In this document: in pieces, positions 1 through 64,000 of the stretch
Numbering within the stretch: the first letter of the stretch is position 1
Layout of the letters: every line of letters starts with the position of its first letter
NCBI RefSeq assembly: GCF_030028105.1
Contig: NC_092370.1
Coordinates: 119,934,221-119,998,220, forward strand
Length of the DNA: 64,000 nt
DNA from: Mobula birostris
Lineage: Eukaryota
Direction of reading: 5' to 3'
Notes under the pieces: model-generated
The model's input: the letters and a program-made list of their open reading frames with translations, nothing else
Database searches by the model: none
Told to the model about the DNA's origin: nothing
Program-made: the position numbers and the translations under genes

Positions 1-470
1 AAGTCCACAATCAGCTCTTTCGTCTTACTGACGTTGAGTGCTAGGTTGTTGCTGCGGCACCACTCCGCTAGTTGGCATATCTCACTCCTGTACGCCCTCT
101 CGTCTCTATCTGAGATTCTACCAACAATGGTTGTATCATCAGCAAATTTATAGTTCGTATTTGTGCTATGCCTAGCCACACAGTCATGTGTATATAGAGA
201 ATAGAGCAGTGGGCTAAGCTCACATCCTTGTGGTGTACCAGTGTTGATTGTCAGTGAGGAGGATATGTTATCACCAATCCGCACAGACTGTGATCTTCCC
301 ATTAGGAAGTCGAGGATCCAATTGAAGACGGAGGTACAGAGGCTCAGGTTCTGCATCTTCTCAGTCAGAATTGTGGGAGTGATGGTATTAAATGCTGAGC
401 TATAGTCGATGAACAGCATCCTGATGTCGGTGTTTGAAGTTGTCCAGGCGGTCTAAAGCCGTGTGGAGTT
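1..470 (-). mobile_element. Rex1/Babar-like LINE reverse transcriptase fragment
   Basis: Minus strand reads RT-like ...[21 protein letters not shown]. Confidence 0.75.
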
Positions 471-594
471 CACATTTCTTGGCTGCCTTTTCCTGTGCCA
501 TTCAGATTTGCTGGCACCATCGCATTCCTCAAAATAACACCATACCCCTCCATCCTATAACTTGTCCTGTTCTAGCCACATGGTTGCTATGGGC

Positions 595-1765
595 AAGTAG
601 GTGCACCAGTGCTTCTATTTCCTCAGGAAGGTAAGGAAAGTCATTATGTCCCCAATTAACCTCAGCAACTTTTACAGATTTGCTAGAGTAAGCATCCTAT
701 CTGGATACATCACAGCTTGGTACGGTAACTCCTCTGCCCAAGACCGCAAAAAATTGCAGAGGGTGGTGAATGCAGCCCAGTCCATCTCGTTAACTTGCCT
801 TCTCTCCAGTGACTGTCCACACTTCTTGCTGCTCAGGAAAGTAGTTCAACATATCTCTCCCACCCTGGGCATTCTTCTTCCCACTTCCGCTGGGCAGAAG
901 ATACAAAAGTTTGAAAACACCTACCAGAGCCTCAAGGACATCTATCCCACTGTAACAAGACTCTTCAAAGGACCTCTTATATGATAAAGCTGAACTCTCT
1001 ATCTCTCATTTTACTCACTTCATACCTATAATGTGTGGTTAAGTGCTGCTCCAATGTCATGTGTAAATTTACTGATGACTCCACTGTTGATTAACAACTC
1101 AAAGGTGATGACAAATTGGCGATAGGAGGGAGATTGGAAATCTGCTTGAGTGATGCCAAAACAACAACCTCTCGCTCAACATCATTAAAACCAAAGAGCT
1201 AATAATCCACTCCGAGAGGAAGAAACCAGAGGTCCATGAGCCAGTCCTCGTTAGAAGATCACAGGTGGAGAGGGTCAGTAGCTTTAAGTTCCTTGGCATA
1301 AACATATTAGTAGATCTGTCTTGGGACCAGCACATGAATGTCATCACAAGGCATGAAAGCGCCTTTACTTTCTTGGATGTTTGTGTAGATTTGATGCATC
1401 ACTAATACTTTGATTGATTTCTATAGATGCAGAGTAGAGAGTTTCCAAACTGGCTGCATCATGGTCTGGTATGAAAATACCAATGCCCAGGGACAGAAAA
1501 AGCTATAGAAAATGGTGGATGTCACTCTTGGTCTGTTTAAGGATAGTTTTTCATAACATTCTATTGTATTTCTTCTTTTCTGTCAATGCCTTTAAGAAAA
1601 CGAATCTTGAGCTATCGTACCATACATGTGCTTTGATAATAAATTTGAACTTGCCTTGTCTTGTCCCTTGCATTTATTTGTTTGCCTGTTCTGCAGGTTC
1701 TCTGTTAACTGTAACAGTATTTTCTGAATTCTGTTATTGTTTTCCTTTAATACTTCCTCAATGTG
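595..1765 (+). mobile_element. Decayed Rex1/Babar-like LINE 3' fragments
   Basis: LSNFYRF..SILSGYITAWYGNSSAQDRKKLQRVVNAA (ORF 601-984), a second RT piece near 1060-1500, and 3' tail sequence. Confidence 0.7.
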
Positions 1766-1769
1766 CTTA

Positions 1770-2308
1770 CATTCAGCTCCAATTTATTAGATACACCTGT
1801 ACAGCTGCTCATTAATGTAATGATCTAATCAGCCAACTGTGTGGCAGCAACTCAATGCATAAAGCATGGAGGCATGGTCAAGAGCTTCAGTAATTGTTTG
1901 ATCGAATATCAGAGAGGGGAACGTAATGTGGCCTAAGTGACTTTGACCATGGAAAGATTTTTGGTGCCAGATGGAGTGGCTGTCTTAGAAACTGATCATA
2001 TCCTGGGACTTTCGTGCACAACAGTCTCTAGAGTTGATAGAGAACGGTGACAAGCATCTAGTGAGTGACTATTCTATGGGCAAAAATGCTTCATTATGCC
2101 AGAGGTCAGAGGAGAATGGCCAGACTGGTTAAAAATGACAGGCTGGCAGTTGTAACTCAAATACTACACACTACAACAGTGGTGTGCAGAAGAGCATAAC
2201 TGAATGCACAACACATCAATGGGCTGCAGCAGCAGATCACCCTGAGTTCCACTCCTGTGGCCACTTTATTAGGTACACTCCTGTAACTAATAAAATGGCC
2301 ACTGAGTG
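1770..2308. mobile_element. Non-autonomous Tc1-like DNA transposon inserted in a LINE tail
   Basis: Degenerate TIRs (TA|CATTCAG...TTTATTAGATACAC and CTAATAAAATGGCCACTGAGTG); the LINE tail resumes at ~2311. Confidence 0.65.
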
Positions 2309-2501
2309 CACAGATGGAATGATCTGTCTAGATGGCATACAAACAAAAGCTTTTTTACATTTTATTGTTCATGTGACAATAATAAATCGATAACCAGTTG
2401 TCATCCCATCATCAGCCTCTCTTTTCTAATGACCTATTTCAATTTCAGACCTGTAAGGAAAAGCAATCAAGCATTTTAACCTATTGTTTGTGTCTTTACA
2501 G

Positions 2502-2601
2502 TGAAGAAAATGTATGGAAGCTGTGTGAAAATATAAAGAACAAAAGGCAGCATTCTTTGGAAGAATGGTATGCTATCTTCATTTCAAATGATCAAAAGAT
2601 G
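2502..2601 (+). CDS. NTAQ1: NTAQ1 coding exon 2 (100 nt)
   Basis: ttacag|T GAA GAA AAT...AAG ATG|gtaagt; the first base would complete the catalytic Cys codon of CYCEEN begun in exon 1 (outside the window). Confidence 0.96.
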
Positions 2602-5600
2602 GTAAGTGTCCATGGTCTGGAGATGACTAGGGCTGTTGGAAACAGAGTTTTGATGGTAAATTTCTCATATGATAATTACAGCATGCATTTTAAAACACCT
2701 AAAATAGGCCATCAACATCAGCTCCACAAAATCCTCCAAATTTACTAGAAGGATAAGTGAATCAATGTCAATGTTCTCACTTGAGGGTCTAATTATACTT
2801 GATCAGCTCTAATGCAAAGGCCACACCACTCACTGGTCTGGGAATGTGGGGACACTATGATGGGATTAATGTAGTGTTATTGTACATGTGTGGTTAATCG
2901 GGACTGTCTTGATGAACCAAAGGTCCATGCTGTACACAGGACTCCTGAAATTAATACCCTACCCAAGCTCTGTCATAAGAACAGATTTCCAAGAGAGAGA
3001 TACAAAATGCCATTCCCTGCAGATTAGCAATCTGATGGAAGAACATTTTCATCTGGACCAAAGGAAATTCAAGGGTGTTCTCAAAGCTTTTCCAGGAAAA
3101 ATGTAACATTCTCACCAACACATGAGAATGACCACTTAGAGTGGAAAAGGAACATCTGGGAATGAACTTCAAACCTTGCTTGTGTGACTGGGGCTTACAG
3201 GAAGAGTGATTGCTTGTCAAATGATCAGTCAGGTAATTCCTGCTGCACTGTGGAAGTCCATAGACATGGTGGCACAGATCCGTATTCGATCCTGACCTCC
3301 TTGGGTGCTGAATGTCCAAGGTTTGCACTTGCTCCCCATAACTACATGGATCCTTCCCAGGTAATTCCTACATCCCAGATGTTAAGGCATATAGCAAATA
3401 TTAATTTAACCACAACCAGTCTTCAGACAGGAACATGGATTGTAGATTGAATTTAAAATGCAGCCCTGACCAATAGGTTTCCTGGAGCTGTAGACTGGAG
3501 TTGATTGGAAACCAGACAATGCTGATTAATATTCATTTTGGATGTCTACATTGTGGCTGTAAAGAAGGAGGTGTGTGAAAACTATACGTAATTCAAATGA
3601 AGCATTGTAGATACACTTTAGCTCTAGAATTGTCCTGCCTTTGATCTTTAGCATATAAAAATGTCATATAATATTAGGTTGGGATGCCTCTTCCTCCAAG
3701 AATGTTTCAATCTGATGCTTGCTGTTCATTTTTGTCGAAGAAGACACTTCTGTATCTACAAGCTTCAGTGTCTCTGTGTTGACTTTGTTCATGATACACC
3801 AGAGATATACTGGTAGGTGAATTGGCTACAGTAATTTGTCCTTAACCTAGCTTAGTGACGAAAGAATCAAAGAGAATTGATGTGCATGTGAGAGAGAGAA
3901 CATGTTGCATGGTTTCACGAAATAAGGATACAGAGAATGGCACGGATAAGATTGTTCTTTTTGCATCTTGCTTCTACCTGATGGGCCTCATAGGCTTCCT
4001 TCTGTGCTGTGAGATATATTTAAGTTCCACATTGGCCTGATTAGTCGGCACAGAATCTATGAATCTGGAGTGAAAATAAATCATCTTTACTTTTGAGGGA
4101 CTGACAAGGAAGACAAATTTTTCCATTTAGCCAATCTTTGTTAATTTTATTAAAAATAACCAACAGGTAAATATGAACATAAAGACCCATATTTCACTGG
4201 GTAACATGCAGATCCACTGGCCCTCTTTAAACTCGGCCAGTTCCAACGACAGCTTCTTCCCCACTGCCATCAGGTTGTTGAACTGATCTGAAAATCCTTA
4301 ATGCTGCATCGAACTATTTTCCTTCTCTGTCGATCTCAATCTTGTCCAAGTGTCACTGTGTTCTATCTTGTTTGTTTTTCACACATGTTATGTATAATTT
4401 ATGTTAGTTTAAATTTATTTTGACTTATGTTTATCCTTGTAATGTACCATGGTGTTGCAACATGCTAATTTTCATGACATTTATATCCTGCGCATGAATG
4501 CCTTTAACTGTAATGAACTTAAAAGTGTTAGCACACTTCAAGGTTCCTGTGCTGAAACAGAGGTCTTGATCTTGCTAGGTGTGCTCCCCCAGTGATATCC
4601 GGACTATGCTCTGCCACAGAATTTTACGTGGAGCAGGTATTTGCTTCATTGGTGGAATCTGCTCTCAGGCTTGACCTAGAGTCTGATGCATGAGCCCGTC
4701 ACTTAATATTTCCTCAGAGAAGCCAGGGTGAAGGATTCTTTTTTTCTGCTTCATATTGTGACATCATTCCTGCCAGCCAGATAGATGGTGTTTGGGCATT
4801 TCCCACTGATGAAGCTGAGTGCTGCACTATTGTGTCTGAACTCAGAGAATTAACTTGCGTGTACGCATCCTCCAGTCACCATATTTTTTGGATAAATTAC
4901 TCTTAGGAGATGGTGCTGTGGCTTCTGTTCTCTTCCCATTTAACCAGGCTATGTGTTCTAACTAAGTAGATCTGTGGTACAGAAAGTAGTGTGCTGTAAG
5001 TCGTACATCTTGCCAAACCTCCAACTCATTGGCAGGCTCAGTGTTGTTAATATATAGTCATTTTTAAAGCAACGAGTTGCTATGATCTGACAATGGTTTG
5101 TAAAGAGTGTGCTCTAGGAACTTTCTAAGGGATACCGAATAGGAAGAACTATTGGCAGGGCTGTTGGGGAAGAATAACTTGTTAAAGAGTTCTTTGCAAT
5201 GCCTTATAGTCATGACATTCCAAATAGCCCCTATAATAAATTTTATTAGCTTGTATGCTGAGCGGTGAACAGGACAACAAAAATATTATTTGCCCACTAT
5301 AAATAGTATGTTAGCAATATTAATAACAGATAATAGCCTAAGGATAGATGAAGAAACATGTCAGTATTAACATTCAGAATCTGAGCTCATAGGTGTTCAA
5401 TTTGAGAGTGGCTGATTTAAAGTTGACAAGGGGCATTAATGTTCTGAATGGCTCACCCTCTCCTGGTAGGGTTTGGCACTGAGTTAGCAGAGGGGCTCCT
5501 GTGTTAACCAGTACTCTATTGGTTGCATTAAATGAATGGATCTCATCATATCACTTAATATCATTCAGTAATTAGAGTAAGTAAACAGGTCTATTAACTA

Positions 5601-8600
5601 TTTAAGCACATTACAAAATAGTTTATAAATCTGATTTTTTTTTTCATTCCTGAACTGTAAAGGTGCCTATATGGAGGCAGAGATCTTGCCATGAAGATCA
5701 GCCTGTAATCTGGGTAAGTATTACTTTTATTTTTACAAAATTTATATTTGTATTGCCAATATCTTTTAAATCTCTCTTGCTTATTCAAGTGTCGGAATTG
5801 AGCAGGAAGCAGAAAGCTAAAATAAGTCCAAACAGAGAACTTCCTCTGTGTTATGCCGTAAATTGGTCCTCGCAAGTACATCTCCAATTGCCTTTCCGTA
5901 TGACACATTCTGGATCCTAATAGCTTTCCATGTGAAAATATTGCCAACAGTGACAGCCTTAACCCAGCAACCAACCCAGAACTCTATGGGTCAGGCAGCA
6001 TCTGTGGAGGGAAATGGATGGTCAAGGTTTCAGAACGAGACCCTTCAAGATCATCCCTATTATGTTCCTGCTCTGACGAGGGCAAATCCAACTTCCCCAG
6101 GCTCTCCACATTACTGAATTTTGTTATTCTTTATAGTTGAAGCTTTTTAAGACAGTTTCCTAGGTCTTGACCTCCCTCCTGAAATGTGTGTACTTGTATA
6201 TCATTTACCAACTGAGGTTTCTTAAATATGTTTCTTGTGACTTCTCTCTAAACAATGTCCCATTGTTACATAGAAAGCCACATCCCACATATTTCCTTAA
6301 CCATCTTATCATCTTGCCCTGGTTTATGCTACAGTTATTAGAAGTTTTGTAATAACTTCTAATACAATGCAAGTTTTTGCTGTACAGTATTGAACTACCT
6401 TGCTTGCTTTCTGTCTGAGGTAAGTCATAAGCTTCTGTCCTCAAGTTTCTAACCTTCTCAGTGAAGGCTTACAAACTGCTGCAGGGTCTGTTAAATATAT
6501 TCATAAGGCACCAAGGAAGTTAAGACTATAACATTAGTTATTGGATAACTTTATCAACTATCACTCTGTGGTGAATAGTTGTTCCTTGACAAGAGTAATT
6601 GGGCAATTCATTTCTTGGAATTTCACTTCAGTATGGTCTGGAATCAGGAGAAAATAGGTACAGTTTTCAAAAGCTCATCAAATAATCCTCACTGCATCTT
6701 ATCTGGGATACATTTGATTAAACAAATGTTTATTTTTTGCAACAGATTGTATTCTTGTTGAAGGTCCAAGTGAACTGAAAATGTGTCAGTTATTCAACCA
6801 GAGACATTTAATTCCTTAGTTCACACAATGAAAAAGACGATTACATTCCCTGGCATCCTTGCAGTCTAATTAGCTGCACAATTTTAAGTGGGAAGGCAAA
6901 GCTGTCTAACGATGTCTTTTATAAACCTATTGACTTTCACAGCCATCTTGACTACACTTCTCACCTTGTCACCTGTAAGAATGCCATTTCATTTTCTCAG
7001 TTCCTTCGTCTCTGCCACATCTGTTCCCAGGATGAAGCTTTCCTTTCCAGAACATGAGATGTTCTTCAAATAACGGGGTTTCCCTTCCTCCACCCATTGA
7101 TGCTGCCCTCACCTGCATCTCCTCTATCTCACAGACATCTGTACTCACCCCATCTTCCTACTACCCTAACAGGGATAGTGTTCTTTGCCTACCTCCCCAT
7201 GAGCCTCCACATCCAGCACGTCATTCTCTACAACTTGCGGCATCTTCAATGGAATCCTACCACCAACACAGTTTTATCACTCCTTCTCCCCCCCCCCACC
7301 CTCTCTGCTTTCTGCAGGTATTGCTCTCTCCATAACTCTATATTTGTTCTTCCACGCTAATCTCCCTCGTGACACTTTCCCTGCAAGCAGAAGAAATGCT
7401 AAACCTGTCAATTCACCCCCTCCCTTGCCTCTATTCGTGGCCCCAAAGAGTCTTTCCAAGTGAGGCAACACTTCAATTGCAAATCTGTTGAGGTCGTCAA
7501 CTGTATCCGGTGGTCCCAATGCACGTTTTTCTTCTACGTTTGTGAAACCGCTTTGTCAAGCACCTGTGCTCCATCTGCAACAAGTAGAATTTCCTGGTGA
7601 CCAATGATTTTAATTCCAATCTCACTCCCATAAGACTATAAGACCATAAGGCATAGGAGCTGAATTAGGCCATTTGGCCCATTGAGTCTGTTCTGCCACT
7701 TCATCATGGCTGATCCAATTTTCCTCTCAGCCCCAATCTCCTGCCCTCTCCCTGTATCACTTCATGCCCTAACCAATCAAGAACCTATCAACCTCTACCT
7801 TAAATATACATAAAATCTTGGCCTTCACAGCTATCTATGGCAACAAATTCCACAGATTCACCACTCTCTGGCTAAAGAAATTTGTCCTCATCCCTGTTCG
7901 CCCCTCTATTCTGAGGCTGTGTCCTATGGTCTTAGACACACCCATCGTAGGAAACCTCCTCTCCACGTCCACTCTATTGAGGCCTTTCACCATTCAATAG
8001 GTTTCAATGAGGTCACCCCTCATTCTTCTGAGTTCCGGTGAATACAGTCCCAGAGCCGTCAAATGCTCTTCATGTGACTAACCGTTCAAACCTGGAATTG
8101 TTTTCATGAACCTCCTTTGAACCCTCTCCAGTTTCAGCACATTCTAAAGTAAGGGGCTCAAAACTGCTCACAATATTCCAAGTGAGATCTCACCAGTGCT
8201 TTATAAAATCTCAACATTACATCCTTGCTTTTATATTCTAATCCTCTTTTTTTGAAATGTATGCTAACATTGCACTTGCCTTCCTCACCACAGATCAACC
8301 TGCAAATTAACCTTTAGGGAATCCTGCACAAGGACTCCTAAGTCCCTTTGGACCTCAGTATTTGGACCTCAGTTATTTGTATTTTCTCTCTATTTAGAAA
8401 ATAGTCATCCCTTTCATTTCATCTGCCAAAGTGCATGATCATACACTTACTGACACTATTCTATCTGCCATTTCTTTGCCCATTACCCTAATCTGTCTAA
8501 GCTGTTCTGCAGCCTCTCTCCTTCCTCAAGACTTACCTGCTCCTCCACCTATCTTTGTGTCATCCACAAATTTTGCAACAAAGCCATCAATTCCATCATC

Positions 8601-11600
8601 CAAATAATTAACATATAATGTAAAAAGAATCACTAGTTACTGGCAGCCAACCAGAAAAGGCTCCCTTTATTCTCACTTTTTGCCTCCTGCTTGTCAGCCA
8701 CTGCTCTTTTCATGCTAGGATCTTTCCTGTAATACTAAGAGCTCATCGCTTGTTAAGCAGCCTTGTGTGGCACCTCGTCAAAGGCCTTCTGAAGGCCTCC
8801 GATCGGACATGTTGGTTTGTGGCCTACTCTACAGCCCTTATTGAGGCCACTCTCAGGTTGAAGGAGCAACACCTGATATTCCATCTGGGTAGTCTCCAAA
8901 CTGATAGCATAAACATCGATTTCTCCTTCTGGTAATTTTTTCTTCTTCCCTTTTCCCTCTTCTTCTGTTCCCCACTCTGGCTCCCCTCTTAACCTCTTCT
9001 TTTCTCCTTAATTGTCTATTACCTCCACATGATGCCCCTCCTTCCCTTTCTTTCATGGTCCACTCTCCTGTCCCATCAGATTTCTCCTTCTTGAGCCCTT
9101 GACCTTTTCCACCTAATATCTCCCAGTTTCTCACTTCATTCCCCTTCCACCACCCACATGGCTTGTGTTCTTTCCCCTCCCCCCACCTTCTCTTTCTGGA
9201 TCCCTTGTCCTTCTCTTCCAATCCTGATGAAGGGTCTCAGCCCAAAACATCTTCTGTTTATTCCTTTATATAGATGCTGCCTAACCTGCTGAGTTCCTCC
9301 AGCATTTTGTATGTGCTGCTCCAGATACACTTTTTCAAGGCACAAATTAGTATAGAAACATCTACAATAATATGTATTTAGAGAGTCTATCAAATTACTT
9401 CTCAGAAGAGGAATGAGATATTAATTATTGTCAAGTTGAAGAAATAAACAATGGTCTGTGTGATCCTTTTTTATTCATTCATGCCATATGGTATTATTGG
9501 CTGATCAAGCACTTATTGGCCTCCCTGAACTGCCCCGAACTTCAGCAGCTTATTGGGCCAATTCAGAAGGCAGTTGGACTGAGTTATTCATGGATCAGAC
9601 TGGGTAAGGACACCACATGCTTTTTGCTGAAGAATATCAGTCAACATAATGTACAGTACATTGTCCTCCAGGCTGTTTATTTACCATTCCAGATCTATTT
9701 ATTTATTTGAATTAAAATACCCCAGCTGTCCCCAGCAGGAAGTTGAACTGGTGTCTGTAGGTGAATGGTCCAGGTCTTCGCTTCTTAGTCCTGCAGTGTG
9801 CCAACTTTGAATGTGTTCTGGGAGTCAGGAATGATGAGCAGTCTTAATTCTAAGATTTCAGGTTATTTTAGAGTACAAACAAATATACAAATATGAAGCA
9901 AACTAAATAAGGAGCTGAGAAACGATGCTAAGAGGTCTATGGATGTGAAGACAAAGGAACAGAGATGGCACCTCTGAAAAATCCACCACCTAGACAGAGT
10001 AGATGTAGAAAGGATGTTTCCCATGGTGGGGGAGTCTAGGACAAGAGGGTGCAGCCTCGGAATAGAGGGGCATCCATCTAAAACAGAGATGTGGAGAAAC
10101 TTCTTTAACTAGAGAGTGGTGAGTTTGTGGAATTTGTTACCACAGGCAGCTGTGGAGGCCAGATCACTGGGTGCATTTAAGACAGAGCTTGATAGGTTCT
10201 TGGTTGGACACGGCATCAAAGGTTATGGGGAGAAGGCCAGGGAGTGGGGCCGAGGAGGGGAAAACAGGATCATCCATGATTGAATGGTGGAGCAGACTCG
10301 ATGGGCCAAATGGGCTAATTCTGCTCATATGTCTTATAGTCTTTATAGGTGAGATAAGGGAAACTCTTGAAGGATAGACTAATTAATAGGCTACATAATT
10401 AAAACAGTTACATCATGTGAGTAATGTGCTAATACTTAGCCAATGAAAAATGAGAAGGGTGATAAGCCGTTAGTTTAACTGCTATACTGCTTTCTGCCAG
10501 TGAGTGGGGATGAACCACTACATACTGTGAAAAACACATGAGTGTTAAAAAGTACACATCTTATAAAGAGTATTAATAAAACAAAACTGTGGTTTCCAAG
10601 AAATGGGTCTGCAATAACTGGAGCAAAGAGGTAGGACTTGAGCAGAATCTTATTGTAGGAAAGGGAGGAGATAATAGAGGCTGGAGACTTTTAGCACTGG
10701 ATGAAGTAGGAATAAGGGTTTGGAGGAATTAGAGTGCTGGACTAGGTGCCAAAATAGTTCAACAATCAATGGAGTGACAGGTGAAATGAATTTGGTTCTA
10801 CTTAGGCACCAGATACCATCTAAAGGTGGTTTTTCTCTTTAATCATTTAGTAGCTCTTTGTACTCTTTGGCAGAATAGAGGCTGTACTTTCCAATAATAA
10901 TTTACACAATAACTGTACAAAAACTCAAGGTATTTTGGGGAATTCACTGGCTAAGAACAAGTAAGCAAAAATTCTAACTGTATTAATGATGGCAATTACT
11001 TGGTACATTTCATTCAATCTTTACAATGGTGTATTTTAAATCAGGATTACCATGTCATCCTGCTCCACGATTGTGGAGGACAACACTGTGAGGTCTATGA
11101 TTTGGATTCAACACTACCGTTTCCTTGTTCTTTTGATATTTATGTGAAAGAAGCCTTTCGATCTGAAGAGCTCATCAGACCAGTTTTTAGACGGTGAGCA
11201 ATTTTTAAAAATTTATTGATTCTCAGGATTTGGGTATCACTGACCACCCCTACCCATCTAGTGGCCTCTCGTCTCCCTCTCAAGTCTCCCAGTATACTGA
11301 GTGGCTTCCTGAACTAACTCAGAGACCAAAGTAGAGATTCATGGAGGCCAGGCTGGAGATGGACAGTAATTTTCATACCATAGTCCAGGGGTCCCCAGCC
11401 TTTTTACACTGCAGACTGGTTTAATATTGACAATATTCTTGCGGACCGGCTGACCAGAGGTGGGGGGTGGGGGTAGATTCAAGTAGGATTAAACTCGCCT
11501 CAACATGTCTTTTACAGTTAGAGTTGCCAACTTTCTCACTCCCAAATAAGGGACAAAAGTAGCAGTCAAATCCCGGGACACTTTACCCCAGGAAAGACTA

Positions 11601-14600
11601 CCGTGATCATGAAGCCTTGCACGGGCACCTGTGTGCACATGCGCGCACGTGCTGATTTTTTTTCCCCACAAATTGGTTTTGCCTTCATCTTCCCGACTAT
11701 ACTGTACATATAATATTTCTACTTTACATAGGCTGTGTATTTATCATATCATTCCTGCTTTTACTATATGTTGTTATTTATTTTTGGTCTTTTGTGTTAT
11801 TTGGTATGATTTGGTAGGTTTTTTTGGGTCTGGGAATGCTCAAAAATTTTTCCCATATAAATTAATAGTAATTGCTTCTTCGCTTCACACCATTTTGGCA
11901 CGAAAGGTTTCATGGGAACGCTCTACCTTAGCGGGGGAAATATGGGACAAACCAATTTAGCCCAGTATACGGGATGCCCCAGCAAATACGGGACAGTTGG
12001 CAACCCTATGTTCAAGTTCAACAGTGCGTGACAGGGAATGAGGAAAGGTGCAGCTGACTGATATCGTTTCCTCGCGGCCCGGCAGCACATGCTTTGCGGC
12101 CCGGTAGTTGGGGACCACTGCCATAGTCAACACTCTTGATAATGTGGCAACCCAGTGGTCTCATTGGCACCATTTTTGACACCAGCTCTTTATTTTCAAT
12201 TTCTTTAATTAACAGGATTTTAATTTCCTAGGTGCCATGGCTGGATTTGAATGTGTTTCCAGATTCATGAACCAGGCCACTGGTTGCTACCATTGTGGAT
12301 CATGTGCCCAAAAACCTCCAATAAAAGGAAACAGGCTGCTATCATTCGGTTGAATCTCAGCAGGCACCTTCCTGAGCTTTGAAAATTTGTCAGAAATTTT
12401 CCACTTTCTTGCTCCATCTCTACTAAAATGCTTTCTTTTTGTTCTTTCCAAGAAAGTGATTGTAGCTGAAATGCAGAAGTGCTATAGACCATTTTCTTAC
12501 TATATTGTAGGCCATTTGGCCCATGAGATCCATGCCACTTCTCAGAGAAATCTTATTAATCCTTTCCCCCAGATTTTCATTGTAAAGCAGGTGCCCATTA
12601 ACTGCTTCTGGCTCTTCTGCCATTCACCAGCACTGAGGGGTAAATTACAACAGACAACTGATTACATCAAATCGAAACCTGATCCTGAGAATGTACAGCA
12701 TATAAGGATGCTGTATGTTTTGTGGCAGCAGTGCTACCTGCTGCATAACTGTACTTTCTCTCCACAACCAGATCCAAGGATCCCTGTACAGATCCTCTCC
12801 AGCCTATAAATACAGGCTTGGATACAGCCTGTACATACGAGCGAGCATTTGGGTGGATTTGATGCCTACTACAAGGCTGCAGGCAAGTTTTCTTGACACT
12901 AGCTGGAATTTTGCCGCATCAAACCCACGGAAAATACACAAGAAATTCTTCTAGTTAACATGTTGATGTCCATTTTGTGAATCCTATCCAGAGAAATGCA
13001 CTCTGGACTAGCAGCAATGTCCTTTTTAAAGCTGTCAATAGTGTTTACAACCTCCTGTTTCAAAAAATATCATTATTAGCCTGAGGAAAGCTCTGACTAG
13101 CCTCAAATAGCCTCTGATAACCAAGTCCAGCTCCTGACTTTCAAGTGTAGCTTAGCTACTAATCCCAGTACAACTGTTTCTACTGACAGGAGAAGGGGCA
13201 AAGGCAGGTTTCTCGTGCCTTAAAACCAATCGCTTTGGTCAGATGAGGCTCATCAGCCGTGGTTGGCAGCTCATCTCAGAGAAGGAAAACTCTGATCTCA
13301 AACTTCCACTGCCTTGCGGCTATACCCATTCATGGGGAGGCTTCAGGAGTAAACCTTGGGGTAAAATTCAGAGCTGGAGTCCCTAAGGCAGTCCTACGTT
13401 GAGTTCTATGCTGATTGGCAACTCCTGTGACGTTGCTGGTACCAAAGAGTATCAGTCTTTGCCGTTCCTTTGGGTTCATCAGATACATGGAGAGGCTTGC
13501 TCTCCATATCGCAGTGCCCAGGTTTGCATATCTAGACAGCTAGGACGTAACATCCGTGGTTAACCCTGATTGGATACCTCATTCGCTCACTAAGCTCAGA
13601 CTAACTTTGTTAACATCAGCTTTATTATTAACAACGGCAAAATAAGATTTAAGCAAGATTTAAAATGCTCCCCATGTGATACAACCCACCATAATAGCCT
13701 GCCATGTGGGAATTTGGTTCATGATTGGAGACCTAACGTGATTGTTTGATAGGAATTCTAACATGATACTGGCTCTCAACCACTCCAATAGGTCTGCAGT
13801 GAATCAATGCAAAAATAGCAGCTTGTTTCTTTTTATGCCGAGTTCCTTGGGGCTGTAATGTGGAAAGGAATGATAGGGCGATATGAAACAGAAACCACAT
13901 TTTTGTAACATCGCATATAAAACATAGTATAGTACAGTACAGGAACAGGCAAATTCAGCCCACCATGTGGTGCTGAACTAATTGGGCAAATGACACCTAA
14001 TCCTTTCTGCGTGCACCGGGTCCATATCCCTCCATTCTCTGTATTCATGTATGTATCTAAGAGCCTCTTAAGCACCTCTGTTGTATTTGCTTCCACCCCC
14101 ACCTCTGTCAATGCATTCTTGGCACCCACCACTCCCTGCCCAACATACAGTGTCTCTTTTTAATTCTCTCCTTCTCACCTTAAATGCATGCCCTCTTGTA
14201 GTAAACATTTTCACCCTGGGAAAGAGATTATGGCTCTCTACATCATCTCTGCCTTTTATCATTTTATAAACCTCGATCAGGTCTGCGTTCAGTTTCCGCC
14301 ACTCCAGAGAAAACAGCCCAAGTTTGACCAACCTTCCGTTATAACACGTACCTTCTAATCCAGACAGCATCCTGGTAAAATTCTGCACTTTTTCGACTCC
14401 TCCACCTCCTTCCTCTGATGGGCCGACCAGAAATGAATCCTCCAGATGTAGACTAACCAGAGTTTTATAAAGCTGCAACACAACTTCCTGACTTTTGAAC
14501 TCAGAGCCTAGACAAATAAAGGCAGGCATGTATTATGCCTTCCTTACAACCCTATTGACTTGTATGGCCTTTCAGGGAGCTCTGCATATCAAGACTGATG

Positions 14601-15884
14601 AGGGTCTTGCAATTAACAGTGTACTGTTTCTTTACATCTAATCTCCCAAATACAACACTTTACATTTAGCCAGGTTAAATTCCACCTATTTCTATGCCCA
14701 TATTGATTGTTTTCTTTTGGCAATCTTCTACACTATCCACAGAGCCACCAATCTTTGTGTCATCTGCAAACTTACTAACCCACCCGTTACATACTGTCCT
14801 GTGATTTTTGTGCAGGAAAATGAGAGTAATCAGAGCAGATCTGTACCTAAAGACATTTGCTTCAGATCGATCACATATGAAAGATGCTCACGGAATGTGG
14901 CGCATGGCTCCTCCACCATATCCATGTATTCAGACTGCGGGTATGTGTAATAAAACTTGTTAGTGTTCCTAAGTCACTCTATTCCAAAAGCAGTTAATGT
15001 ACCCTTTCTAACATAACTGACGCCTGGAATGTACTGGTGAAATTAAGGTCTTGAGCTGTATAGCTGTGTGTAACGTGGCCCTTGTTTGTTTATTCTGAGA
15101 ATTTATGATGGCTGGAAAGGCTTGTGTTTATTGAGGAGGCGGTGGTGAGATGCCACTTTAAACCACTGAAGTCCTGGTAGTAAAGATGCTCCCACAGTCC
15201 TGCTGGTGAGGGAGTTCCAGGACCTGGACTCAGGCACTGATGAAGGAGCAATAATATTTTTCCAACTTGAGATTGTAGTGTGAACCAGAGAGGTACAGCA
15301 CTTACAAAAGGTGTTCCCTGCACTTTGTTCTTCTAGGCAAAAGACACTGCAGACTCAGGAAGTGCTTTTGAGGAAGCCTAGATGAACTGTTGCATAGCAT
15401 CAAGTGATTAAGGCAGGGGTTCCCAACCTGGGATCCACTGACCCCTGGGTTAATGGTAGGGGCCCATGGCATAAAAAATGGTTGGGAATCCCTATTTTAA
15501 GGTGATGATGCAGTGAGAGTCAACTTTGTCCTGAAAATTATTGAGATTCTTGAAGTAGCTTTCTAAGTGGTTGTTGCTTGTCCACAAGACATGGTATCTG
15601 ATGTGTTTGCAAGGCTAAACAAATTAAGTCACACTTTGATGCTTATCTTAGATGAAACTGTGAAGGATATTGCTGGAGTAAATGAGGTAAAACTGCTTCT
15701 GTTAATGAGAGAATTGATAATAAGCATTGTTTCCTTTGCTCTACTAACCTGTTGTGATTTTGATTGAAATCTAGAGGCAAAAATGAACTTGGATGACTTC
15801 ATCAGTATGAATCTTGCTGTCGGATGGGGCGATGTTTATACCTTCACAGAATTTGTCCAACAGTTTGGAAGTACAAAGCAATGA
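2502..15884 (+). CDS. NTAQ1: Protein N-terminal glutamine amidohydrolase (NTAQ1/WDYHV1), 5'-partial; join(2502..2601,5663..5713,11045..11193,14816..14940,15775..15884)
   Basis: Spliced translation (C)[12 protein letters not shown]...ISNDQKM|[17 protein letters not shown]|DYHVILLH...[11 protein letters not shown]...R|[23 protein letters not shown]...[10 protein letters not shown]|[12 protein letters not shown]...[20 protein letters not shown] matches vertebrate NTAQ1, including the WDYHV motif. All introns are GT-AG with consistent phases. Confidence 0.97.
2690..3185 (+). mobile_element. RTE-like LINE 3' remnant
   Basis: [11 protein letters not shown] resembles the RTE ORF C-terminus; heavily decayed. 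Confidence 0.45.
5663..5713 (+). CDS. NTAQ1: NTAQ1 coding exon 3 (51 nt)
   Basis: taaag|GTG CCT ATA TGG...ATC TGG|gtaagt; [17 protein letters not shown]. Confidence 0.95.
6915..9325 (+). mobile_element. Penelope-like element (RT C-terminus, GIY-YIG endonuclease, hammerhead-like pLTR), split by a CR1 insertion
   Basis: Decayed frames resembling YKPTDSHSYLDY, FSQFLRL, FQVRQHF..VVYCIRC..YIGET and [25 protein letters not shown]; terminal CTGATGAAGGGTCTCAGCCC at 9224. Confidence 0.8.
7629..8795 (-). mobile_element. 5'-truncated CR1 LINE nested in the Penelope-like element
   Basis: CR1-type 3' end (cttatggtct-like short repeats) at the 7629 side; decayed RT ([14 protein letters not shown]) toward 8795. 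Confidence 0.85.
9990..10345 (+). mobile_element. CR1 LINE 3' end fragment
   Basis: [19 protein letters not shown]-type ORF2 end, then the 3' UTR (gggccaaatggg...cttatagtctt). Confidence 0.85.
11045..11193 (+). CDS. NTAQ1: NTAQ1 coding exon 4 (149 nt)
   Basis: atcag|GAT TAC CAT...AGA CG|gtgagc; contains the catalytic His (DYHV) and Asp (YDLD) motifs. Confidence 0.96.
11386..12120. mobile_element. Non-autonomous hAT (Charlie/Buster-like) element with nested internal transposon ends
   Basis: TIRs CAGGGGTCCCCAGC / GTTGGGGACCACTG; perfect 8-bp TSD CCATAGTC at 11378-11385 and 12121-12128. Confidence 0.85.
13070..13575 (+). mobile_element. Interspersed repeat resembling an RTE-clade LINE 5' UTR or derived SINE
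   Basis: AGAGAAGGAAAACTCTGATCTCAAAC and the surrounding layout recall RTE 5' regions (recognised from memory); no ORF. Confidence 0.4.
13915..14785 (-). mobile_element. 5'-truncated CR1 LINE ending ~30 nt before NTAQ1 exon 5
   Basis: Minus strand: [14 protein letters not shown] at the truncated end, [22 protein letters not shown]; CR1 3' tail near 13915. Confidence 0.88.
14816..14940 (+). CDS. NTAQ1: NTAQ1 coding exon 5 (125 nt)
   Basis: tgcag|G AAA ATG AGA...ACT GCG G|gtatgt; [10 protein letters not shown] and PPPYPCI motifs. Confidence 0.96.
15414..15494. mobile_element. Small hAT-type MITE
   Basis: CAGGGGTTCCCAACC...GGTTGGGAATCCCTA with an imperfect 8-bp TSD (gattaagg/ttttaagg); relatives at ~42540-42620 and 49051-49112. 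Confidence 0.7.
15775..15884 (+). CDS. NTAQ1: NTAQ1 last coding exon to TGA
   Basis: TACTAAC branch site at 15742-15748; ctag|AG GCA AAA ATG AAC TTG GAT GAC TTC ATC AGT ATG...CAA TGA. Confidence 0.95.
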
Positions 15885-16313
15885 TATTTGGAATAACAAA
15901 AAAAAATCAGTAGTTCCAGTCTTAGCCCTTGGTCTGCAAGATTTGAAGGAAATGTAATAAGAGAGCTTTAATTAATTGGCAGGAAGTATTTTGGGTACTG
16001 AACAAAAATAGGCATTTAAAAAAATGTCTGAGGCGGTAGGAATACAGCAGTTTATAAAAATCTAATTCAAGCGATAGCCATTGGAAATGTGATTTGCAAA
16101 GAGGCCCTCAAATTGTAAATATTCCTGAGTGAACTCTAAGCATTATATGAAGACGTGGTGATAAACTGGTTCCTACATTCATTTACTATACCTTTGCACA
16201 TTGAACCGAGTACTGACTGTTCCTTAGTGCAATGGTATCACAAGGAAAGGACCAATTCTATCTGTTCTGTGTGGAAACCTCAAGTCTTGTTATTGCACAG
16301 TGTAAAATAACTC

Positions 16314-16319
16314 AATAAA
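16314..16319 (+). terminator. Probable NTAQ1 polyadenylation signal
   Basis: AATAAA ~430 nt after the stop, followed by a GT/T-rich tract (ttgtctttttgtcttgtatgtc). Confidence 0.7.
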
Positions 16320-16602
16320 ATGTCACCTTTTAACACTTGAAATTGTCTTTTTGTCTTGTATGTCATGTTCAGATAGTCACGCGAATGTGATTTTGCATTG
16401 TGTTATAACTGATATGGCATAGTTATTTAAACTCAAGGGGTTTGAGAATGTTATTAGCCTGCATGATAACTCTCAGTGATTGTGTTATTTTGTTATGCCA
16501 ATAGGCAATTGATTAATCATCAATATTTGGTGATTCTCGAACTGGAGTTGCCCATGCTGTATATTGGAAATCAATGCAAAGTTCCCTAACGCTAGGGAAA
16601 TA

Positions 16603-17665
16603 CAGTGGATTGTTGTTAAGTGGATCATCGGTTAATCGGGGCAGCCACTTATTTGGGACAACTCTTAAAGAACAAACACTATTTGAGAAAATAGCTGGCA
16701 TTCCTTTTGTTTATTTAGGACAATATGCTGCTTAGTTAGGACAGAAGAGCATTGCCGAGCAGTTTCCAACGAGTGTCAATCGCATGCACATTGTGTGCCC
16801 ATTAGACGCTACACATGCTTAGAGCAAACAGTTGCGTGTGTTTGTGTTCAAACAGCAGTGATTTTTGTTACTGATTGTTGGCGAGAAATAAGCAGCAAGA
16901 CAACTCAGAACCGTTTTGCTCACTACAGTTTCAAGCATCCAGACTTGGAAATGCCAGAAACAGCCGGAAGTGAAAATGAAATGAAATTAAGAACTACGAA
17001 GAATTTGAAGGAATCGACAATCATCTTGAATGTTACCTTTGATCCCCACTGGGCAGTCAGCTCGCACCAGTGGTGCCAAGTAGCTGTTTGCATGCAACAG
17101 CAGTCACACACTGGAACACTGCTTTGATGGAGGGCTAAACCAGGTGAGGTAGCTGGTGGGTCTCATACCCCGGTGAGATAGGGGCATGCAAACTCAGCTC
17201 TGGCAGACTAAGCAGATGAGATCTGCAGTGAGATTTAACAGCCAGGAAGGAAGTTCTACAACCTACGTCGAGAGCAAAGAGCATGACAAGGCACAGAAGA
17301 AGTTGTGGTTATCCACTGCAACCAGGGAACACCCCAGTTGTGACGTTTACCTGTCCCACTGGACCTGGGTTTCCGAAGTCGAGAGAGTGGAACTGCCACA
17401 GTGCAATAACTTTTTCACTTTAAAATCTCACTTGCACAGATTTCCTGTCATCGTTGGATATCAAGGCCAATCCGTAGGATTGGTAGTGTTCTAATTTGTT
17501 CTGTATTTCATTTAAATACTTAACTTGTTTCTCGGTTAAATAGCAGTTTGTCTTTTTTTAATACATTTTCAACTATTTCCATGAAACTTTGGCTAATTGG
17601 GGCAGCCACTTCATTGAGCCAAAATGTACTGGTCTCAATGTGTCTCAGTTAACCAGAATCCACTG
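16603..17665. mobile_element. pogo/Tigger-like non-autonomous DNA transposon interrupted by an RTE-5'-like insert (~17036-17480)
   Basis: TA|CAGTGGATT...AATCCACTG|TA ends; internal TTQNRFAHYSFK resembles a Tigger transposase C-terminus. Confidence 0.7.
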
Positions 17666-18150
17666 TACACCATTTGAACTACATTTTAAAGCAAAGTATA
17701 CACAGGGTTTCAGTGGACCTATCACAAGAAGGAGGAAAGAGTCAATTTTAAGATGCAGTGCTCTCTTGTAATGGAATGGTGGAGCAGACTTGATGGGCCA
17801 AATGGCCTAATTCTGCTCCTGTGTCTTGTATCTTATGGAATGGTTAGGACAACAGCACTAAAGCTCCAGCATCTGAGAGATTCAGGCTGCCAATTTAATT
17901 CCTTCCAGTAGTTTCTCCTTTCTCTTTTGGATATTTTTTGAATCTAATTCCTCCGGTCCCTTTTTTTTTGACTGCCTGATGAGTCATCAGGCCTTCTCTT
18001 TTGCAGATGAACACAGATGAATCGGATCCTATTTTCCCTCAATATTTACATTTCCAATAGAATTTCTGGCTGAGTGTGAGAGTCATGTTTAGGCAATATT
18101 CATCAGTAAAGATTTTGAAGGTTCCCTCATTGCCAACACCTAGACAAATG

Positions 18151-18680
18151 TAGCATTGTGCAAAAGTATCAGGCACATATATATAGCTAGGGTGTGTAAG
18201 ACTTTTGCACAGTATTGTATTTGTCAATGTGGAGCAGAGAGCGAGTTTGTAAATTTGGTGGCAGCCAAGGATATTGTGAATGGTGAGAGTGGAGTGCTGC
18301 AGGAGGGGTGTGGGACAGGTGGCAGAGAAGGAGTGCCAGGGTTGGGAGTGGTGTGAGTGCAGACACACCCAGTCCTGAGACACCAGGCAAGGTCATTTGA
18401 TTCCAAACAATTGGTTATTGATCATTACAGAATGTCTCTCTGTCTTCCGCTCCCTCCCCTCTCCCTTCCATTTTTCCCAACCATGATTCCCCTCTTCCTG
18501 CCTTTTTCCTACTCTCAATCCACAATAAAGACCCATATCAGATTCAGGTTTATCATCACTCACATATGTCATGAAATTTGTTTTTGTTGTGTGCAGCAGT
18601 ACAATACAATATTACTACAGTACTATGAAGAAGTCTTAGGTGTATGTATGTATATATCTTAGGACTTTTGCACAGTACTG
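18151..18680. mobile_element. Tc1/mariner-type MITE with doubled ends
   Basis: TGTGCAAAAGT...ACTTTTGCACAGTACTG|TA; inverted partial copy at ~40575-40832. Confidence 0.7.
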
Positions 18681-18854
18681 TAGGCTTGTCTCAATAGTGA
18701 CATAGTGGTTAATGCACTAGCTGTGTATTCCTCATACAGTTTGATGCAGTGCTGAACTATTGATATTGTTGGTCCTGTCTCTCTGATGGAGCTTTAAACC
18801 AAGGCCCCTCTGTCCTCTCAGATGACTGGAAAGATCCCATGTGGCCACTCAGTT

Positions 18855-19297
18855 TTCTTCATGCCCCCAATGACTCTTGCCAATTTCTACAGATGCATTG
18901 ATAGCATCCTATCCAGGTGGCAACTGCTCTGCCCAAGATGGTAAGAAATTGCAGAGAGTTGTGAACACCGACCACCCAGTCCGTTGTCCAAACCAACCTC
19001 CCCTCATTTGACTCTGTCATCATTTCTGCTGCCGACATAATCAAGAACTCCTCCCACCCTAGCTGTTCTCTTCTCTCCCATCTCCCATTGGACAGAAGAT
19101 ACAAAATCTTGAGAGCACGTTCTGCCAGATTCAAGGACAGCTGCCATCCAACCATAATCAAAATGACTCCTTGTATACGAAAGGGTGAACTTTTGATCTC
19201 CCAAACTACTTTGTCATGGTATTTTGTCTGCCTGCACTACACTTTCTCTGTAACTGTAACACTATATTCTGCATTCCATTTTTCTTTGTACTTCTAG
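18855..19297 (+). mobile_element. Rex1/Babar-like LINE 3' fragment (tail resumes at ~22355-22425 after the CR1 insertion)
   Basis: LANFYRC, GNCSAQDGKKLQRVVNT and RRYKILRARSARFKDS. Confidence 0.75.
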
Positions 19298-19299
19298 CA

Positions 19300-22200
19300 T
19301 GATAGAAACATAGAAAACCTACAGCACAATACAGGCCCTTCGGCCCACAATGCTGTGCCGAACATATACTTACTTAGAAATTACCTAGGGTTACCCATAG
19401 CCCTCTATTTTTCTAAGCTCCATGTACCTATCCAGGAGTCTCTTAAAAGACCCTATCGTATCCACCTCCACCACCATTGCTGGCAGCCCATTCCACACAT
19501 TCTCACCACTTTCTGCATTTAAAAAAAACAACAACTTACCCCTAACATCTCCTTTGTACCTGCTTCCAAGCACCTTAAAACTGTGCCCTCTTTTAGGCAT
19601 TTCAGCCCTGGAAAAAAAGCCTCTGACTATCCACATGATCAATGCCTGTCGTCATCTTATACACCCCTGTCAGGTCAACCCTCATCCTCCACCGCTCCAA
19701 GCAGAAAAGGCGAAGTTCACTCAACCTATCCTCATAAGGCATGCTCCCCAATCCAGGCAACATCCTTGTAAAACCCCTCCGCACCCTTTCTGTATTTTCC
19801 ACATCCTTCCTGTAGTGCGGTGACCAGACCTGAGCACAGTACTCCAAGTGGGGTCTGACCAGGGTCCTATAAAGCTGTAACATTGCTTCTAGGCTCTTGA
19901 ACTCAATCCCATGATTGATGAAGGCCAATGCACCATATACTTTCTTAACCACAGAGTCAACATGCGCAGCAGCCTTGAGGGTCCTATGTACTCAGACCCC
20001 AAAATCCCTCTGATCCTCCACACTGCCAAGAGTCTTACCATTAATACTATATACTGCCATCATATTTGACCTACCAAGATGAACCACTTCACACTTATCT
20101 GGGTTGAACTCCATCTGCCCAGTTTTGCATCCTATTAATGTCCCACTGTAATCTCTGACAGTCCTCCACGCTATCCACAACACCCCCAACCTTTGCGTCA
20201 TCAGCAAATTTACTAATCCATCCCCCCACTTCCTCATCCAGGTCATTTATAAAAATCAAGAAGAGAAGGGGTCCCAGAACAGATCCCTGAGGCACACCAC
20301 TGGTCACAGACCTCCATGCAAAATATGACCTGTCTACAACCACTCTTTACCTTCTGTGTGTAAGCCAATTCTGGATTCACAAAGCAAGGTCCCCTTGGAT
20401 CCCATGCCTCCTTACTTTCTCAATAAGCCTTGCATGGGATACCTTATCAACTGCCTTGCTGAAATCCATATACACTACATCTATTGCTCTAGTTTGATCA
20501 ATGTGTTTAGTCAAATCCTCAAAAAAATTTAATCAGGCTTGTAAGGCATGACCTGCCTTTGACAAAGCCATGCTGACTGCTCCTAATCATATTATGCCTC
20601 TCCACATGTTCATAAATCCTGCCTCTAAGGATCTTTTCCATCAATTTACTAACCACTGAAGTAAGACTCACTGGTCTATAATTTCCTGGGCTATCTCTGC
20701 ACACACTCTTGAATAAGGGAACAACATCTGCAACCCTCCAATCCTCTGGAACCTCTCCTGTCCCCATTGATGATGCAAAGATCAATACCAGAGGCTCAGC
20801 AATCTCCTCCCTCACCTCTCACAGTAGCCTGGGGTACATCTCGTCCGGTGCTGGAGACTTACCCAACTTGATGCTTTCCAAAAGCTTCAGCACGTCCTTT
20901 TTCTTAATGTCTGTATGCTCAAGCTTTTCAATCCGCTGTAAGTCATCCCTACAATCATCAAGATCCTTTTCCATAGTGAATACTGAAGCAAAGTACTCAT
21001 TAAGTATCTCTTCTACCTCCTCCGATTCCATGCACACTTTTCCACTGTCACACTTGGTTGGTCCTATTCTCTCACATCTTATTCCCTTACTCTTCACATA
21101 CTTGTAGAATGCCTTGGAGTTTTCCTTAATCCTGTTTGCCAAGCCCTTCTCATGGCCCCTTCTGGCTCTCCTAATTTCATTCTTAAGCTCCTTCCTGCTA
21201 GGCTTATAGTATTCCAGATCTCTATCATTACCTAGTTTTTTTGAACCTTTCGTAAGCTTTTCTTCTTGACTTGATTTTCAACAGCCTTTGTACACCACGG
21301 TTCCTGTACCCTACCATCCTTTCCCTGTCTCATTGGAACATACCTATGCAGAACGCCACACAAATATCCCCTGAACATTTGCCACATTTCTTGCTGTACA
21401 TTTCCCTGAGAACATCTGTTCCCAATTAATGCTTCCAAGTTCCTGCCTGATGGCTTCATATTTCCCCTTACTCCAATTAAACGCTTTCCTAATTTGTCTG
21501 TTCCTATCTCTCTCCAATGCTATGGTAAAGGAGATAGAGTTGTGATCACTGTCTCCAAAATGCTCTCCCTCTGAGAGATCTGACACCTGACCAGGTTCAT
21601 TTCCCAATACCAGATCAAGTACAGCCTCTCCTCTTGTAGGCTTATCTACATATTGCGTCAGGAAACGTTCCTGAACACACCTAACAAACTCCACCCCATC
21701 TGAACCCCTTGATCTAGGGATATCAATATTTGGGAAATTAAAATCTCTACCATGACAAACCTGTTATTATTATACCTTTCCAGAATCTGTCTCCCTATCT
21801 GGTCCTCGATGTCCCTGTTACTGTTGGGTGGTCTATAAAAACACCCAGTAGAGTTATTGACCCCTTCTTGTTCCTAACTTCCATCCACAGAGTCTCAGTA
21901 GACAATCCCTCCATGACTTCCTCCTCTTCTGCAGCCGTGACACTATCTCTGATCAGCAGTGCCACGCCCCCACCTCTTTTGCCTCCCTCCCTGTCTTTTC
22001 TGAAATATCTAAAGCCTGGCACTGTAAGTAACTATTCCTGCCCCTGAGCCATCCAAGTCTCTGTAACGGCCACAATATCATAGCTCCAAGTACTGATCCA
22101 CGCTCTACGCTCATCAGCTTTGTTCATGATACTTTTTGCATTAAAGTAGACACATCTCAAACCATCGGTCTGAGCGCATCCCTTCTTTATCAGCTGCCTA

Positions 22201-22352
22201 TCCTCCCTGTCACACTGTCTCCAAGCTTTCTCTATTTGTGAGTCAACTGCCCCTTCCTTAGTCTCTTCAGTTCGGTTCTCACCCCCCTGCAATTCTACTT
22301 TAAGCTCTCCCCAATACCCTTAGCAAACCTCCCTGCCAGGATATTGGTCCCC
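19300..22352 (-). mobile_element. CR1 LINE with near-complete but frameshifted ORF2 and the end of ORF1
   Basis: ORF pieces: CVYFNAKSI, AVTETW, GDSDH (endonuclease); SGVPQGSVLGP, KFADD, LVRPHLEYC (RT); 3' tail ttttctatgtttctat. Confidence 0.93.
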
Positions 22353-23814
22353 CGGTATGATCTGTCCGGATGGCACACAAACAAAAGCCTTTGAGTGCAT
22401 TGTCAGAATGTGACAATAATAAACTGACACAAACACTAACATTGTTATAATCTGAATTCTTCAAAGAGCAAATGAATATCTACATGACAGATAAGATGTG
22501 AGCAATTTCTTAGTGCCTTTATAAGATTGATTGCTTTGTTGTTTGTGAAGCAGGTCAATCTTTGCAAAACATCTAACCAATTTTATCCATATCTAAGCGG
22601 CTTAAAGGCAAGAACACTGAGTCATCTACAAATATTTCAGCAAAGAATTTCCTTGAGCTAGTGCTCTCCTGTGAGATTTTTTTTTGTGTGACTACAACAG
22701 AGACTTTTCAGAAAGTTTCTCCCCCTCCAAATTATTGCATACATTATTTTAATGTAGTTGCTAGAAATCTGAAATAAAAGAGAATCTGGAAATGTACCCC
22801 AGGCAGTATCTGCAGAAACACAGAAATAGAATTAACCTAGATTAACCGGTCACCAAACCTAATCAGATCTGATAGAAGTGGGAAGGGATGGTAATTTTGT
22901 CCCACTACAGTATAGGGTACCTTTTTCCATTCTCCCAATTTTCCTAGTGGTGTTGTATCTGTCCTGATGAGAAAATCTTAGCTCAGCATTTCCACAATGT
23001 CTTTTTCCTATAACTTTCCTCCACCAACTTTGGCATGGCTCCCAAATGCACTCATTCCGTATCCTGCACTTATCGAATCCTTTCTCATAGAAATTGTAGA
23101 GCACAGAGGTGCTGCCTTTGACCCACCACATCCATGCCAATCTCTTTGTCCAACTACACTCATCCTATTTGCTTGTACTAGGATACGCTTCTCTGTCTTG
23201 CTGGTCTAAATGCCTCTTAAACATAGTGACTGTCTCTGTCTCTGACAAAGTGCTCGAGATACCAACCACCCTGCATTTCAATTTCCAGAGATACTGTCTG
23301 ACATGCTATTTCTAGTATCTATCAAATTCAGCATTTTTTTAATATATCTTTTCTGTTCTTATCCACATTCTCCTCTGGACAGATCATCCACAACTAACAA
23401 GCTTTCACCACCCTCTCTCACCCTTTTGTTCTCCACACTGTCACAGATACTCTTCCTGTTCTCTCCACCCCTGTCCCTTGATCTTGAACTTTTCTTGGCT
23501 CTGATGGAAAGTTGCTGACCAGAAAACATTGACCCTGTCTCTTGTTTCTAATATGCTGCCTCTCCTGTCAGGCATTTCCCACATTTTCCTCCTTGAATTG
23601 CCACCTCCTCACTGATGCACAGTCAACCCGGTGCAGGGCGTAAAGTCAGAGAGTCAAAAAGTCATAAAGCAATACAGCACAGATACAAGCCCAATGTGCC
23701 CGTGCTGACCACGTTCTCTACCCAGTCCAATTTCCCCTTTCACCCATATTCTTCCAACTCCATGTACTCCATACCCCCTTTTGAGTAATAGAGACAGAAG
23801 AATTACTAAACATT

Positions 23815-24295
23815 GAAGACGGCCCAGAGAAGGTTCATGTGAGTAATGCTGGGAAAGGAAAGGTTAACGTACGGGGAGTGTTTGATGACTCTGGGCCTTT
23901 ACTCACTGGAGTTTAGAAGAATGAGGGAGGGATTTCATTGAAACATACCAAATATTGAAAGGACTAGATACAGGACATGGAGAGGATGTCTCCAGTAGAA
24001 GGGGAGTCTCGGACCAGAGGGCTCAGCCTCAGGATACAAGGACATCCCTTTAGAACAGAAATGAGATGGAATTTCATTAGCCAGAGGGTGGTGAATCTGT
24101 GGAATTCATTGCCACAGAAGATTGTGGAGGCCAAGTTACTGGGCAGATTTAAAGCAGAGGTTGAAAGTTTATTTATTAGTAAGGGCATCAAAGGTTACGG
24201 GGTTGAGAGGAATAGTAAAATCAGCCATGATCAAATGGTAGAGCATACCTGTTGGGCCGAATGGCTGGATTTTGCTGTATTGATTTATGGTCTAA
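23815..24295 (+). mobile_element. CR1 LINE 3' fragment
   Basis: ORF 23977: [25 protein letters not shown], then the 3' UTR. Confidence 0.85.
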
Positions 24296-25814
24296 GCAAC
24301 AGAGACTATCAAATTCAAATTAATTTAAACAAGTGGATTAAATCTTTGAAGAATATCATTGCCATGTTAAATATGGTATCAAATGTTAAAGAATGTTTCC
24401 CTGAGGTTTTGGAACTGTTAACAATTCTATGTGCTTGGAATTAAGTATGAGTAGAAAGACTAGTCTATTCAGAGATTGAAAATTCACGTTGCATGATGCA
24501 CTACACAAAGCTAGAAAGTAATAATATGTATCCTGCTGAGGGCAGCAGAGTCTCCTTGGATGGCTCGCTTCTCTTCTCCCCTCCCCTCCCCCTGCATAAC
24601 TCCTATTCTGACCACAAGTCTAATAAGTAAGGTGAAAATGAAGGAAGCTGGACTTGGAGCGACTCTCTGATTATCAGATAGCATTAAAGAATTTTGGACT
24701 GTGCAGCTGTCTGCTATTTGAATCTGTTCCACCTTCTAGAGATTTCACTTGTTGCTAGCCATACTGTAACCCATTCTTGTAAACAGCTCATAAAAACTGT
24801 ACCCAGTACCATAAAAACAGCCTGCGTGGGTCTTCTATTCACTATGTCTGGATAACCCCAATCACTACTTCAGTAGAGCAACACTTTGATAACTTTGCAC
24901 CATAATAAACATTTTTTTTGTTCTAATTGTATTCTTTCAGATAAAATTGTGTGTTATGTATGTTTAACCAATGCTTTTCTTGTGAATGTTGTGTGCCTAT
25001 AATGCGGCTGCAAATAAGTTTTTCCATTGCACCTATGCATACATGTCTGGTACTTGTGTATAGGACATTCAAATTGACTTTGGCTGCTCTGAAATAACAA
25101 GGAGTGTACTTGTCCACAGTGTCTTTTGCACTTCAGGATGTTATAAAGTGCTCTTCAGAAAGTGTATTGCTTTTAAAGTATAATGAATGTTGTCAGGTGG
25201 AAATCTTTGTACTTTTATAATTCATGAAAGGTGGTAACCAACTACACAACAAGCTTCACAAATGTGATCGTTGTTGAAGTGAAGCTGGTATGGGGATAAA
25301 TATTAGACAGGATACTGAGATTCAGATTCCTATTCAGATTTAAATTTATTTATCACACATACGTCAAAACATACAGTGAAATGTGCCTTTTGCGCTAACA
25401 ACTAACATACCCCAAGGACATACTGGAGGCAGCCTGCACATGTCTCCACACATTCTGGCACCAACTTCCCTGACCTTTGCCAGGATACCTGTGAGAGCAG
25501 GCAGGGCCATGGACCTCTGACTGTGCAGTAGTCTAATGGAGCGTTGACCTCAAGTGTTTGGAGTAGTACCTACAACCCCCGAATCAGAGATTTTCTGTAA
25601 TGTGGTAAATCAGGAATCACTATCAATATAGTAAAATTACCTTTTTGCTTAGTACTTGTTTAAGGAAAAATGAGAGTTGCTGGGAATGCTGATATCCTTT
25701 GGAGTCGCAAAGAAAATGGCAAGAAACCTTCTTGAACCCTGTGGTGTCAAGGTGAATTCAGCAGTTTGGCTTGCTGATGACTTAATGCTGAAGCTGGTAT
25801 AACATCCAGTATGT

Positions 25815-25939
25815 GGAAAAAGGATCTAATGCTAGGATCTAGGCATCATCCCTGAAGAAGAAGATGGCAAAGTTTGTCATCGAAACGTCAGTTGTAATCG
25901 ATAACTGTACCCGGCTGGAAGCCCAAGAAGAGTCTATTC
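25815..25939 (+). mobile_element. 125-bp Penelope-pLTR-like insertion with a hammerhead-like motif
   Basis: 14-bp direct repeat AACATCCAGTATGT at 25801-25814 and 25940-25953; CTGAAGA...stem...GAAACGTC core. Confidence 0.7.
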
Positions 25940-26129
25940 AACATCCAGTATGTTACTTAACATGTTCACATATTTCAATCACGTCCTAATTCTCAGGGTA
26001 TGGGCAAGACCTGACCTTTGCCATGTGCCCTGATCGCTTTTGTGACATTGGAGTTGGTGCTCTTGTTGAAGTGCAGTGGTTTGGTGTCCTTTTTGAGTGC
26101 ACTTAACAATCAATCACCTTGCATATGAA

Positions 26130-26430
26130 ACATTAGGCCCATCGAGTCTATGCCAGCTATAAGGGGCATTTCCTTTAGTCCTTCTCTCCTTCTTATAGCC
26201 CACCATCCTATTCTCACTCATGTCCTCATCAACTCCTTGCTGATTCTACTACCACTGATTCACCTTAGGGATGATTGACAATGGCTGATTAACCTATCAA
26301 CCAGCTCATCTTTGGGATGTGGGAGGAAAGAAGAGCTCCTGGGGGAAACCATGCAGTTACAGGGAGAATGGGCAAACTTCACACAGACAGCACTCGAAGT
26401 CTGAATCAAATCTAAGTTGCTGGGGCAGTG
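26130..26430 (-). mobile_element. V-SINE-like tRNA-derived SINE remnant
   Basis: TCTTTGGGATGTGGGAGGAAA...GGGAGAATGGGCAAACTTCACACAGACAGCAC; similar copies at ~29240-29400, ~34545-34800 and ~57480-57725. Confidence 0.6.
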
Positions 26431-27054
26431 AATCGCTGGCTGTATCTCTGGGACTAGATGATCATGGGTTGGGCTGAAGGGCCTTGATCATGCTATGACA
26501 CCATGACTACTTGCCACACTATTATGCTGACACAGGGCTGCAGGGCATGGCAGTGCAAAGTGACCAAAGTAGTCACTGTTGCAAACAGACAGTTCCCAAG
26601 AATAATCCCAGAACTAAGTGGCAATGTTAAACAGTCTTTAAAGTTGACAAGATAAGTTTGGAAAAAAAATATTTCCACTTTTGAGGGTGTTTGGTCAATG
26701 TAAAAGACATCATTGAATTTAGGAGAAACTTCTTTAGCTAGAGGGCAGTGAGAACATGGAATTCGCTCCTGCAAAGTGGTCGTCTTATTGTAAGGCAGTG
26801 GCAGGTACTTATCAAGTCAACTTGAATTTATTGTCATTTGCGCCATTTTGGTAATGTACAGGTACGGTGTAAAACTTGATTGCAACGGCATCACAGGCAT
26901 GTACAGTACATTATGTACATTAGACATGTGCATATATTAGTGTCCATATTTTGGAGTCTGTTGAGGCATCTGGTGTGACTGATGCACATGTACACTAGAG
27001 TAGTTGAGGTGAGTTGTGCCAGTGCATATAAGAGAAAGGTAGGCCATTAATAAT

Positions 27055-27350
27055 AAGGACACAAGAAAGTAAGAGCAGGAGTGGCCACCAAGCCCCTCAA
27101 GCCTGCTCCCAATTCAATATGATCATGGCTGATCTCTGATGGCCTCACCTTTTCTTCTGTGTCAGTTCCTTTTAACCCTCTGTTCCCTGATCTTTCAAAT
27201 ATTTATCAGTCTCCACCTTAAATATACCTAAAAATCTGGCTTCCATCACCTTCAAGGGCAGATAATTGCAAAGATTCACTACCCCCTAGAGAAAAGAAAT
27301 TTCTCAGTACCTCTGTGTTACATAACTAGTCCCTTATTTTGCAATTCTGT
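27055..27350 (-). mobile_element. Old CR1 3' fragment
   Basis: Tail similar to other CR1 3' ends (taagagcaggagtggcc...gatcatggctgatct). Confidence 0.6.
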
Positions 27351-28064
27351 CCCCTTTTCACACCTAATTCAGGATATTCCAAAATGTTTTACAGGCAAGG
27401 AAGTACCCAAGTTTCAACTGCAGTTTATGCCACAGATTCTCTCAACAAAAATTTTCATATGTACACTGCCAAGCCTGAGATAGTCTTACTTCCTCAAGAT
27501 ATAGTGCAGATGTCTCATTGCTGGCACAGATTCCTAGTTAGTGCGCTCATTGTTGCAATCAATCCTTGTTTATACTGCTGATCTACTCTTGAGCACAGCC
27601 TTAGGGAAGACGAGCGTCTGCTTCCCCCATCTTTTGTAAACAATCTTGCACCATAGTTGGCTTACAGAATGTTCTATTTTACTTTCAAAAATGAGATAAA
27701 TTTGATGTTTTTGTTCCTTCCCTGTTCTTGGCAGTTCCTGGCCTCCATAACATACACTCTAAGCAAAATCTTTCTTTTCAGTTCAACAGCTTTCCCTTCT
27801 GTGCATTTGATTCTGACTGAGATTTATCAAGGCAGCTAAGAAAGGGAGAGTTTTGCCCAGCTCCAGGTATTTTTAATTACTTTTTCTCATATAAGTTTTA
27901 CTACCAAGCCTGTCTCTGATTGCCTCAAGATAGTGAGCAGTGAGCCACTGCAGAAAGTGCAGAGACGTTTGTGCAGCAGTTGATACAACCTGCAAAACTC
28001 ACCATGTGCAGAGATGTAGATGGATTTCTTCCTTCAGAGGGCTGTGAACTTTTGGGACTTTCAG

Positions 28065-28710
28065 AATCAGATTTAATATCACTGGCATATATTGTGAAAT
28101 TTGTTGTTTTGCAGTAGCAGTACATTGCAATACACGGTAATAAGAACTATAAATTACCATAAGAAATATATATATTTAAAAAGTAGTGCAAAAAGAGGTG
28201 GAAAAATACTAAGGAAGTTTTCAAGGGTTCATTGTCCATTTAGAAATCTGATGGCAGAGGGGAAGAAGTTGTTCCTGAAATGTTGAGTGTGTGTTTTCAG
28301 GCTCCTATGCCGCCTCCTTGATGGTAGCAATGAGAAGAGGGTATGTCCTAGGTGATGGGGGTCCTTAATGATGGATACTGCCTTTTTGGGGCATTGCCTT
28401 TTGAAGGTGTCCTGGATGCTGGAGAGGTTAGTGCCCATGATGAAAATGGCTGACTTCACAACTTTTTGCAGCTTTTTTCAATACTGTACAGTGGCCCTTA
28501 CATACCAGACGGTGATGCATCAGTTCGAACGCTCTCCACAGTACAACTGTAGAAATTTGCGAGTGTCTTTAGCGATGTACCAATTCTCCTCAAACACCTA
28601 ATGAAATATAGCCACTGTCATGCCTTCTTTGTAATTGCATCAATGTGTTGGGCTCATGATAGATCCTCAGAGACGTTGACACCCAGGAACTTGACACTGC
28701 TCACACTTCC
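28065..28710 (-). mobile_element. Rex1/Babar-like LINE 3' fragment
   Basis: ORF 28229-28459: KAVSIIKDPHHLGHTLFSLLPSRRRHRSLKTHTQHFRNNFFPSAIRFLN. Confidence 0.8.
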
Positions 28711-29459
28711 TTCAAAGAGCTGTAAAAGCAGAGCCAGTGAATGCGTGCGTTCAGGACTAAAGCAGACTACCTTTTGATCCAAAAGGAGTTGAGAATCCTG
28801 GTGAATAAACTGAAAAGTGGTGTTGAGGTCATGATCACACTAGCCATAATCTTGTTGAACAACTGAACATACTCAAAGGCTTAATACCTATTCTTCCTCC
28901 TATATCTTATGTACTCAAGAATTGGCCACGTTGCTGCGGTGTGAAGTCAGACTGGTAAGGGTGAGCAAGCTTCCTCCTCTAAAAAAGTGCAGTGAAACTC
29001 TTCAGATTTTAAAAGAATTCCATTAGTTTCATTCTGTCATTGCCGATATTAGCTCTTTAATTCATGTGTAAATTAACTGGATTCAATCCAAACTTCTATG
29101 TGAGATTAGGACTCTAAAAACTCTAGGTATTAGTTACTATATCTCTGGTCTATTAAACTTCTTGATTATTAGTCCAACTAAAAAAAAAGTTATAAAACTG
29201 TATCCAAATGAATTTGAGAATCCTTCCATAGATAAGGGCAGTTAGAATAGTTCCTCCTGTATTCAACCCTGACCTTGGGCGCTGTTTGTGCAGAGTTTAC
29301 AGATTCTTTCTATCATAGGTTTCTGCTCACATTCCAAAAAATGTCTTAATTAGCCACTATAAATTACCTGTGGTGTGTGTGAGTGATCGGAGATTTGAAG
29401 CAAATTGATGGGTCTGTGGAGGGGATCTGAAGTAAAATAAGGAGAGGAGGAATAGATCT

Positions 29460-29870
29460 GATAGCATCTCCGGGAGGTCCCTCAAGAAGGCAGCGCCTAT
29501 CATTCAAGGGTTACCACCATCCAGGCCATGTGCTCTTCTTAATGCTTCTGTCAGGTAGGAGGATACAGAAGTCTGAATTCCCACACCACCAGGTTCAGGA
29601 ACAGCTACTTTCCCACAATCATCAGGTTCCTGAACCATCCTGCACAAACCCTAACCTTGCCTCAGCAACAGAAAATTATGGATCACATCATGCACTACAT
29701 GGTTCTCTGTTGAGTCTTATTTTTTGTACCAAGGTCTTTTGTTTTCTCTCTTAATTGCCTTGTATAATTTATATTCTGTGTGTTGTCTGTACCTACGTGC
29801 CAATGATGCTGTGGCGAGCAAGTTTCTCATCGTTCTTGTGTACATGACAATTAACTCCACTTGACCTGAC
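29460..29870 (+). mobile_element. Rex1/Babar-like LINE 3' fragment
   Basis: LKKAAPII..HHPGHVLF..LSGRR..TTRFRNSYF-like decayed frame plus tail. Confidence 0.7.
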
Positions 29871-30489
29871 TTGGATAAGTCCCCAGGAGCCAGAATGGAT
29901 CCGATGGACTAAATGGCCTTCTCCTGTGTTATAAAGTGTATCAAATGTACTTTTGTAAATGGAAGGGTTGAGCCTTTTAGTTGCCGAAGCTCTTTAAACA
30001 GCTGCAGCAGGTTTTAAGTTTTCTCTTTCCCCTATAGCCAGCTTGGTATGCAGACAGGAACTCAGCATGAATGCTGTTGGCTTCACCCCAGATAATTCTG
30101 GTGGGATCAATCCCATTGATCCCGTGACACAAACTGGTGGGATCTGCCCAGCAAATACATCCGTCGCAGTTGGGAATTTCGAATATTTTTTAAGTGTTTT
30201 CTGATTTTGCTTCACCTCTGGCTTTTTGGAAAACCTTACCACAGAGAAGGAGGCTATTGAACCAGTCATAATGGTGCCAGTTCTTTGAAGAAATCCTCCA
30301 GTCCAGCAACCCCCGCTTTCCCTCAGGAGTCTGGTAGACTGCAGTTCTGAGGATTCATACTTTTAAATTGATACTCATTTCTCATCGTCACATGTAGTGA
30401 GATACAGGGAAAGACTGAATGCCATCCAGGCAAATAATGTCATATATAATTACATCAAGGTGATAAAAAAGAAAACAGATTGCTGAATC

Positions 30490-33400
30490 TGTTGTTACAG
30501 AGGAAGGGCTCCTTAGAGACCATGTTAAGGAAATGGAGCCGTAGCTTGATGATCTTTGGCAATGAGGAGATGATAAGAGCTACAGGAAGGTAGTCACCCC
30601 TAATTTGCAGGGGGCAGGTACATGAGTGACTGTCAGAAGAGGGAGAGAGAATAAGCAGTGCTGTGGCCCTTCCCCTCAATAATAAGTATATCACTTTGGA
30701 TACTGTTGGGGGGGGAATGACCTACCAGGGAGAAGCCACAGCAAACAGGTCTGTGGCACTGAATGCGGCCCTGTGGAAGAGAAGGGAGAAGAAGAAGTGT
30801 GCAGTAGTGATAGGGGATTCCATAGTTAGAGAGCGTAGAGGAGATTCTGTGGATGTCAACAGGACACCTGGATGGTATTTTGCTTCCCAGGTACCAGGGT
30901 CAGGGACGTCTCGCAGCATTCTGAAGGAGGTGGGTGAGCAGCCGGAAGTCGTGGTGCATATTGGTACCAACAACATCGGTGGAGAATGGAAGGAGGTCCT
31001 GAAGAGAGAATAGAGGGAGTTAGGTAGAATGCTGAAAAGCAGGACCTCCAGGGTAGTAATCTCTGGATTGCTGCCTGTATGTCACGCCAGTGAGGGTAAG
31101 AGTAGGATGATTTGCCAAATGAATGTGCGGCTGAGGAACTGGTGCAGAGGGCAGGATTTCAGATTTCTGGATCACTGGGATTTCTTCTGGGGAAGATAGG
31201 ACCTGTACAAAAGGATGGATTATACCTGAACCTGAGGGGAACCAATATCCTTGCAGACAAGTTTGTGAGAGCTGTTGAGGAGGGTTTTAAACTAATATGA
31301 CAGGGCGATGGGAACCAGACTAACAGGGCAGAGAATGGAGCAATTGGTACACAAGTAGATGTAGTGTGTAGTGAGGCTGTGAGGAAGGACAGACAGATTA
31401 TAGGCAAAACTGCAGTCAGTGGGATGAGTTGTAATGTGGGGGAAAAATTGAAAAGGGTGATGAATATAGGACTGAAGGTGTTATATTTGAATGCATGCAG
31501 TATATGGAATAAGGTAGATGATATTGTAGTGCAATTAAGAGATTGACGGATATGACATTGTGACACTGAGTCATGGCTGAAAGAAGATCTGTGTTGGGAG
31601 CTTACCATCTGAGAATACACTTTGTATTGAAAGGACAGGCAGGTAGGCAGAGGGGGTGGGGAGGTTCTATTGGTAAAAAATGAAATCAAATCCTGTGAAA
31701 GAAGTAAGATAGGACCGGAAGATGCAGAATCTTTGTGGGTAAAGTTAAGAAATGGCAGTGGTAAAAAGACTGTGATGGGAGTTATATACAGGCCTTCAAA
31801 TAGTACACAGGATGTGGGATACAAATTATAACAGCAGATAGAAAATGCATGTAAAAAGAGCAATGTTATGATAGTAATAGGGGTTTTCAATGCGCAGGTA
31901 AATTAGGAAAATCAGGTTGGTGCTGGATCCCAAGAGATGGAATTTGTAGAATGCCTACGAGATGGCTTTTTAGAGCAGCCTGTGGTTGAGTCCACTAGGT
32001 GAAAGGCAATTCTAGATTGGGTGTTTTGTAATGAACCAAATTTGATTAGGGAGCTTGAGGTAAATGAATGCTGAGGAGGCAGTGATCATAATTTGATGGA
32101 TTACACGCTGCAATTTGAGAGGGAGAAGCTAAAGTCAGTATCAATATTACAGTGAAGTAAAGGGAGGCATGAGAGAGGAACTGGCCAAAGGTGTTTGGAA
32201 GGGGACAGCAGGACAACAATGGTTGGACTTTCCAGGGGCAATTCGTAATGCATAGGACAGATATATCTCAATGGTGAAGATGTATTCTAAAGGGAGGTTG
32301 AGGTAATTATGGCTGACAAGGGAAGTCAAAGACAGCAAAAAAGCAAGAGTACAATATAGTGGGAAGTTCGAGGATTAGGAAGTTTTTTAAACCACAGAAG
32401 GCAACTGAAAAGTGAGGAGAGAAAAGATGAAATAGGAAGGGAAGCTAGCCAATAATATAAAAGAGAACACCAAAAGATTTTTTTTTTCAAGTATTTAAAG
32501 AGTAAAAGAGAGGCGGGAGTGGATATCAGACCACTGGAAAATGATACTAGAGAGGGAGTCATTGGGGACAAACAAATGGTGGAGGAACTTAATAAGTATT
32601 TTGCGTCAGTCTTCACTATGGATGACATGAGCAGTGTGCCAGAAATTTAAGAGTGTCAGGAGGCAGAAGTAAGTGTTGTCGCTATTAATAAGAGAAGGTG
32701 CTTGGGAAGATGAGAGGTCTGAAGGTAGGTACTGTAAATCACCTGGACCAGATGGAGTACACCCCAGGGTTCTGAAAGAGGTAACTGAAGAGATTGTGGA
32801 GACATTAGTAATGATCTTTCAAGAATCACTAGATTCTGGAATCGTTCTAGAGGACTGGAAAATTGCAAATGTCACTCCACTACGTAAGACGAGAAAGAGG
32901 CAGAGAATGGAAATTATCACCCAGTTAGCCTGACTTCAGTGGTTGGAAAGATGTTAGGGGGCATTGTTAAGGATGAGGTTTTGGGGTTCTTGGAGGCACG
33001 TGATAAAGTAGGCCAAAGTCAGCATGCTTTCTTTGAGGGGATATCTTGCCTGACAAATCTGTTGCGATTCTTTGAGGAAATAACAGGCAGAGTAAACAAA
33101 GGATGTTATTTACATGAATTTTTAGAAGGCCTTTGACAAAGTGCCACACATTAAGCTGCTTAACAAGATAAGAGCCCATGGTATTGCAGAAAAGACATGA
33201 ACGTGGACGGAAGATTGGCTGACCTGCAGTGGTTGGCTCCCAGTGACTAGTGTTGTTCTGCAGGGATCAGTGTTGGGACCACGTCTCTTCACATTTTATA
33301 TCAATGATTTGGATGATGGAATTGCTTGCATTGTGGCAAAGCTTGCAGGTGATACGAAGACAGGTGGAGGAGCAAGTAGTGTTCTGGAAGTGGGAAGTTG

Positions 33401-34262
33401 GGAGAAGGACTTAGACAGACTGTGATAACGGTCAAAGAAGTGGCAGATGGATTATAGTGTAGGAAAGTATATGGTCTTCCACTTCAGTGGAAGGAATAAA
33501 GGTGTAGACTATTTTCTAAATAGAGAAATAGAGGAAAATTCTCTAATTGGAGAGAAAATACAAAAATCAGAGGTGCAAAGTGTCTTTGGAGACCTTGTGT
33601 AGGATTCCCTAAAGGTTAACTTGCAGGTTAAGGCAGTGGAAAGAGAGGCAGATGCATTCATTTAAAGAGGTCTAGAATATAAGGGCAAAGATGTGATGCT
33701 GAGGCTTTATAAGGCATTTGTCAGATTGCACTTGGAGTATTGTGAGCAGTTTTGGGCCATTTATCTAAGAAAATATGTGCTAGCGTTGAAGAGTGTCCAG
33801 AGGAAGTTTATGAGAATGATTCTAGGAATGAATGGGTTAACGTATGAGGGGCATTTGATGGTTCTGAGCCTGTACTCACCTGGAGTTTAGGAGAATATTT
33901 GAATCAAATATTGAAAGGTCTGGATAGAGTTGGATGTAGGGAAGATGTTTTATATATTGGGTGGGAGTAGGACCAGGGGGCACAGCGTGACATTCATTTA
34001 GAATGGAGTTGAGGAGGAATTTCTTCAGCCAGAGGGTAGTGATTCTGTGGAATTAATTACTGCAGGTGGCTATGGAGGCCAAATTATTGAGTATATTTAA
34101 AGCAGAGGTTGATAGGTTCTTGATTAGATAGGGCGTCAAAGGTTATGGGAAGAAGGCAGGAGAATGAAGTTGGGGGGGATAATAAATCAGCCATGATGGA
34201 ATGATGGAGCAGATTTGATAGGCCAAATGGCCTAATTCTGCTCCAATGACTTATGGTCTTAT
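30490..34262 (+). mobile_element. Near full-length decayed CR1 LINE (ORF1 SGNH/esterase-like domain plus ORF2)
   Basis: ORF1 motifs VIGDSIVR, VVHIGTNN, DGLYLN; ORF2 [40 protein letters not shown]; 3' tail cttatggtcttatg. Confidence 0.92.
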
Positions 34263-36117
34263 GTGCAGTGAAGGTAAACAAACAAATTATAAAAGCCAAG
34301 ACAAGGTAGATTGGGAGATAAAAGAGTTCAACCTTTATCATATGAAAGGACTATTCAAGAGTCCAATAACAGTGGGATAGAGGATATCCTTGAGCTGGTA
34401 GAACATGCTCTCAAGCTTTTGTGTCCTCTGTTTGATGAAGGGAAGAGAGAATGGCCAGGTAGGAGGGCCATTGATTAGGTTAGCCGCTCTCCTGAAGCAG
34501 TGGGAAGTATATGCAGTTAATGGACAAAGGGTTCATCATTGTTAGATGACACAGTTAGTCAGAGCCACTGCCTCATAGTGACTGAGGTCTGGGTTGAATT
34601 GTGACCTCCCTTGCCGTGTGGAGCTTGCATGGTCTCTCCAGTTTCTTCCCTCATCTGAAAGACATTTGGGTTACTTGGCTAATTGACCACTGTAAATAGC
34701 CCCTAGTATATAGTTGAGTGGTAGAATCTGGGTAGGAGTGGGGGAATTGATGTAGGATTCATGCAAAAATGTTGGTGATTGGTACAGACTGTTTTAGTGC
34801 CTCATCTTTCCATGTCTGTGTATATTAAAGGAGAAGTGCAAAAGCTTTAAGACGGGTTTTGAAAGCTGAATTATAATTGCCATGGGCCTGGTGTTAGAAG
34901 CCTGGGGCAGCCCAGAAGGTAGAAATTGCAGTCGGGGTCCTGGCTGGTTTTATTGACAAGGCAAAGAGGAAGCTCTACACCATGATGAGATCTTGTTGGA
35001 CTTGGAGCCAAAACACACAGAAGGTAAACTGTTACAAGTTAGGATTCAAGCAGCATCGTTTAAAACCAGTTGATCAGAATTCTGCATTTAACGTACTGAT
35101 GTTTCTTCATACTTCTTAAAAATTCTTCATCAGGTATGAAAGGAACTAATTTTCACTGCCATGGCTAATATTAAACCTTGGCAGCCACAATAGTATTCCA
35201 CTAAGAAACCTTTTGGCAACTGGCTTCCCTTCCTCATTAAAATCAAAAACAAGTTTACTAGTAGTTTATTTCAGGCAGAAACTAGAGCAACTGTTGAATA
35301 ATGGAGCTTATTTTATGAAAGTTTGTTTTCGTCTTCAGCATTTTATGAAAATTTGTTTTCCTCTTCAAGATAATGCATCACCAGAATTAAAGGCAGGAGT
35401 TTCATTTTCCAAGTACTGTTAGGGTTTGTTTAGATGAAATTTAAACAAATGTTCTATCAAGTCTGACTCAAGGTGGCAAAATAACCCATCATGTGGTTTT
35501 ACACTGCAGCCAAACACATGCAAAACACATCACCCTTAATCCGTGAAGTTATGGACTATCACATAAATAAGCAAGAGCAGAAAATGACAGGCATTCTGCA
35601 GGAAGTGAGGACATGAAAGTGCAAACTTTAGTGTGTGAATAGCAGGAAGATAGGCCATTCAGCCCATCACCAGTTTCCCCTCAGATCATTGTTTATCCTG
35701 TTAGATCTAGAGACAATGTTGTCCAGAAGATTCACTTTGCATGTCAAGAATGAAGTGCAAATCTTATAATTGCAACCATTTTGTTAGAGCTTATTAAAAT
35801 AGAAGTCAGGGAGTGTCACTCATACCAGTTTGCATATAAAATGAAGTAACAAAGAACCTCATGCTCTTCCTTTCGACTGAAAACCCACCTAAAGTGGTTA
35901 GATGAGGGAATCTAACGCAAAAGGTGCTGTCTGAGTTACACTTCAGTTTTACAAATGAAGAAACTGCATAAGTATAGAGCCAAACAGGTGATTATACAAA
36001 CATACAAGCAAGTATAAAGCTAAAGATACAATATAATGATTTGGACCCCAATCCAACACCATTTTCCCCTTAAATCTGTTACTGCTGTTCCACTCAACTA
36101 CAGCCAGGTTCCACTGT

Positions 36118-36691
36118 TATAGAACACCACAGCACTGAAACAGACTCATTAGCCCATCTAGTTTATGCTGAACCATTAATCTGCCAGTCCCACAAACCTG
36201 CACCCAGATCATAGCTCTCCTTATCCCTCCCATCCATACACCTATCCAAATTTCTCTTAAGTACTGAAATCAAACCCTTGCACTGGCAGCTTGTTCCACA
36301 CTTTCATCACCTTCTGAGTGAAAAAGTTCTCCCTCATTGTACACATTAAACATTTCACCTTTCACCCCTAACACATGACCTCTAGTTGTAGTCTCACCCA
36401 AACTCAATGGAAAAAGCCTGCTTACATTTACCCTTTCTGTATCTTCATCATTTTGTATACCTCTATTAAATCTCCCCTTAATCTTCTACATTCTAGGAAA
36501 TAGTGTCTTAACCTATTCGACTTTTCCCAATAATTCAGGTCCTCAAGTCCCAGCAACATCCTTGTAAATTTTGTCTGCACGCTTTCAATCTTATTTGCAT
36601 CTTTCCTGTAGGTAGGTGACACAATACTCCATATTAGGCTGCACCAACATCTTATACAATTTCAATGTAACATCCCAATTCATGTACTCAA
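36118..36691 (-). mobile_element. Older CR1 3' part (host of the nested insertions; continues at ~40835-42440)
   Basis: ORF 36428-36622: [15 protein letters not shown]; CR1 3' tail near 36120. Confidence 0.8.
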
Positions 36692-36742
36692 TACAGTGCC
36701 TAGAAAAGGTATTCGCCCCCTTGGAAGTTTTCATGTTTTATT

Positions 36743-39700
36743 AACATAGAACATAGAATAGTACAGCACAGTACAGGCCCTTCGGCCCACAATGTTGTGC
36801 CGACACTCAAACCCTGCCTCCCATATAAGCCCCCACCTTAGATTCCTCCATATACCTGTCTAGTAGTCTCTTAAACTTCACTAGTGTATCTGCCTCCACC
36901 ACTGACTCAGGCAATGCATTCCACGCACCAACCACTCTCTGAGTAAAAAACCTTCCTCTAATATCCCCCTTGAACTTCCCACCCCTTACCTTAAAGCCAT
37001 GTCCTCTTGTATTGAGCAGTGGTGCCCTGGGGAAGAGGCGCTGGTTATCCACTCTATCTATTCCTCTTATTATCTTGTACACCTCTATCATGTCTCCTCT
37101 CATCCTCCTTCTCTCCAAAGAGTAAAGCCCTAGCTCCCTTAATCTCTGATCATAATGCATACTTTCTAAACCAGGCAGCATCCTGGTAAATCTCCTTTGT
37201 ACCTTTTCCAATGCTTCCACATCCTTCCTATAGTGAGGTGACCAGAACTGGACACAGTACTCCAGGTGTGGCCTAACCAGAGTTTTATAGAGCTGCATCA
37301 TTACATCGCGACTCTTAAACTCTATCCCTCGACTTATGAAAGCTAACACCTCATAAGCTTTCTTAACTACCCTATCCACCTGTGAGGCAACTTTCAGGGA
37401 TCTGTGAACATGTACCCTGAGATCCCTCTGCTCCTCCACACTACCAAGTATCTTGCCATTTACTTTGTACTCTGCCTTGGAGTTTGTCCTTCCAAAGTGT
37501 ACCACCTCACACTTCTCCGGGTTGAACTCCATCTGCCACTTCTCAGCCCACTTCTGCATCCCATCAATGTCTCTCTGCAATCTTTGACAATCCTCTACAC
37601 TATCTACAACACCACCAACCTTTGTGTCATCTGCAAACTTGCCAACCCACCCTTCTACCCCTACATCCAGGTCGTTAATAAAAATCACGAAAAGTAGAGG
37701 TCCCAGAACAGATCCTTGTGGGACACCACTAGTCACAATCTTCCAATCTGAATGTACTCCCTCCACCACCACCCTCTGCCTTCTGCAGGCAAGCCAATTC
37801 TGAATCCACCTGGCCAAACTTCCCTGGATCCCATGCCTTCTAACTTTCTGAATAAGCCTACCGTGTGGAACCTTGTCAAATGCCTTACTAAAATCCATAT
37901 AGATCATATCCACTGCACTACCCTCATCTATATGCCTGGTCACCTCCTCAAAGAACTCTATCAGGCTTGGTAGACACGATCTGCCCTTCACAAAGCCATG
38001 CTGACTGTCCCTGATCAGACCATAATTCTCTAAATGCCTATAGATCCTATCTCTAAGAATCTTTTCCAACAGCTTTCCCACCACAGACATAAGGCTCACT
38101 GGTCTATAATTACCTGGACTATCCCTACTACCTTTTTTGAACAAGGGAACAACATTCGCCTCCCTCCAATCCTCCGGTACCATTCCCGTGGACAACGAGG
38201 ACATAAAGATCCTAGCCAGAGGCTCAGCAATCTCTTCTCTCGCCTCGTGGAGCAGCCTGGGGAATATTCCGTCAGGCCCCGGGGACTTATCTGTCCTAAT
38301 GTATTTTAACAACTCCAACATCTGCTCTCCCTTAATATCAACATGCTCCAGAACATCAACCTCACTCATATTGTCCTCACCATCATCAAGTTCCCTCTCA
38401 TTGGTGAATACCGAAGAGAAGTATTCATTGAGGATCTCGCTCACTTCCACAGCCTCCAGGCACATCTTCCCACCTTTATCTCTAATCGGTCCAACCTTCA
38501 CTCCTGTCATCCTTTTTTTCTTCATATAATTGAAGAATGCCTTGGGGTGTTCCTTTACCCTACTCGCCAAGACCTTCTCATGCCCCCTTCTTGCTCTTCT
38601 CAGCCCCTTCTTAAGCTCCTTTCTTGCTTCCCTATATTCCTCAATAGAACCATCTGATCCTTGCTTCCTAAACCTCATGTATGCTGCCTTCTTCCACCTG
38701 ACTAGATTTTCCACCTCACTTGTCACCCATGGTTCCTTCACCCTACCATTCTTTATCTTCCTCACCGGGACAAATTTATCCCTTACATCCCGCAAGAGAT
38801 CTCTAAACATCAACCACATGTCCATAGTACATTTCCCTGCAAAAACATCATCCCAATTCACACCCGCAAGTTCTAGCCTTATAGCCTCATAATTTGCCTT
38901 TCCCCAATTAAGAATTTTGCTGTCCTCTTTGATTCTATCCTCTTCCATGATAATTATAAAGGCCAGGGAGCAGTGGTTACTGTCCCCCAGATGCTCATCC
39001 ACTGAGAGATCTGTGACCTGACCCGGTTCATTACCTAGTACTAGATCTCGTATGGCATTCCCTCTGGTTGGCCTGTCCACATACTGTGACAGGAATCCAT
39101 CCTGGACACTCTTAACAAATTCTGCCCCATCTAAACCCTTGGAACTAATCAGGTGCCAATCAATATTAGGGAAGTTAAAGTCACCCATGATAACAACCCT
39201 GTTATTTTTGCACCTTTCCAAAATCTGCCTCCCAATCTGCTCCTCTGTATCTCTGCTGCTACCAGGGGGCCTATAGAATACCCCCAGTAGAGTAACTGCT
39301 CCCTTCCTGTTCCTGACTTCCACCCATATTGACTCAAAAGAGGATCCTGCTACATTACCCACCCTTTCTGTAGCTGTAATAGTATCCCTGACCAGTAATG
39401 CCACCCCCCCTCCCCTTTTTCTGCCCTCTCTATCCCTTTTAAAGCACTGAAATCCAGGAATATTGAGAATCCATTCCTGCCCTGGTGCCAGCCAAGTCTC
39501 TGTAATGGCCACTACATCATAATTCCATGTATGTATCCAAGCTCTCAGTTCATCATCTTTGTTCCTGATGCTTCTTGCATTGAGGTACACACATTTCAGT
39601 CCTTCTACCTTACTGTCTTTACACCCTTTATTCTGCTTCTCTTTCCTCAAAGCCTCTCTGTATGTTAGATCTGGCTTTACTCCATGCACTTCTTTCACTG

Positions 39701-39960
39701 CTCTATCGCTCTTGGTCCCATCCCCCTCACAAATTAGTTTAAACCCTCCCGAACCATGCTAGCAAACCTACCTGCAAGGATATTGCTCCCCCTCGAGTTC
39801 AGGTGCAACCCATCCAATCTGTACAGGTCCCACCTTCCCCCGAAGAGATCCCAATGATTTAAAAATCTAAAACCCTGCTCCCTGCACCAACTCCTCAGCC
39901 ACGCATTCAACTGCCATCTCCTCCAATGCTTACCATTTCTGTCACGTAGCACTGGCAGCA
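36743..39960 (-). mobile_element. Young 5'-truncated CR1 LINE: ORF1 C-terminus plus uninterrupted ORF2
   Basis: 3' tail (TTCTATG)n at 36743; ORF1 esterase-like end LNAWLRSWC..DGLHLN..REGLN*. Confidence 0.95.
36807..39758 (-). CDS. CR1 ORF2: APE-type endonuclease plus reverse transcriptase (frame open 39758-36807; ORF track starts at GTG 39698)
   Basis: YLNARSI, AITETW, MGDFN, GDSNH; YRPVSL, DFSKAFDKVPH, SGVPQGSVLGP, KFADD; no stops or frameshifts over more than 960 codons. Confidence 0.93.
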   Translation of the reverse strand, partial: HGSGGFKLICEGDGTKSDRAVKEVHGVKPDLTYREALRKEKQNKGCKDSKVEGLKCVYLNARSIRNKDDELRAWIHTWNYDVVAITETWLAPGQEWILNIPGFQCFKRDREGRKRGGGVALLVRDTITATERVGNVAGSSFESIWVEVRNRKGAVTLLGVFYRPPGSSRDTEEQIGRQILERCKNNRVVIMGDFNFPNIDWHLISSKGLDGAEFVKSVQDGFLSQYVDRPTRGNAIRDLVLGNEPGQVTDLSVDEHLGDSNHCSLAFIIIMEEDRIKEDSKILNWGKANYEAIRLELAGVNWDDVFAGKCTMDMWLMFRDLLRDVRDKFVPVRKIKNGRVKEPWVTSEVENLVRWKKAAYMRFRKQGSDGSIEEYREARKELKKGLRRARRGHEKVLASRVKEHPKAFFNYMKKKRMTGVKVGPIRDKGGKMCLEAVEVSEILNEYFSSVFTNERELDDGEDNMSEVDVLEHVDIKGEQMLELLKYIRTDKSPGPDGIFPRLLHEAREEIAEPLARIFMSSLSTGMVPEDWREANVVPLFKKGSRDSPGNYRPVSLMSVVGKLLEKILRDRIYRHLENYGLIRDSQHGFVKGRSCLPSLIEFFEEVTRHIDEGSAVDMIYMDFSKAFDKVPHGRLIQKVRRHGIQGSLARWIQNWLACRRQRVVVEGVHSDWKIVTSGVPQGSVLGPLLFVIFINDLDVGVEGWVGKFADDTKVGGVVDSVEDCQRLQRDIDGMQKWAEKWQMEFNPEKCEVVHFGRTNSKAEYKVNGKILGSVEEQRDLRVHVHRSLKVASQVDRVVKKAYEVLAFISRGIEFKSRDVMMQLYKTLVRPHLEYCVQFWSPHYRKDVEALEKVQRRFTRMLPGLESMHYDQRLRELGLYSLERRRMRGDMIEVYKIIRGIDRVDNQRLFPRAPLLNTRGHGFKVRGGKFKGDIRGRFFTQRVVGAWNALPESVVEADTLVKFKRLLDRYMEESKVGAYMGGRV

Positions 39961-39979
39961 AGCAAAATTGAATCACAGT

Positions 39980-40073
39980 CCTGCCGAAGGATTTTGGCCC
40001 GAAACGTCGACTGTACTTTTTTCCATAGATGCTGCCTAGCCTGCTGAGTTCCTCCAGCATTTTGTGGGTGTTG
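39980..40073 (+). mobile_element. 94-bp Penelope pLTR fragment starting at a hammerhead-like motif
   Basis: Flanked by direct repeat CACAGT (39974-39979, 40074-40079); same family as 9220-9325. Confidence 0.75.
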
Positions 40074-40834
40074 CACAGTGGATTTAATTTGGCTTTTTTG
40101 GCACTGATCAACAGAAAAAGACTCTTTTGTGTCAAAGTGAAAACAGATCTCTACAAAGTGATCTACAAACATTTGTAAATTAATTACAAGTATAAAACAC
40201 AAAATAATTGATTGCATAGATATTCACCCCCTTCAAATCAGTATTTAGTAGAAGCACCTTTGGCAGCAATTACAGCCTTGTGTGGATAGGTCCCTATCAG
40301 CTTTGCACATCTGGACACTACAACTTTTCCCCATTCTTCTTCACAAAACTGTTCAAGGTCTGTCAGATTGCATGGCGATCGTGAGTGAACAGCCCTTTTC
40401 GGGTCAGGTCTAGCCACAATTTCTCAATTATGGACTCTGACTTGGCCACTGCAGGACATTAATTTTGTTGTTTTTAAGTCATTCGTTTGTAGCTTTGACT
40501 TCATGCTAGGTGTTATTGTCTTGCTGGAAAACAAATCTTCTCCCAAGTTGCAGTTCTCCAGCAGACTGTACTAGGGTGTATCTGCACTTGTGCCACCCCC
40601 CGCCCCTGGCCCTCCCTCTGCCACCTGTCCTGCACCCCTCCTGCAGTGCGCCACCCTTGCCATTCCTAACATACTTTGCTCCTGCCAGATTTATAAACTT
40701 GCTTTCTGCTCCACATTGACAAATTCAATACCGTCCAAAAGTCTTAAGTACTGAATATATATATATATAACATACACACTCACATACACATACAGAGCTG
40801 TATATATGTACCCAAGACTGTTGCACAGTACTGT

Positions 40835-42440
40835 ACCCTGGTCAGTCCCCCGAAAGTACAACACCTCTCACTTGTCTGCATTAAATTCAATCTGCTACTT
40901 TTCAGCCCAACTGATCCAGATCCTGCTGCAAGCTTTGATAGTCTTACCTTGCTGTCAACTATACCCTCAATCTTGGTGTCATCCACAGATTCGCTAATCC
41001 TGTTACCACATTATCATCCAGGTCATTGATCCCTGCAGCACACCACTAGTCACAGGCCTCCAGTCAAAGACAATTGTCTACTACTCTCTGGTGAAGCCAA
41101 AGTCTTATCCTATTTACTACCTCATCTTGAATGCCAAGTAACTGAACCTTCTTGACCAACCTCCCTTAAAGGGCCTTGTTAAAATTCATATAGACAAGAT
41201 CCACTGCCTTACCTTTATCAACTTTCCTGGTAATTTCCTCAAAAAAACTCTATAAGATTGGTTAGACACGACCAACCACACACAAGGCCCTTTGACTATC
41301 CCTAATCAGTCCTTGTCTGAATACTTGATATATCTGGTTACTTAGCCCACTTCCAGTAACTTCCCTGCTACTACAGTCAGGCTCACCGGCCTATGCTGTA
41401 ATTTCCTAGCTTATTCTTAGAGTCTTTCTTAAACAGAATATTAGCTATACTCCCATCGTCCAGCACTTTACATATGGCTAGGGTTTTACATTTCTCTGCT
41501 AGTGCCCCTGCAATTTCTGCACTAGCCTCTGAGTCCAAGGGAACACCTCGTCAGATCCTGGGGATTTATTCACCCTAATTTGCCTCAAGACATCAAATAC
41601 TTCTACCTTTGTAATCTGCATAGGGCCCATGACCACATTGCTGCATTACCTCAAGTCTATAGATGGTGCCCATCTCCTGAGTTAATACAGATGCAAAAGA
41701 AAACCTCCCATCTCTCTTGGCTCCATGCATAGATTACCACTAATCTTCTAGGAGACCAATTTGTTATCCTTTTGCTCTTAATCTGTACAAGCCCTTCAGA
41801 TCCTCCTTCACCTTGATGAGTAAAGCAACCTCCCGTCTTCTTCTAGCCATCTTGATTTCCTTAAGTGTTTTCTTGCATTTCCTTTACTCCTTTAACACCT
41901 CATCCGTTGCTAGCTACATATTCCAGCTCTGCACCTTCTTTGTCTTAATCACAGCCTCCACCTTGCAAACCAAGGTTCCCTAGGTCTGTTATCTTTACCT
42001 TTTATTCTGACAGGAACATAAACTCTGAACTCTCAAAATCGATTTTGAAGGCTTCCCAATTACCAAGGACACCTTTGCTAGAAAACCACCTGTTCCAATC
42101 CACACTTTCCAGATCTTTTCTGACACCATCAAAATTGGCTTTTCTCCAATTTAGAATCTTAACCAGAGAAACAGACCTGTCCTTTTCCATAATTACCTTG
42201 AAACTAATGGAATCATGATCACTGTATGCAAAGTGTGCCCCTACACAAGCTTCTGTCACCTGCCCTGTCTCACTCCCTAATAGGAGATCTAGTATGACAC
42301 TTCCTCTAGTTGGGATTTCTACATATGATTCAGAAAACTTCCTGAACACATTTGACAAACTCTTTCCCATCCTGTCCTTTTACAGTATGAGTCCAAGTCA
42401 ACACTATGTAGAAAGTTAAAATCACCCACTATCACAACCT
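40835..42440 (-). mobile_element. Older decayed CR1 ORF2 (5' continuation of 36118-36691)
   Basis: PTRGSVILDLLLG, AYSDHDSISF and DDTKIEG fragments. Confidence 0.85.
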
Positions 42441-42689
42441 TTTCCCTCCATTGTCATCTACTGACATTGACAACTATGTGCTGTACTAAAGAAATGTGTA
42501 CTCTGGCACGTTGGGTTTAAAGTCGACAAAGCTCCAAATCGGGAGTTCACAACCTGGTATCCACAAACACCTTACTTAATGGTATTGGTCCATGGCATCA
42601 AAAAGGTTGGGAAGCCTTGCCCTAAATGATTACCTATCTAAAAGGACAGGGCTTTCATACATGCAAATTCAAGATGCTGCCACAAACCA

Positions 42690-45600
42690 ATTTCAAAAGA
42701 TATCATTTATTAAAAAGATATCAATTAAAAAATGCCATAGTATTTTACATCAGAAAATAATGTTACAGATATTCAGTTTTGCGTAGATGCAACAAAAGTT
42801 TGTGTCAATAACTATATACTGAAGACAAGCAATACTTCAGATGCATGATGATGCAAAAATTTCTAACTTTCACAGAAACAAGTATTAATGTAGAAAATGA
42901 GACAGTGCAATGATTAATCACAAGTCCCAAAACTACCTAGTATTTCTCCACACTTATTTCTTTCTACTCAAGCCAATGTAGAAGTCGACCTCTTGTGCTA
43001 ATGCACAAACTTCATCTAGGGAAAAAGTAGAAACCAAATTATCTTGGTGAAAACTGCAGTTTCGAGATAGGAACTGGTTTTCCTTCTGTGACCAAATCTG
43101 GTTATACTTCAATCCACGAACTAGCTTATCTGAGTCTTTTACAAATCATTGCTGATGTAAACAGTTTCAACCTGTTGCACTAGCCAAAGCAAATCTTGTA
43201 TTTTGCTAAGAATGAATTTTGAAGGATTTTACTGGAAAGATAGATGTTTCATCACACAATTCTAGACTTTTCACTGTGACTGGGGTTCCTGCCCACCTTC
43301 TCAACACACATTTTGAAAATCCATTGCAGTTTTAGCAGGTTACCTTCTGTGAGGTGCATTGTCATCTGTGCCCAGTAAAATGTTGGAGGATCTCGTGCAA
43401 GTCTTAAGGGGTAACCTAATGGTATAGCTTCTGAAGCTTCTGCTATGGAATGAATCCTTAGAAAGTTCAGTCTGTCAACTGTCCTGCAACTACTAAAGTA
43501 GAATTGATTTTGCACAATAATGTAAAACCTGCAACAGCAAGTAGACATCTTGTTTTATATCTCCATTTTTACTTTGCAAGCCAACAATCTAACCTTATCC
43601 CCAACATTGAAACCTTCCCACTGCTTCAGAGATTGAAGGATTAATTAACACTCCTTTCCATCTGTGAGAAAGCAAAAGCCAAGCTCTCCTACAATCTCTA
43701 TCCTCACACTAAGAATTTTCAGTTCTAACCATATGACAGCTTGAGCAATCAAGCCTTGGCACCTCAGTCAGGGCAGCTGTGGGAACTCAGATGGACAAAA
43801 AGATTGCAATTGTGTGTGTACTGCAGAACTCGGGTTGGCTTTGAAATGAAACGGTTGTTTCCAATGCTCATTCTGAAGCTTAATTGCTCCAAGATCACCT
43901 AAGAAAATAAACTACATATATTATGTTGCTTCTATAAGACTTCAAACAAAAGACTTTTATTGAGGGGAAATATTTTTAATGAAAGCAGTTATACATTTGG
44001 GAGCATCTACACTTAAAGCCTTATGGAATTCCAATAGTATTGTTAGCAGTAGCATTGTTCCTGATCCAATTACAGCCATTTAAAATGTATAAACTTTGAA
44101 TATCTCCCATAGCACATGTTCTCAGTTTATTGCCTAGGCTGTGACTATCTTATATGGAAACAGCCCAAAGTTTGCTTCTCATGTTGGTTTCCCAATGAAA
44201 TTTATCATAGGAATGGGATACTTTTCTCCATCCACTACCCAGTTCTTCTTGTAAAAAGGTTACTGAAACTTTTCATATTCCCATTACTTTCTTCACAACT
44301 TTGCAACCCTACCCAAACCAGTAATCACCTATCAAACCCATTAACATGCCACCAAATAGAAAAGAAATTACTGTTACTTGATTTAACAACCTTGATAGCT
44401 TATCAGATTCACCTCCACCCATTGATTATAGTACAAAACCAAAAGGGTTGAGACATCTGCAAAACAATTATTTTAAAAGCCTTAATTTTTCCTCCCAGAA
44501 TTGCCAGCGTCAGTGAGCAGTATACGAGTCTCAACTTCTGCAGAGTGGGCATTTAAGATAGAAGGTGAACTGAGAGCTGTAATATCAAGGGCCAACCAAG
44601 GCCAATCAGGAGTAGGTCTCCAAATCAGCCCACTTGCCAAACAGCTACAGCCAAGTGCTTTATCCCAATACAAGCTTAGTTCCATCCTTTTCAGTGGGTT
44701 GGAACAATTCTGAAATTGGAAAATTGCAAGGAAGTGTGGACAGTTTGCCGTGCTGCCTGTGGAACATGAACCCTGGCCTACACAAAAATCTCTTAAGATC
44801 TCCAAGTCTAATACCGGACCTATCATCTCCATTCCTACCTACACTGACTGTTCTCTCCCCCCACCCTCAAATCTCTGAGGGGAATTCCTTCTTTGTGGAG
44901 AAGCTATAGATTTTGGGCAATACCCACCCTCTCTCACTTCTTTCAGTACTAAAGATTTGCCCTATGCCAGATCATTGATGTGACTGGGAGTTCAATGCTG
45001 ATTGCAATTGAAAAATTACCAATGCCGTTCAATCACTGTCCAATCCCGCGCCTCTTGCAAAATAAAAAAAATAAACATGATTCCTTCATATTCAATTCAA
45101 AGCCATCAAAGCAGTTAGATGCAGGATCACCAGACAGTACTCTACCTTCAACTTATTGATAATGTATCATAAAAAAGTACAAATATAATAGCTATATTAA
45201 CAGCAACTAAAGTTAGTCCAACAGAACTATGGTCAAGTGCAAAACAGTCTGCTGCACTCTGCTACATCAGACATCAAAAAAACCTTCACATTACCATGTA
45301 AGGATCACACCTTGTGTGAGAATGAGATAGGAGGCTTTGTAAAGAACTCAGGCACTGAATCAGTAGCTTTACCAGGTTAGAGAGAGGGAAAAAAAAAATC
45401 AGTTGATAACTTCTTCGTTCAAAAACTGGTTCAGAAGCTTCTGCAGCTCAAGTTTATAGTCCACGTTACTGACAACTTGAGATCAGATGGGTGAAGAAAA
45501 CAACTTAAGGCAGTGTAGATTACTTCCACAATATCTCAGCAACTAATTAAGAAAGTATGGAAGGGACTAACCTAATCCATGCTATGGAACATGTGCATTT

Positions 45601-46025
45601 TAAAATCGACAAATCGGTGCAAAAGGATGTTTCTGCTATGGCAGAAACATACCATTAGCCATTTGCACGATTATCTAGAAACAGTACATGGGACTCTTCC
45701 TATACACTGCCACCACAATGCACATCAATCCCATTTTAGGAGCAACTGCTTCCTATCTGACATCTCGACTCTCCTCGAGATAGTGCCTCAGTAATTTCAA
45801 CTCCCAGAATTACCTCAAGCAATATTTACACACCATAATTTTATTGAGATATATAAAATAAACTTAAACCACTTCTATTACAGCTTCAGTGTAAAAAGGA
45901 AAGTATAAATATTATTGTACAGTATTTACATTGGTAAAAGCCAAGTATACAAAATTGGTAGCTCAGTTCTCAAGGCACAGCAAGAATCTCTTCCACACTT
46001 GGAACCTTCCAGAATTTTTTCAAGT
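42690..46025 (-). other. FBXO32: Probable long FBXO32 3' UTR with candidate poly(A) signals at 45840-45845, 43956-43961 and 42706-42711
   Basis: AT-rich, TE-poor 3.3 kb directly after the stop, in contrast to the TE-saturated DNA beyond ~42620; AATAAA hexamers on the minus strand. Confidence 0.6.
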
Positions 46026-46115
46026 TCAGAACTTGAACAGGCTGATGAATTCAAGGGGTGAAATAGAAGTGTAAGAGCCATCAGGGTCATTGGCTGTGCA
46101 AGGATGATTCGTATC
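46026..46115 (-). CDS. FBXO32: FBXO32 last coding exon to TGA
   Basis: tttcag|GAT ACG AAT CAT CCT TGC...TTC AAG TTC TGA. Confidence 0.95.
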   Translation of the reverse strand, partial: DTNHPCTANDPDGSYTSISPLEFISLFKF

Positions 46116-49100
46116 CTGAAAGCAAAGCACGAAAGGAACTTGTTATTGACCTGCATTGCTATAGTACTTGGTATATCTGTTAGGCATCTCCCATTACTTT
46201 ATAACTAATCAAGTACTTTGCAGTGTAGCCGTTGTTGCAGTATACAAAGCACAGCTGCTAATTTACACACAGCAAGCTCCTGCAAAGGCATCATAAGACA
46301 ACCGATCTGTTTGCATTGGTTGAATCAAGGAAGCAGCTGGAGACCCCAGTTATACATTCTACTGAAACAACCAAACATCTAACTTTTAACAATGTTGCAT
46401 TCTATGTTGCACTCAAAGTGATCGTCCAAATTTTTGGACAAGGACCCGTCCTACTTAGGGTCATGGCGGCCATTAGCTGCTAACAAAGTATCCTGAGGTT
46501 TCATTATTCATTGAACAGTAAAGCCAGCATTGACGTTCCTTTTCCGACTACCCTGCTTCTGGCATGGAGTCATTTTCTTGAAGAAATGCAGTCCTTCCGG
46601 TAAAGATGTTGTTGGTGAATGAATTGCAGGATTTTCAACCCAGGGATGATGAAAGAGCAGTGACACATTACAAAGCCAGGATGGCATGGGACTTGGGAGA
46701 CTGCAGATGCCGGGATCTGGAGCAAAGGTTGGGGGGGGGGGGGGGGGGAGGGCGGGGAAGCAAACTGCTGAAGAACTCAGCAGGTCTGGCAGCATCTCTG
46801 GAGGGAAAAGGATAGTCCATGTTTCAAGTCAGGAATGAGTTTCAGCAGGGGGAATCCTGGTGCAGGGTCTTGACCTGAAAGACAGACTATCCTTTTGCTT
46901 CCACATATGCTGCCCACTTGCTGAGTTTCTCCAGCAGGTTGTTCTTGGGTTGAGACTTGGGAACCTACACAGGATCGTGCACACGTGTGCCTGCTACCCT
47001 TGCATTTCTTTGTGGTAGATGTTATAGATTTGGGAAGTGCTGCTGGAGTGGCCTAGGAAGCCGCTGCAGTTCATCTTGTGGATGGTATACAGTACAACCA
47101 CTGTGTGCTGGTAGTGCAGGGAATCAACATTTCAGGTGGTAGGTGCCATGCCAAACATGTGACTTCTTTATTTCCTAATGCTGAAAATGTAGTAGATCCA
47201 AGAATACTGGACCTGTGGATGTCAAAACGATGCATTTGAATGCATTGACACATTGCTGGGTCCCAATTGCCTCAAGATCTTCTATTCCGAAATTTAAGAC
47301 AACAGTTGGAAATTAACTATTATGGTGCAAGGATAATGATCTAAACCAGTGAAGCCTTGCTCTACCTTCCAAAAGAGGATGTGGCAATGTCTGCAGAACT
47401 GGAGTGTGTCCCCATATTGTTCTTTCTTTGGGTAGCACCTCCCAAGTTTAAAGTACATCTTCTTCCAGTCCAAGTGCCCCTTCTCAGATAAAATGAGACG
47501 CTTGCGAATCTACAGTAGACATAAAAATGACAAATAAATAGGAGTCGAGTCCATTCGTAAGCAATATCCAAACGAAGACGTTTTAATTTGAAGCTTGGCA
47601 GTGACTTGGCTTGCTGTACCTGGCGCTCTGTGAAGTGGTATTGGCATAGTTTCTTCCACAGAAGCCTGTCCTCACTCAGCACTTGCAAGGTGGGGGACAC
47701 CTGACCAAGGTTGACAATATCTCGCCCATCAGACAACCTCTCCATGATGTTCAATTGCAGGCACATGGGGAGGTCGGTGAGGGTCACTCCTGTATTCGCA
47801 GGCTGTGAAACAAAAAAGGTTTAAGACACCCAGCCTCAGTTCTCAAGTACAACATTACAGACACCATATCCTATGATTGCCAATTCACACGAGCTCCCAG
47901 CATACCACTAACACAGCATACAGCACAGGAACAAGCTGTTCAGCTCAGTGTCTCAGTACTCCCGGTAAGTATCACAAATGGGGGGGTGGCAGGAGAGAAG
48001 ACCCCAGTGACTCTCTCAGGGGTTTTAAAACTGTTCCCTTTCAGGTCTTACGTCCGATGCCTCGTGGCATCCATACCACATGATGATGCAGCCAGTCAGG
48101 ACACAAAGAATCTAAATGATAAAGGGCCCTGACATTTGAAAGATGCAGCACGCCTGTAAAGCTTTAACACAGATCCTCGTTCTGTTCTAAATGCTTGGAT
48201 TTAAAATGGAAATTTGATACCTATGAATAAAAAAAATGTAGATATTTTACAAATATAAACCTATAAAACTTCTGCGTGGATACGGTTTTTATAGCAGGGA
48301 AATTTTTCTATCAAATCAATGGTAGATTATTAAAATTGGAGGATAAGCAATGGGAGTACAGAGATTTTGAATAACATTGGCTCTGCAGAAAATTGGAGTT
48401 GCCCGAGGGCTGTACAGGCCAAAACACTGGGTGTACTTAAGGCAGAGATTGACAGGTTCTTGGTTAGCAAGAACAGAAAGGTTCAGGGAGAAGGCAGGAG
48501 AATGGGATTTAAGTTATCCATGATTGAGCAGCAGAGAAGACAAGGTGGCCAAATGGCCCAATTCTGCTCCCCTGTGTTATGGTCTTATTGTTGGGTAGAC
48601 TAGTGGCTGGACCTCCAGAGTTCCTGCTTGCCCACCACTTACCCTGATGATCCGAATGTTGTTCAGCTGCTGCTGCCAGTGAAGAATGACCTCCATTCTG
48701 TAGACCCAGGTGTTTATATTTCCTACCAGGACACACTTCCCTACACCTTTGACCAGTGCACAAATGGTGGCGTACAGACTATTGAGCAGCTCCTTAATTA
48801 GCCGGATATCACGTTGGTCTTCTATCACTGAAGTGGAAAAATAATTCTTAATATTAGAAAACAGTGCATCACGAAAAATGTTATCATTGTTGGGGTTGCA
48901 GGAATAAACTGCAAGGCTGGAGATGGCTACAGAAACAGGAAGCAGCAACGATGCTAGCTTCAGAATAAGTCGAGATGAATATCTTGCCAAAAATGGGAAG
49001 TACTTGCAATAAATAATCCTGGCATCATTTTAAGAAGTATTCCTTTAGAACAGGGGGTTTCAAACTTTTTTTTATGCCAAGGAGTCTGTGGACCCCAGGT

Positions 49101-52100
49101 TGGGAACTCCTGCTTTAGAACTACCTTTGTGGACTTCTCAGACGAACTATTAATCAAGACCCATTAAGGACCAAGACGACATTTCTTCAGCCAGTAGGTC
49201 AAGTTTCTGGAATTCTCCAGTTATTAAGAATATTCACAACTGAGATGGATCAAAAGCAACACTCACAAAATGGAGGAACTCAGGCCATGCAAATGAACAA
49301 ACAGTTGATGTTTCGGGCTCTGAACCTTCAAGACTAGAAAGAAGGGGGAAGGTGCCAGAATAAAAAGGTGGAGAGAGGCGAAGAATAGCTAGAATGTGAT
49401 AGGTGAAACCAGGTGGGTGGGAATCTGATAAAAGAGGACAAGGGACCATAGGAGAATGGGAAGGAGGGGCACCAAGGAAAGGTAACTGGCAGATGAGAAG
49501 AGGTATGAGGCCAGAGTGGAAAATAGAAGAGAGTAGAGGGAGAGAGAATAAACAAAGAAATCTCCTTCCTGGAAGGAGAAACTGATATTCATGCTATCAG
49601 GTTGGATGTAACCCAGACGGAATACAAGGTGTTGCTTCTCCACCTCAAGGGTGCCACGATGAAGCCACAAAAGGAGGCCATGGTCAGGATGGGAATTAAA
49701 GTATTGGGCCACTGGAAATTTCCACTTTTGGCAGATGGAGCGTAGGTGCTTGATGGAAGCTATCCCCCAATTTACGATGGGTCTCACCATGGTAGGGGGC
49801 TACATCAGGAGCACTGGATACAAGAGACAACCCAGGCAGATTTGTATGTGAATTACTGCCTCACCTGTTAGGACTGCATGGAGCCCCCAATGGAAATGAG
49901 GGAGGTGGTGAATGGGCAGGTGTAAAACTTAGGCCACTTGCAGGGATGTGCTGGGAGGGATGAATGGACAATGGAATCATGGAGGGGGTGATCCCTGCAG
50001 AAAGTGTAAAGTGGCTGGGGGGGACAGGTAAAGATGTGTTTAGTGGTAGGATCCCTTCGAAGATGGTGAAAGTCGTGGAGAATGATGTGCTTATCAAATG
50101 GATCAATTCACTGAGCATCCAAGAATCAAATGATAAAGGTCCTGACAAAATATTAACATTATTCCTCCCCACAGATTTTGCCCAAGGTACTGAGCAATTT
50201 TTTTTTTTATTGTTAAGGACAGATAGAACAGTAAAAATTGATTTCAGGCTTGCTGAATGCCAAAACGTTCAGTAAGATTTTCATTATATGACCAGCTACT
50301 ATTTATGTTTGGAAACAATTCAATTAAATCCTATCCTTCTCTTAATATTTAGAACTTGTCCTTTAAAAAGGATCTAGTGGTTGCTGATGTTTCTCTCATC
50401 AATGCAGAGGTTACAGTTTGCTCCTTATCCACAGCTGGATGTAACAACCATATAGCAATTTTCCAATGTCTTCTTCATCCCTTAACTGTACAAGAATGCA
50501 AGCAGACACCATTCATGGTAGTTTGCCATTGTTAGAATAATGGCCAAAACTGACTGGAATTTAGAAGAATGAGTGGCAATTTCACAAAGATGCTGACAGT
50601 GGTATTCCCCTCAGATTGTCTGTGGGCAAGGGACTTCCTGTTTGGGACTTATCAGCAGAATTTAAGAGATGTATGTGTTCATTTCAAACCTGTATACTGA
50701 CTTCTATTCTTGATATCCCATTAGAATCAAGTTCAGTTCATGCTGGAGATTAGCTTTAGCAAATATCCATTTATTACTACAAATATATGAAAGAATAAAC
50801 AGCTCCCTAGTTTTATGGAATTCTATTCCACATCCCACTTTGCTCCATCATTTTCTCCTATCCTCTCCATTGCGTGTATCCAGATTTTCCTTAATCCCAT
50901 CACATATGTTCACCTCAATCTCTTCTCAAGGGAGCAAGTTCTATCTCGGGAAGAAGTTTCTCTCAACTGGATCAATAAGAATTTTCTTTATATTCATGAG
51001 CTCTTGCCCCACTTTCATGCACATTTTCTCTATACATCAATTTCATAAATCTTAAATACTCACGTCTATCCTCAGCCTTCTTTCCAGAGTGACAAACCCC
51101 AGCCTTTTCCGTCTTTCTCACACCTGAGATTTCCATAACATCCTAGTAAATATACATTATGATTTCTTTTGCATGCATTTGACCCAGTGCCTCTACATCC
51201 TGTTGATAAAACCCAGGTCAGACGTTTTATCAACAGGATGTAAAGGCACTGGGTCAGATGCAAAAAAAAAAAAAAAAAGAAAAAAATCATAACATATTTA
51301 CTGAGATGTTATGGAAATCTTAGTCAAGTTGTGGGCAAGACTGAAAAGGCTGGGGCTTGTCAGTCTGGAAAGAAGGCCGAGGATGGACATGAGGATTTAA
51401 GATTATGAAAGTGTGATTATTTAAGTACAGAGAAAATGTGCATGAAAGTGGGGCAAAAGCTCATGAACATAAAGAAAGTTTTTACTGATACAATTTCTCC
51501 TTTGACAAGATATAAAGGTGAATGCAAGTGATGAGATTAAGGATAATCTGGATACGGGAATAGAGAGGAATAGGAGAAAATGATGCAATGAAGTGGAGTG
51601 TGGAGTAGAATTCCATAAAGCTAGGGAGCTGTTTTATTTTTTGCTTCCATTCTTACCTTTCTGCACAACTTTCTCCAGAATGTTCATGTAGTTTTTCTGG
51701 GCAATCCCACTGAGGGACGTGAGCTGGGATTTCGCAATGAGCTCCAGCAACTGCAAATGGAAAATAAATTGGTGTCACTCTAGCAAGGCAAAACCACACA
51801 GCTGTTCTAATATGGCATCTTGGGTCACACCACCTAATGGCTACAGGTTTCCAAAGCTTTTAATCCGAAAGGACACCAGTCAGGTGCCCAGAGACGGGGT
51901 CAAGGAAGGGGTAAAGTGAGTATCATTAATTCTTGGCTGCTTATGAAGATTAAGCAAATGGTACAATCTGTACTAGTTCTTAATTACTATTGAACAAGCG
52001 GAAAGCAAAGCCAAGCCAAACTCCAAAACACTTGCCTTAATCAGACCACATCCTTATTATAGCATAAGATGGCAATGTCATTTCAGCTTACAAGCCGGAC

Positions 52101-55100
52101 AGACTGTATTTTGTCCAAATTAAATGTACACCTTGGACATACTTCAAGATGGTTATAAATCAAGAAAAGTCCACACAACACTCCAATAAATGAAGTATGG
52201 GGGAGTGAATGAAGCACTGAATTGGCCAACCGAGGCAATGTTCTCACAAGTGAACACAAATTATTTTGCACTTTTTCAACAAAGCATGGAGTTCCAACCA
52301 AGTTAGCCAGCACTACACATTTTTTCATTGTCTGCTTCCACCCATCATCCACCATCCTGTGTCCCAACTCTACCTCTCCCCTTCCTGCTCTATCTGCCCA
52401 TCATTTTCCACGGTTCCCCATCACCCATGGGGATGTCTCACCACCCCACCCAGACCCAATACTGGCTGTCTCCGCTTCCCACTCTTAAACTGATGCAGAA
52501 TCTTGACTTAAAACATTGACGATTCCTACTTCCCCAACAGACTTTGTCCATCAGCTGTTCCTCCAGAAGTTTGAGAACATGAAGGACAGCTTCTGCCCTG
52601 CTGTTCCAAGACTCTCAAATAGACCTCTTCAACGAAGATGAGATCTTGATCTCAATCCAACTCATAGTGGCCTTTGCACTTTCTTTGTAATGAATGACAG
52701 AAGATTTACAAGGATATTGCCAGGACAGGAAGGCTCAAGTTGTAGGCAGAGGTTGGCCAGGGTAGGTCTTTATTTGTTGAAACTTGGGAGAAATGTTTAA
52801 TTCTGAAAGATATTGATAAGCTGGATGATAACAGTCTTTTCCCCAAGGTAGGGGAGTCTCAAACCTAGGCACAATGGTTCAGGGTGAGAGGGCAAAGAAT
52901 TCAAACGAACCCGAGGAGCTGCTTTGGTGCATCCTGCCCCCTTCCTAACAGTGTTGTGAATAAGCTGCCTGAGAAAGTGGTAGATTTAAGAACCCACTTG
53001 GGTATGCACGTGGAGGTGAAGGGCTTGAAAGGATATGGGTCAAAGAGCTTGTATCTGCTGTATTGCTCTATAATATTTTGAGTTCTGCTATTGCACTTAT
53101 CTTTTGTACTACCTTGAAATACTTGGTTGGAATGATTTGTATCTACGCCATGCAAAGCAATTTGTTCAATGCATTTCAGTACGTGATAATAATAAACCAA
53201 TTAATAGTTACTTGTTCAAGCATCATCTGATCATTAGCCTCTGTCCCTGGAGTTTACCATGCACAAACAGGCTGCTCATTTCCCTCCAACAGTGACAGGA
53301 AAGCAGTGCGTGGACTCTCTGGGATGTCATCGCATCGTGCGAAGTTGTTCGTCAAAACAAGTTCCTTCTTTACAAGGACAAAGCATAACACCACCACTCC
53401 AGTGGACCCACTGCACTATCGAGGCTGCAATACAGCCATCAGTGAATTTGACTCTTGTTTCAACATTTTGCAATTAGTCACAAGACATGGGGTTGGGAGC
53501 ATAGCAGGAATTCCAAACAGTTCCACTTCCATCAGCACAGCAGCATACTGGATACTGTAATCAGCTGCTGGCCTTGCTGCTTGTCACCATGACTTGATTT
53601 GTGATGAGCAGTCAGGGTTGCTGTTGGTATGACTCAGGGTAACAAAGCCCTTCATCAGTCGAAGGGTAACCAGCACAAACATTAGCTTCAAGGCTTTGGG
53701 TACCGTTAACATTTACAAAAAATCATGGACAGGCAGTAAATAACTGTCCTGAGAGTCTTTTATCCATCCTCATAACATGTGAGTAAACCATTCATCTCAT
53801 ACAGCTTTCCAAGCATTCCCATACCCCACTCATTTCCCCTGTAATCTCTTCTCCCCACATTCTCGTCAACTCCTTGAAGCAGCCAGACTTCACAAAATGA
53901 CTAAGTATTTCATGGGATTACAAGCTGCTAGTTAGTAAAACATCTCATTTAAAGGAAAAGCAGAAGTACTTAATCTTCAACCTAGCCCCTACGACAGAAC
54001 TAGTCCAGTGTTTTTGTTTGCATGCGCCTCCTCCTACTCATTCCAATCGCAGAAACTTCATTTCCTTCCCCAATCCACGTACCAGTGGCTTTCTCTTAGA
54101 TGGAACACTCTTCGCCTCAGCCCTCCCTGTGGGAACAAGCTCCACCACCACAGCCCCCCCTCCCAACTCTCCAGGGAAAAGATCTCTTGCAAATTCCAAT
54201 TAGACTTATCAGCAACCTCTTGTTCAGCTTTACCACAAGTGGAAATCTCCACTGTGCCAGTACCTTAACAAACACCCTTCAAGATCTCAATCAGATCAGC
54301 TTTCAGCCTTCCAGAGATTACAGCCCGAGCCCATACAATCATCCCTGATCAGTGAGACCTCGACACAAAACAGTAGACGCTTTAGAAAAATGAGTACTTC
54401 ACTATAGAATTGATGCAGTTCACAATGCCACTTTGCTTTGCATCCGACAAGCAGATCCAGTTACAAAGCAGTACATTTCCATTCTGCCTCAGGAGATGGA
54501 ATTACCGCTTCTACTGCCAGTTTAATCAAGAATTAATAGTGATAACGAGTTAGTGCCATGACGCAAAATGGAAATAATAAATGAGGAGGTAAAGTGAAGG
54601 GCAGAAATTCAGTTCAGTAGAAATGCAAGACCCACCTACCCGGACAACATAATTGAATCTTCGTGTGTCCCGAATGGCACTGGAGAAGTCCAGGCGGTTA
54701 AAGGCCTCACCCAGGGTACAATATCCGTGGCGCTAAAAGAAACGAAGAGTCTGTCAGAGCCAGCAATGGGACAGAGGCTTTGACCATCCATGCAGCCATC
54801 CACATAATACAACACAGCATTACTCACCTCCTTTGTGCTTCCTTTGTGAACTGAGATCCACGTATCATGGTGAAAATCTGAGAGCAAAGATAAAGATCGT
54901 GGACTTTATTATACTGCAGTAATTGCCAAAGCAAATGCAGTTTGGTTTCCAAAACAATGAATGTGATTATTGTAGTTTTATTTAAATTTTGAAGTGGAAT
55001 TTTATTTAGGTGCCCCCCCCCCCAAACATGAGAATAAAATGTTACAGTAGGATTTGTGTAAATATGGCTGACCCAGACTCAGTGGGCTGAAGGGCCCCTT

Positions 55101-58100
55101 TGTGCCATTTCTGATTTTCTCTCGTCCCAATTAACCCGTGATCAGTTTCTTTACATTGACATCAACTCTGGCTCTGCACATCCTCCCATTGAACTTGTGA
55201 CACTAAGTTTTCAGTGAGGCCAAGTCAATGGACTTAGATTGGGTCAAAACAAAGTCCATTCCCTCCCACTGATCTCTATCAACACCACTTCATAAAGGAC
55301 AATTAACAAAAAAGCACCTCTAAAGAACAGACCATCATGAAGCAGAGATGACGATTTGATTCACTGAGTCCATGCTAGCTCTTCCAAAGCACAACCCAAG
55401 TTGACCCAAACACCCACTCTTTTTCTCGATAGCCTAGCATCTCCAGAGTGCCAATCCATTTGCAAACTGCCCATCTGGATCCTGACTAGCAGTGCCAGAA
55501 CATGGGGAATTATTCTATAGTGAGTGTCATATTCCAGCCTTAGCAACTTGTAACCTTGACCATTAGACCAAGGACATTCAATGCAAGTACTCTGACTTAA
55601 TTCCGCACTCTCCTGTGGAAAGTACACTACATTGGTATTTTTAGATAATAGCAAAAGTAATAATGCATGTTACAATGTTAACAGTTCATATTCTGATACT
55701 TTTTCTATCAGTTCAAGCAACTTCAGTGTCATTTGTTTGAGCAATACAAGATGATTCACAACCAATCATGCTCCATTATCAGTGTCAGAGTAATCCAGAG
55801 ACAATAACATCACTGCACACTGAGACAAAACATATCCTTATACACTGTTAGAAGCTACTTTGAACGTATCTGGGGAATGTATTATTCAGTACTGAGATTG
55901 CAGTGCAATTTATAGTTGCGATGAGCTTAAGCATCAACTCTTGTAGAATGCAAGTGAAGGGATTTAAAAGGTACCAGAAAAGAAATTACACCATTGGGAA
56001 TAGGGGAAAGGTTACAGTGATCATCTCAATGGAAGACTAATGACTTGGAAGATATCCAAGATTAGTTGAATGTGAGGAAGATGCTTCCACTTATACCAAG
56101 ATCACAGCTAGAAATTATCAGTATGTAGTTATGAACAAATACAATTGGAAATTTCCAAAAACTTTAAACCAAAAGAAAAGCAGGGAAAATGCAGAACTGC
56201 CTCCTACAGAGAAAAATTGAACAGGGGTGCACTTAAGGGAAGTTGGATATAATGGAGGGAGAAAGCGATGGAAAGTGATGGAGATTGGAGTTGAGAATGT
56301 TCAAGCATGGCAGAAGTACTGGCACAGACAGTTGAGCTGAATGGCCAATTTCTGTGCTGTAAATAAACGCCATATCAGGGATGCTTAGCACAAGTACAGA
56401 CAACCCTATCTGCACGCTAAACCAGAAGTATACCAGCCTGCTGGTCATGTTACAGGTGGGGAACCAGGAGTAAGTCAAAAAATTTCCAGGTCAATGAACA
56501 AACAGGATATCTGAGACAGATTAATTTACCAACCATTTGATATCCTTAACAGCAACCCATCTAACTTCCTCTTGAACCTGTCAGTAACCCTCTCAGCTCA
56601 AAATGGCAAGGACGCTACAAAGACAATGATATCAATACAGTTACATCTGCTTCTTTAGGACCATCCCTGCTGCCCTCCAGAGATAAAGGAAACATAACCT
56701 ATATATGGTATGGATCTGAATTCCTGCTATGCATTTCCACAGTCACTCCCAGTGCCATTCCATTGAGGTACTACTGTCTGTGCAAAGGGAGCACAGTGCT
56801 TATGCTATGACCATCTCAAACTGTAAATCAAATTTCACCTGCCCACTGAGTCTGTAGTTAACACACTCACCTCAAAACCCACCAAAACTGAGTGAAAGCA
56901 TGGCATCCTCAAACCCAAGGGACTATCTTGAAAGCAGGTGGGAAAAAAAATGGCAGACAATGCACATAACACTATCCAACAAAAGTAATGTGACAATATC
57001 ATGGTAACTTGTTTAAGTGACATTGGTTGAGGGATAGTGAATGGTCAGAACTCTATTGCTTTCCTTCAAGAATATCATTACAACTTGAGTCAATGGGAAA
57101 GGGATCCCAAATTTAACACATTGCCCAAAGCCTAACATCTGACTGTAGGTCACTCCAAGTCCTACACTGGGAACACAGCCACCATTTTGCTGCTCAAGGT
57201 AGATTCACGACATGAAAGCGTGAGCATCTAAGCCTGCCTTCTGGAAGAACAGCTTTGTTAAATTAAGAAGCTTCTGTCTACAAAAAAAAAAGAGCAAGAC
57301 TCACATTGGATTTTTGTATTGTTATTCAAAAGATCCTTTCTTTTTTTTGTCATCAAATCATACTCAACGTTGTTCAAAAAGTTCTCCTTATTAAATTCTT
57401 CATTGCAGAAACTGTAAAAGATAGAAAGGAACACATTGTGAAACATGAGTAATTCTTTGTCAGAAATTCAACTTACATTTTATTTCCTTATTAAATGGGG
57501 TATACTAGGTCAGCGATATCCCATTTTGCCCACATACTCCTACACTCACTCACATACAGAGGACAATTTACACTGACCAATTAACCTAACAACCCACGTG
57601 TCTTTGGGAGACCTGGAAGACACGTGGTCACAGAGAGAGAGAATGTGAAAACTCCATAAAGCCAGTAGCAAGGGCCAGAACTGGACACAAATACCTGGAG
57701 CTGTGATGCAGCTGAGCCACTGTGCCTCTCTTGTGGAAAGGAAAGCAGAATTAATATTGGACCTTATATGTTTCTCTTCTGCACAGATGCTACCCAGCTA
57801 GCTGAGCATCTCCTCCATTCTGCTTCAAGTCACTTCTCCAGGACCACTCAGATCTGCTGGCATTAACCGCCACCTCAACCCCTTTTTACAGCTAGCTTCT
57901 CTATCTGGCAGATTTTCCTCTATTGTCTGCCTGTCCATCTCATCTTCTGACGAGGAAACTTTCACTGCCACAGGTCAGTTCGTGGAGTGAAACACGTGAC
58001 ACATTTCATGGGACAGGACAAGTGGTTCTGGGAAATTATCACAACTTCCAAAGGAAAAGAGGGGTCTGTAATCTTTGGAAATACTCAAGGGAAACTGGAG

Positions 58101-61100
58101 CTGAAATTAGGAGGAGCTTCATGTCAAACAGTTCAAATGTGCTACAAATTCTAATTTTAATGTAGAAACAAAGAAAAAGTTTCACTTCAAGACTTTGGTC
58201 ACTTCATTAAACAGATACCAAGGAAAAGTTGCCTGACATTTTAAGTAGCCACCATAAACCTTGGTTCTTTATCTGGGTTGGGGGGTGGGGGGAGTGCGTG
58301 ACTCAGAATGTACTTCATGATCTTTGGCTGCTAGTTCCCTTCAAGTTGGGATTTTTTTCCTCTGCTGCAAACAGGCCTCTGTGGGCAAGTTATTTATAGC
58401 AATTGTGTACAGTGCAACTTCAAACCACATCATCAGAGCAAGCTTTAAAGGGTTACAAAGAGCAGAGACTATTCTGCAGATCAGAATGCAATGATGCAGC
58501 ACAACGTTAGCAATCCTCACTGGGCTCCATCCATTCTTATCTACAGTTGGGGGAAGAAAACAATTTGGAAGACATTACTCTGCAGGCTGCAAGCTAGCTT
58601 CTTTGGCACATAGCCTGGTCGTTAAAACGTCAGGTCCTGGCAGGCAGCTTTGGGCTGTGCAGGGGAGAGGAACTGAAACAAAACAACTGCTTCCACAGAT
58701 CAATAACACATCTAAAATCCGCAGTCAACCCAGACTGTGTCATTAGCTGTATTTACTTGCTCTTCTCTCACCCCATCACCCTGGCCTACCACTTAATGCC
58801 ACAGCCAGTCCACATCTCACATTTCACTAGACCACTCTCTGAAGGAACGTCAATCAAGTTCTGGCTGAAGTTTCTAGTCTGAACAACTCTTGGGGGTTGT
58901 GGGGGGAGGGGCAAGCTTGGTTAATAAATTTTCAAGGTATCACTGACTTATGTGGGGAGGGTTTTCTGACCACAGCCTTCAGGAAGGACAGCCCACAAGA
59001 ACCAAGACAGAAAAGCAACCGAATCACTTTTATGCATCTTACAGGCACAATCCATCTTGTATATTCAAAGATCTTGCATAATCGTGCAAGGTGACCCAAA
59101 CAATTCCTGCTTTTTTTTGCAAGATTGTACTTTGCTGTAGCCTACAGGAGTTGCAAATGAATTTAGAGGCTAGAAGAAAAAGGAGGCAGGATTTTCAAAC
59201 AGAATGAGGGTCACTTCTCACCTGTTTTCTTACTACCCCTCTACTGCAGGGGATTCCCGACCAGAGGGTGGTCACTGCCACCAATCCATGGGTTCTGTGC
59301 AGCCTGACAAGCCCAACACAGTGATTGAGGTCGTAAGCCTTTGGAATCTGTCTGGGAAAGACTAAGAGCCCAAACCCAACAATTTGATCCTTTTACTCCC
59401 CATCCCCCACCCAAGAATTTTGGCCACAAGGACCATCTGTTGCAAGCACCTCAAAACAATGGCAAGATACCAAAACTCATGTCTTTACAAAATCCTAAAA
59501 ATAATCATTCATCAAAAGAGCAATTCTGTGACCTCTATGAGGGCAATATCTCCAGAGCAGACATCATCAACAACCAGCTCTGGTGAGCAGGCGACAATTC
59601 ACATGCCTGGTACTTGACGCTTGAAATAGACTATTTACTCCAAGCCATATTATGACAAGAGTTTACCAGAAAGGAAGAAACTTCAAGGCAGCTCCCAAAA
59701 TCTCCCGACAAAATGTAACATCCTCAGTAACAAAGGAATTCCTGGTTTGTCCCTCCTTAAATAACAAGTGAAGGGGCATTCAGAGAGAGATTTAACACTC
59801 TGGGCTTTCTCGCAATATTCCATCCACCTCTTCCACTGAACAACAGCTGCCCTGTTGGAAGTTGTCTATCACATAACTGAAGTGGAAGCATGAACTGACT
59901 AAAAGGATGTGTTCCCAGTACTAGTGGAGAGGGAAAAACGGGATTTCAATCCTGTGAGAATGAAAAAAACGGCCAAAGCAATTTTAAAATTAAATTTTCC
60001 CCCGTAGGTATCATTGTCCAGGTCAATATTCATTGCCCATTCCCAAAAGCCCTGAGAAGATGGGGGTAAAATTCCTCCATGAAACTTTGCAGTCCTTCTG
60101 GTGAAGATGCTCCCAGTGTTAATGAGGAGGGAGTTCCAGGGTTTAGCCACAGTGATACATCTCCAAATATAGGCAGTATGCGACTTGGAGAGGAAGCTGC
60201 AGCTGGTGGTGCTCCCACATGCCTGTTGCTCTTGTCCTTTTTGGCGGCACCGACGGAGGGTAAGAGGTGGGGTCAGAGCTGCCTTTTCCCAGCTGTTACC
60301 ACAGCGCAGTTACGTTGGACGTGGCTGCCCTCACCCTTCCATTTCAGGCTTGGGGTGTTGCTATGTGCTGTTGAATAACTCCTGGCAGATGAAGAGGCAG
60401 ACTGTTGCCTCTATACCACATTCTGATCATCCCACTGTGGGTTTACCTGAGCAGAGTTGCATTGAGAAGTGTCGCTCCAGTGTGGTGTGGGTAGAGTTTA
60501 CACTTTCTCCCCCCTTTCCCCAGGTTGCTCCCCTTTCCTCCAGCATTCAAATCACATGAGATACAAACATAAAATATTAAATATAAATAGTGCAAAACCA
60601 GCACAATTGAGGCTGTGTTCATGGATTGTTCAGAAATCTAAATTGGAGGGGGAAGAAAAATGCAAACAACAGGAATTCTGCAGATGCTGGAAATTCAAGC
60701 AACACAGAAGCACGTCTTCAGGCTTCTGCATCTCCTCCCTGATGGTAGTGATGAGAAGATGGCATGTACTGGATGGTGAGGGTCCTCCTCAATGGTGGAC
60801 GCTGCCTTTTTCAGGCATCACCTTTGAAGACAGCCTCAACGGTGGGGAGGCTAGCACCCATGCAGCTGGCTGAGCTTGCAACCCTCTGCAGCCTTTTCCC
60901 AATCCCATGCATTGGTTCCGCCACAGCATGTGGTGACGCAACGAGTTAGAATGGTCCACACAGTCCATCTGTAGAAATTTGCTAAAACCAAAGCAGAAGG
61001 AAAAGAGCATCTGTACAATATCAATAGATGAACTACCTCTTGCCTTCACAGCCAGCAGTCCACCCAAGTGATGTCAAATACCACATTGCCTGCATAAGCT

Positions 61101-63815
61101 GTTCCAAGCATCTGGTCTGAAATCAGAGTTTATTTAGTCTTACTGGTTCAGCTGCTCAACAAATAAACTAGCAGACTGACCCAAGGCTATTTCAGACAAA
61201 CACAGAAACACAGAAAGGGTCTGGGAACAGGAGCTGGTTATTGAGCTCAGACCTGAACTTTCCATGTCATATGATCCTGGCTGATTTAAACATCCACTCC
61301 AGTCACTTTGGACAACTCCACAACTGATCTCTAATAGGCTGTTTAGGGAAACTTTCAGCCTTCCAGTCTTGAACAAATGCTCCCTAACACAACGCCTGAG
61401 AAGGGCATCTTGTTAATATTGGCCTTTATCTTCTCCCCACCAATCTCTACATTCATTATTGTAAACCTGCAGGACAGCCTGATTTGGCAGCTGGCCAAAC
61501 CAGCAGTCTCTATAGATCACAGAAGCAGGAAGAAGAGGAGACATCAGCAATCTCTGTAAGCAGCACAACTTTTGGATGACGCTGCACAAATAAATGAAAT
61601 TATACAAATGCAGAGATGCTGGGGAAAAATACAATGAAAGGCCAACTTCAAACAACCTTTAGCTAACACTAAGATTTATTCCTCATGCTTTACTAAGGTG
61701 ATAAAACGCACAACGATTTACCATGAGCACTTGCCATGTAGGGTAATTGAAGGTCACAGGACCACAAGATCTCTATACTTCTCCACTTCTTGCCACCTGT
61801 ACATACTCCAGCTTTCTGCTGCCCTCTCTCTAAACCCCACAATTCTCTCCCTCACAATCATTGACACTTTATCTCCTTTGTACTTTTTCTTTGGCACTGA
61901 CCCAAAATTCCCTCACGTCCAGCAGCATCAACGGGTCTTCAAAACTGCCCAACACATGGCAGCCACCAGCCTGCCCACCAGCAAGAACACGTGTCCAGAA
62001 AGGTGCCAGAAATGTCACAGAGGATCCCACCCATCCTGCTCATTGACTGTTATCCCACTCCCATCAGGGGAGGAGGCTATGTAGCATCCACACCAGGATC
62101 ACCCAACTCAAAAAACAGTTGCTTTCCCCAAGCAGCAAGACAACACCTCCAACCCACCGCGTGGGCACCATGCTTGTGTAGTGGTTAGCTCAGCGCAGGG
62201 ACATCTCAGGGTGTTGGAGTTCAGAGTTCAATTCTATAGGCTAGCACAGTTCAAAAGACTGGAAGAGCCTGTTCCACCACTTCCTGCCAGTCACCAAATG
62301 TACAGACACTCCTGTGCCTCCTCACCTTATAGGCAGGCAATCAATGTACACAAGCTATCTTATGTATTCAATTTTAGCATTTTTATTAAATTGTGTTCTT
62401 TATCTTAGCGCTTTTGTTTTGTGTTGCATCAGATCCTGAGTAACAAATATTTTGTTTCCCTGTAGACTTGTATACTGGAAATGGCACTAAACAGTCTTGA
62501 GTCTTGAACATTTTTGCCAGGTTCTGTGCTTTTGTACAACTTTGCAATGCTATAGGTGCTACAGAAACGTAGTTAGTGATGTTATCGTGGCAAACTTGGA
62601 CAACCCAAGGCAAGGTCCCCAGCAGCGCTGAATATCACCCCATGACAACAGTTGGAAAACATTCAGGTGTGGACAGGGGTTGGCCGAGATTCCACCCACA
62701 TCACAAAGCCTCCCGATGCTCACCCATGAAGGTCAGCCAATTCCTCCTGCAAGATAACCCTTTCATCTCAATGAGGAAACGTATCGCATCATTTTTCCAA
62801 TTTAGCTCCCGTCGGCCGGGAATGATGGAAACATCTACCGCAACCGACGAGCGTGATTATTTCGCAAGGCCGTTAACAATTAGTAGATCACGAGGGAAGA
62901 AAGATGTTGACATTATGAAAAGCAGAAGGCGCCTTCTTGAATCTGCACAATATAACTGGGATACAGCAGCACAGAAAGTAAATCTTAACTCACTGTAGCT
63001 TTTAACAGCAACATAATTAATTTTAAGCCTCAAGCAGATACATTGAGAAAACTTCACATTTTTAAAAGGAAATAGCATTTTAATATGGAGTTTTACACCG
63101 TGCCCGATGTGTTCCTGTTCGGTTTGCTCGCCAGTCTGGCCTCACTGCACAGACAAGAAATGCTGCTTCTGCGGTGTCTGATCCGTCTCGGGCGACGATC
63201 CAACTCAAACCGTTTACAGAAGTGATACATTGAAGTAAAACAACGCTCACAATATTTTAAACACACTGAAACCCGGATGTGAAGCATTCGCCTTTCAATG
63301 CGAATGCTCGTCCAATTCGACTTATTTACAGGGTTTTCAGAGAATGCGTGCATTAACTATTTTGTTTCCAAAATTAATTTTGTTTATATCACTGAACTGC
63401 AGGCTTTAAGGTCCTGGTCACCCTGAATTTGTTACTTTTTGATACCGTAGAACGTAGATGAAAGGTCTTCGACCTGAAACATAACCACTTTATCTCTGTC
63501 CACCGCTACTGCCCGAGCTGTTTGGCCGTTTAAAATAAATAACGTCACTATTTCCTCCAGTTGCTCCTTTAAATTAACCCGCCTTTTACTATCTCCCCCT
63601 TCCTCCGGGCAATTCCCCACCGTGGGATTAACATCAGCAATTTCAACCTCAATTTAACACATGCAAGACAACGCGCACCACGACCTCAGTTTAAAAACTC
63701 ACCTGTCCAGCGGAGCAACGTTATTATTTGCATCATCTTTCGACCTCTTCCAGCCGCTGTCGGTTTTGATCCAACTCTGACCGGGGGACCGCCAGTCCTG
63801 ACCTAAGAAAGGCAT
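46026..63815 (-). CDS. FBXO32: F-box only protein 32 (atrogin-1/MAFbx), complete, 352 aa; complement(join(46026..46115,47366..47509,47620..47802,48643..48827,51657..51750,54640..54732,54828..54877,57305..57411,63703..63815))
   Basis: [18 protein letters not shown]..., [45 protein letters not shown]-box [29 protein letters not shown], ends ISLFKF*. Exons sum to 1059 nt, all GT-AG. Convergent with NTAQ1 as in mammals. Confidence 0.96.
46762..46940. repeat. Head-to-head pair of Penelope pLTR fragments in FBXO32 intron 8
   Basis: CTGCTGAAGAACTCAGCAGG...AAAAGGATAGTC is mirrored by GACTATCCTTTT...TTGCTGAGTTTCTCCAGCAG. Confidence 0.7.
47366..47509 (-). CDS. FBXO32: FBXO32 coding exon 8 (144 nt)
   Basis: tgtag|ATT CGC AAG CGT...TGG AAG|gtagag; [24 protein letters not shown]. 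Confidence 0.96.
47620..47802 (-). CDS. FBXO32: FBXO32 coding exon 7 (183 nt, F-box)
   Basis: cacag|CCT GCG AAT ACA...CGC CAG|gtacag. Confidence 0.96.
48400..48590 (+). mobile_element. CR1 3' end fragment
   Basis: KAEIDRFL...ggccaaatggcccaattctgctcc..ttatggtctta. Confidence 0.75.
48643..48827 (-). CDS. FBXO32: FBXO32 coding exon 6 (185 nt)
   Basis: ttcag|TG ATA GAA GAC...ATC AGG|gtaagt; [14 protein letters not shown]. Confidence 0.96.
49051..49112. mobile_element. 62-bp hAT-type MITE
   Basis: CAGGGGGTTTCAAAC / GGTTGGGAACTCCTG with perfect 8-bp TSD CTTTAGAA (49043-49050, 49113-49120). Confidence 0.8.
49255..50100 (-). mobile_element. Penelope-like element 3' part (GIY-YIG end plus pLTR)
   Basis: ORF 49389-49790: [38 protein letters not shown]. 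Confidence 0.8.
50794..51638. repeat. Long imperfect inverted repeat (arms ~415 nt, 11-nt loop at 51213-51223)
   Basis: AAACAGCTCCCTAG...CATCCTGTTGATAAAAC | CCAGGTCAGAC | GTTTTATCAACAGGATG...CTAGGGAGCTGTTT. Confidence 0.92.
51657..51750 (-). CDS. FBXO32: FBXO32 coding exon 5 (94 nt)
   Basis: ttgcag|TTG CTG GAG CTC...CAG AAA G|gtaaga. Confidence 0.96.
52695..53045 (+). mobile_element. Decayed CR1 3' fragment
   Basis: RRFTRILPG...SLFPKVGES-like remnants. Confidence 0.65.
54640..54732 (-). CDS. FBXO32: FBXO32 coding exon 4 (93 nt)
   Basis: ttttag|CGC CAC GGA TAT TGT...GTC CGG|gtaggt. Confidence 0.96.
54828..54877 (-). CDS. FBXO32: FBXO32 coding exon 3 (50 nt)
   Basis: ctcag|AT TTT CAC...AAG GAG|gtgagt; [17 protein letters not shown]. 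Confidence 0.95.
57305..57411 (-). CDS. FBXO32: FBXO32 coding exon 2 (107 nt)
   Basis: ttacag|T TTC TGC AAT...ATC CAA T|gtgagt; NKENF and a KKRK NLS-like motif. Confidence 0.93.
59430..59740 (+). mobile_element. RTE-like LINE remnant
   Basis: Decayed frame resembling QL(R)WAG..HMP...RKKLQ..KCNI. Confidence 0.45.
60005..60250. repeat. Old interspersed LINE-tail repeat (copies also at ~15100-15400, ~46520-46720 and ~46955-47150)
   Basis: Shared TGCAGTCCTTC(T/C)GGT(G/A)AAGATG(C/T)T...GGGAGTTCCAGG motif between copies. Confidence 0.55.
60580..60985 (-). mobile_element. Rex1/Babar-like LINE 3' fragment
   Basis: Clear similarity to 28200-28560 (GATGGTAG..ATGAGAAG..GGCATGT..TGGATGGTGAGGGTCCT). 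Confidence 0.75.
61925..62510 (+). mobile_element. Rex1/Babar-like LINE 3' fragment interrupted by a tRNA-like SINE head (~62163-62240)
   Basis: [17 protein letters not shown] frame plus tail; the insert has A-box and B-box-like motifs TAGTGGTTAGC / GAGTTCAATTC. Confidence 0.6.
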
Positions 63816-64000
63816 CCTGATCGAGCCTGGAAAGGTAAACTCTTGTTATTGCAAACCTTTTCCTTCACTTTGAGCAGAAACTTTGCCTCCTCTCCTCGTT
63901 AAACGCTGTGTTGCTTCCTTTAAGTAGGGATGCACTCGCTCTGATAAAAGTTTTGCGCAGTCGCGATGTTCAAGTGTGCTGCGAATTTCTTTTTCAAAGC
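62780..64000 (-). promoter_or_regulatory. CpG-enriched 5' region of FBXO32 (5' UTR, promoter-proximal sequence, start of intron 1)
   Basis: Visible rise in CpG dinucleotides around exon 1 compared with the CpG-depleted rest of the window. Confidence 0.55.
63703..63815 (-). CDS. FBXO32: FBXO32 coding exon 1 (113 nt)
   Basis: ATG CCT TTC TTA GGT CAG GAC TGG...GAC AG|gtgagt. Confidence 0.96.

Follow-up and report, generated by a model that had tools for sequence, protein, structure and literature searches.

The window, that is, the whole 64-kb stretch of Mobula birostris DNA analysed here, carries on its minus strand a copy of a LINE that we assign to the CR1 clade with an esterase ORF1, judging from the relatives of its ORF1 and from its 3′ tail. 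The 3′ end of ORF1 (39737..39961), identified by PF13472, tblastn and blastn, encodes part of an SGNH/GDSL esterase with the tail ...REGLN. The PF13472 (Lipase_GDSL_2) match has an E-value of 1.4e-6 and scores under the curated cut-off because ORF1 is present as a fragment only; in tblastn the fragment corresponded to residues 239-313 of the ORF1 of a natural copy, L024. The blastn boundary places the 5′ truncation of the copy at about 39961. The window copy is thus unable to make ORF1 or a fusion protein itself, and the interpretation given below concerns the CR1 family. It is a dead copy carrying an intact ORF2.

A direct check of the sequence showed that positions 39751-39734 of the minus strand read CGG GAG GGT TTA AAC TAA. 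These codons contain the slippery heptamer U_UUA_AAC (TTTAAAC; 39737..39743) in the phase of ORF1, which is supported by the sequence, by genomic copies and by lineage representatives, and the ORF1 stop codon TAA (39734..39736) abuts it directly. A second heptamer, G_GGU_UUA (GGGTTTA; 39740..39746), overlaps the first. At +11 to +15 past the heptamer lies a run of G (39722..39726), a candidate stimulator by virtue of its conservation. The linker from the slip site to the endonuclease (39600..39733) is open in the -1 frame and has no Met, while the other two frames contain 6 and 5 stops. The ORF2 frame (-1; 36807..39743) is intact and encodes an APE endonuclease (PF03372, E-value 3.8e-16) and a reverse transcriptase (PF00078, E-value 3.5e-34), with the matches to PF03372, PF14529 and PF00078 all above cut-off; measured from stop to stop, this frame extends over 39758-36807, or 983 codons. 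Its first in-frame ATG (39186..39188) is codon 191 and lies within the endonuclease, where the Exo_endo_phos match spans residues 60-262, and the ATG at 39721 belongs to the ORF1 frame. A short 3′ UTR (36743..36806) ends in short repeats, which we take to be a CR1-type tail. The initial annotation of this DNA had placed both heptamers, the stop codon, the open -1 frame and the two ATGs in the same way, and all of them agree with the sequence.

The ORF1 of the sister copy L024 matches ray, shark and turtle proteins, the nearest named relatives being those of rays and sharks, and the ORF1s of turtles, lizards, birds and frogs are related by sequence. CR1 is abundant in this genome. On its plus strand the window contains another CR1 family, which is older and has an ORF1 that is 48% identical; its junction (31286..31295) likewise reads TTTAAAC-TAA, with one extra T in this copy. 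That of a third, decayed CR1 copy on the minus strand (22295..22304) retains the heptamer with two substitutions, followed by TAG and a G-run. At least eight more CR1-like ORF2 fragments of differing ages are scattered on both strands between 400 and 52800. On the minus strand, a short repeat-like stretch (39975-40070), presumably akin to an abundant elasmobranch short interspersed repeat, adjoins the 5′ truncation point, and the sequence at 40230-40560, upstream of the CR1 fragment, presumably resembles the 3′ end of a Tc1/mariner transposon. One protein (P0021) and one locus (L151) present CR1 ORF1 under bacterial names (Pseudomonas, Providencia), probably as a result of host contamination in those records.

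A single TTTAAAC followed by a stop codon is not rare in 64 kb (4 seen versus about 0.9 expected from base composition), and the evidence is therefore its conservation in phase. A 401-nt query returned 1765 candidates in the genome, of which 40 were scored and 30 fetched. TTTAAAC-TAA was found in 27 of these 30 close copies, as was GGGGG at +11 to +15, and one copy had an in-frame ATG ahead of the endonuclease. The close copies are 97-98% identical, so they show the state of the source element and not selection. Divergent junctions were found by esterase homology, with the last columns kept out of the profile, and the search was independent of the heptamer. From 75 metagenome loci (host DNA) the esterase profile recovered 30, five of which stop short of the site; the other 25 had the exact heptamer in 19 cases, a near miss in four (L093, L105, L123 and L147) and none in two (L144 and L146), which belong to a different esterase lineage. 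In 750 kb at arbitrary positions, the heptamer was exact in five of seven junction rows, with a stop after four of them, and absent from two. The closest named relatives of one non-vertebrate-type lineage, L110, were annelid proteins (86%). Scans of viral contigs and plasmids gave no relatives, and that of genome contigs gave one short locus without the junction. In the old family L046-L075, the heptamer matched at 0.92 and its flanks at 0.89, the similar decay being expected for dead copies.

Each lineage is represented by one hand-picked natural copy; copies that were truncated, frameshifted or from a duplicate family were excluded, as were the two L144-type loci. Over the last 60 codons of ORF1, the 23 representatives have a median nucleotide identity of 46% (range 35-86%). 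Nevertheless, the terminal Leu was TTA in 22/22 and the terminal Asn AAC in 22/22, with the preceding T in 22/23, as against an invariant esterase Leu that was TTA in 1/23 and nearby conserved esterase residues that use their commonest codon in 41-68%. A stop (TAA, TAG or TGA) follows the heptamer in 23/23, the representatives being anchored on the stop. The background chance of this codon choice is about 0.9% (0.009) per lineage, a value that was not multiplied into a p-value because the lineages are related and their counts are not independent events. When three further ray subfamilies were included, TTTAAAC plus stop was kept in 23 of the 26 representatives, which comprise ray, amniote-type and annelid-type lineages, and the codon ahead of Leu-Asn encoded nine different amino acids. 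The site is thus conserved beyond the amino acid constraint in most of the CR1 lineages sampled, a check that the initial annotation had suggested, and the free variation at synonymous positions that it had named as a counter-indication was not seen. On the other hand, the overlapping G_GGU_UUA, which it had also noted as being in the correct phase, occurs in only 3/26 representatives and is hence incidental.

Could protein constraint alone produce such a pattern, with the C-terminal Leu-Asn of ORF1p and an N-terminal F-K-L of ORF2p fixing the overlapping nucleotides? LN does end most complete tails in three protein searches (34/36, 46/46 and 52/64). However, the -1 frame is shut within five codons upstream of the site in 16/26 representatives, which leaves no room there for an upstream ORF2 start and puts F-K-L out of its reach, and the esterase ORF1s of other lineages end differently (36/80; L144 and L146). 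We consider this explanation highly improbable. The residue before LN is also informative: K, E, Q, M and W have codons that cannot end in U and so cannot supply the first U of the heptamer, and they occupied this position in 1/43 distinct tails versus 13/43 one position earlier (p = 7e-4). With redundant tails, the distant representatives gave 1/44 versus 12/44. We conclude that the site is real, conserved at the nucleotide level and not due to chance.

Among 123 new distant ORF1 representatives, 80 had scorable tails: LN terminates 44 of these and GN another 10, including 7 with QGN, and other distant tails have KN at a similar position. The GN-ending proteins include P0344, P0345, P0352, P0353, P0356, P0362, P0364 and P0396, and the KN proteins include P0374, P0369, P0379, P0380 and P0404. 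As predicted from the protein tails alone, the heptamers G_GGA_AAC and A_AAA_AAC could encode QGN and KN, respectively; no QGN- or KN-type family was present among the top matches in the genome of the window.

In 17/26 representatives, the -1 frame contained the endonuclease motif, and 14 of these have a stop-free linker of 34-81 codons; the nine without the motif in this frame are truncated or indel-bearing copies. Two of the nine, L093 and L113, both single copies with the endonuclease in the +1 frame, have probably decayed. L093 had been considered as a subfamily that swapped the heptamer for an AUG, which was rejected given its single copy, its +1 endonuclease and a sibling, L113, that keeps the heptamer. 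Between the site and the first Met, 3 stops were counted in 424 codons over 14 linkers; at the rate of the other two frames, with 96 stops per 1062 codons, about 38 would be expected. The count of 3 is unconditioned, and that of 0 stops in 309 codons is conditioned on stop-free linkers. At the level of copies, the endonuclease was in the -1 phase in 22/22 copies of family 1 and in 19/21 young-family copies where it was found, and the old family L212-L241 showed no clear phase, with three copies in -1, two in +1, one in 0 and 11 in none. A Met was present in 9/14 clean linkers at scattered positions (codons 3, 4, 21, 22, 28, 38 and 45), and five, including that of the window family, were free of Met, which makes the use of an AUG impossible there. 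The proposal of an AUG-less ORF2 therefore holds for the window family, where an AUG upstream of the endonuclease was confined to the single close copy mentioned above, and for these five linkers, but not for the nine that carry a Met.

These data bear on termination-reinitiation, the main rival of frameshifting, in which the ribosome would resume translation in the frame of ORF2, either from a nearby AUG or independently of AUG in an L1-like manner, with the heptamer as part of the signal. The available portions of PMC2881922, PMC3708506 and PMC5009743 describe this mechanism for L1 and SART1. A SART1-type UAAUG stop-start, absent from the window family (TAATTT), is indeed present in one other ray subfamily, the young L242-L273 (tail EDLN), which combines the heptamer with a TAATG overlap in the ORF2 frame and would lend itself to a natural comparison of frameshifting with reinitiation, and three bird-type copies have an ATG 2 nt past the ORF1 stop. 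Yet reinitiation does not predict an in-phase X_XXY_YYZ site; the heptamer is fixed, whereas the Met positions are scattered or absent, and the linker is open also upstream of distant Mets. The Leu codon at the start of the endonuclease varies (CTG, CTA, CTT, CTC, TTG, or Tyr instead), which leaves no fixed near-cognate start, and no conserved upstream UGGGA (TURBS-like) motif was found, as it is missing in most amniote-type and in 2/6 non-vertebrate-type representatives. Reinitiation thus appears unlikely as the general mechanism, and it may operate alongside frameshifting in some subfamilies whose stop has an AUG close by.

Two further kinds of junction were seen. In L144 (position 1997) and L146 (position 743), ORF1 ends with CAT GAC TGA without a heptamer and an ATG overlaps the last codons, a possible reinitiation-type junction. 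Secondly, when one subfamily is compared with the UAAUG subfamily, their ORF1 ends share 63% identity but their linkers and endonucleases 88-92%; in the former, 54 extra nt (18 codons) follow its own heptamer and G-run, the -1 register is kept and UAAUG is absent. It is apparently an ORF1-swap chimera between two young CR1 subfamilies, and we count it in favor of frameshifting. When L253 (position 1692) was compared with L256 (minus strand, junction at 1201), the joint was located in the linker, at a second G-rich motif and in frame, and the ORF1 end of the L253 family was 84% identical to that of a third family, L182.

A DNA or RNA signal apart from decoding, for instance an internal promoter of TATA type that drives a separate ORF2 mRNA, or a protein-binding site, would let ORF2 start downstream. 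In its favor, TTTAAA is similar to a TATA variant, and the G-run shows conservation at the nucleotide level. Such a signal would, however, leave the fixed phase to both ORFs and the open linker unexplained, and 29/30 window-family copies offer no in-frame AUG before the endonuclease; we regard it as very unlikely. A join made in the RNA, whether through splicing, through editing or by a polymerase slipping at TTTAAA, is about as improbable as protein constraint alone. An annotated natural in-frame fusion, P0029 (...REG-FKL...), could be cited in its favor, but the runs span only three bases and the sequence shows no splice-type signal, and P0029 and P0199, both annotated in-frame ORF1-endonuclease fusions, are most simply explained by an indel at the junction. 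In a few genomic copies, the ORF1 frame is open well past its usual length (423-705 codons). Contigs from eight runs cover the junction; contigs cannot show expression.

The reading that best accounts for the junction, with a probability of roughly 0.8, is that -1 programmed ribosomal frameshifting (-1 PRF) yields an ORF1-endonuclease-reverse transcriptase fusion in this CR1 family. As is typical of -1 PRF sites, an X_XXY_YYZ heptamer lies in the zero-frame phase, the -1 ORF is open from the site onwards and conservation goes beyond the amino acids. The available text of PMC5009743 lists U_UUA_AAC, together with G_GGA_AAC and A_AAA_AAC, among the -1 sites that shift most readily. Most ribosomes would terminate at the ORF1 stop and release ORF1p, and a minority would slip, with tRNA-Leu and tRNA-Asn moving from UUA AAC to UUU AAA, and continue in the -1 frame; the predicted junction peptide is ...G-L-N-L-I-C-E-G-D-G.... 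In a less secure step, the pause would come from the stop codon next in line together with a factor on the unstructured G-run, and not from a pseudoknot. The gag-pol-like ORF1-EN-RT frameshift put forward in the initial annotation is in this respect supported by the codon choice, the open -1 frame and the fixed site.

A bare heptamer usually shifts only weakly, which counts against frameshifting. Downstream of the site, G was present at +11 to +15 after the heptamer in 26, 25, 24, 22 and 23 of the 26 representatives, respectively. At +11, the G falls on the third position of codons that specify eight different amino acids and, in one case, a stop (background G 39%), and GGG at +12 to +14 was found in 21/26 versus 29% of Gly codons. 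No conserved local fold was detected (z below -2 in 1/23 representatives; z = -0.78 for the window copy), no long-range pairing partner beat shuffled sequences in 11 representatives, and no stem-1 candidate was shared when folding was done with ViennaRNA, which models no pseudoknots. In coherence with the initial annotation, which had noticed a G-rich segment and no obvious pseudoknot downstream, the segment proved to be conserved and no conserved stem-loop or long-range partner emerged. The pseudoknot or stem-loop 5-9 nt downstream that defines canonical -1 PRF was thus not found. The G-run instead corresponds to the conserved unstructured motif at about 10-11 nt that characterizes the protein-stimulated arterivirus type. 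A G-quadruplex was rejected as a candidate, as it needs four G tracts, which by inspection the window family and the annelid-type copies do not have. The stop and the G-run likely stimulate the shift, and by analogy we infer a protein bound to the G-run.

A stop directly after the slip site is known also from some retroviruses. The arrangement resembles retroviral gag-pol/pro-pol and coronavirus (IBV) frameshifting, in which, as far as the available part of PMC5009743 describes it, U_UUA_AAC is in phase, the polymerase ORF is in -1 and the structural ORF1 product is in excess; CR1 has the same heptamer. Unlike these systems, CR1 is a non-LTR element, lacks a protease that could cut the fusion and has a fixed G-run, and no pseudoknot or stem-loop was found for it. 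[quoted passage not shown] The G-run of CR1 likewise begins at +11 but is G-rich and not C-rich, so the likeness is an analogy only and the binding factor hypothetical. L1 and SART1 share with CR1 a bicistronic LINE mRNA, and their ORF2 depends on ORF1 translation, as stated in the accessible text of PMC2881922; they yield a separate ORF2p, whereas a fusion is predicted for CR1 and most of its lineages have no stop-proximal AUG. Another close counterpart is CR1 subgroup 7 with a type IV ORF1 (zinc finger/leucine zipper plus esterase), which also has an esterase ORF1 and an ORF2 with APE and RT. The available portion of PMC4120745, where this type is described, reports esterase ORF1s in vertebrate subgroups only and does not contain the word "frameshift", whereas the same junction was seen here in an annelid-related lineage. 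A non-LTR gag frameshift in the HeT-A element of Drosophila is mentioned in the part of PMC5009743 at hand; unlike in CR1, this shift lies within gag and the element has no RT. The CR1 junction is, in summary, a probable gag-pol-like frameshift site for which the downstream structure of the canonical type was not found.

Full-text literature searches found no report of ribosomal frameshifting in CR1; their scope did not extend to the first descriptions of CR1 from turtle and chicken (Kajikawa 1997; Haas 1997, 2001), Kojima 2005, BfCR1, Kapitonov and Jurka 2003, Alisch 2006 and the Repbase/Dfam notes. It is not proposed in the available portions of PMC11835228, PMC5009743, PMC2734521, PMC3708506, PMC11203168, PMC2881922, PMC4120745, PMC3905857, PMC8665684, PMC5633606, PMC5006619 and PMC3894237. 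CR1 frameshifting is thus probably new in print.

The available text of PMC3708506 and PMC2881922 calls the translation of ORF2 from the bicistronic mRNA of LINEs unclear or unconventional, and the worked examples there are those of reinitiation. In birds, CR1 is the dominant repeat, and the esterase of its ORF1p is membrane-binding, as given in the accessible parts of PMC11835228 and PMC3905857, respectively. If frameshifting operates in CR1, ORF2p would carry ORF1p, including the membrane-binding esterase, at its N-terminus, the ratio of ORF1 to ORF2 products would be fixed, and annotations of ORF2 without a start codon would be explained. The cassette is short and would be directly testable in a reporter. 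More tentatively, and in its full extent rather doubtful, esterase-type CR1s from annelids to birds might all make a Gag-Pol-like fusion through a structure-free signal consisting of the heptamer, the abutting stop and the G-run at a 10-nt spacer, with a host G-run-binding protein or ORF1p itself acting on the G-run and distant lineages having switched to G_GGA_AAC or A_AAA_AAC. In that case, a structure-free G-run would represent a new type of stimulator, and CR1 would provide a natural protein-stimulated frameshift outside RNA viruses, one that could be regulated in trans.

What the first reader, a model, noticed from the sequence alone, without database searches (positions are those of the whole stretch)
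50794..51638. ~840-nt foldback hairpin starting ~17 nt from the FBXO32 exon 5 splice donor
Two ~415-nt arms are reverse complements around an 11-nt loop, roughly 80-85% identical by eye, with indels and an A-run in one arm. The outer end lies ~17 nt into intron 5 from the donor GT at 51656-51655. Part of the arm resembles a very old CR1 3' end ([10 protein letters not shown]), but the arms appear closer to each other than to other CR1 copies here. That suggests a local foldback duplication or arm-to-arm conversion rather than two independent insertions. Inference: the pre-mRNA forms a long dsRNA stem that could be an ADAR substrate, an endo-siRNA source, or a modulator of exon 5 splicing (94 nt, frameshifting if skipped). 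Long near-palindromes are usually unstable, so its persistence is notable.
Basis: partly seen in the sequence, partly recalled or inferred. Interest (0 to 1): 0.7.

Follow-up and report, generated by a model that had tools for sequence, protein, structure and literature searches.

The report
Decaying intronic foldback of dead retrotransposon
An 850-base hairpin next to exon 5 of a muscle-wasting gene is real, but it looks like a one-off mirror-image duplication of a long-dead retrotransposon scrap that is eroding like ordinary intron DNA, with only a faint hint of a regulatory role.

Summary
The foldback is real: arms 50790-51212 and 51224-51642, 11-nt loop, 336 of 390 aligned columns identical, starting 15-19 nt into intron 5 of an F-box gene read as FBXO32. 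Each whole arm is a heavily decayed CR1-type LINE 3' fragment, and the two lie head to head. They share lesions, so one was copied from the other (or long homogenised) after the element died. Relative D has the orthologous hairpin, so it predates that split (about 9% divergence). In D only that one contig lies on the left arm, which argues against a multi-copy foldback transposon. Decay looks neutral: G.U versus A.C mismatches are 19:17, the arm diverges about as fast as the flank, most polarisable changes unpair the stem, and D's contig lacks about 170 nt of one arm. Exon 5 is spliced canonically in the one RNA-type run laid, and the donor is not predicted to be buried. Incidental ADAR editing is likely by analogy but untested. 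One weak lead remains: a 64-nt stretch invariant in D just outside the stem can pair with the 3' end of exon 5 (post hoc p 0.01-0.14). Verdict: ordinary kind, low interest.

The parts
50790..51212 (-). Distal arm of the foldback; decayed CR1-type LINE 3' fragment (end of ORF2 plus 3' part), LINE sense on the minus strand, its 3' end pointing outward
   Evidence: arm limits; frameshift-aware score 48 against an intact window CR1 peptide, 0 of 150 shuffles as high, opposite strand 27; one contig of relative D covers it
51213..51223 (.). 11-nt unpaired spacer at the fold-back centre
51224..51642 (+). Donor-proximal arm; the same decayed CR1-type fragment, LINE sense on the plus strand (antisense to the gene)
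   Evidence: score 58, 0 of 150 shuffles, opposite strand 28; D has 51224-51252 and 51497-51642, with 71 nt where the window has 244
51249..51287 (-). A-run of the proximal arm; on the pre-mRNA a 26-nt pyrimidine tract followed by CAG (51251-51249), a candidate cryptic acceptor. The tract is mostly looped out and the AG is buried in a 33-bp helix. Use not shown
51657..51750 (-). Exon 5 (94 nt) of the F-box gene read as FBXO32; donor GT at 51656-51655
   Evidence: spliced contig ends match exon 6 and exon 4
50713..50776 (-). 64 nt just outside the distal arm with no listed difference in relative D; 50739-50763 can pair with the last 23 nt of exon 5 (about 25% of the ensemble). Weak lead only
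48643..48827 (-). Exon 6 (185 nt); intron 5 is therefore 51656-48828 (2829 nt) and holds both arms
54640..54732 (-). Exon 4 (93 nt)

Best explanation
A CR1-type LINE 3' fragment sat in intron 5 beside the exon 5 donor and decayed past easy recognition. A single fold-back or template-switch event then copied about 420 nt of it in inverted orientation, leaving an 11-nt loop. This happened somewhat before the split from relative D (arm-to-arm distance 0.15 against 0.08-0.10 between the species). Since then both arms have mutated independently, which made the DNA palindrome progressively harmless. The pre-mRNA very likely still forms a long imperfect duplex inside intron 5 and is probably edited by ADAR as a bystander, then removed with the intron. 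It has no selected function, and the stem stops short of the donor because a stem covering the donor would not have been tolerated. Shown: the repeat, its LINE ancestry, shared lesions, orthology and a large gap in D, no strand bias, canonical exon 5 junctions. Inferred: the copying mechanism, which arm is the original, editing, and the reason for the boundary.
For: LINE ancestry of both arms: 0 of 150 shuffles reach either score. Shared departures from CR1 copies 37 vs 10, plus a shared deletion of about 29 nt and a shared insertion in the ORF2 frame. No other copy in the window. In D the summed depth over 50856-51254 is 9.8-10.1, the depth of the single orthologous contig, while a small CR1 remnant at 50542-50590 piles up to 2684 in the same run (table 2). 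G.U 19 vs A.C 17. Mismatches are spread evenly along the stem, p 0.82. Arm 33-43 of 463 against flank 35 of 333 differences to D, p 0.10-0.63. Of the 3 arm substitutions shown, 2 are changes in the window's lineage that break a pair; D indels at 50863 and 51034 restore the state of the partner arm. One D contig has 71 nt where the window has 244 (table 8). Exon 5 contig at depth 826 with 0 other letters and loose ends matching exons 6 and 4. Template switching makes hairpins in one step (10.1101/2023.04.19.537475, passages); fold-back leaves an unduplicated spacer (PMC3907307, passages); palindromic repeats and CR1 3' pairs are hyper-edited in frog and chicken (PMC5625713, passages).
Against: Only 40 of 107 substitution rows and 12 of 14 indel rows were shown, and only 3 substitution rows fall in the arms, so covariation could not be counted. 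At 50820 both window arms agree while C and D differ in the left arm; this could be a concerted change. The D gap rests on one contig of one run, and the tool dropped a joint row at the A-run as likely false. The outer stem next to the donor survives in D. The 64-nt run without a listed D difference (scan p 0.010 under uniform rates) overlaps a segment complementary to exon 5. The outer arm ends fall near the CR1 3' terminus in the forced alignment, which a late random duplication does not predict. The template switches I read about in print are much shorter (stems of 30-55 nt) and the fold-back spacers much longer (766 bp and up).
Confidence: 0.72

Rival explanations
1. The palindrome was born at insertion: a truncated CR1 cDNA folded back and was copied into a head-to-head dimer. 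Arm-to-arm gene conversion then kept the arms alike for a long time, so they share lesions, until divergence stopped it. Still non-functional.
For: Both outer ends lie near the CR1 3' terminus and both inner ends at one ORF2 position (alignment; not tested statistically). No CR1 continuation was found beyond the left arm (233 of 600 and 402 of 600 shuffles as good). Site 50820 could be a concerted change.
Against: It needs a near-perfect 420-bp palindrome with an 11-nt loop to last while drifting more than 50% from other CR1 copies, and such repeats are the unstable kind (PMC10164571, PMC7999016, passages). No identity gradient from the loop outward: 58, 56, 58, 55, 53, 56 of 65. Two substitutions and two indels of the window's lineage remain unconverted.
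Confidence: 0.12
2. A selected RNA structure. The long stem brings 50739-50763 next to the 3' end of exon 5, forming an exon-intron duplex like an editing-complementary sequence, and so tunes editing or exon 5 splicing (skipping gives an immediate stop). It may also hide the cryptic acceptor at 51249.
For: The MFE of 50650-51790 pairs 51682-51660 with 50739-50763 at about 0.2-0.27 probability. Duplex -20.7 kcal/mol, matched by 105 of 3922 window 64-mers. No listed D difference in 50713-50776, scan p 0.010. D keeps the outer stem. The cryptic CAG is fully paired.
Against: Complementarity by alignment is not significant: 150 of 2000 and 718 of 5000 shuffles, and 1277 of 4184 window 60-mers score as well. 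All these tests were chosen after seeing the data, and D differences are clustered, so p 0.010 is too generous. No strand bias and no arm constraint. The exon 5 mRNA contig has 0 other letters (contigs drop minority variants). Both arms are in one intron, unlike loop-out skipping (PMC13019027, abstract). Donor +1 to +6 is on average 0.69 unpaired with both arms against 0.41 without the distal arm.
Confidence: 0.08
3. A member of a multi-copy foldback transposon or MITE family whose arms were captured from CR1.
For: The window does hold another palindromic repeat that is multi-copy (46761-46941, with partial copies near 5978, 9272 and 39979). A second short contig matches 50767-50804 in C (38 nt, 7 differences).
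Against: No second copy in the window. In D one contig's depth covers the left arm at an 80% threshold while a known repeat piles up. No target-site duplication is visible at the ends (by eye). No similar stretch among earlier notes.
Confidence: 0.05
4. A hairpin-RNA gene that yields endo-siRNAs or a microRNA from the excised intron.
For: Predicted continuous helices of 53, 33, 21 and 20 bp (G.U included) are long enough for processing. Template-switch hairpins in introns have given rise to miRNAs (10.1101/2023.04.19.537475, passages).
Against: No Rfam family at gathering threshold in the window (0 matches). The 53-bp and 20-21-bp helices use 51343-51477, inside the stretch that D's contig lacks. 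Vertebrate somatic endo-siRNA output from long hairpins is low (recalled).
Confidence: 0.03

Closest known systems
Inverted duplicates / long inverted repeats of vertebrate genomes (PMC5398296, passages)
   Same: Two reverse-complement arms of 10-10,000 nt with a spacer under 1,000 nt, at 80% or more matches, overlapping a repeat; hundreds of thousands to millions per genome by that paper's loose definition.
   Different: This one is at the long-arm, short-spacer end, which that paper finds disfavoured, and it is intronic rather than intergenic.
Template-switch hairpins (10.1101/2023.04.19.537475, passages)
   Same: One-step creation of a hairpin with a short loop, often in introns, mostly neutral raw material.
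   Different: Their miRNA-like stems are 30-55 nt; this stem is about 420 nt and no pre-duplication state is in hand.
Fold-back inverted duplications with a single-copy spacer (PMC3907307, passages)
   Same: An inverted copy joined to the original through an unduplicated loop.
   Different: Those are megabase rearrangements with spacers of 766 bp to 70 kb and terminal deletions; here the flanks are intact and the loop is 11 nt.
Hyper-edited repeat duplexes: chicken CR1 3' pairs and the palindromic Harbinger repeat of frog (PMC5625713, passages)
   Same: A long imperfect duplex of CR1 3' sequence in a transcript; it should work like these as an ADAR substrate.
   Different: It is a single-locus self-duplication, not two insertions or a palindromic family; editing here was not observed.
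Inverted Alu pairs causing loop-out exon skipping (PMC13019027, abstract and outline)
   Same: Intronic inverted retroelement pair near an exon.
   Different: Those pairs flank the exon; here both arms lie downstream of exon 5 in one intron, so the exon is not looped out.
Editing-complementary sequences of glutamate receptor pre-mRNAs (recalled; PMC3553965 seen as search listing only)
   Same: Only the weak lead: an intronic segment able to pair with an exon's 3' end near the donor.
   Different: No editing seen, marginal complementarity, conservation seen in one relative only.

Membership tests
Long inverted duplicate | Reverse-complement arms at 80% or more identity with a short spacer | tested here: met
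   336 of 390 columns, 11-nt spacer
CR1-type LINE remnant | Colinear similarity to the ORF2 C-terminus of CR1-type copies, on one strand | tested here: met
   Scores 48 and 58 against shuffle maxima 42 and 44, 0 of 150 each. DNA-level profile hits alone are weak, E 0.18 and 4.5. The label CR1 is recalled; Pfam gave no family
CR1-type LINE remnant | 3' terminal short tandem repeat | tested here: inconclusive
   Arm ends align near the 3' end of window copies in a forced global alignment; not tested against shuffles
Foldback transposon / MITE family | Many dispersed copies | tested here: not met
   None in the window; single-contig depth over the left arm in relative D at an 80% threshold, with a positive control repeat. 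No whole genome was available
Foldback transposon / MITE family | Target-site duplication | tested here: inconclusive
   None visible by eye; an old one could have decayed
Conserved functional RNA structure | Bias to pair-preserving changes and constraint above flank | tested here: not met
   G.U 19 vs A.C 17; arm versus flank p 0.10-0.63; large gap in D
Conserved functional RNA structure | Compensatory base changes across species | tested here: inconclusive
   Only 3 arm substitutions were shown and no partner positions
ADAR hyper-editing substrate | Long duplex in a transcribed region | tested here: met
   Predicted fold, 214 paired adenosines; the gene is transcribed and spliced in run X6
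ADAR hyper-editing substrate | Clustered A-to-G in RNA against DNA of the same animal | not testable with these tools
   All 24 listed runs are contigs, none raw reads
Loop-out exon skipping pair | Arms on both sides of the exon | tested here: not met
   Both arms lie within intron 5, 51656-48828
Editing-complementary sequence | Significant, conserved exon-intron complementarity | tested here: inconclusive
   p 0.03-0.3 by four complementarity controls; invariant run in one relative, p 0.010
miRNA or endo-siRNA locus | Discrete or phased 21-23-nt reads | not testable with these tools
   No small-RNA data; Rfam 0 matches

The most novel reading that the evidence does not exclude
The accidental foldback has been co-opted as a scaffold. 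Its outer stem, kept in relative D, brings a conserved 64-nt intronic segment lying 900 nt away onto the last 23 nt of exon 5 and hides a poison acceptor created by its own A-run. ADAR or helicase activity could then set exon 5 inclusion or recode the exon's end, giving this lineage an RNA-structure control of atrogin-1 output.
Probability: 0.08. Interest if true: 0.65.

Novelty: new member of a known kind. Interest (0 to 1): 0.2.

Why it matters
As best explained it matters little: it is a clear, datable example of how a long intronic duplex arises in one step from dead LINE sequence and then erodes, and a ready reporter for ADAR activity in a poorly studied lineage. It would matter if the weak lead held, because skipping exon 5 gives an immediate stop, so a structure that tunes this exon would directly set the level of a muscle-atrophy ubiquitin ligase (role from PMC8147613, passages).

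Tried and rejected
Whole-genome copy count: no genome is held for this window. Rfam: 0 matches in 64,000 bases. DNA similarity of the arms to CR1 copies: no informative blastn hit; pairwise z -0.9 to 4.2 over 18 comparisons; profile E 0.18 and 4.5, with a reversed-window control reaching E 0.36. Only the protein-level test was clear. CR1 sequence continuing left of the distal arm, which would have identified the original arm: not supported (107 of 1000 shuffles; 233 and 402 of 600). An inverted remnant of exon 5 at 50739-50765 as part of the original duplication: not significant. More identity near the loop as a sign of conversion: not seen. No RNA holder is listed on record as RNA; X6 is a guess by the tool, though it holds spliced junctions. 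Holes, which are not evidence: in X6 the intronic contigs stop at 50812 and nothing covers 50813-51656, and three RNA-guess runs of one study hold 0.53-0.59 of the words. That would fit hyper-editing or poor copying of a duplex, but the DNA run of relative B also shows no orthologous cover and C is fragmentary, so a filter or low depth explains holes as well. No joint to the cryptic acceptor was listed, but that place has no cover. ESM Atlas on exon 6: no hit at 0.9 or more. Earlier findings: three look-ups returned nothing. Literature: 9 searches. The two on FBXO32 listed 3 and 4 papers, none about such a hairpin by title or abstract start; one of them (PMC8147613) was read in passages and does not describe it. 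The library lacks most subscription papers; no supplements were opened. Assembly artefact: rejected, since relative D's independent contig carries the left arm, the loop and both ends of the right arm.

Full report
Observation. The hairpin is there as described. The repeat finder returns five nested inverted pairs between 50790 and 51641 around an 11-nt loop, and a window-wide self-comparison finds it as one of two local palindromes among 24 repeat pairs. Aligning 50790-51212 with the reverse complement of 51224-51642 gives 336 of 390 identical columns, 62 gap columns and K2P 0.155. It folds far better than shuffles on both strands: -526.8 kcal/mol on the pre-mRNA strand and -508.9 on the other, 0 of 20 shuffles as good in each case. 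The longest exactly repeated word is 28 nt.

Gene context. Minus-strand exons lie at 54877-54828, 54732-54640, 51750-51657, 48827-48643, 47802-47620 and 47509-47366, with a start-like ATG at 63815. Exon 7 encodes an F-box-like domain. The name FBXO32 is recalled from the peptides and exon sizes, not given by a tool. Intron 5 is 2829 nt and holds both arms. The stem starts 15-19 nt after the donor, with a predicted 7-bp extension to +7. Skipping exon 5 gives a stop directly after exon 4.

What the arms are made of. By DNA the arms hardly resemble the window's LINE copies. A frameshift-aware alignment to the intact 147-residue ORF2 C-terminal peptide of the window copy at 37343 gives scores of 48 and 58, above all 150 shuffles each and only on the expected strand. 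In a multiple alignment the similarity runs colinearly from the loop to the outer end. So each arm is a CR1-type 3' fragment (label recalled) and the two lie head to head. They are 40-47% identical to five window copies over aligned columns, share a deletion of about 29 nt and an insertion inside the reading frame, and at columns invariant in at least 4 copies depart together 37 times and singly 10 times. A different subfamily could explain shared substitutions, but hardly shared frame lesions. One arm was therefore copied from the other, or the two were homogenised, after the element had died.

Relatives. The run search listed 24 runs, all contigs, from five coded organisms. I laid 4 of them on 50400-52100 at an 80% threshold: X6 (same sample, RNA by guess), X8 (B), X14 (C) and X16 (D). 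In D one 10,526-nt contig covers 50400-51252 with 78 other letters and 51497-52080 with 42. The hairpin is thus orthologous and older than the split: Jukes-Cantor 0.153 between arms against 0.098 and 0.076 between species. Between the two pieces D has 71 letters where the window has 244, so at least about 170 nt of the proximal arm are missing. This rests on one contig, and the tool skipped 51253-51296 and dropped one joint row there as likely false. D's match resumes at 51497, exactly where the window's proximal arm lacks 29 nt present in the distal arm, which suggests that loss is specific to the window's lineage (inference).

Copy number. Summed depth in D across 50856-51254 is 9.8-10.1, the depth of that single contig. 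A small CR1 remnant at 50542-50590 reaches 2684 in D, 2479 in C and 3752 in B (table 2). A multi-copy family at 80% or more identity would be expected to pile up in the same way. The window's other palindrome, 46761-46941, does have partial copies at three other places; this one has none. No whole genome was available, and B and most of C show holes that prove nothing.

Tests for selection on the RNA structure. Transition mismatches read as G.U on the pre-mRNA 19 times and as A.C 17 times, p 0.87. Mismatches are evenly spread, p 0.82. Against D the left arm with the loop differs at 33-43 of 463 sites, depending on how many flank differences are hidden under the repeat pile-up, and the flank at 35 of 333; p 0.10-0.63. 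Only 40 of 107 substitution rows were shown, 3 of them in the arms. At 50811 and 50841 both relatives carry the base of the window's partner arm, so the window's lineage broke these pairs. At 50820 both window arms agree and the relatives' left arm differs, which is unresolved. Of 6 arm indels shown for D, those at 50863 and 51034 restore the partner arm's state, 51635 roughly so, and three do not. This is the pattern of independent decay, on thin counts.

Splicing and editing. In X6 a contig at depth 826 spans exon 5 with 0 other letters, and loose ends at both borders match exon 6 and exon 4. Canonical inclusion is therefore the form seen; contigs drop minority forms. The donor is not buried: positions +1 to +6 average 0.69 unpaired with both arms and 0.41 without the distal arm. 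Both arms are on one side of the exon, unlike loop-out pairs (PMC13019027, abstract). Editing could not be tested. By analogy with chicken CR1 pairs and the frog's palindromic repeat (PMC5625713, passages), a duplex with 214 paired adenosines is a likely bystander substrate.

Persistence. In yeast, lowering inverted Alu identity from 100% to 94, 86 and 75% cuts rearrangements about 15-, 58- and 1087-fold (PMC10164571, passages; general principle also in PMC7999016, passages). At 86% with nine gaps the element is long past its dangerous phase. Only its early survival needs luck, and vertebrate genomes hold very many inverted duplicates (PMC5398296, passages).

Remaining leads. First, the A-run reads on the pre-mRNA as a 26-nt pyrimidine tract before a CAG at 51251-51249. 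Seventeen of the 26 tract positions are at least 0.70 unpaired, the AG is fully paired, and reading on from it meets a stop after 18 codons. No use is shown. Second, D has no listed difference in 50713-50776 (scan p 0.010 under uniform rates), and 50739-50763 pairs with the last 23 nt of exon 5 in the MFE at about 25% probability. The duplex is matched by 105 of 3922 window 64-mers, but by alignment score by 150 of 2000 and 718 of 5000 shuffles and 1277 of 4184 window 60-mers. These tests were chosen after seeing the data and D's differences are clustered, so I give co-option 0.08.

Mechanism and verdict. Most likely (0.72) a late, single fold-back or template-switch duplication of a dead LINE scrap, now decaying neutrally, with probable incidental editing. 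Template switching and fold-back are known routes to such structures, though at other size scales (10.1101/2023.04.19.537475 and PMC3907307, passages). The main rival on origin (0.12) is a palindromic insertion followed by long conversion. It works like an edited repeat duplex and is a member of the broad class of long inverted duplicates; it fails the tests for a foldback transposon family, a conserved RNA structure and a loop-out pair. I found no paper on this hairpin in the two FBXO32 searches of a library that lacks most subscription papers. New member of a known kind; interest 0.2.

Noticed in passing
window 46761-46941: A second palindrome (about 180 nt, 72% by blastn) downstream of exon 8, with partial copies near 5978-6047, 9272-9310 and 39979-40065; it looks like a common MITE-type repeat.
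   Followed up: partly
window 51249-51287, minus strand: The A-run forms a long pyrimidine tract plus CAG on the pre-mRNA, with donor-like sites at 51123 and 51063; a potential poison exon whose AG is buried in the stem.
   Followed up: partly
window 50713-50776: 64 nt without a listed difference in relative D, partly complementary to the 3' end of exon 5.
   Followed up: partly
window 36746-39598 and 19302-22159, minus strand: Two long CR1-type copies about 70% identical over 2.9 kb; the first has an intact 178-residue ORF2 C-terminus.
   Followed up: partly
window 50542-50596: A tiny separate CR1-type remnant on the plus strand that draws most of the 104-145 contigs laid in each DNA run; used as the multi-copy control.
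   Followed up: yes
window 50436 and 50534: Relative D has two 24-nt insertions about 100 nt apart in the left flank (table 4).
   Followed up: no
window 3-452 minus strand and 601-981 plus strand: Open frames resembling the reverse transcriptase and C-terminal parts of another LINE family (recalled resemblance).
   Followed up: no
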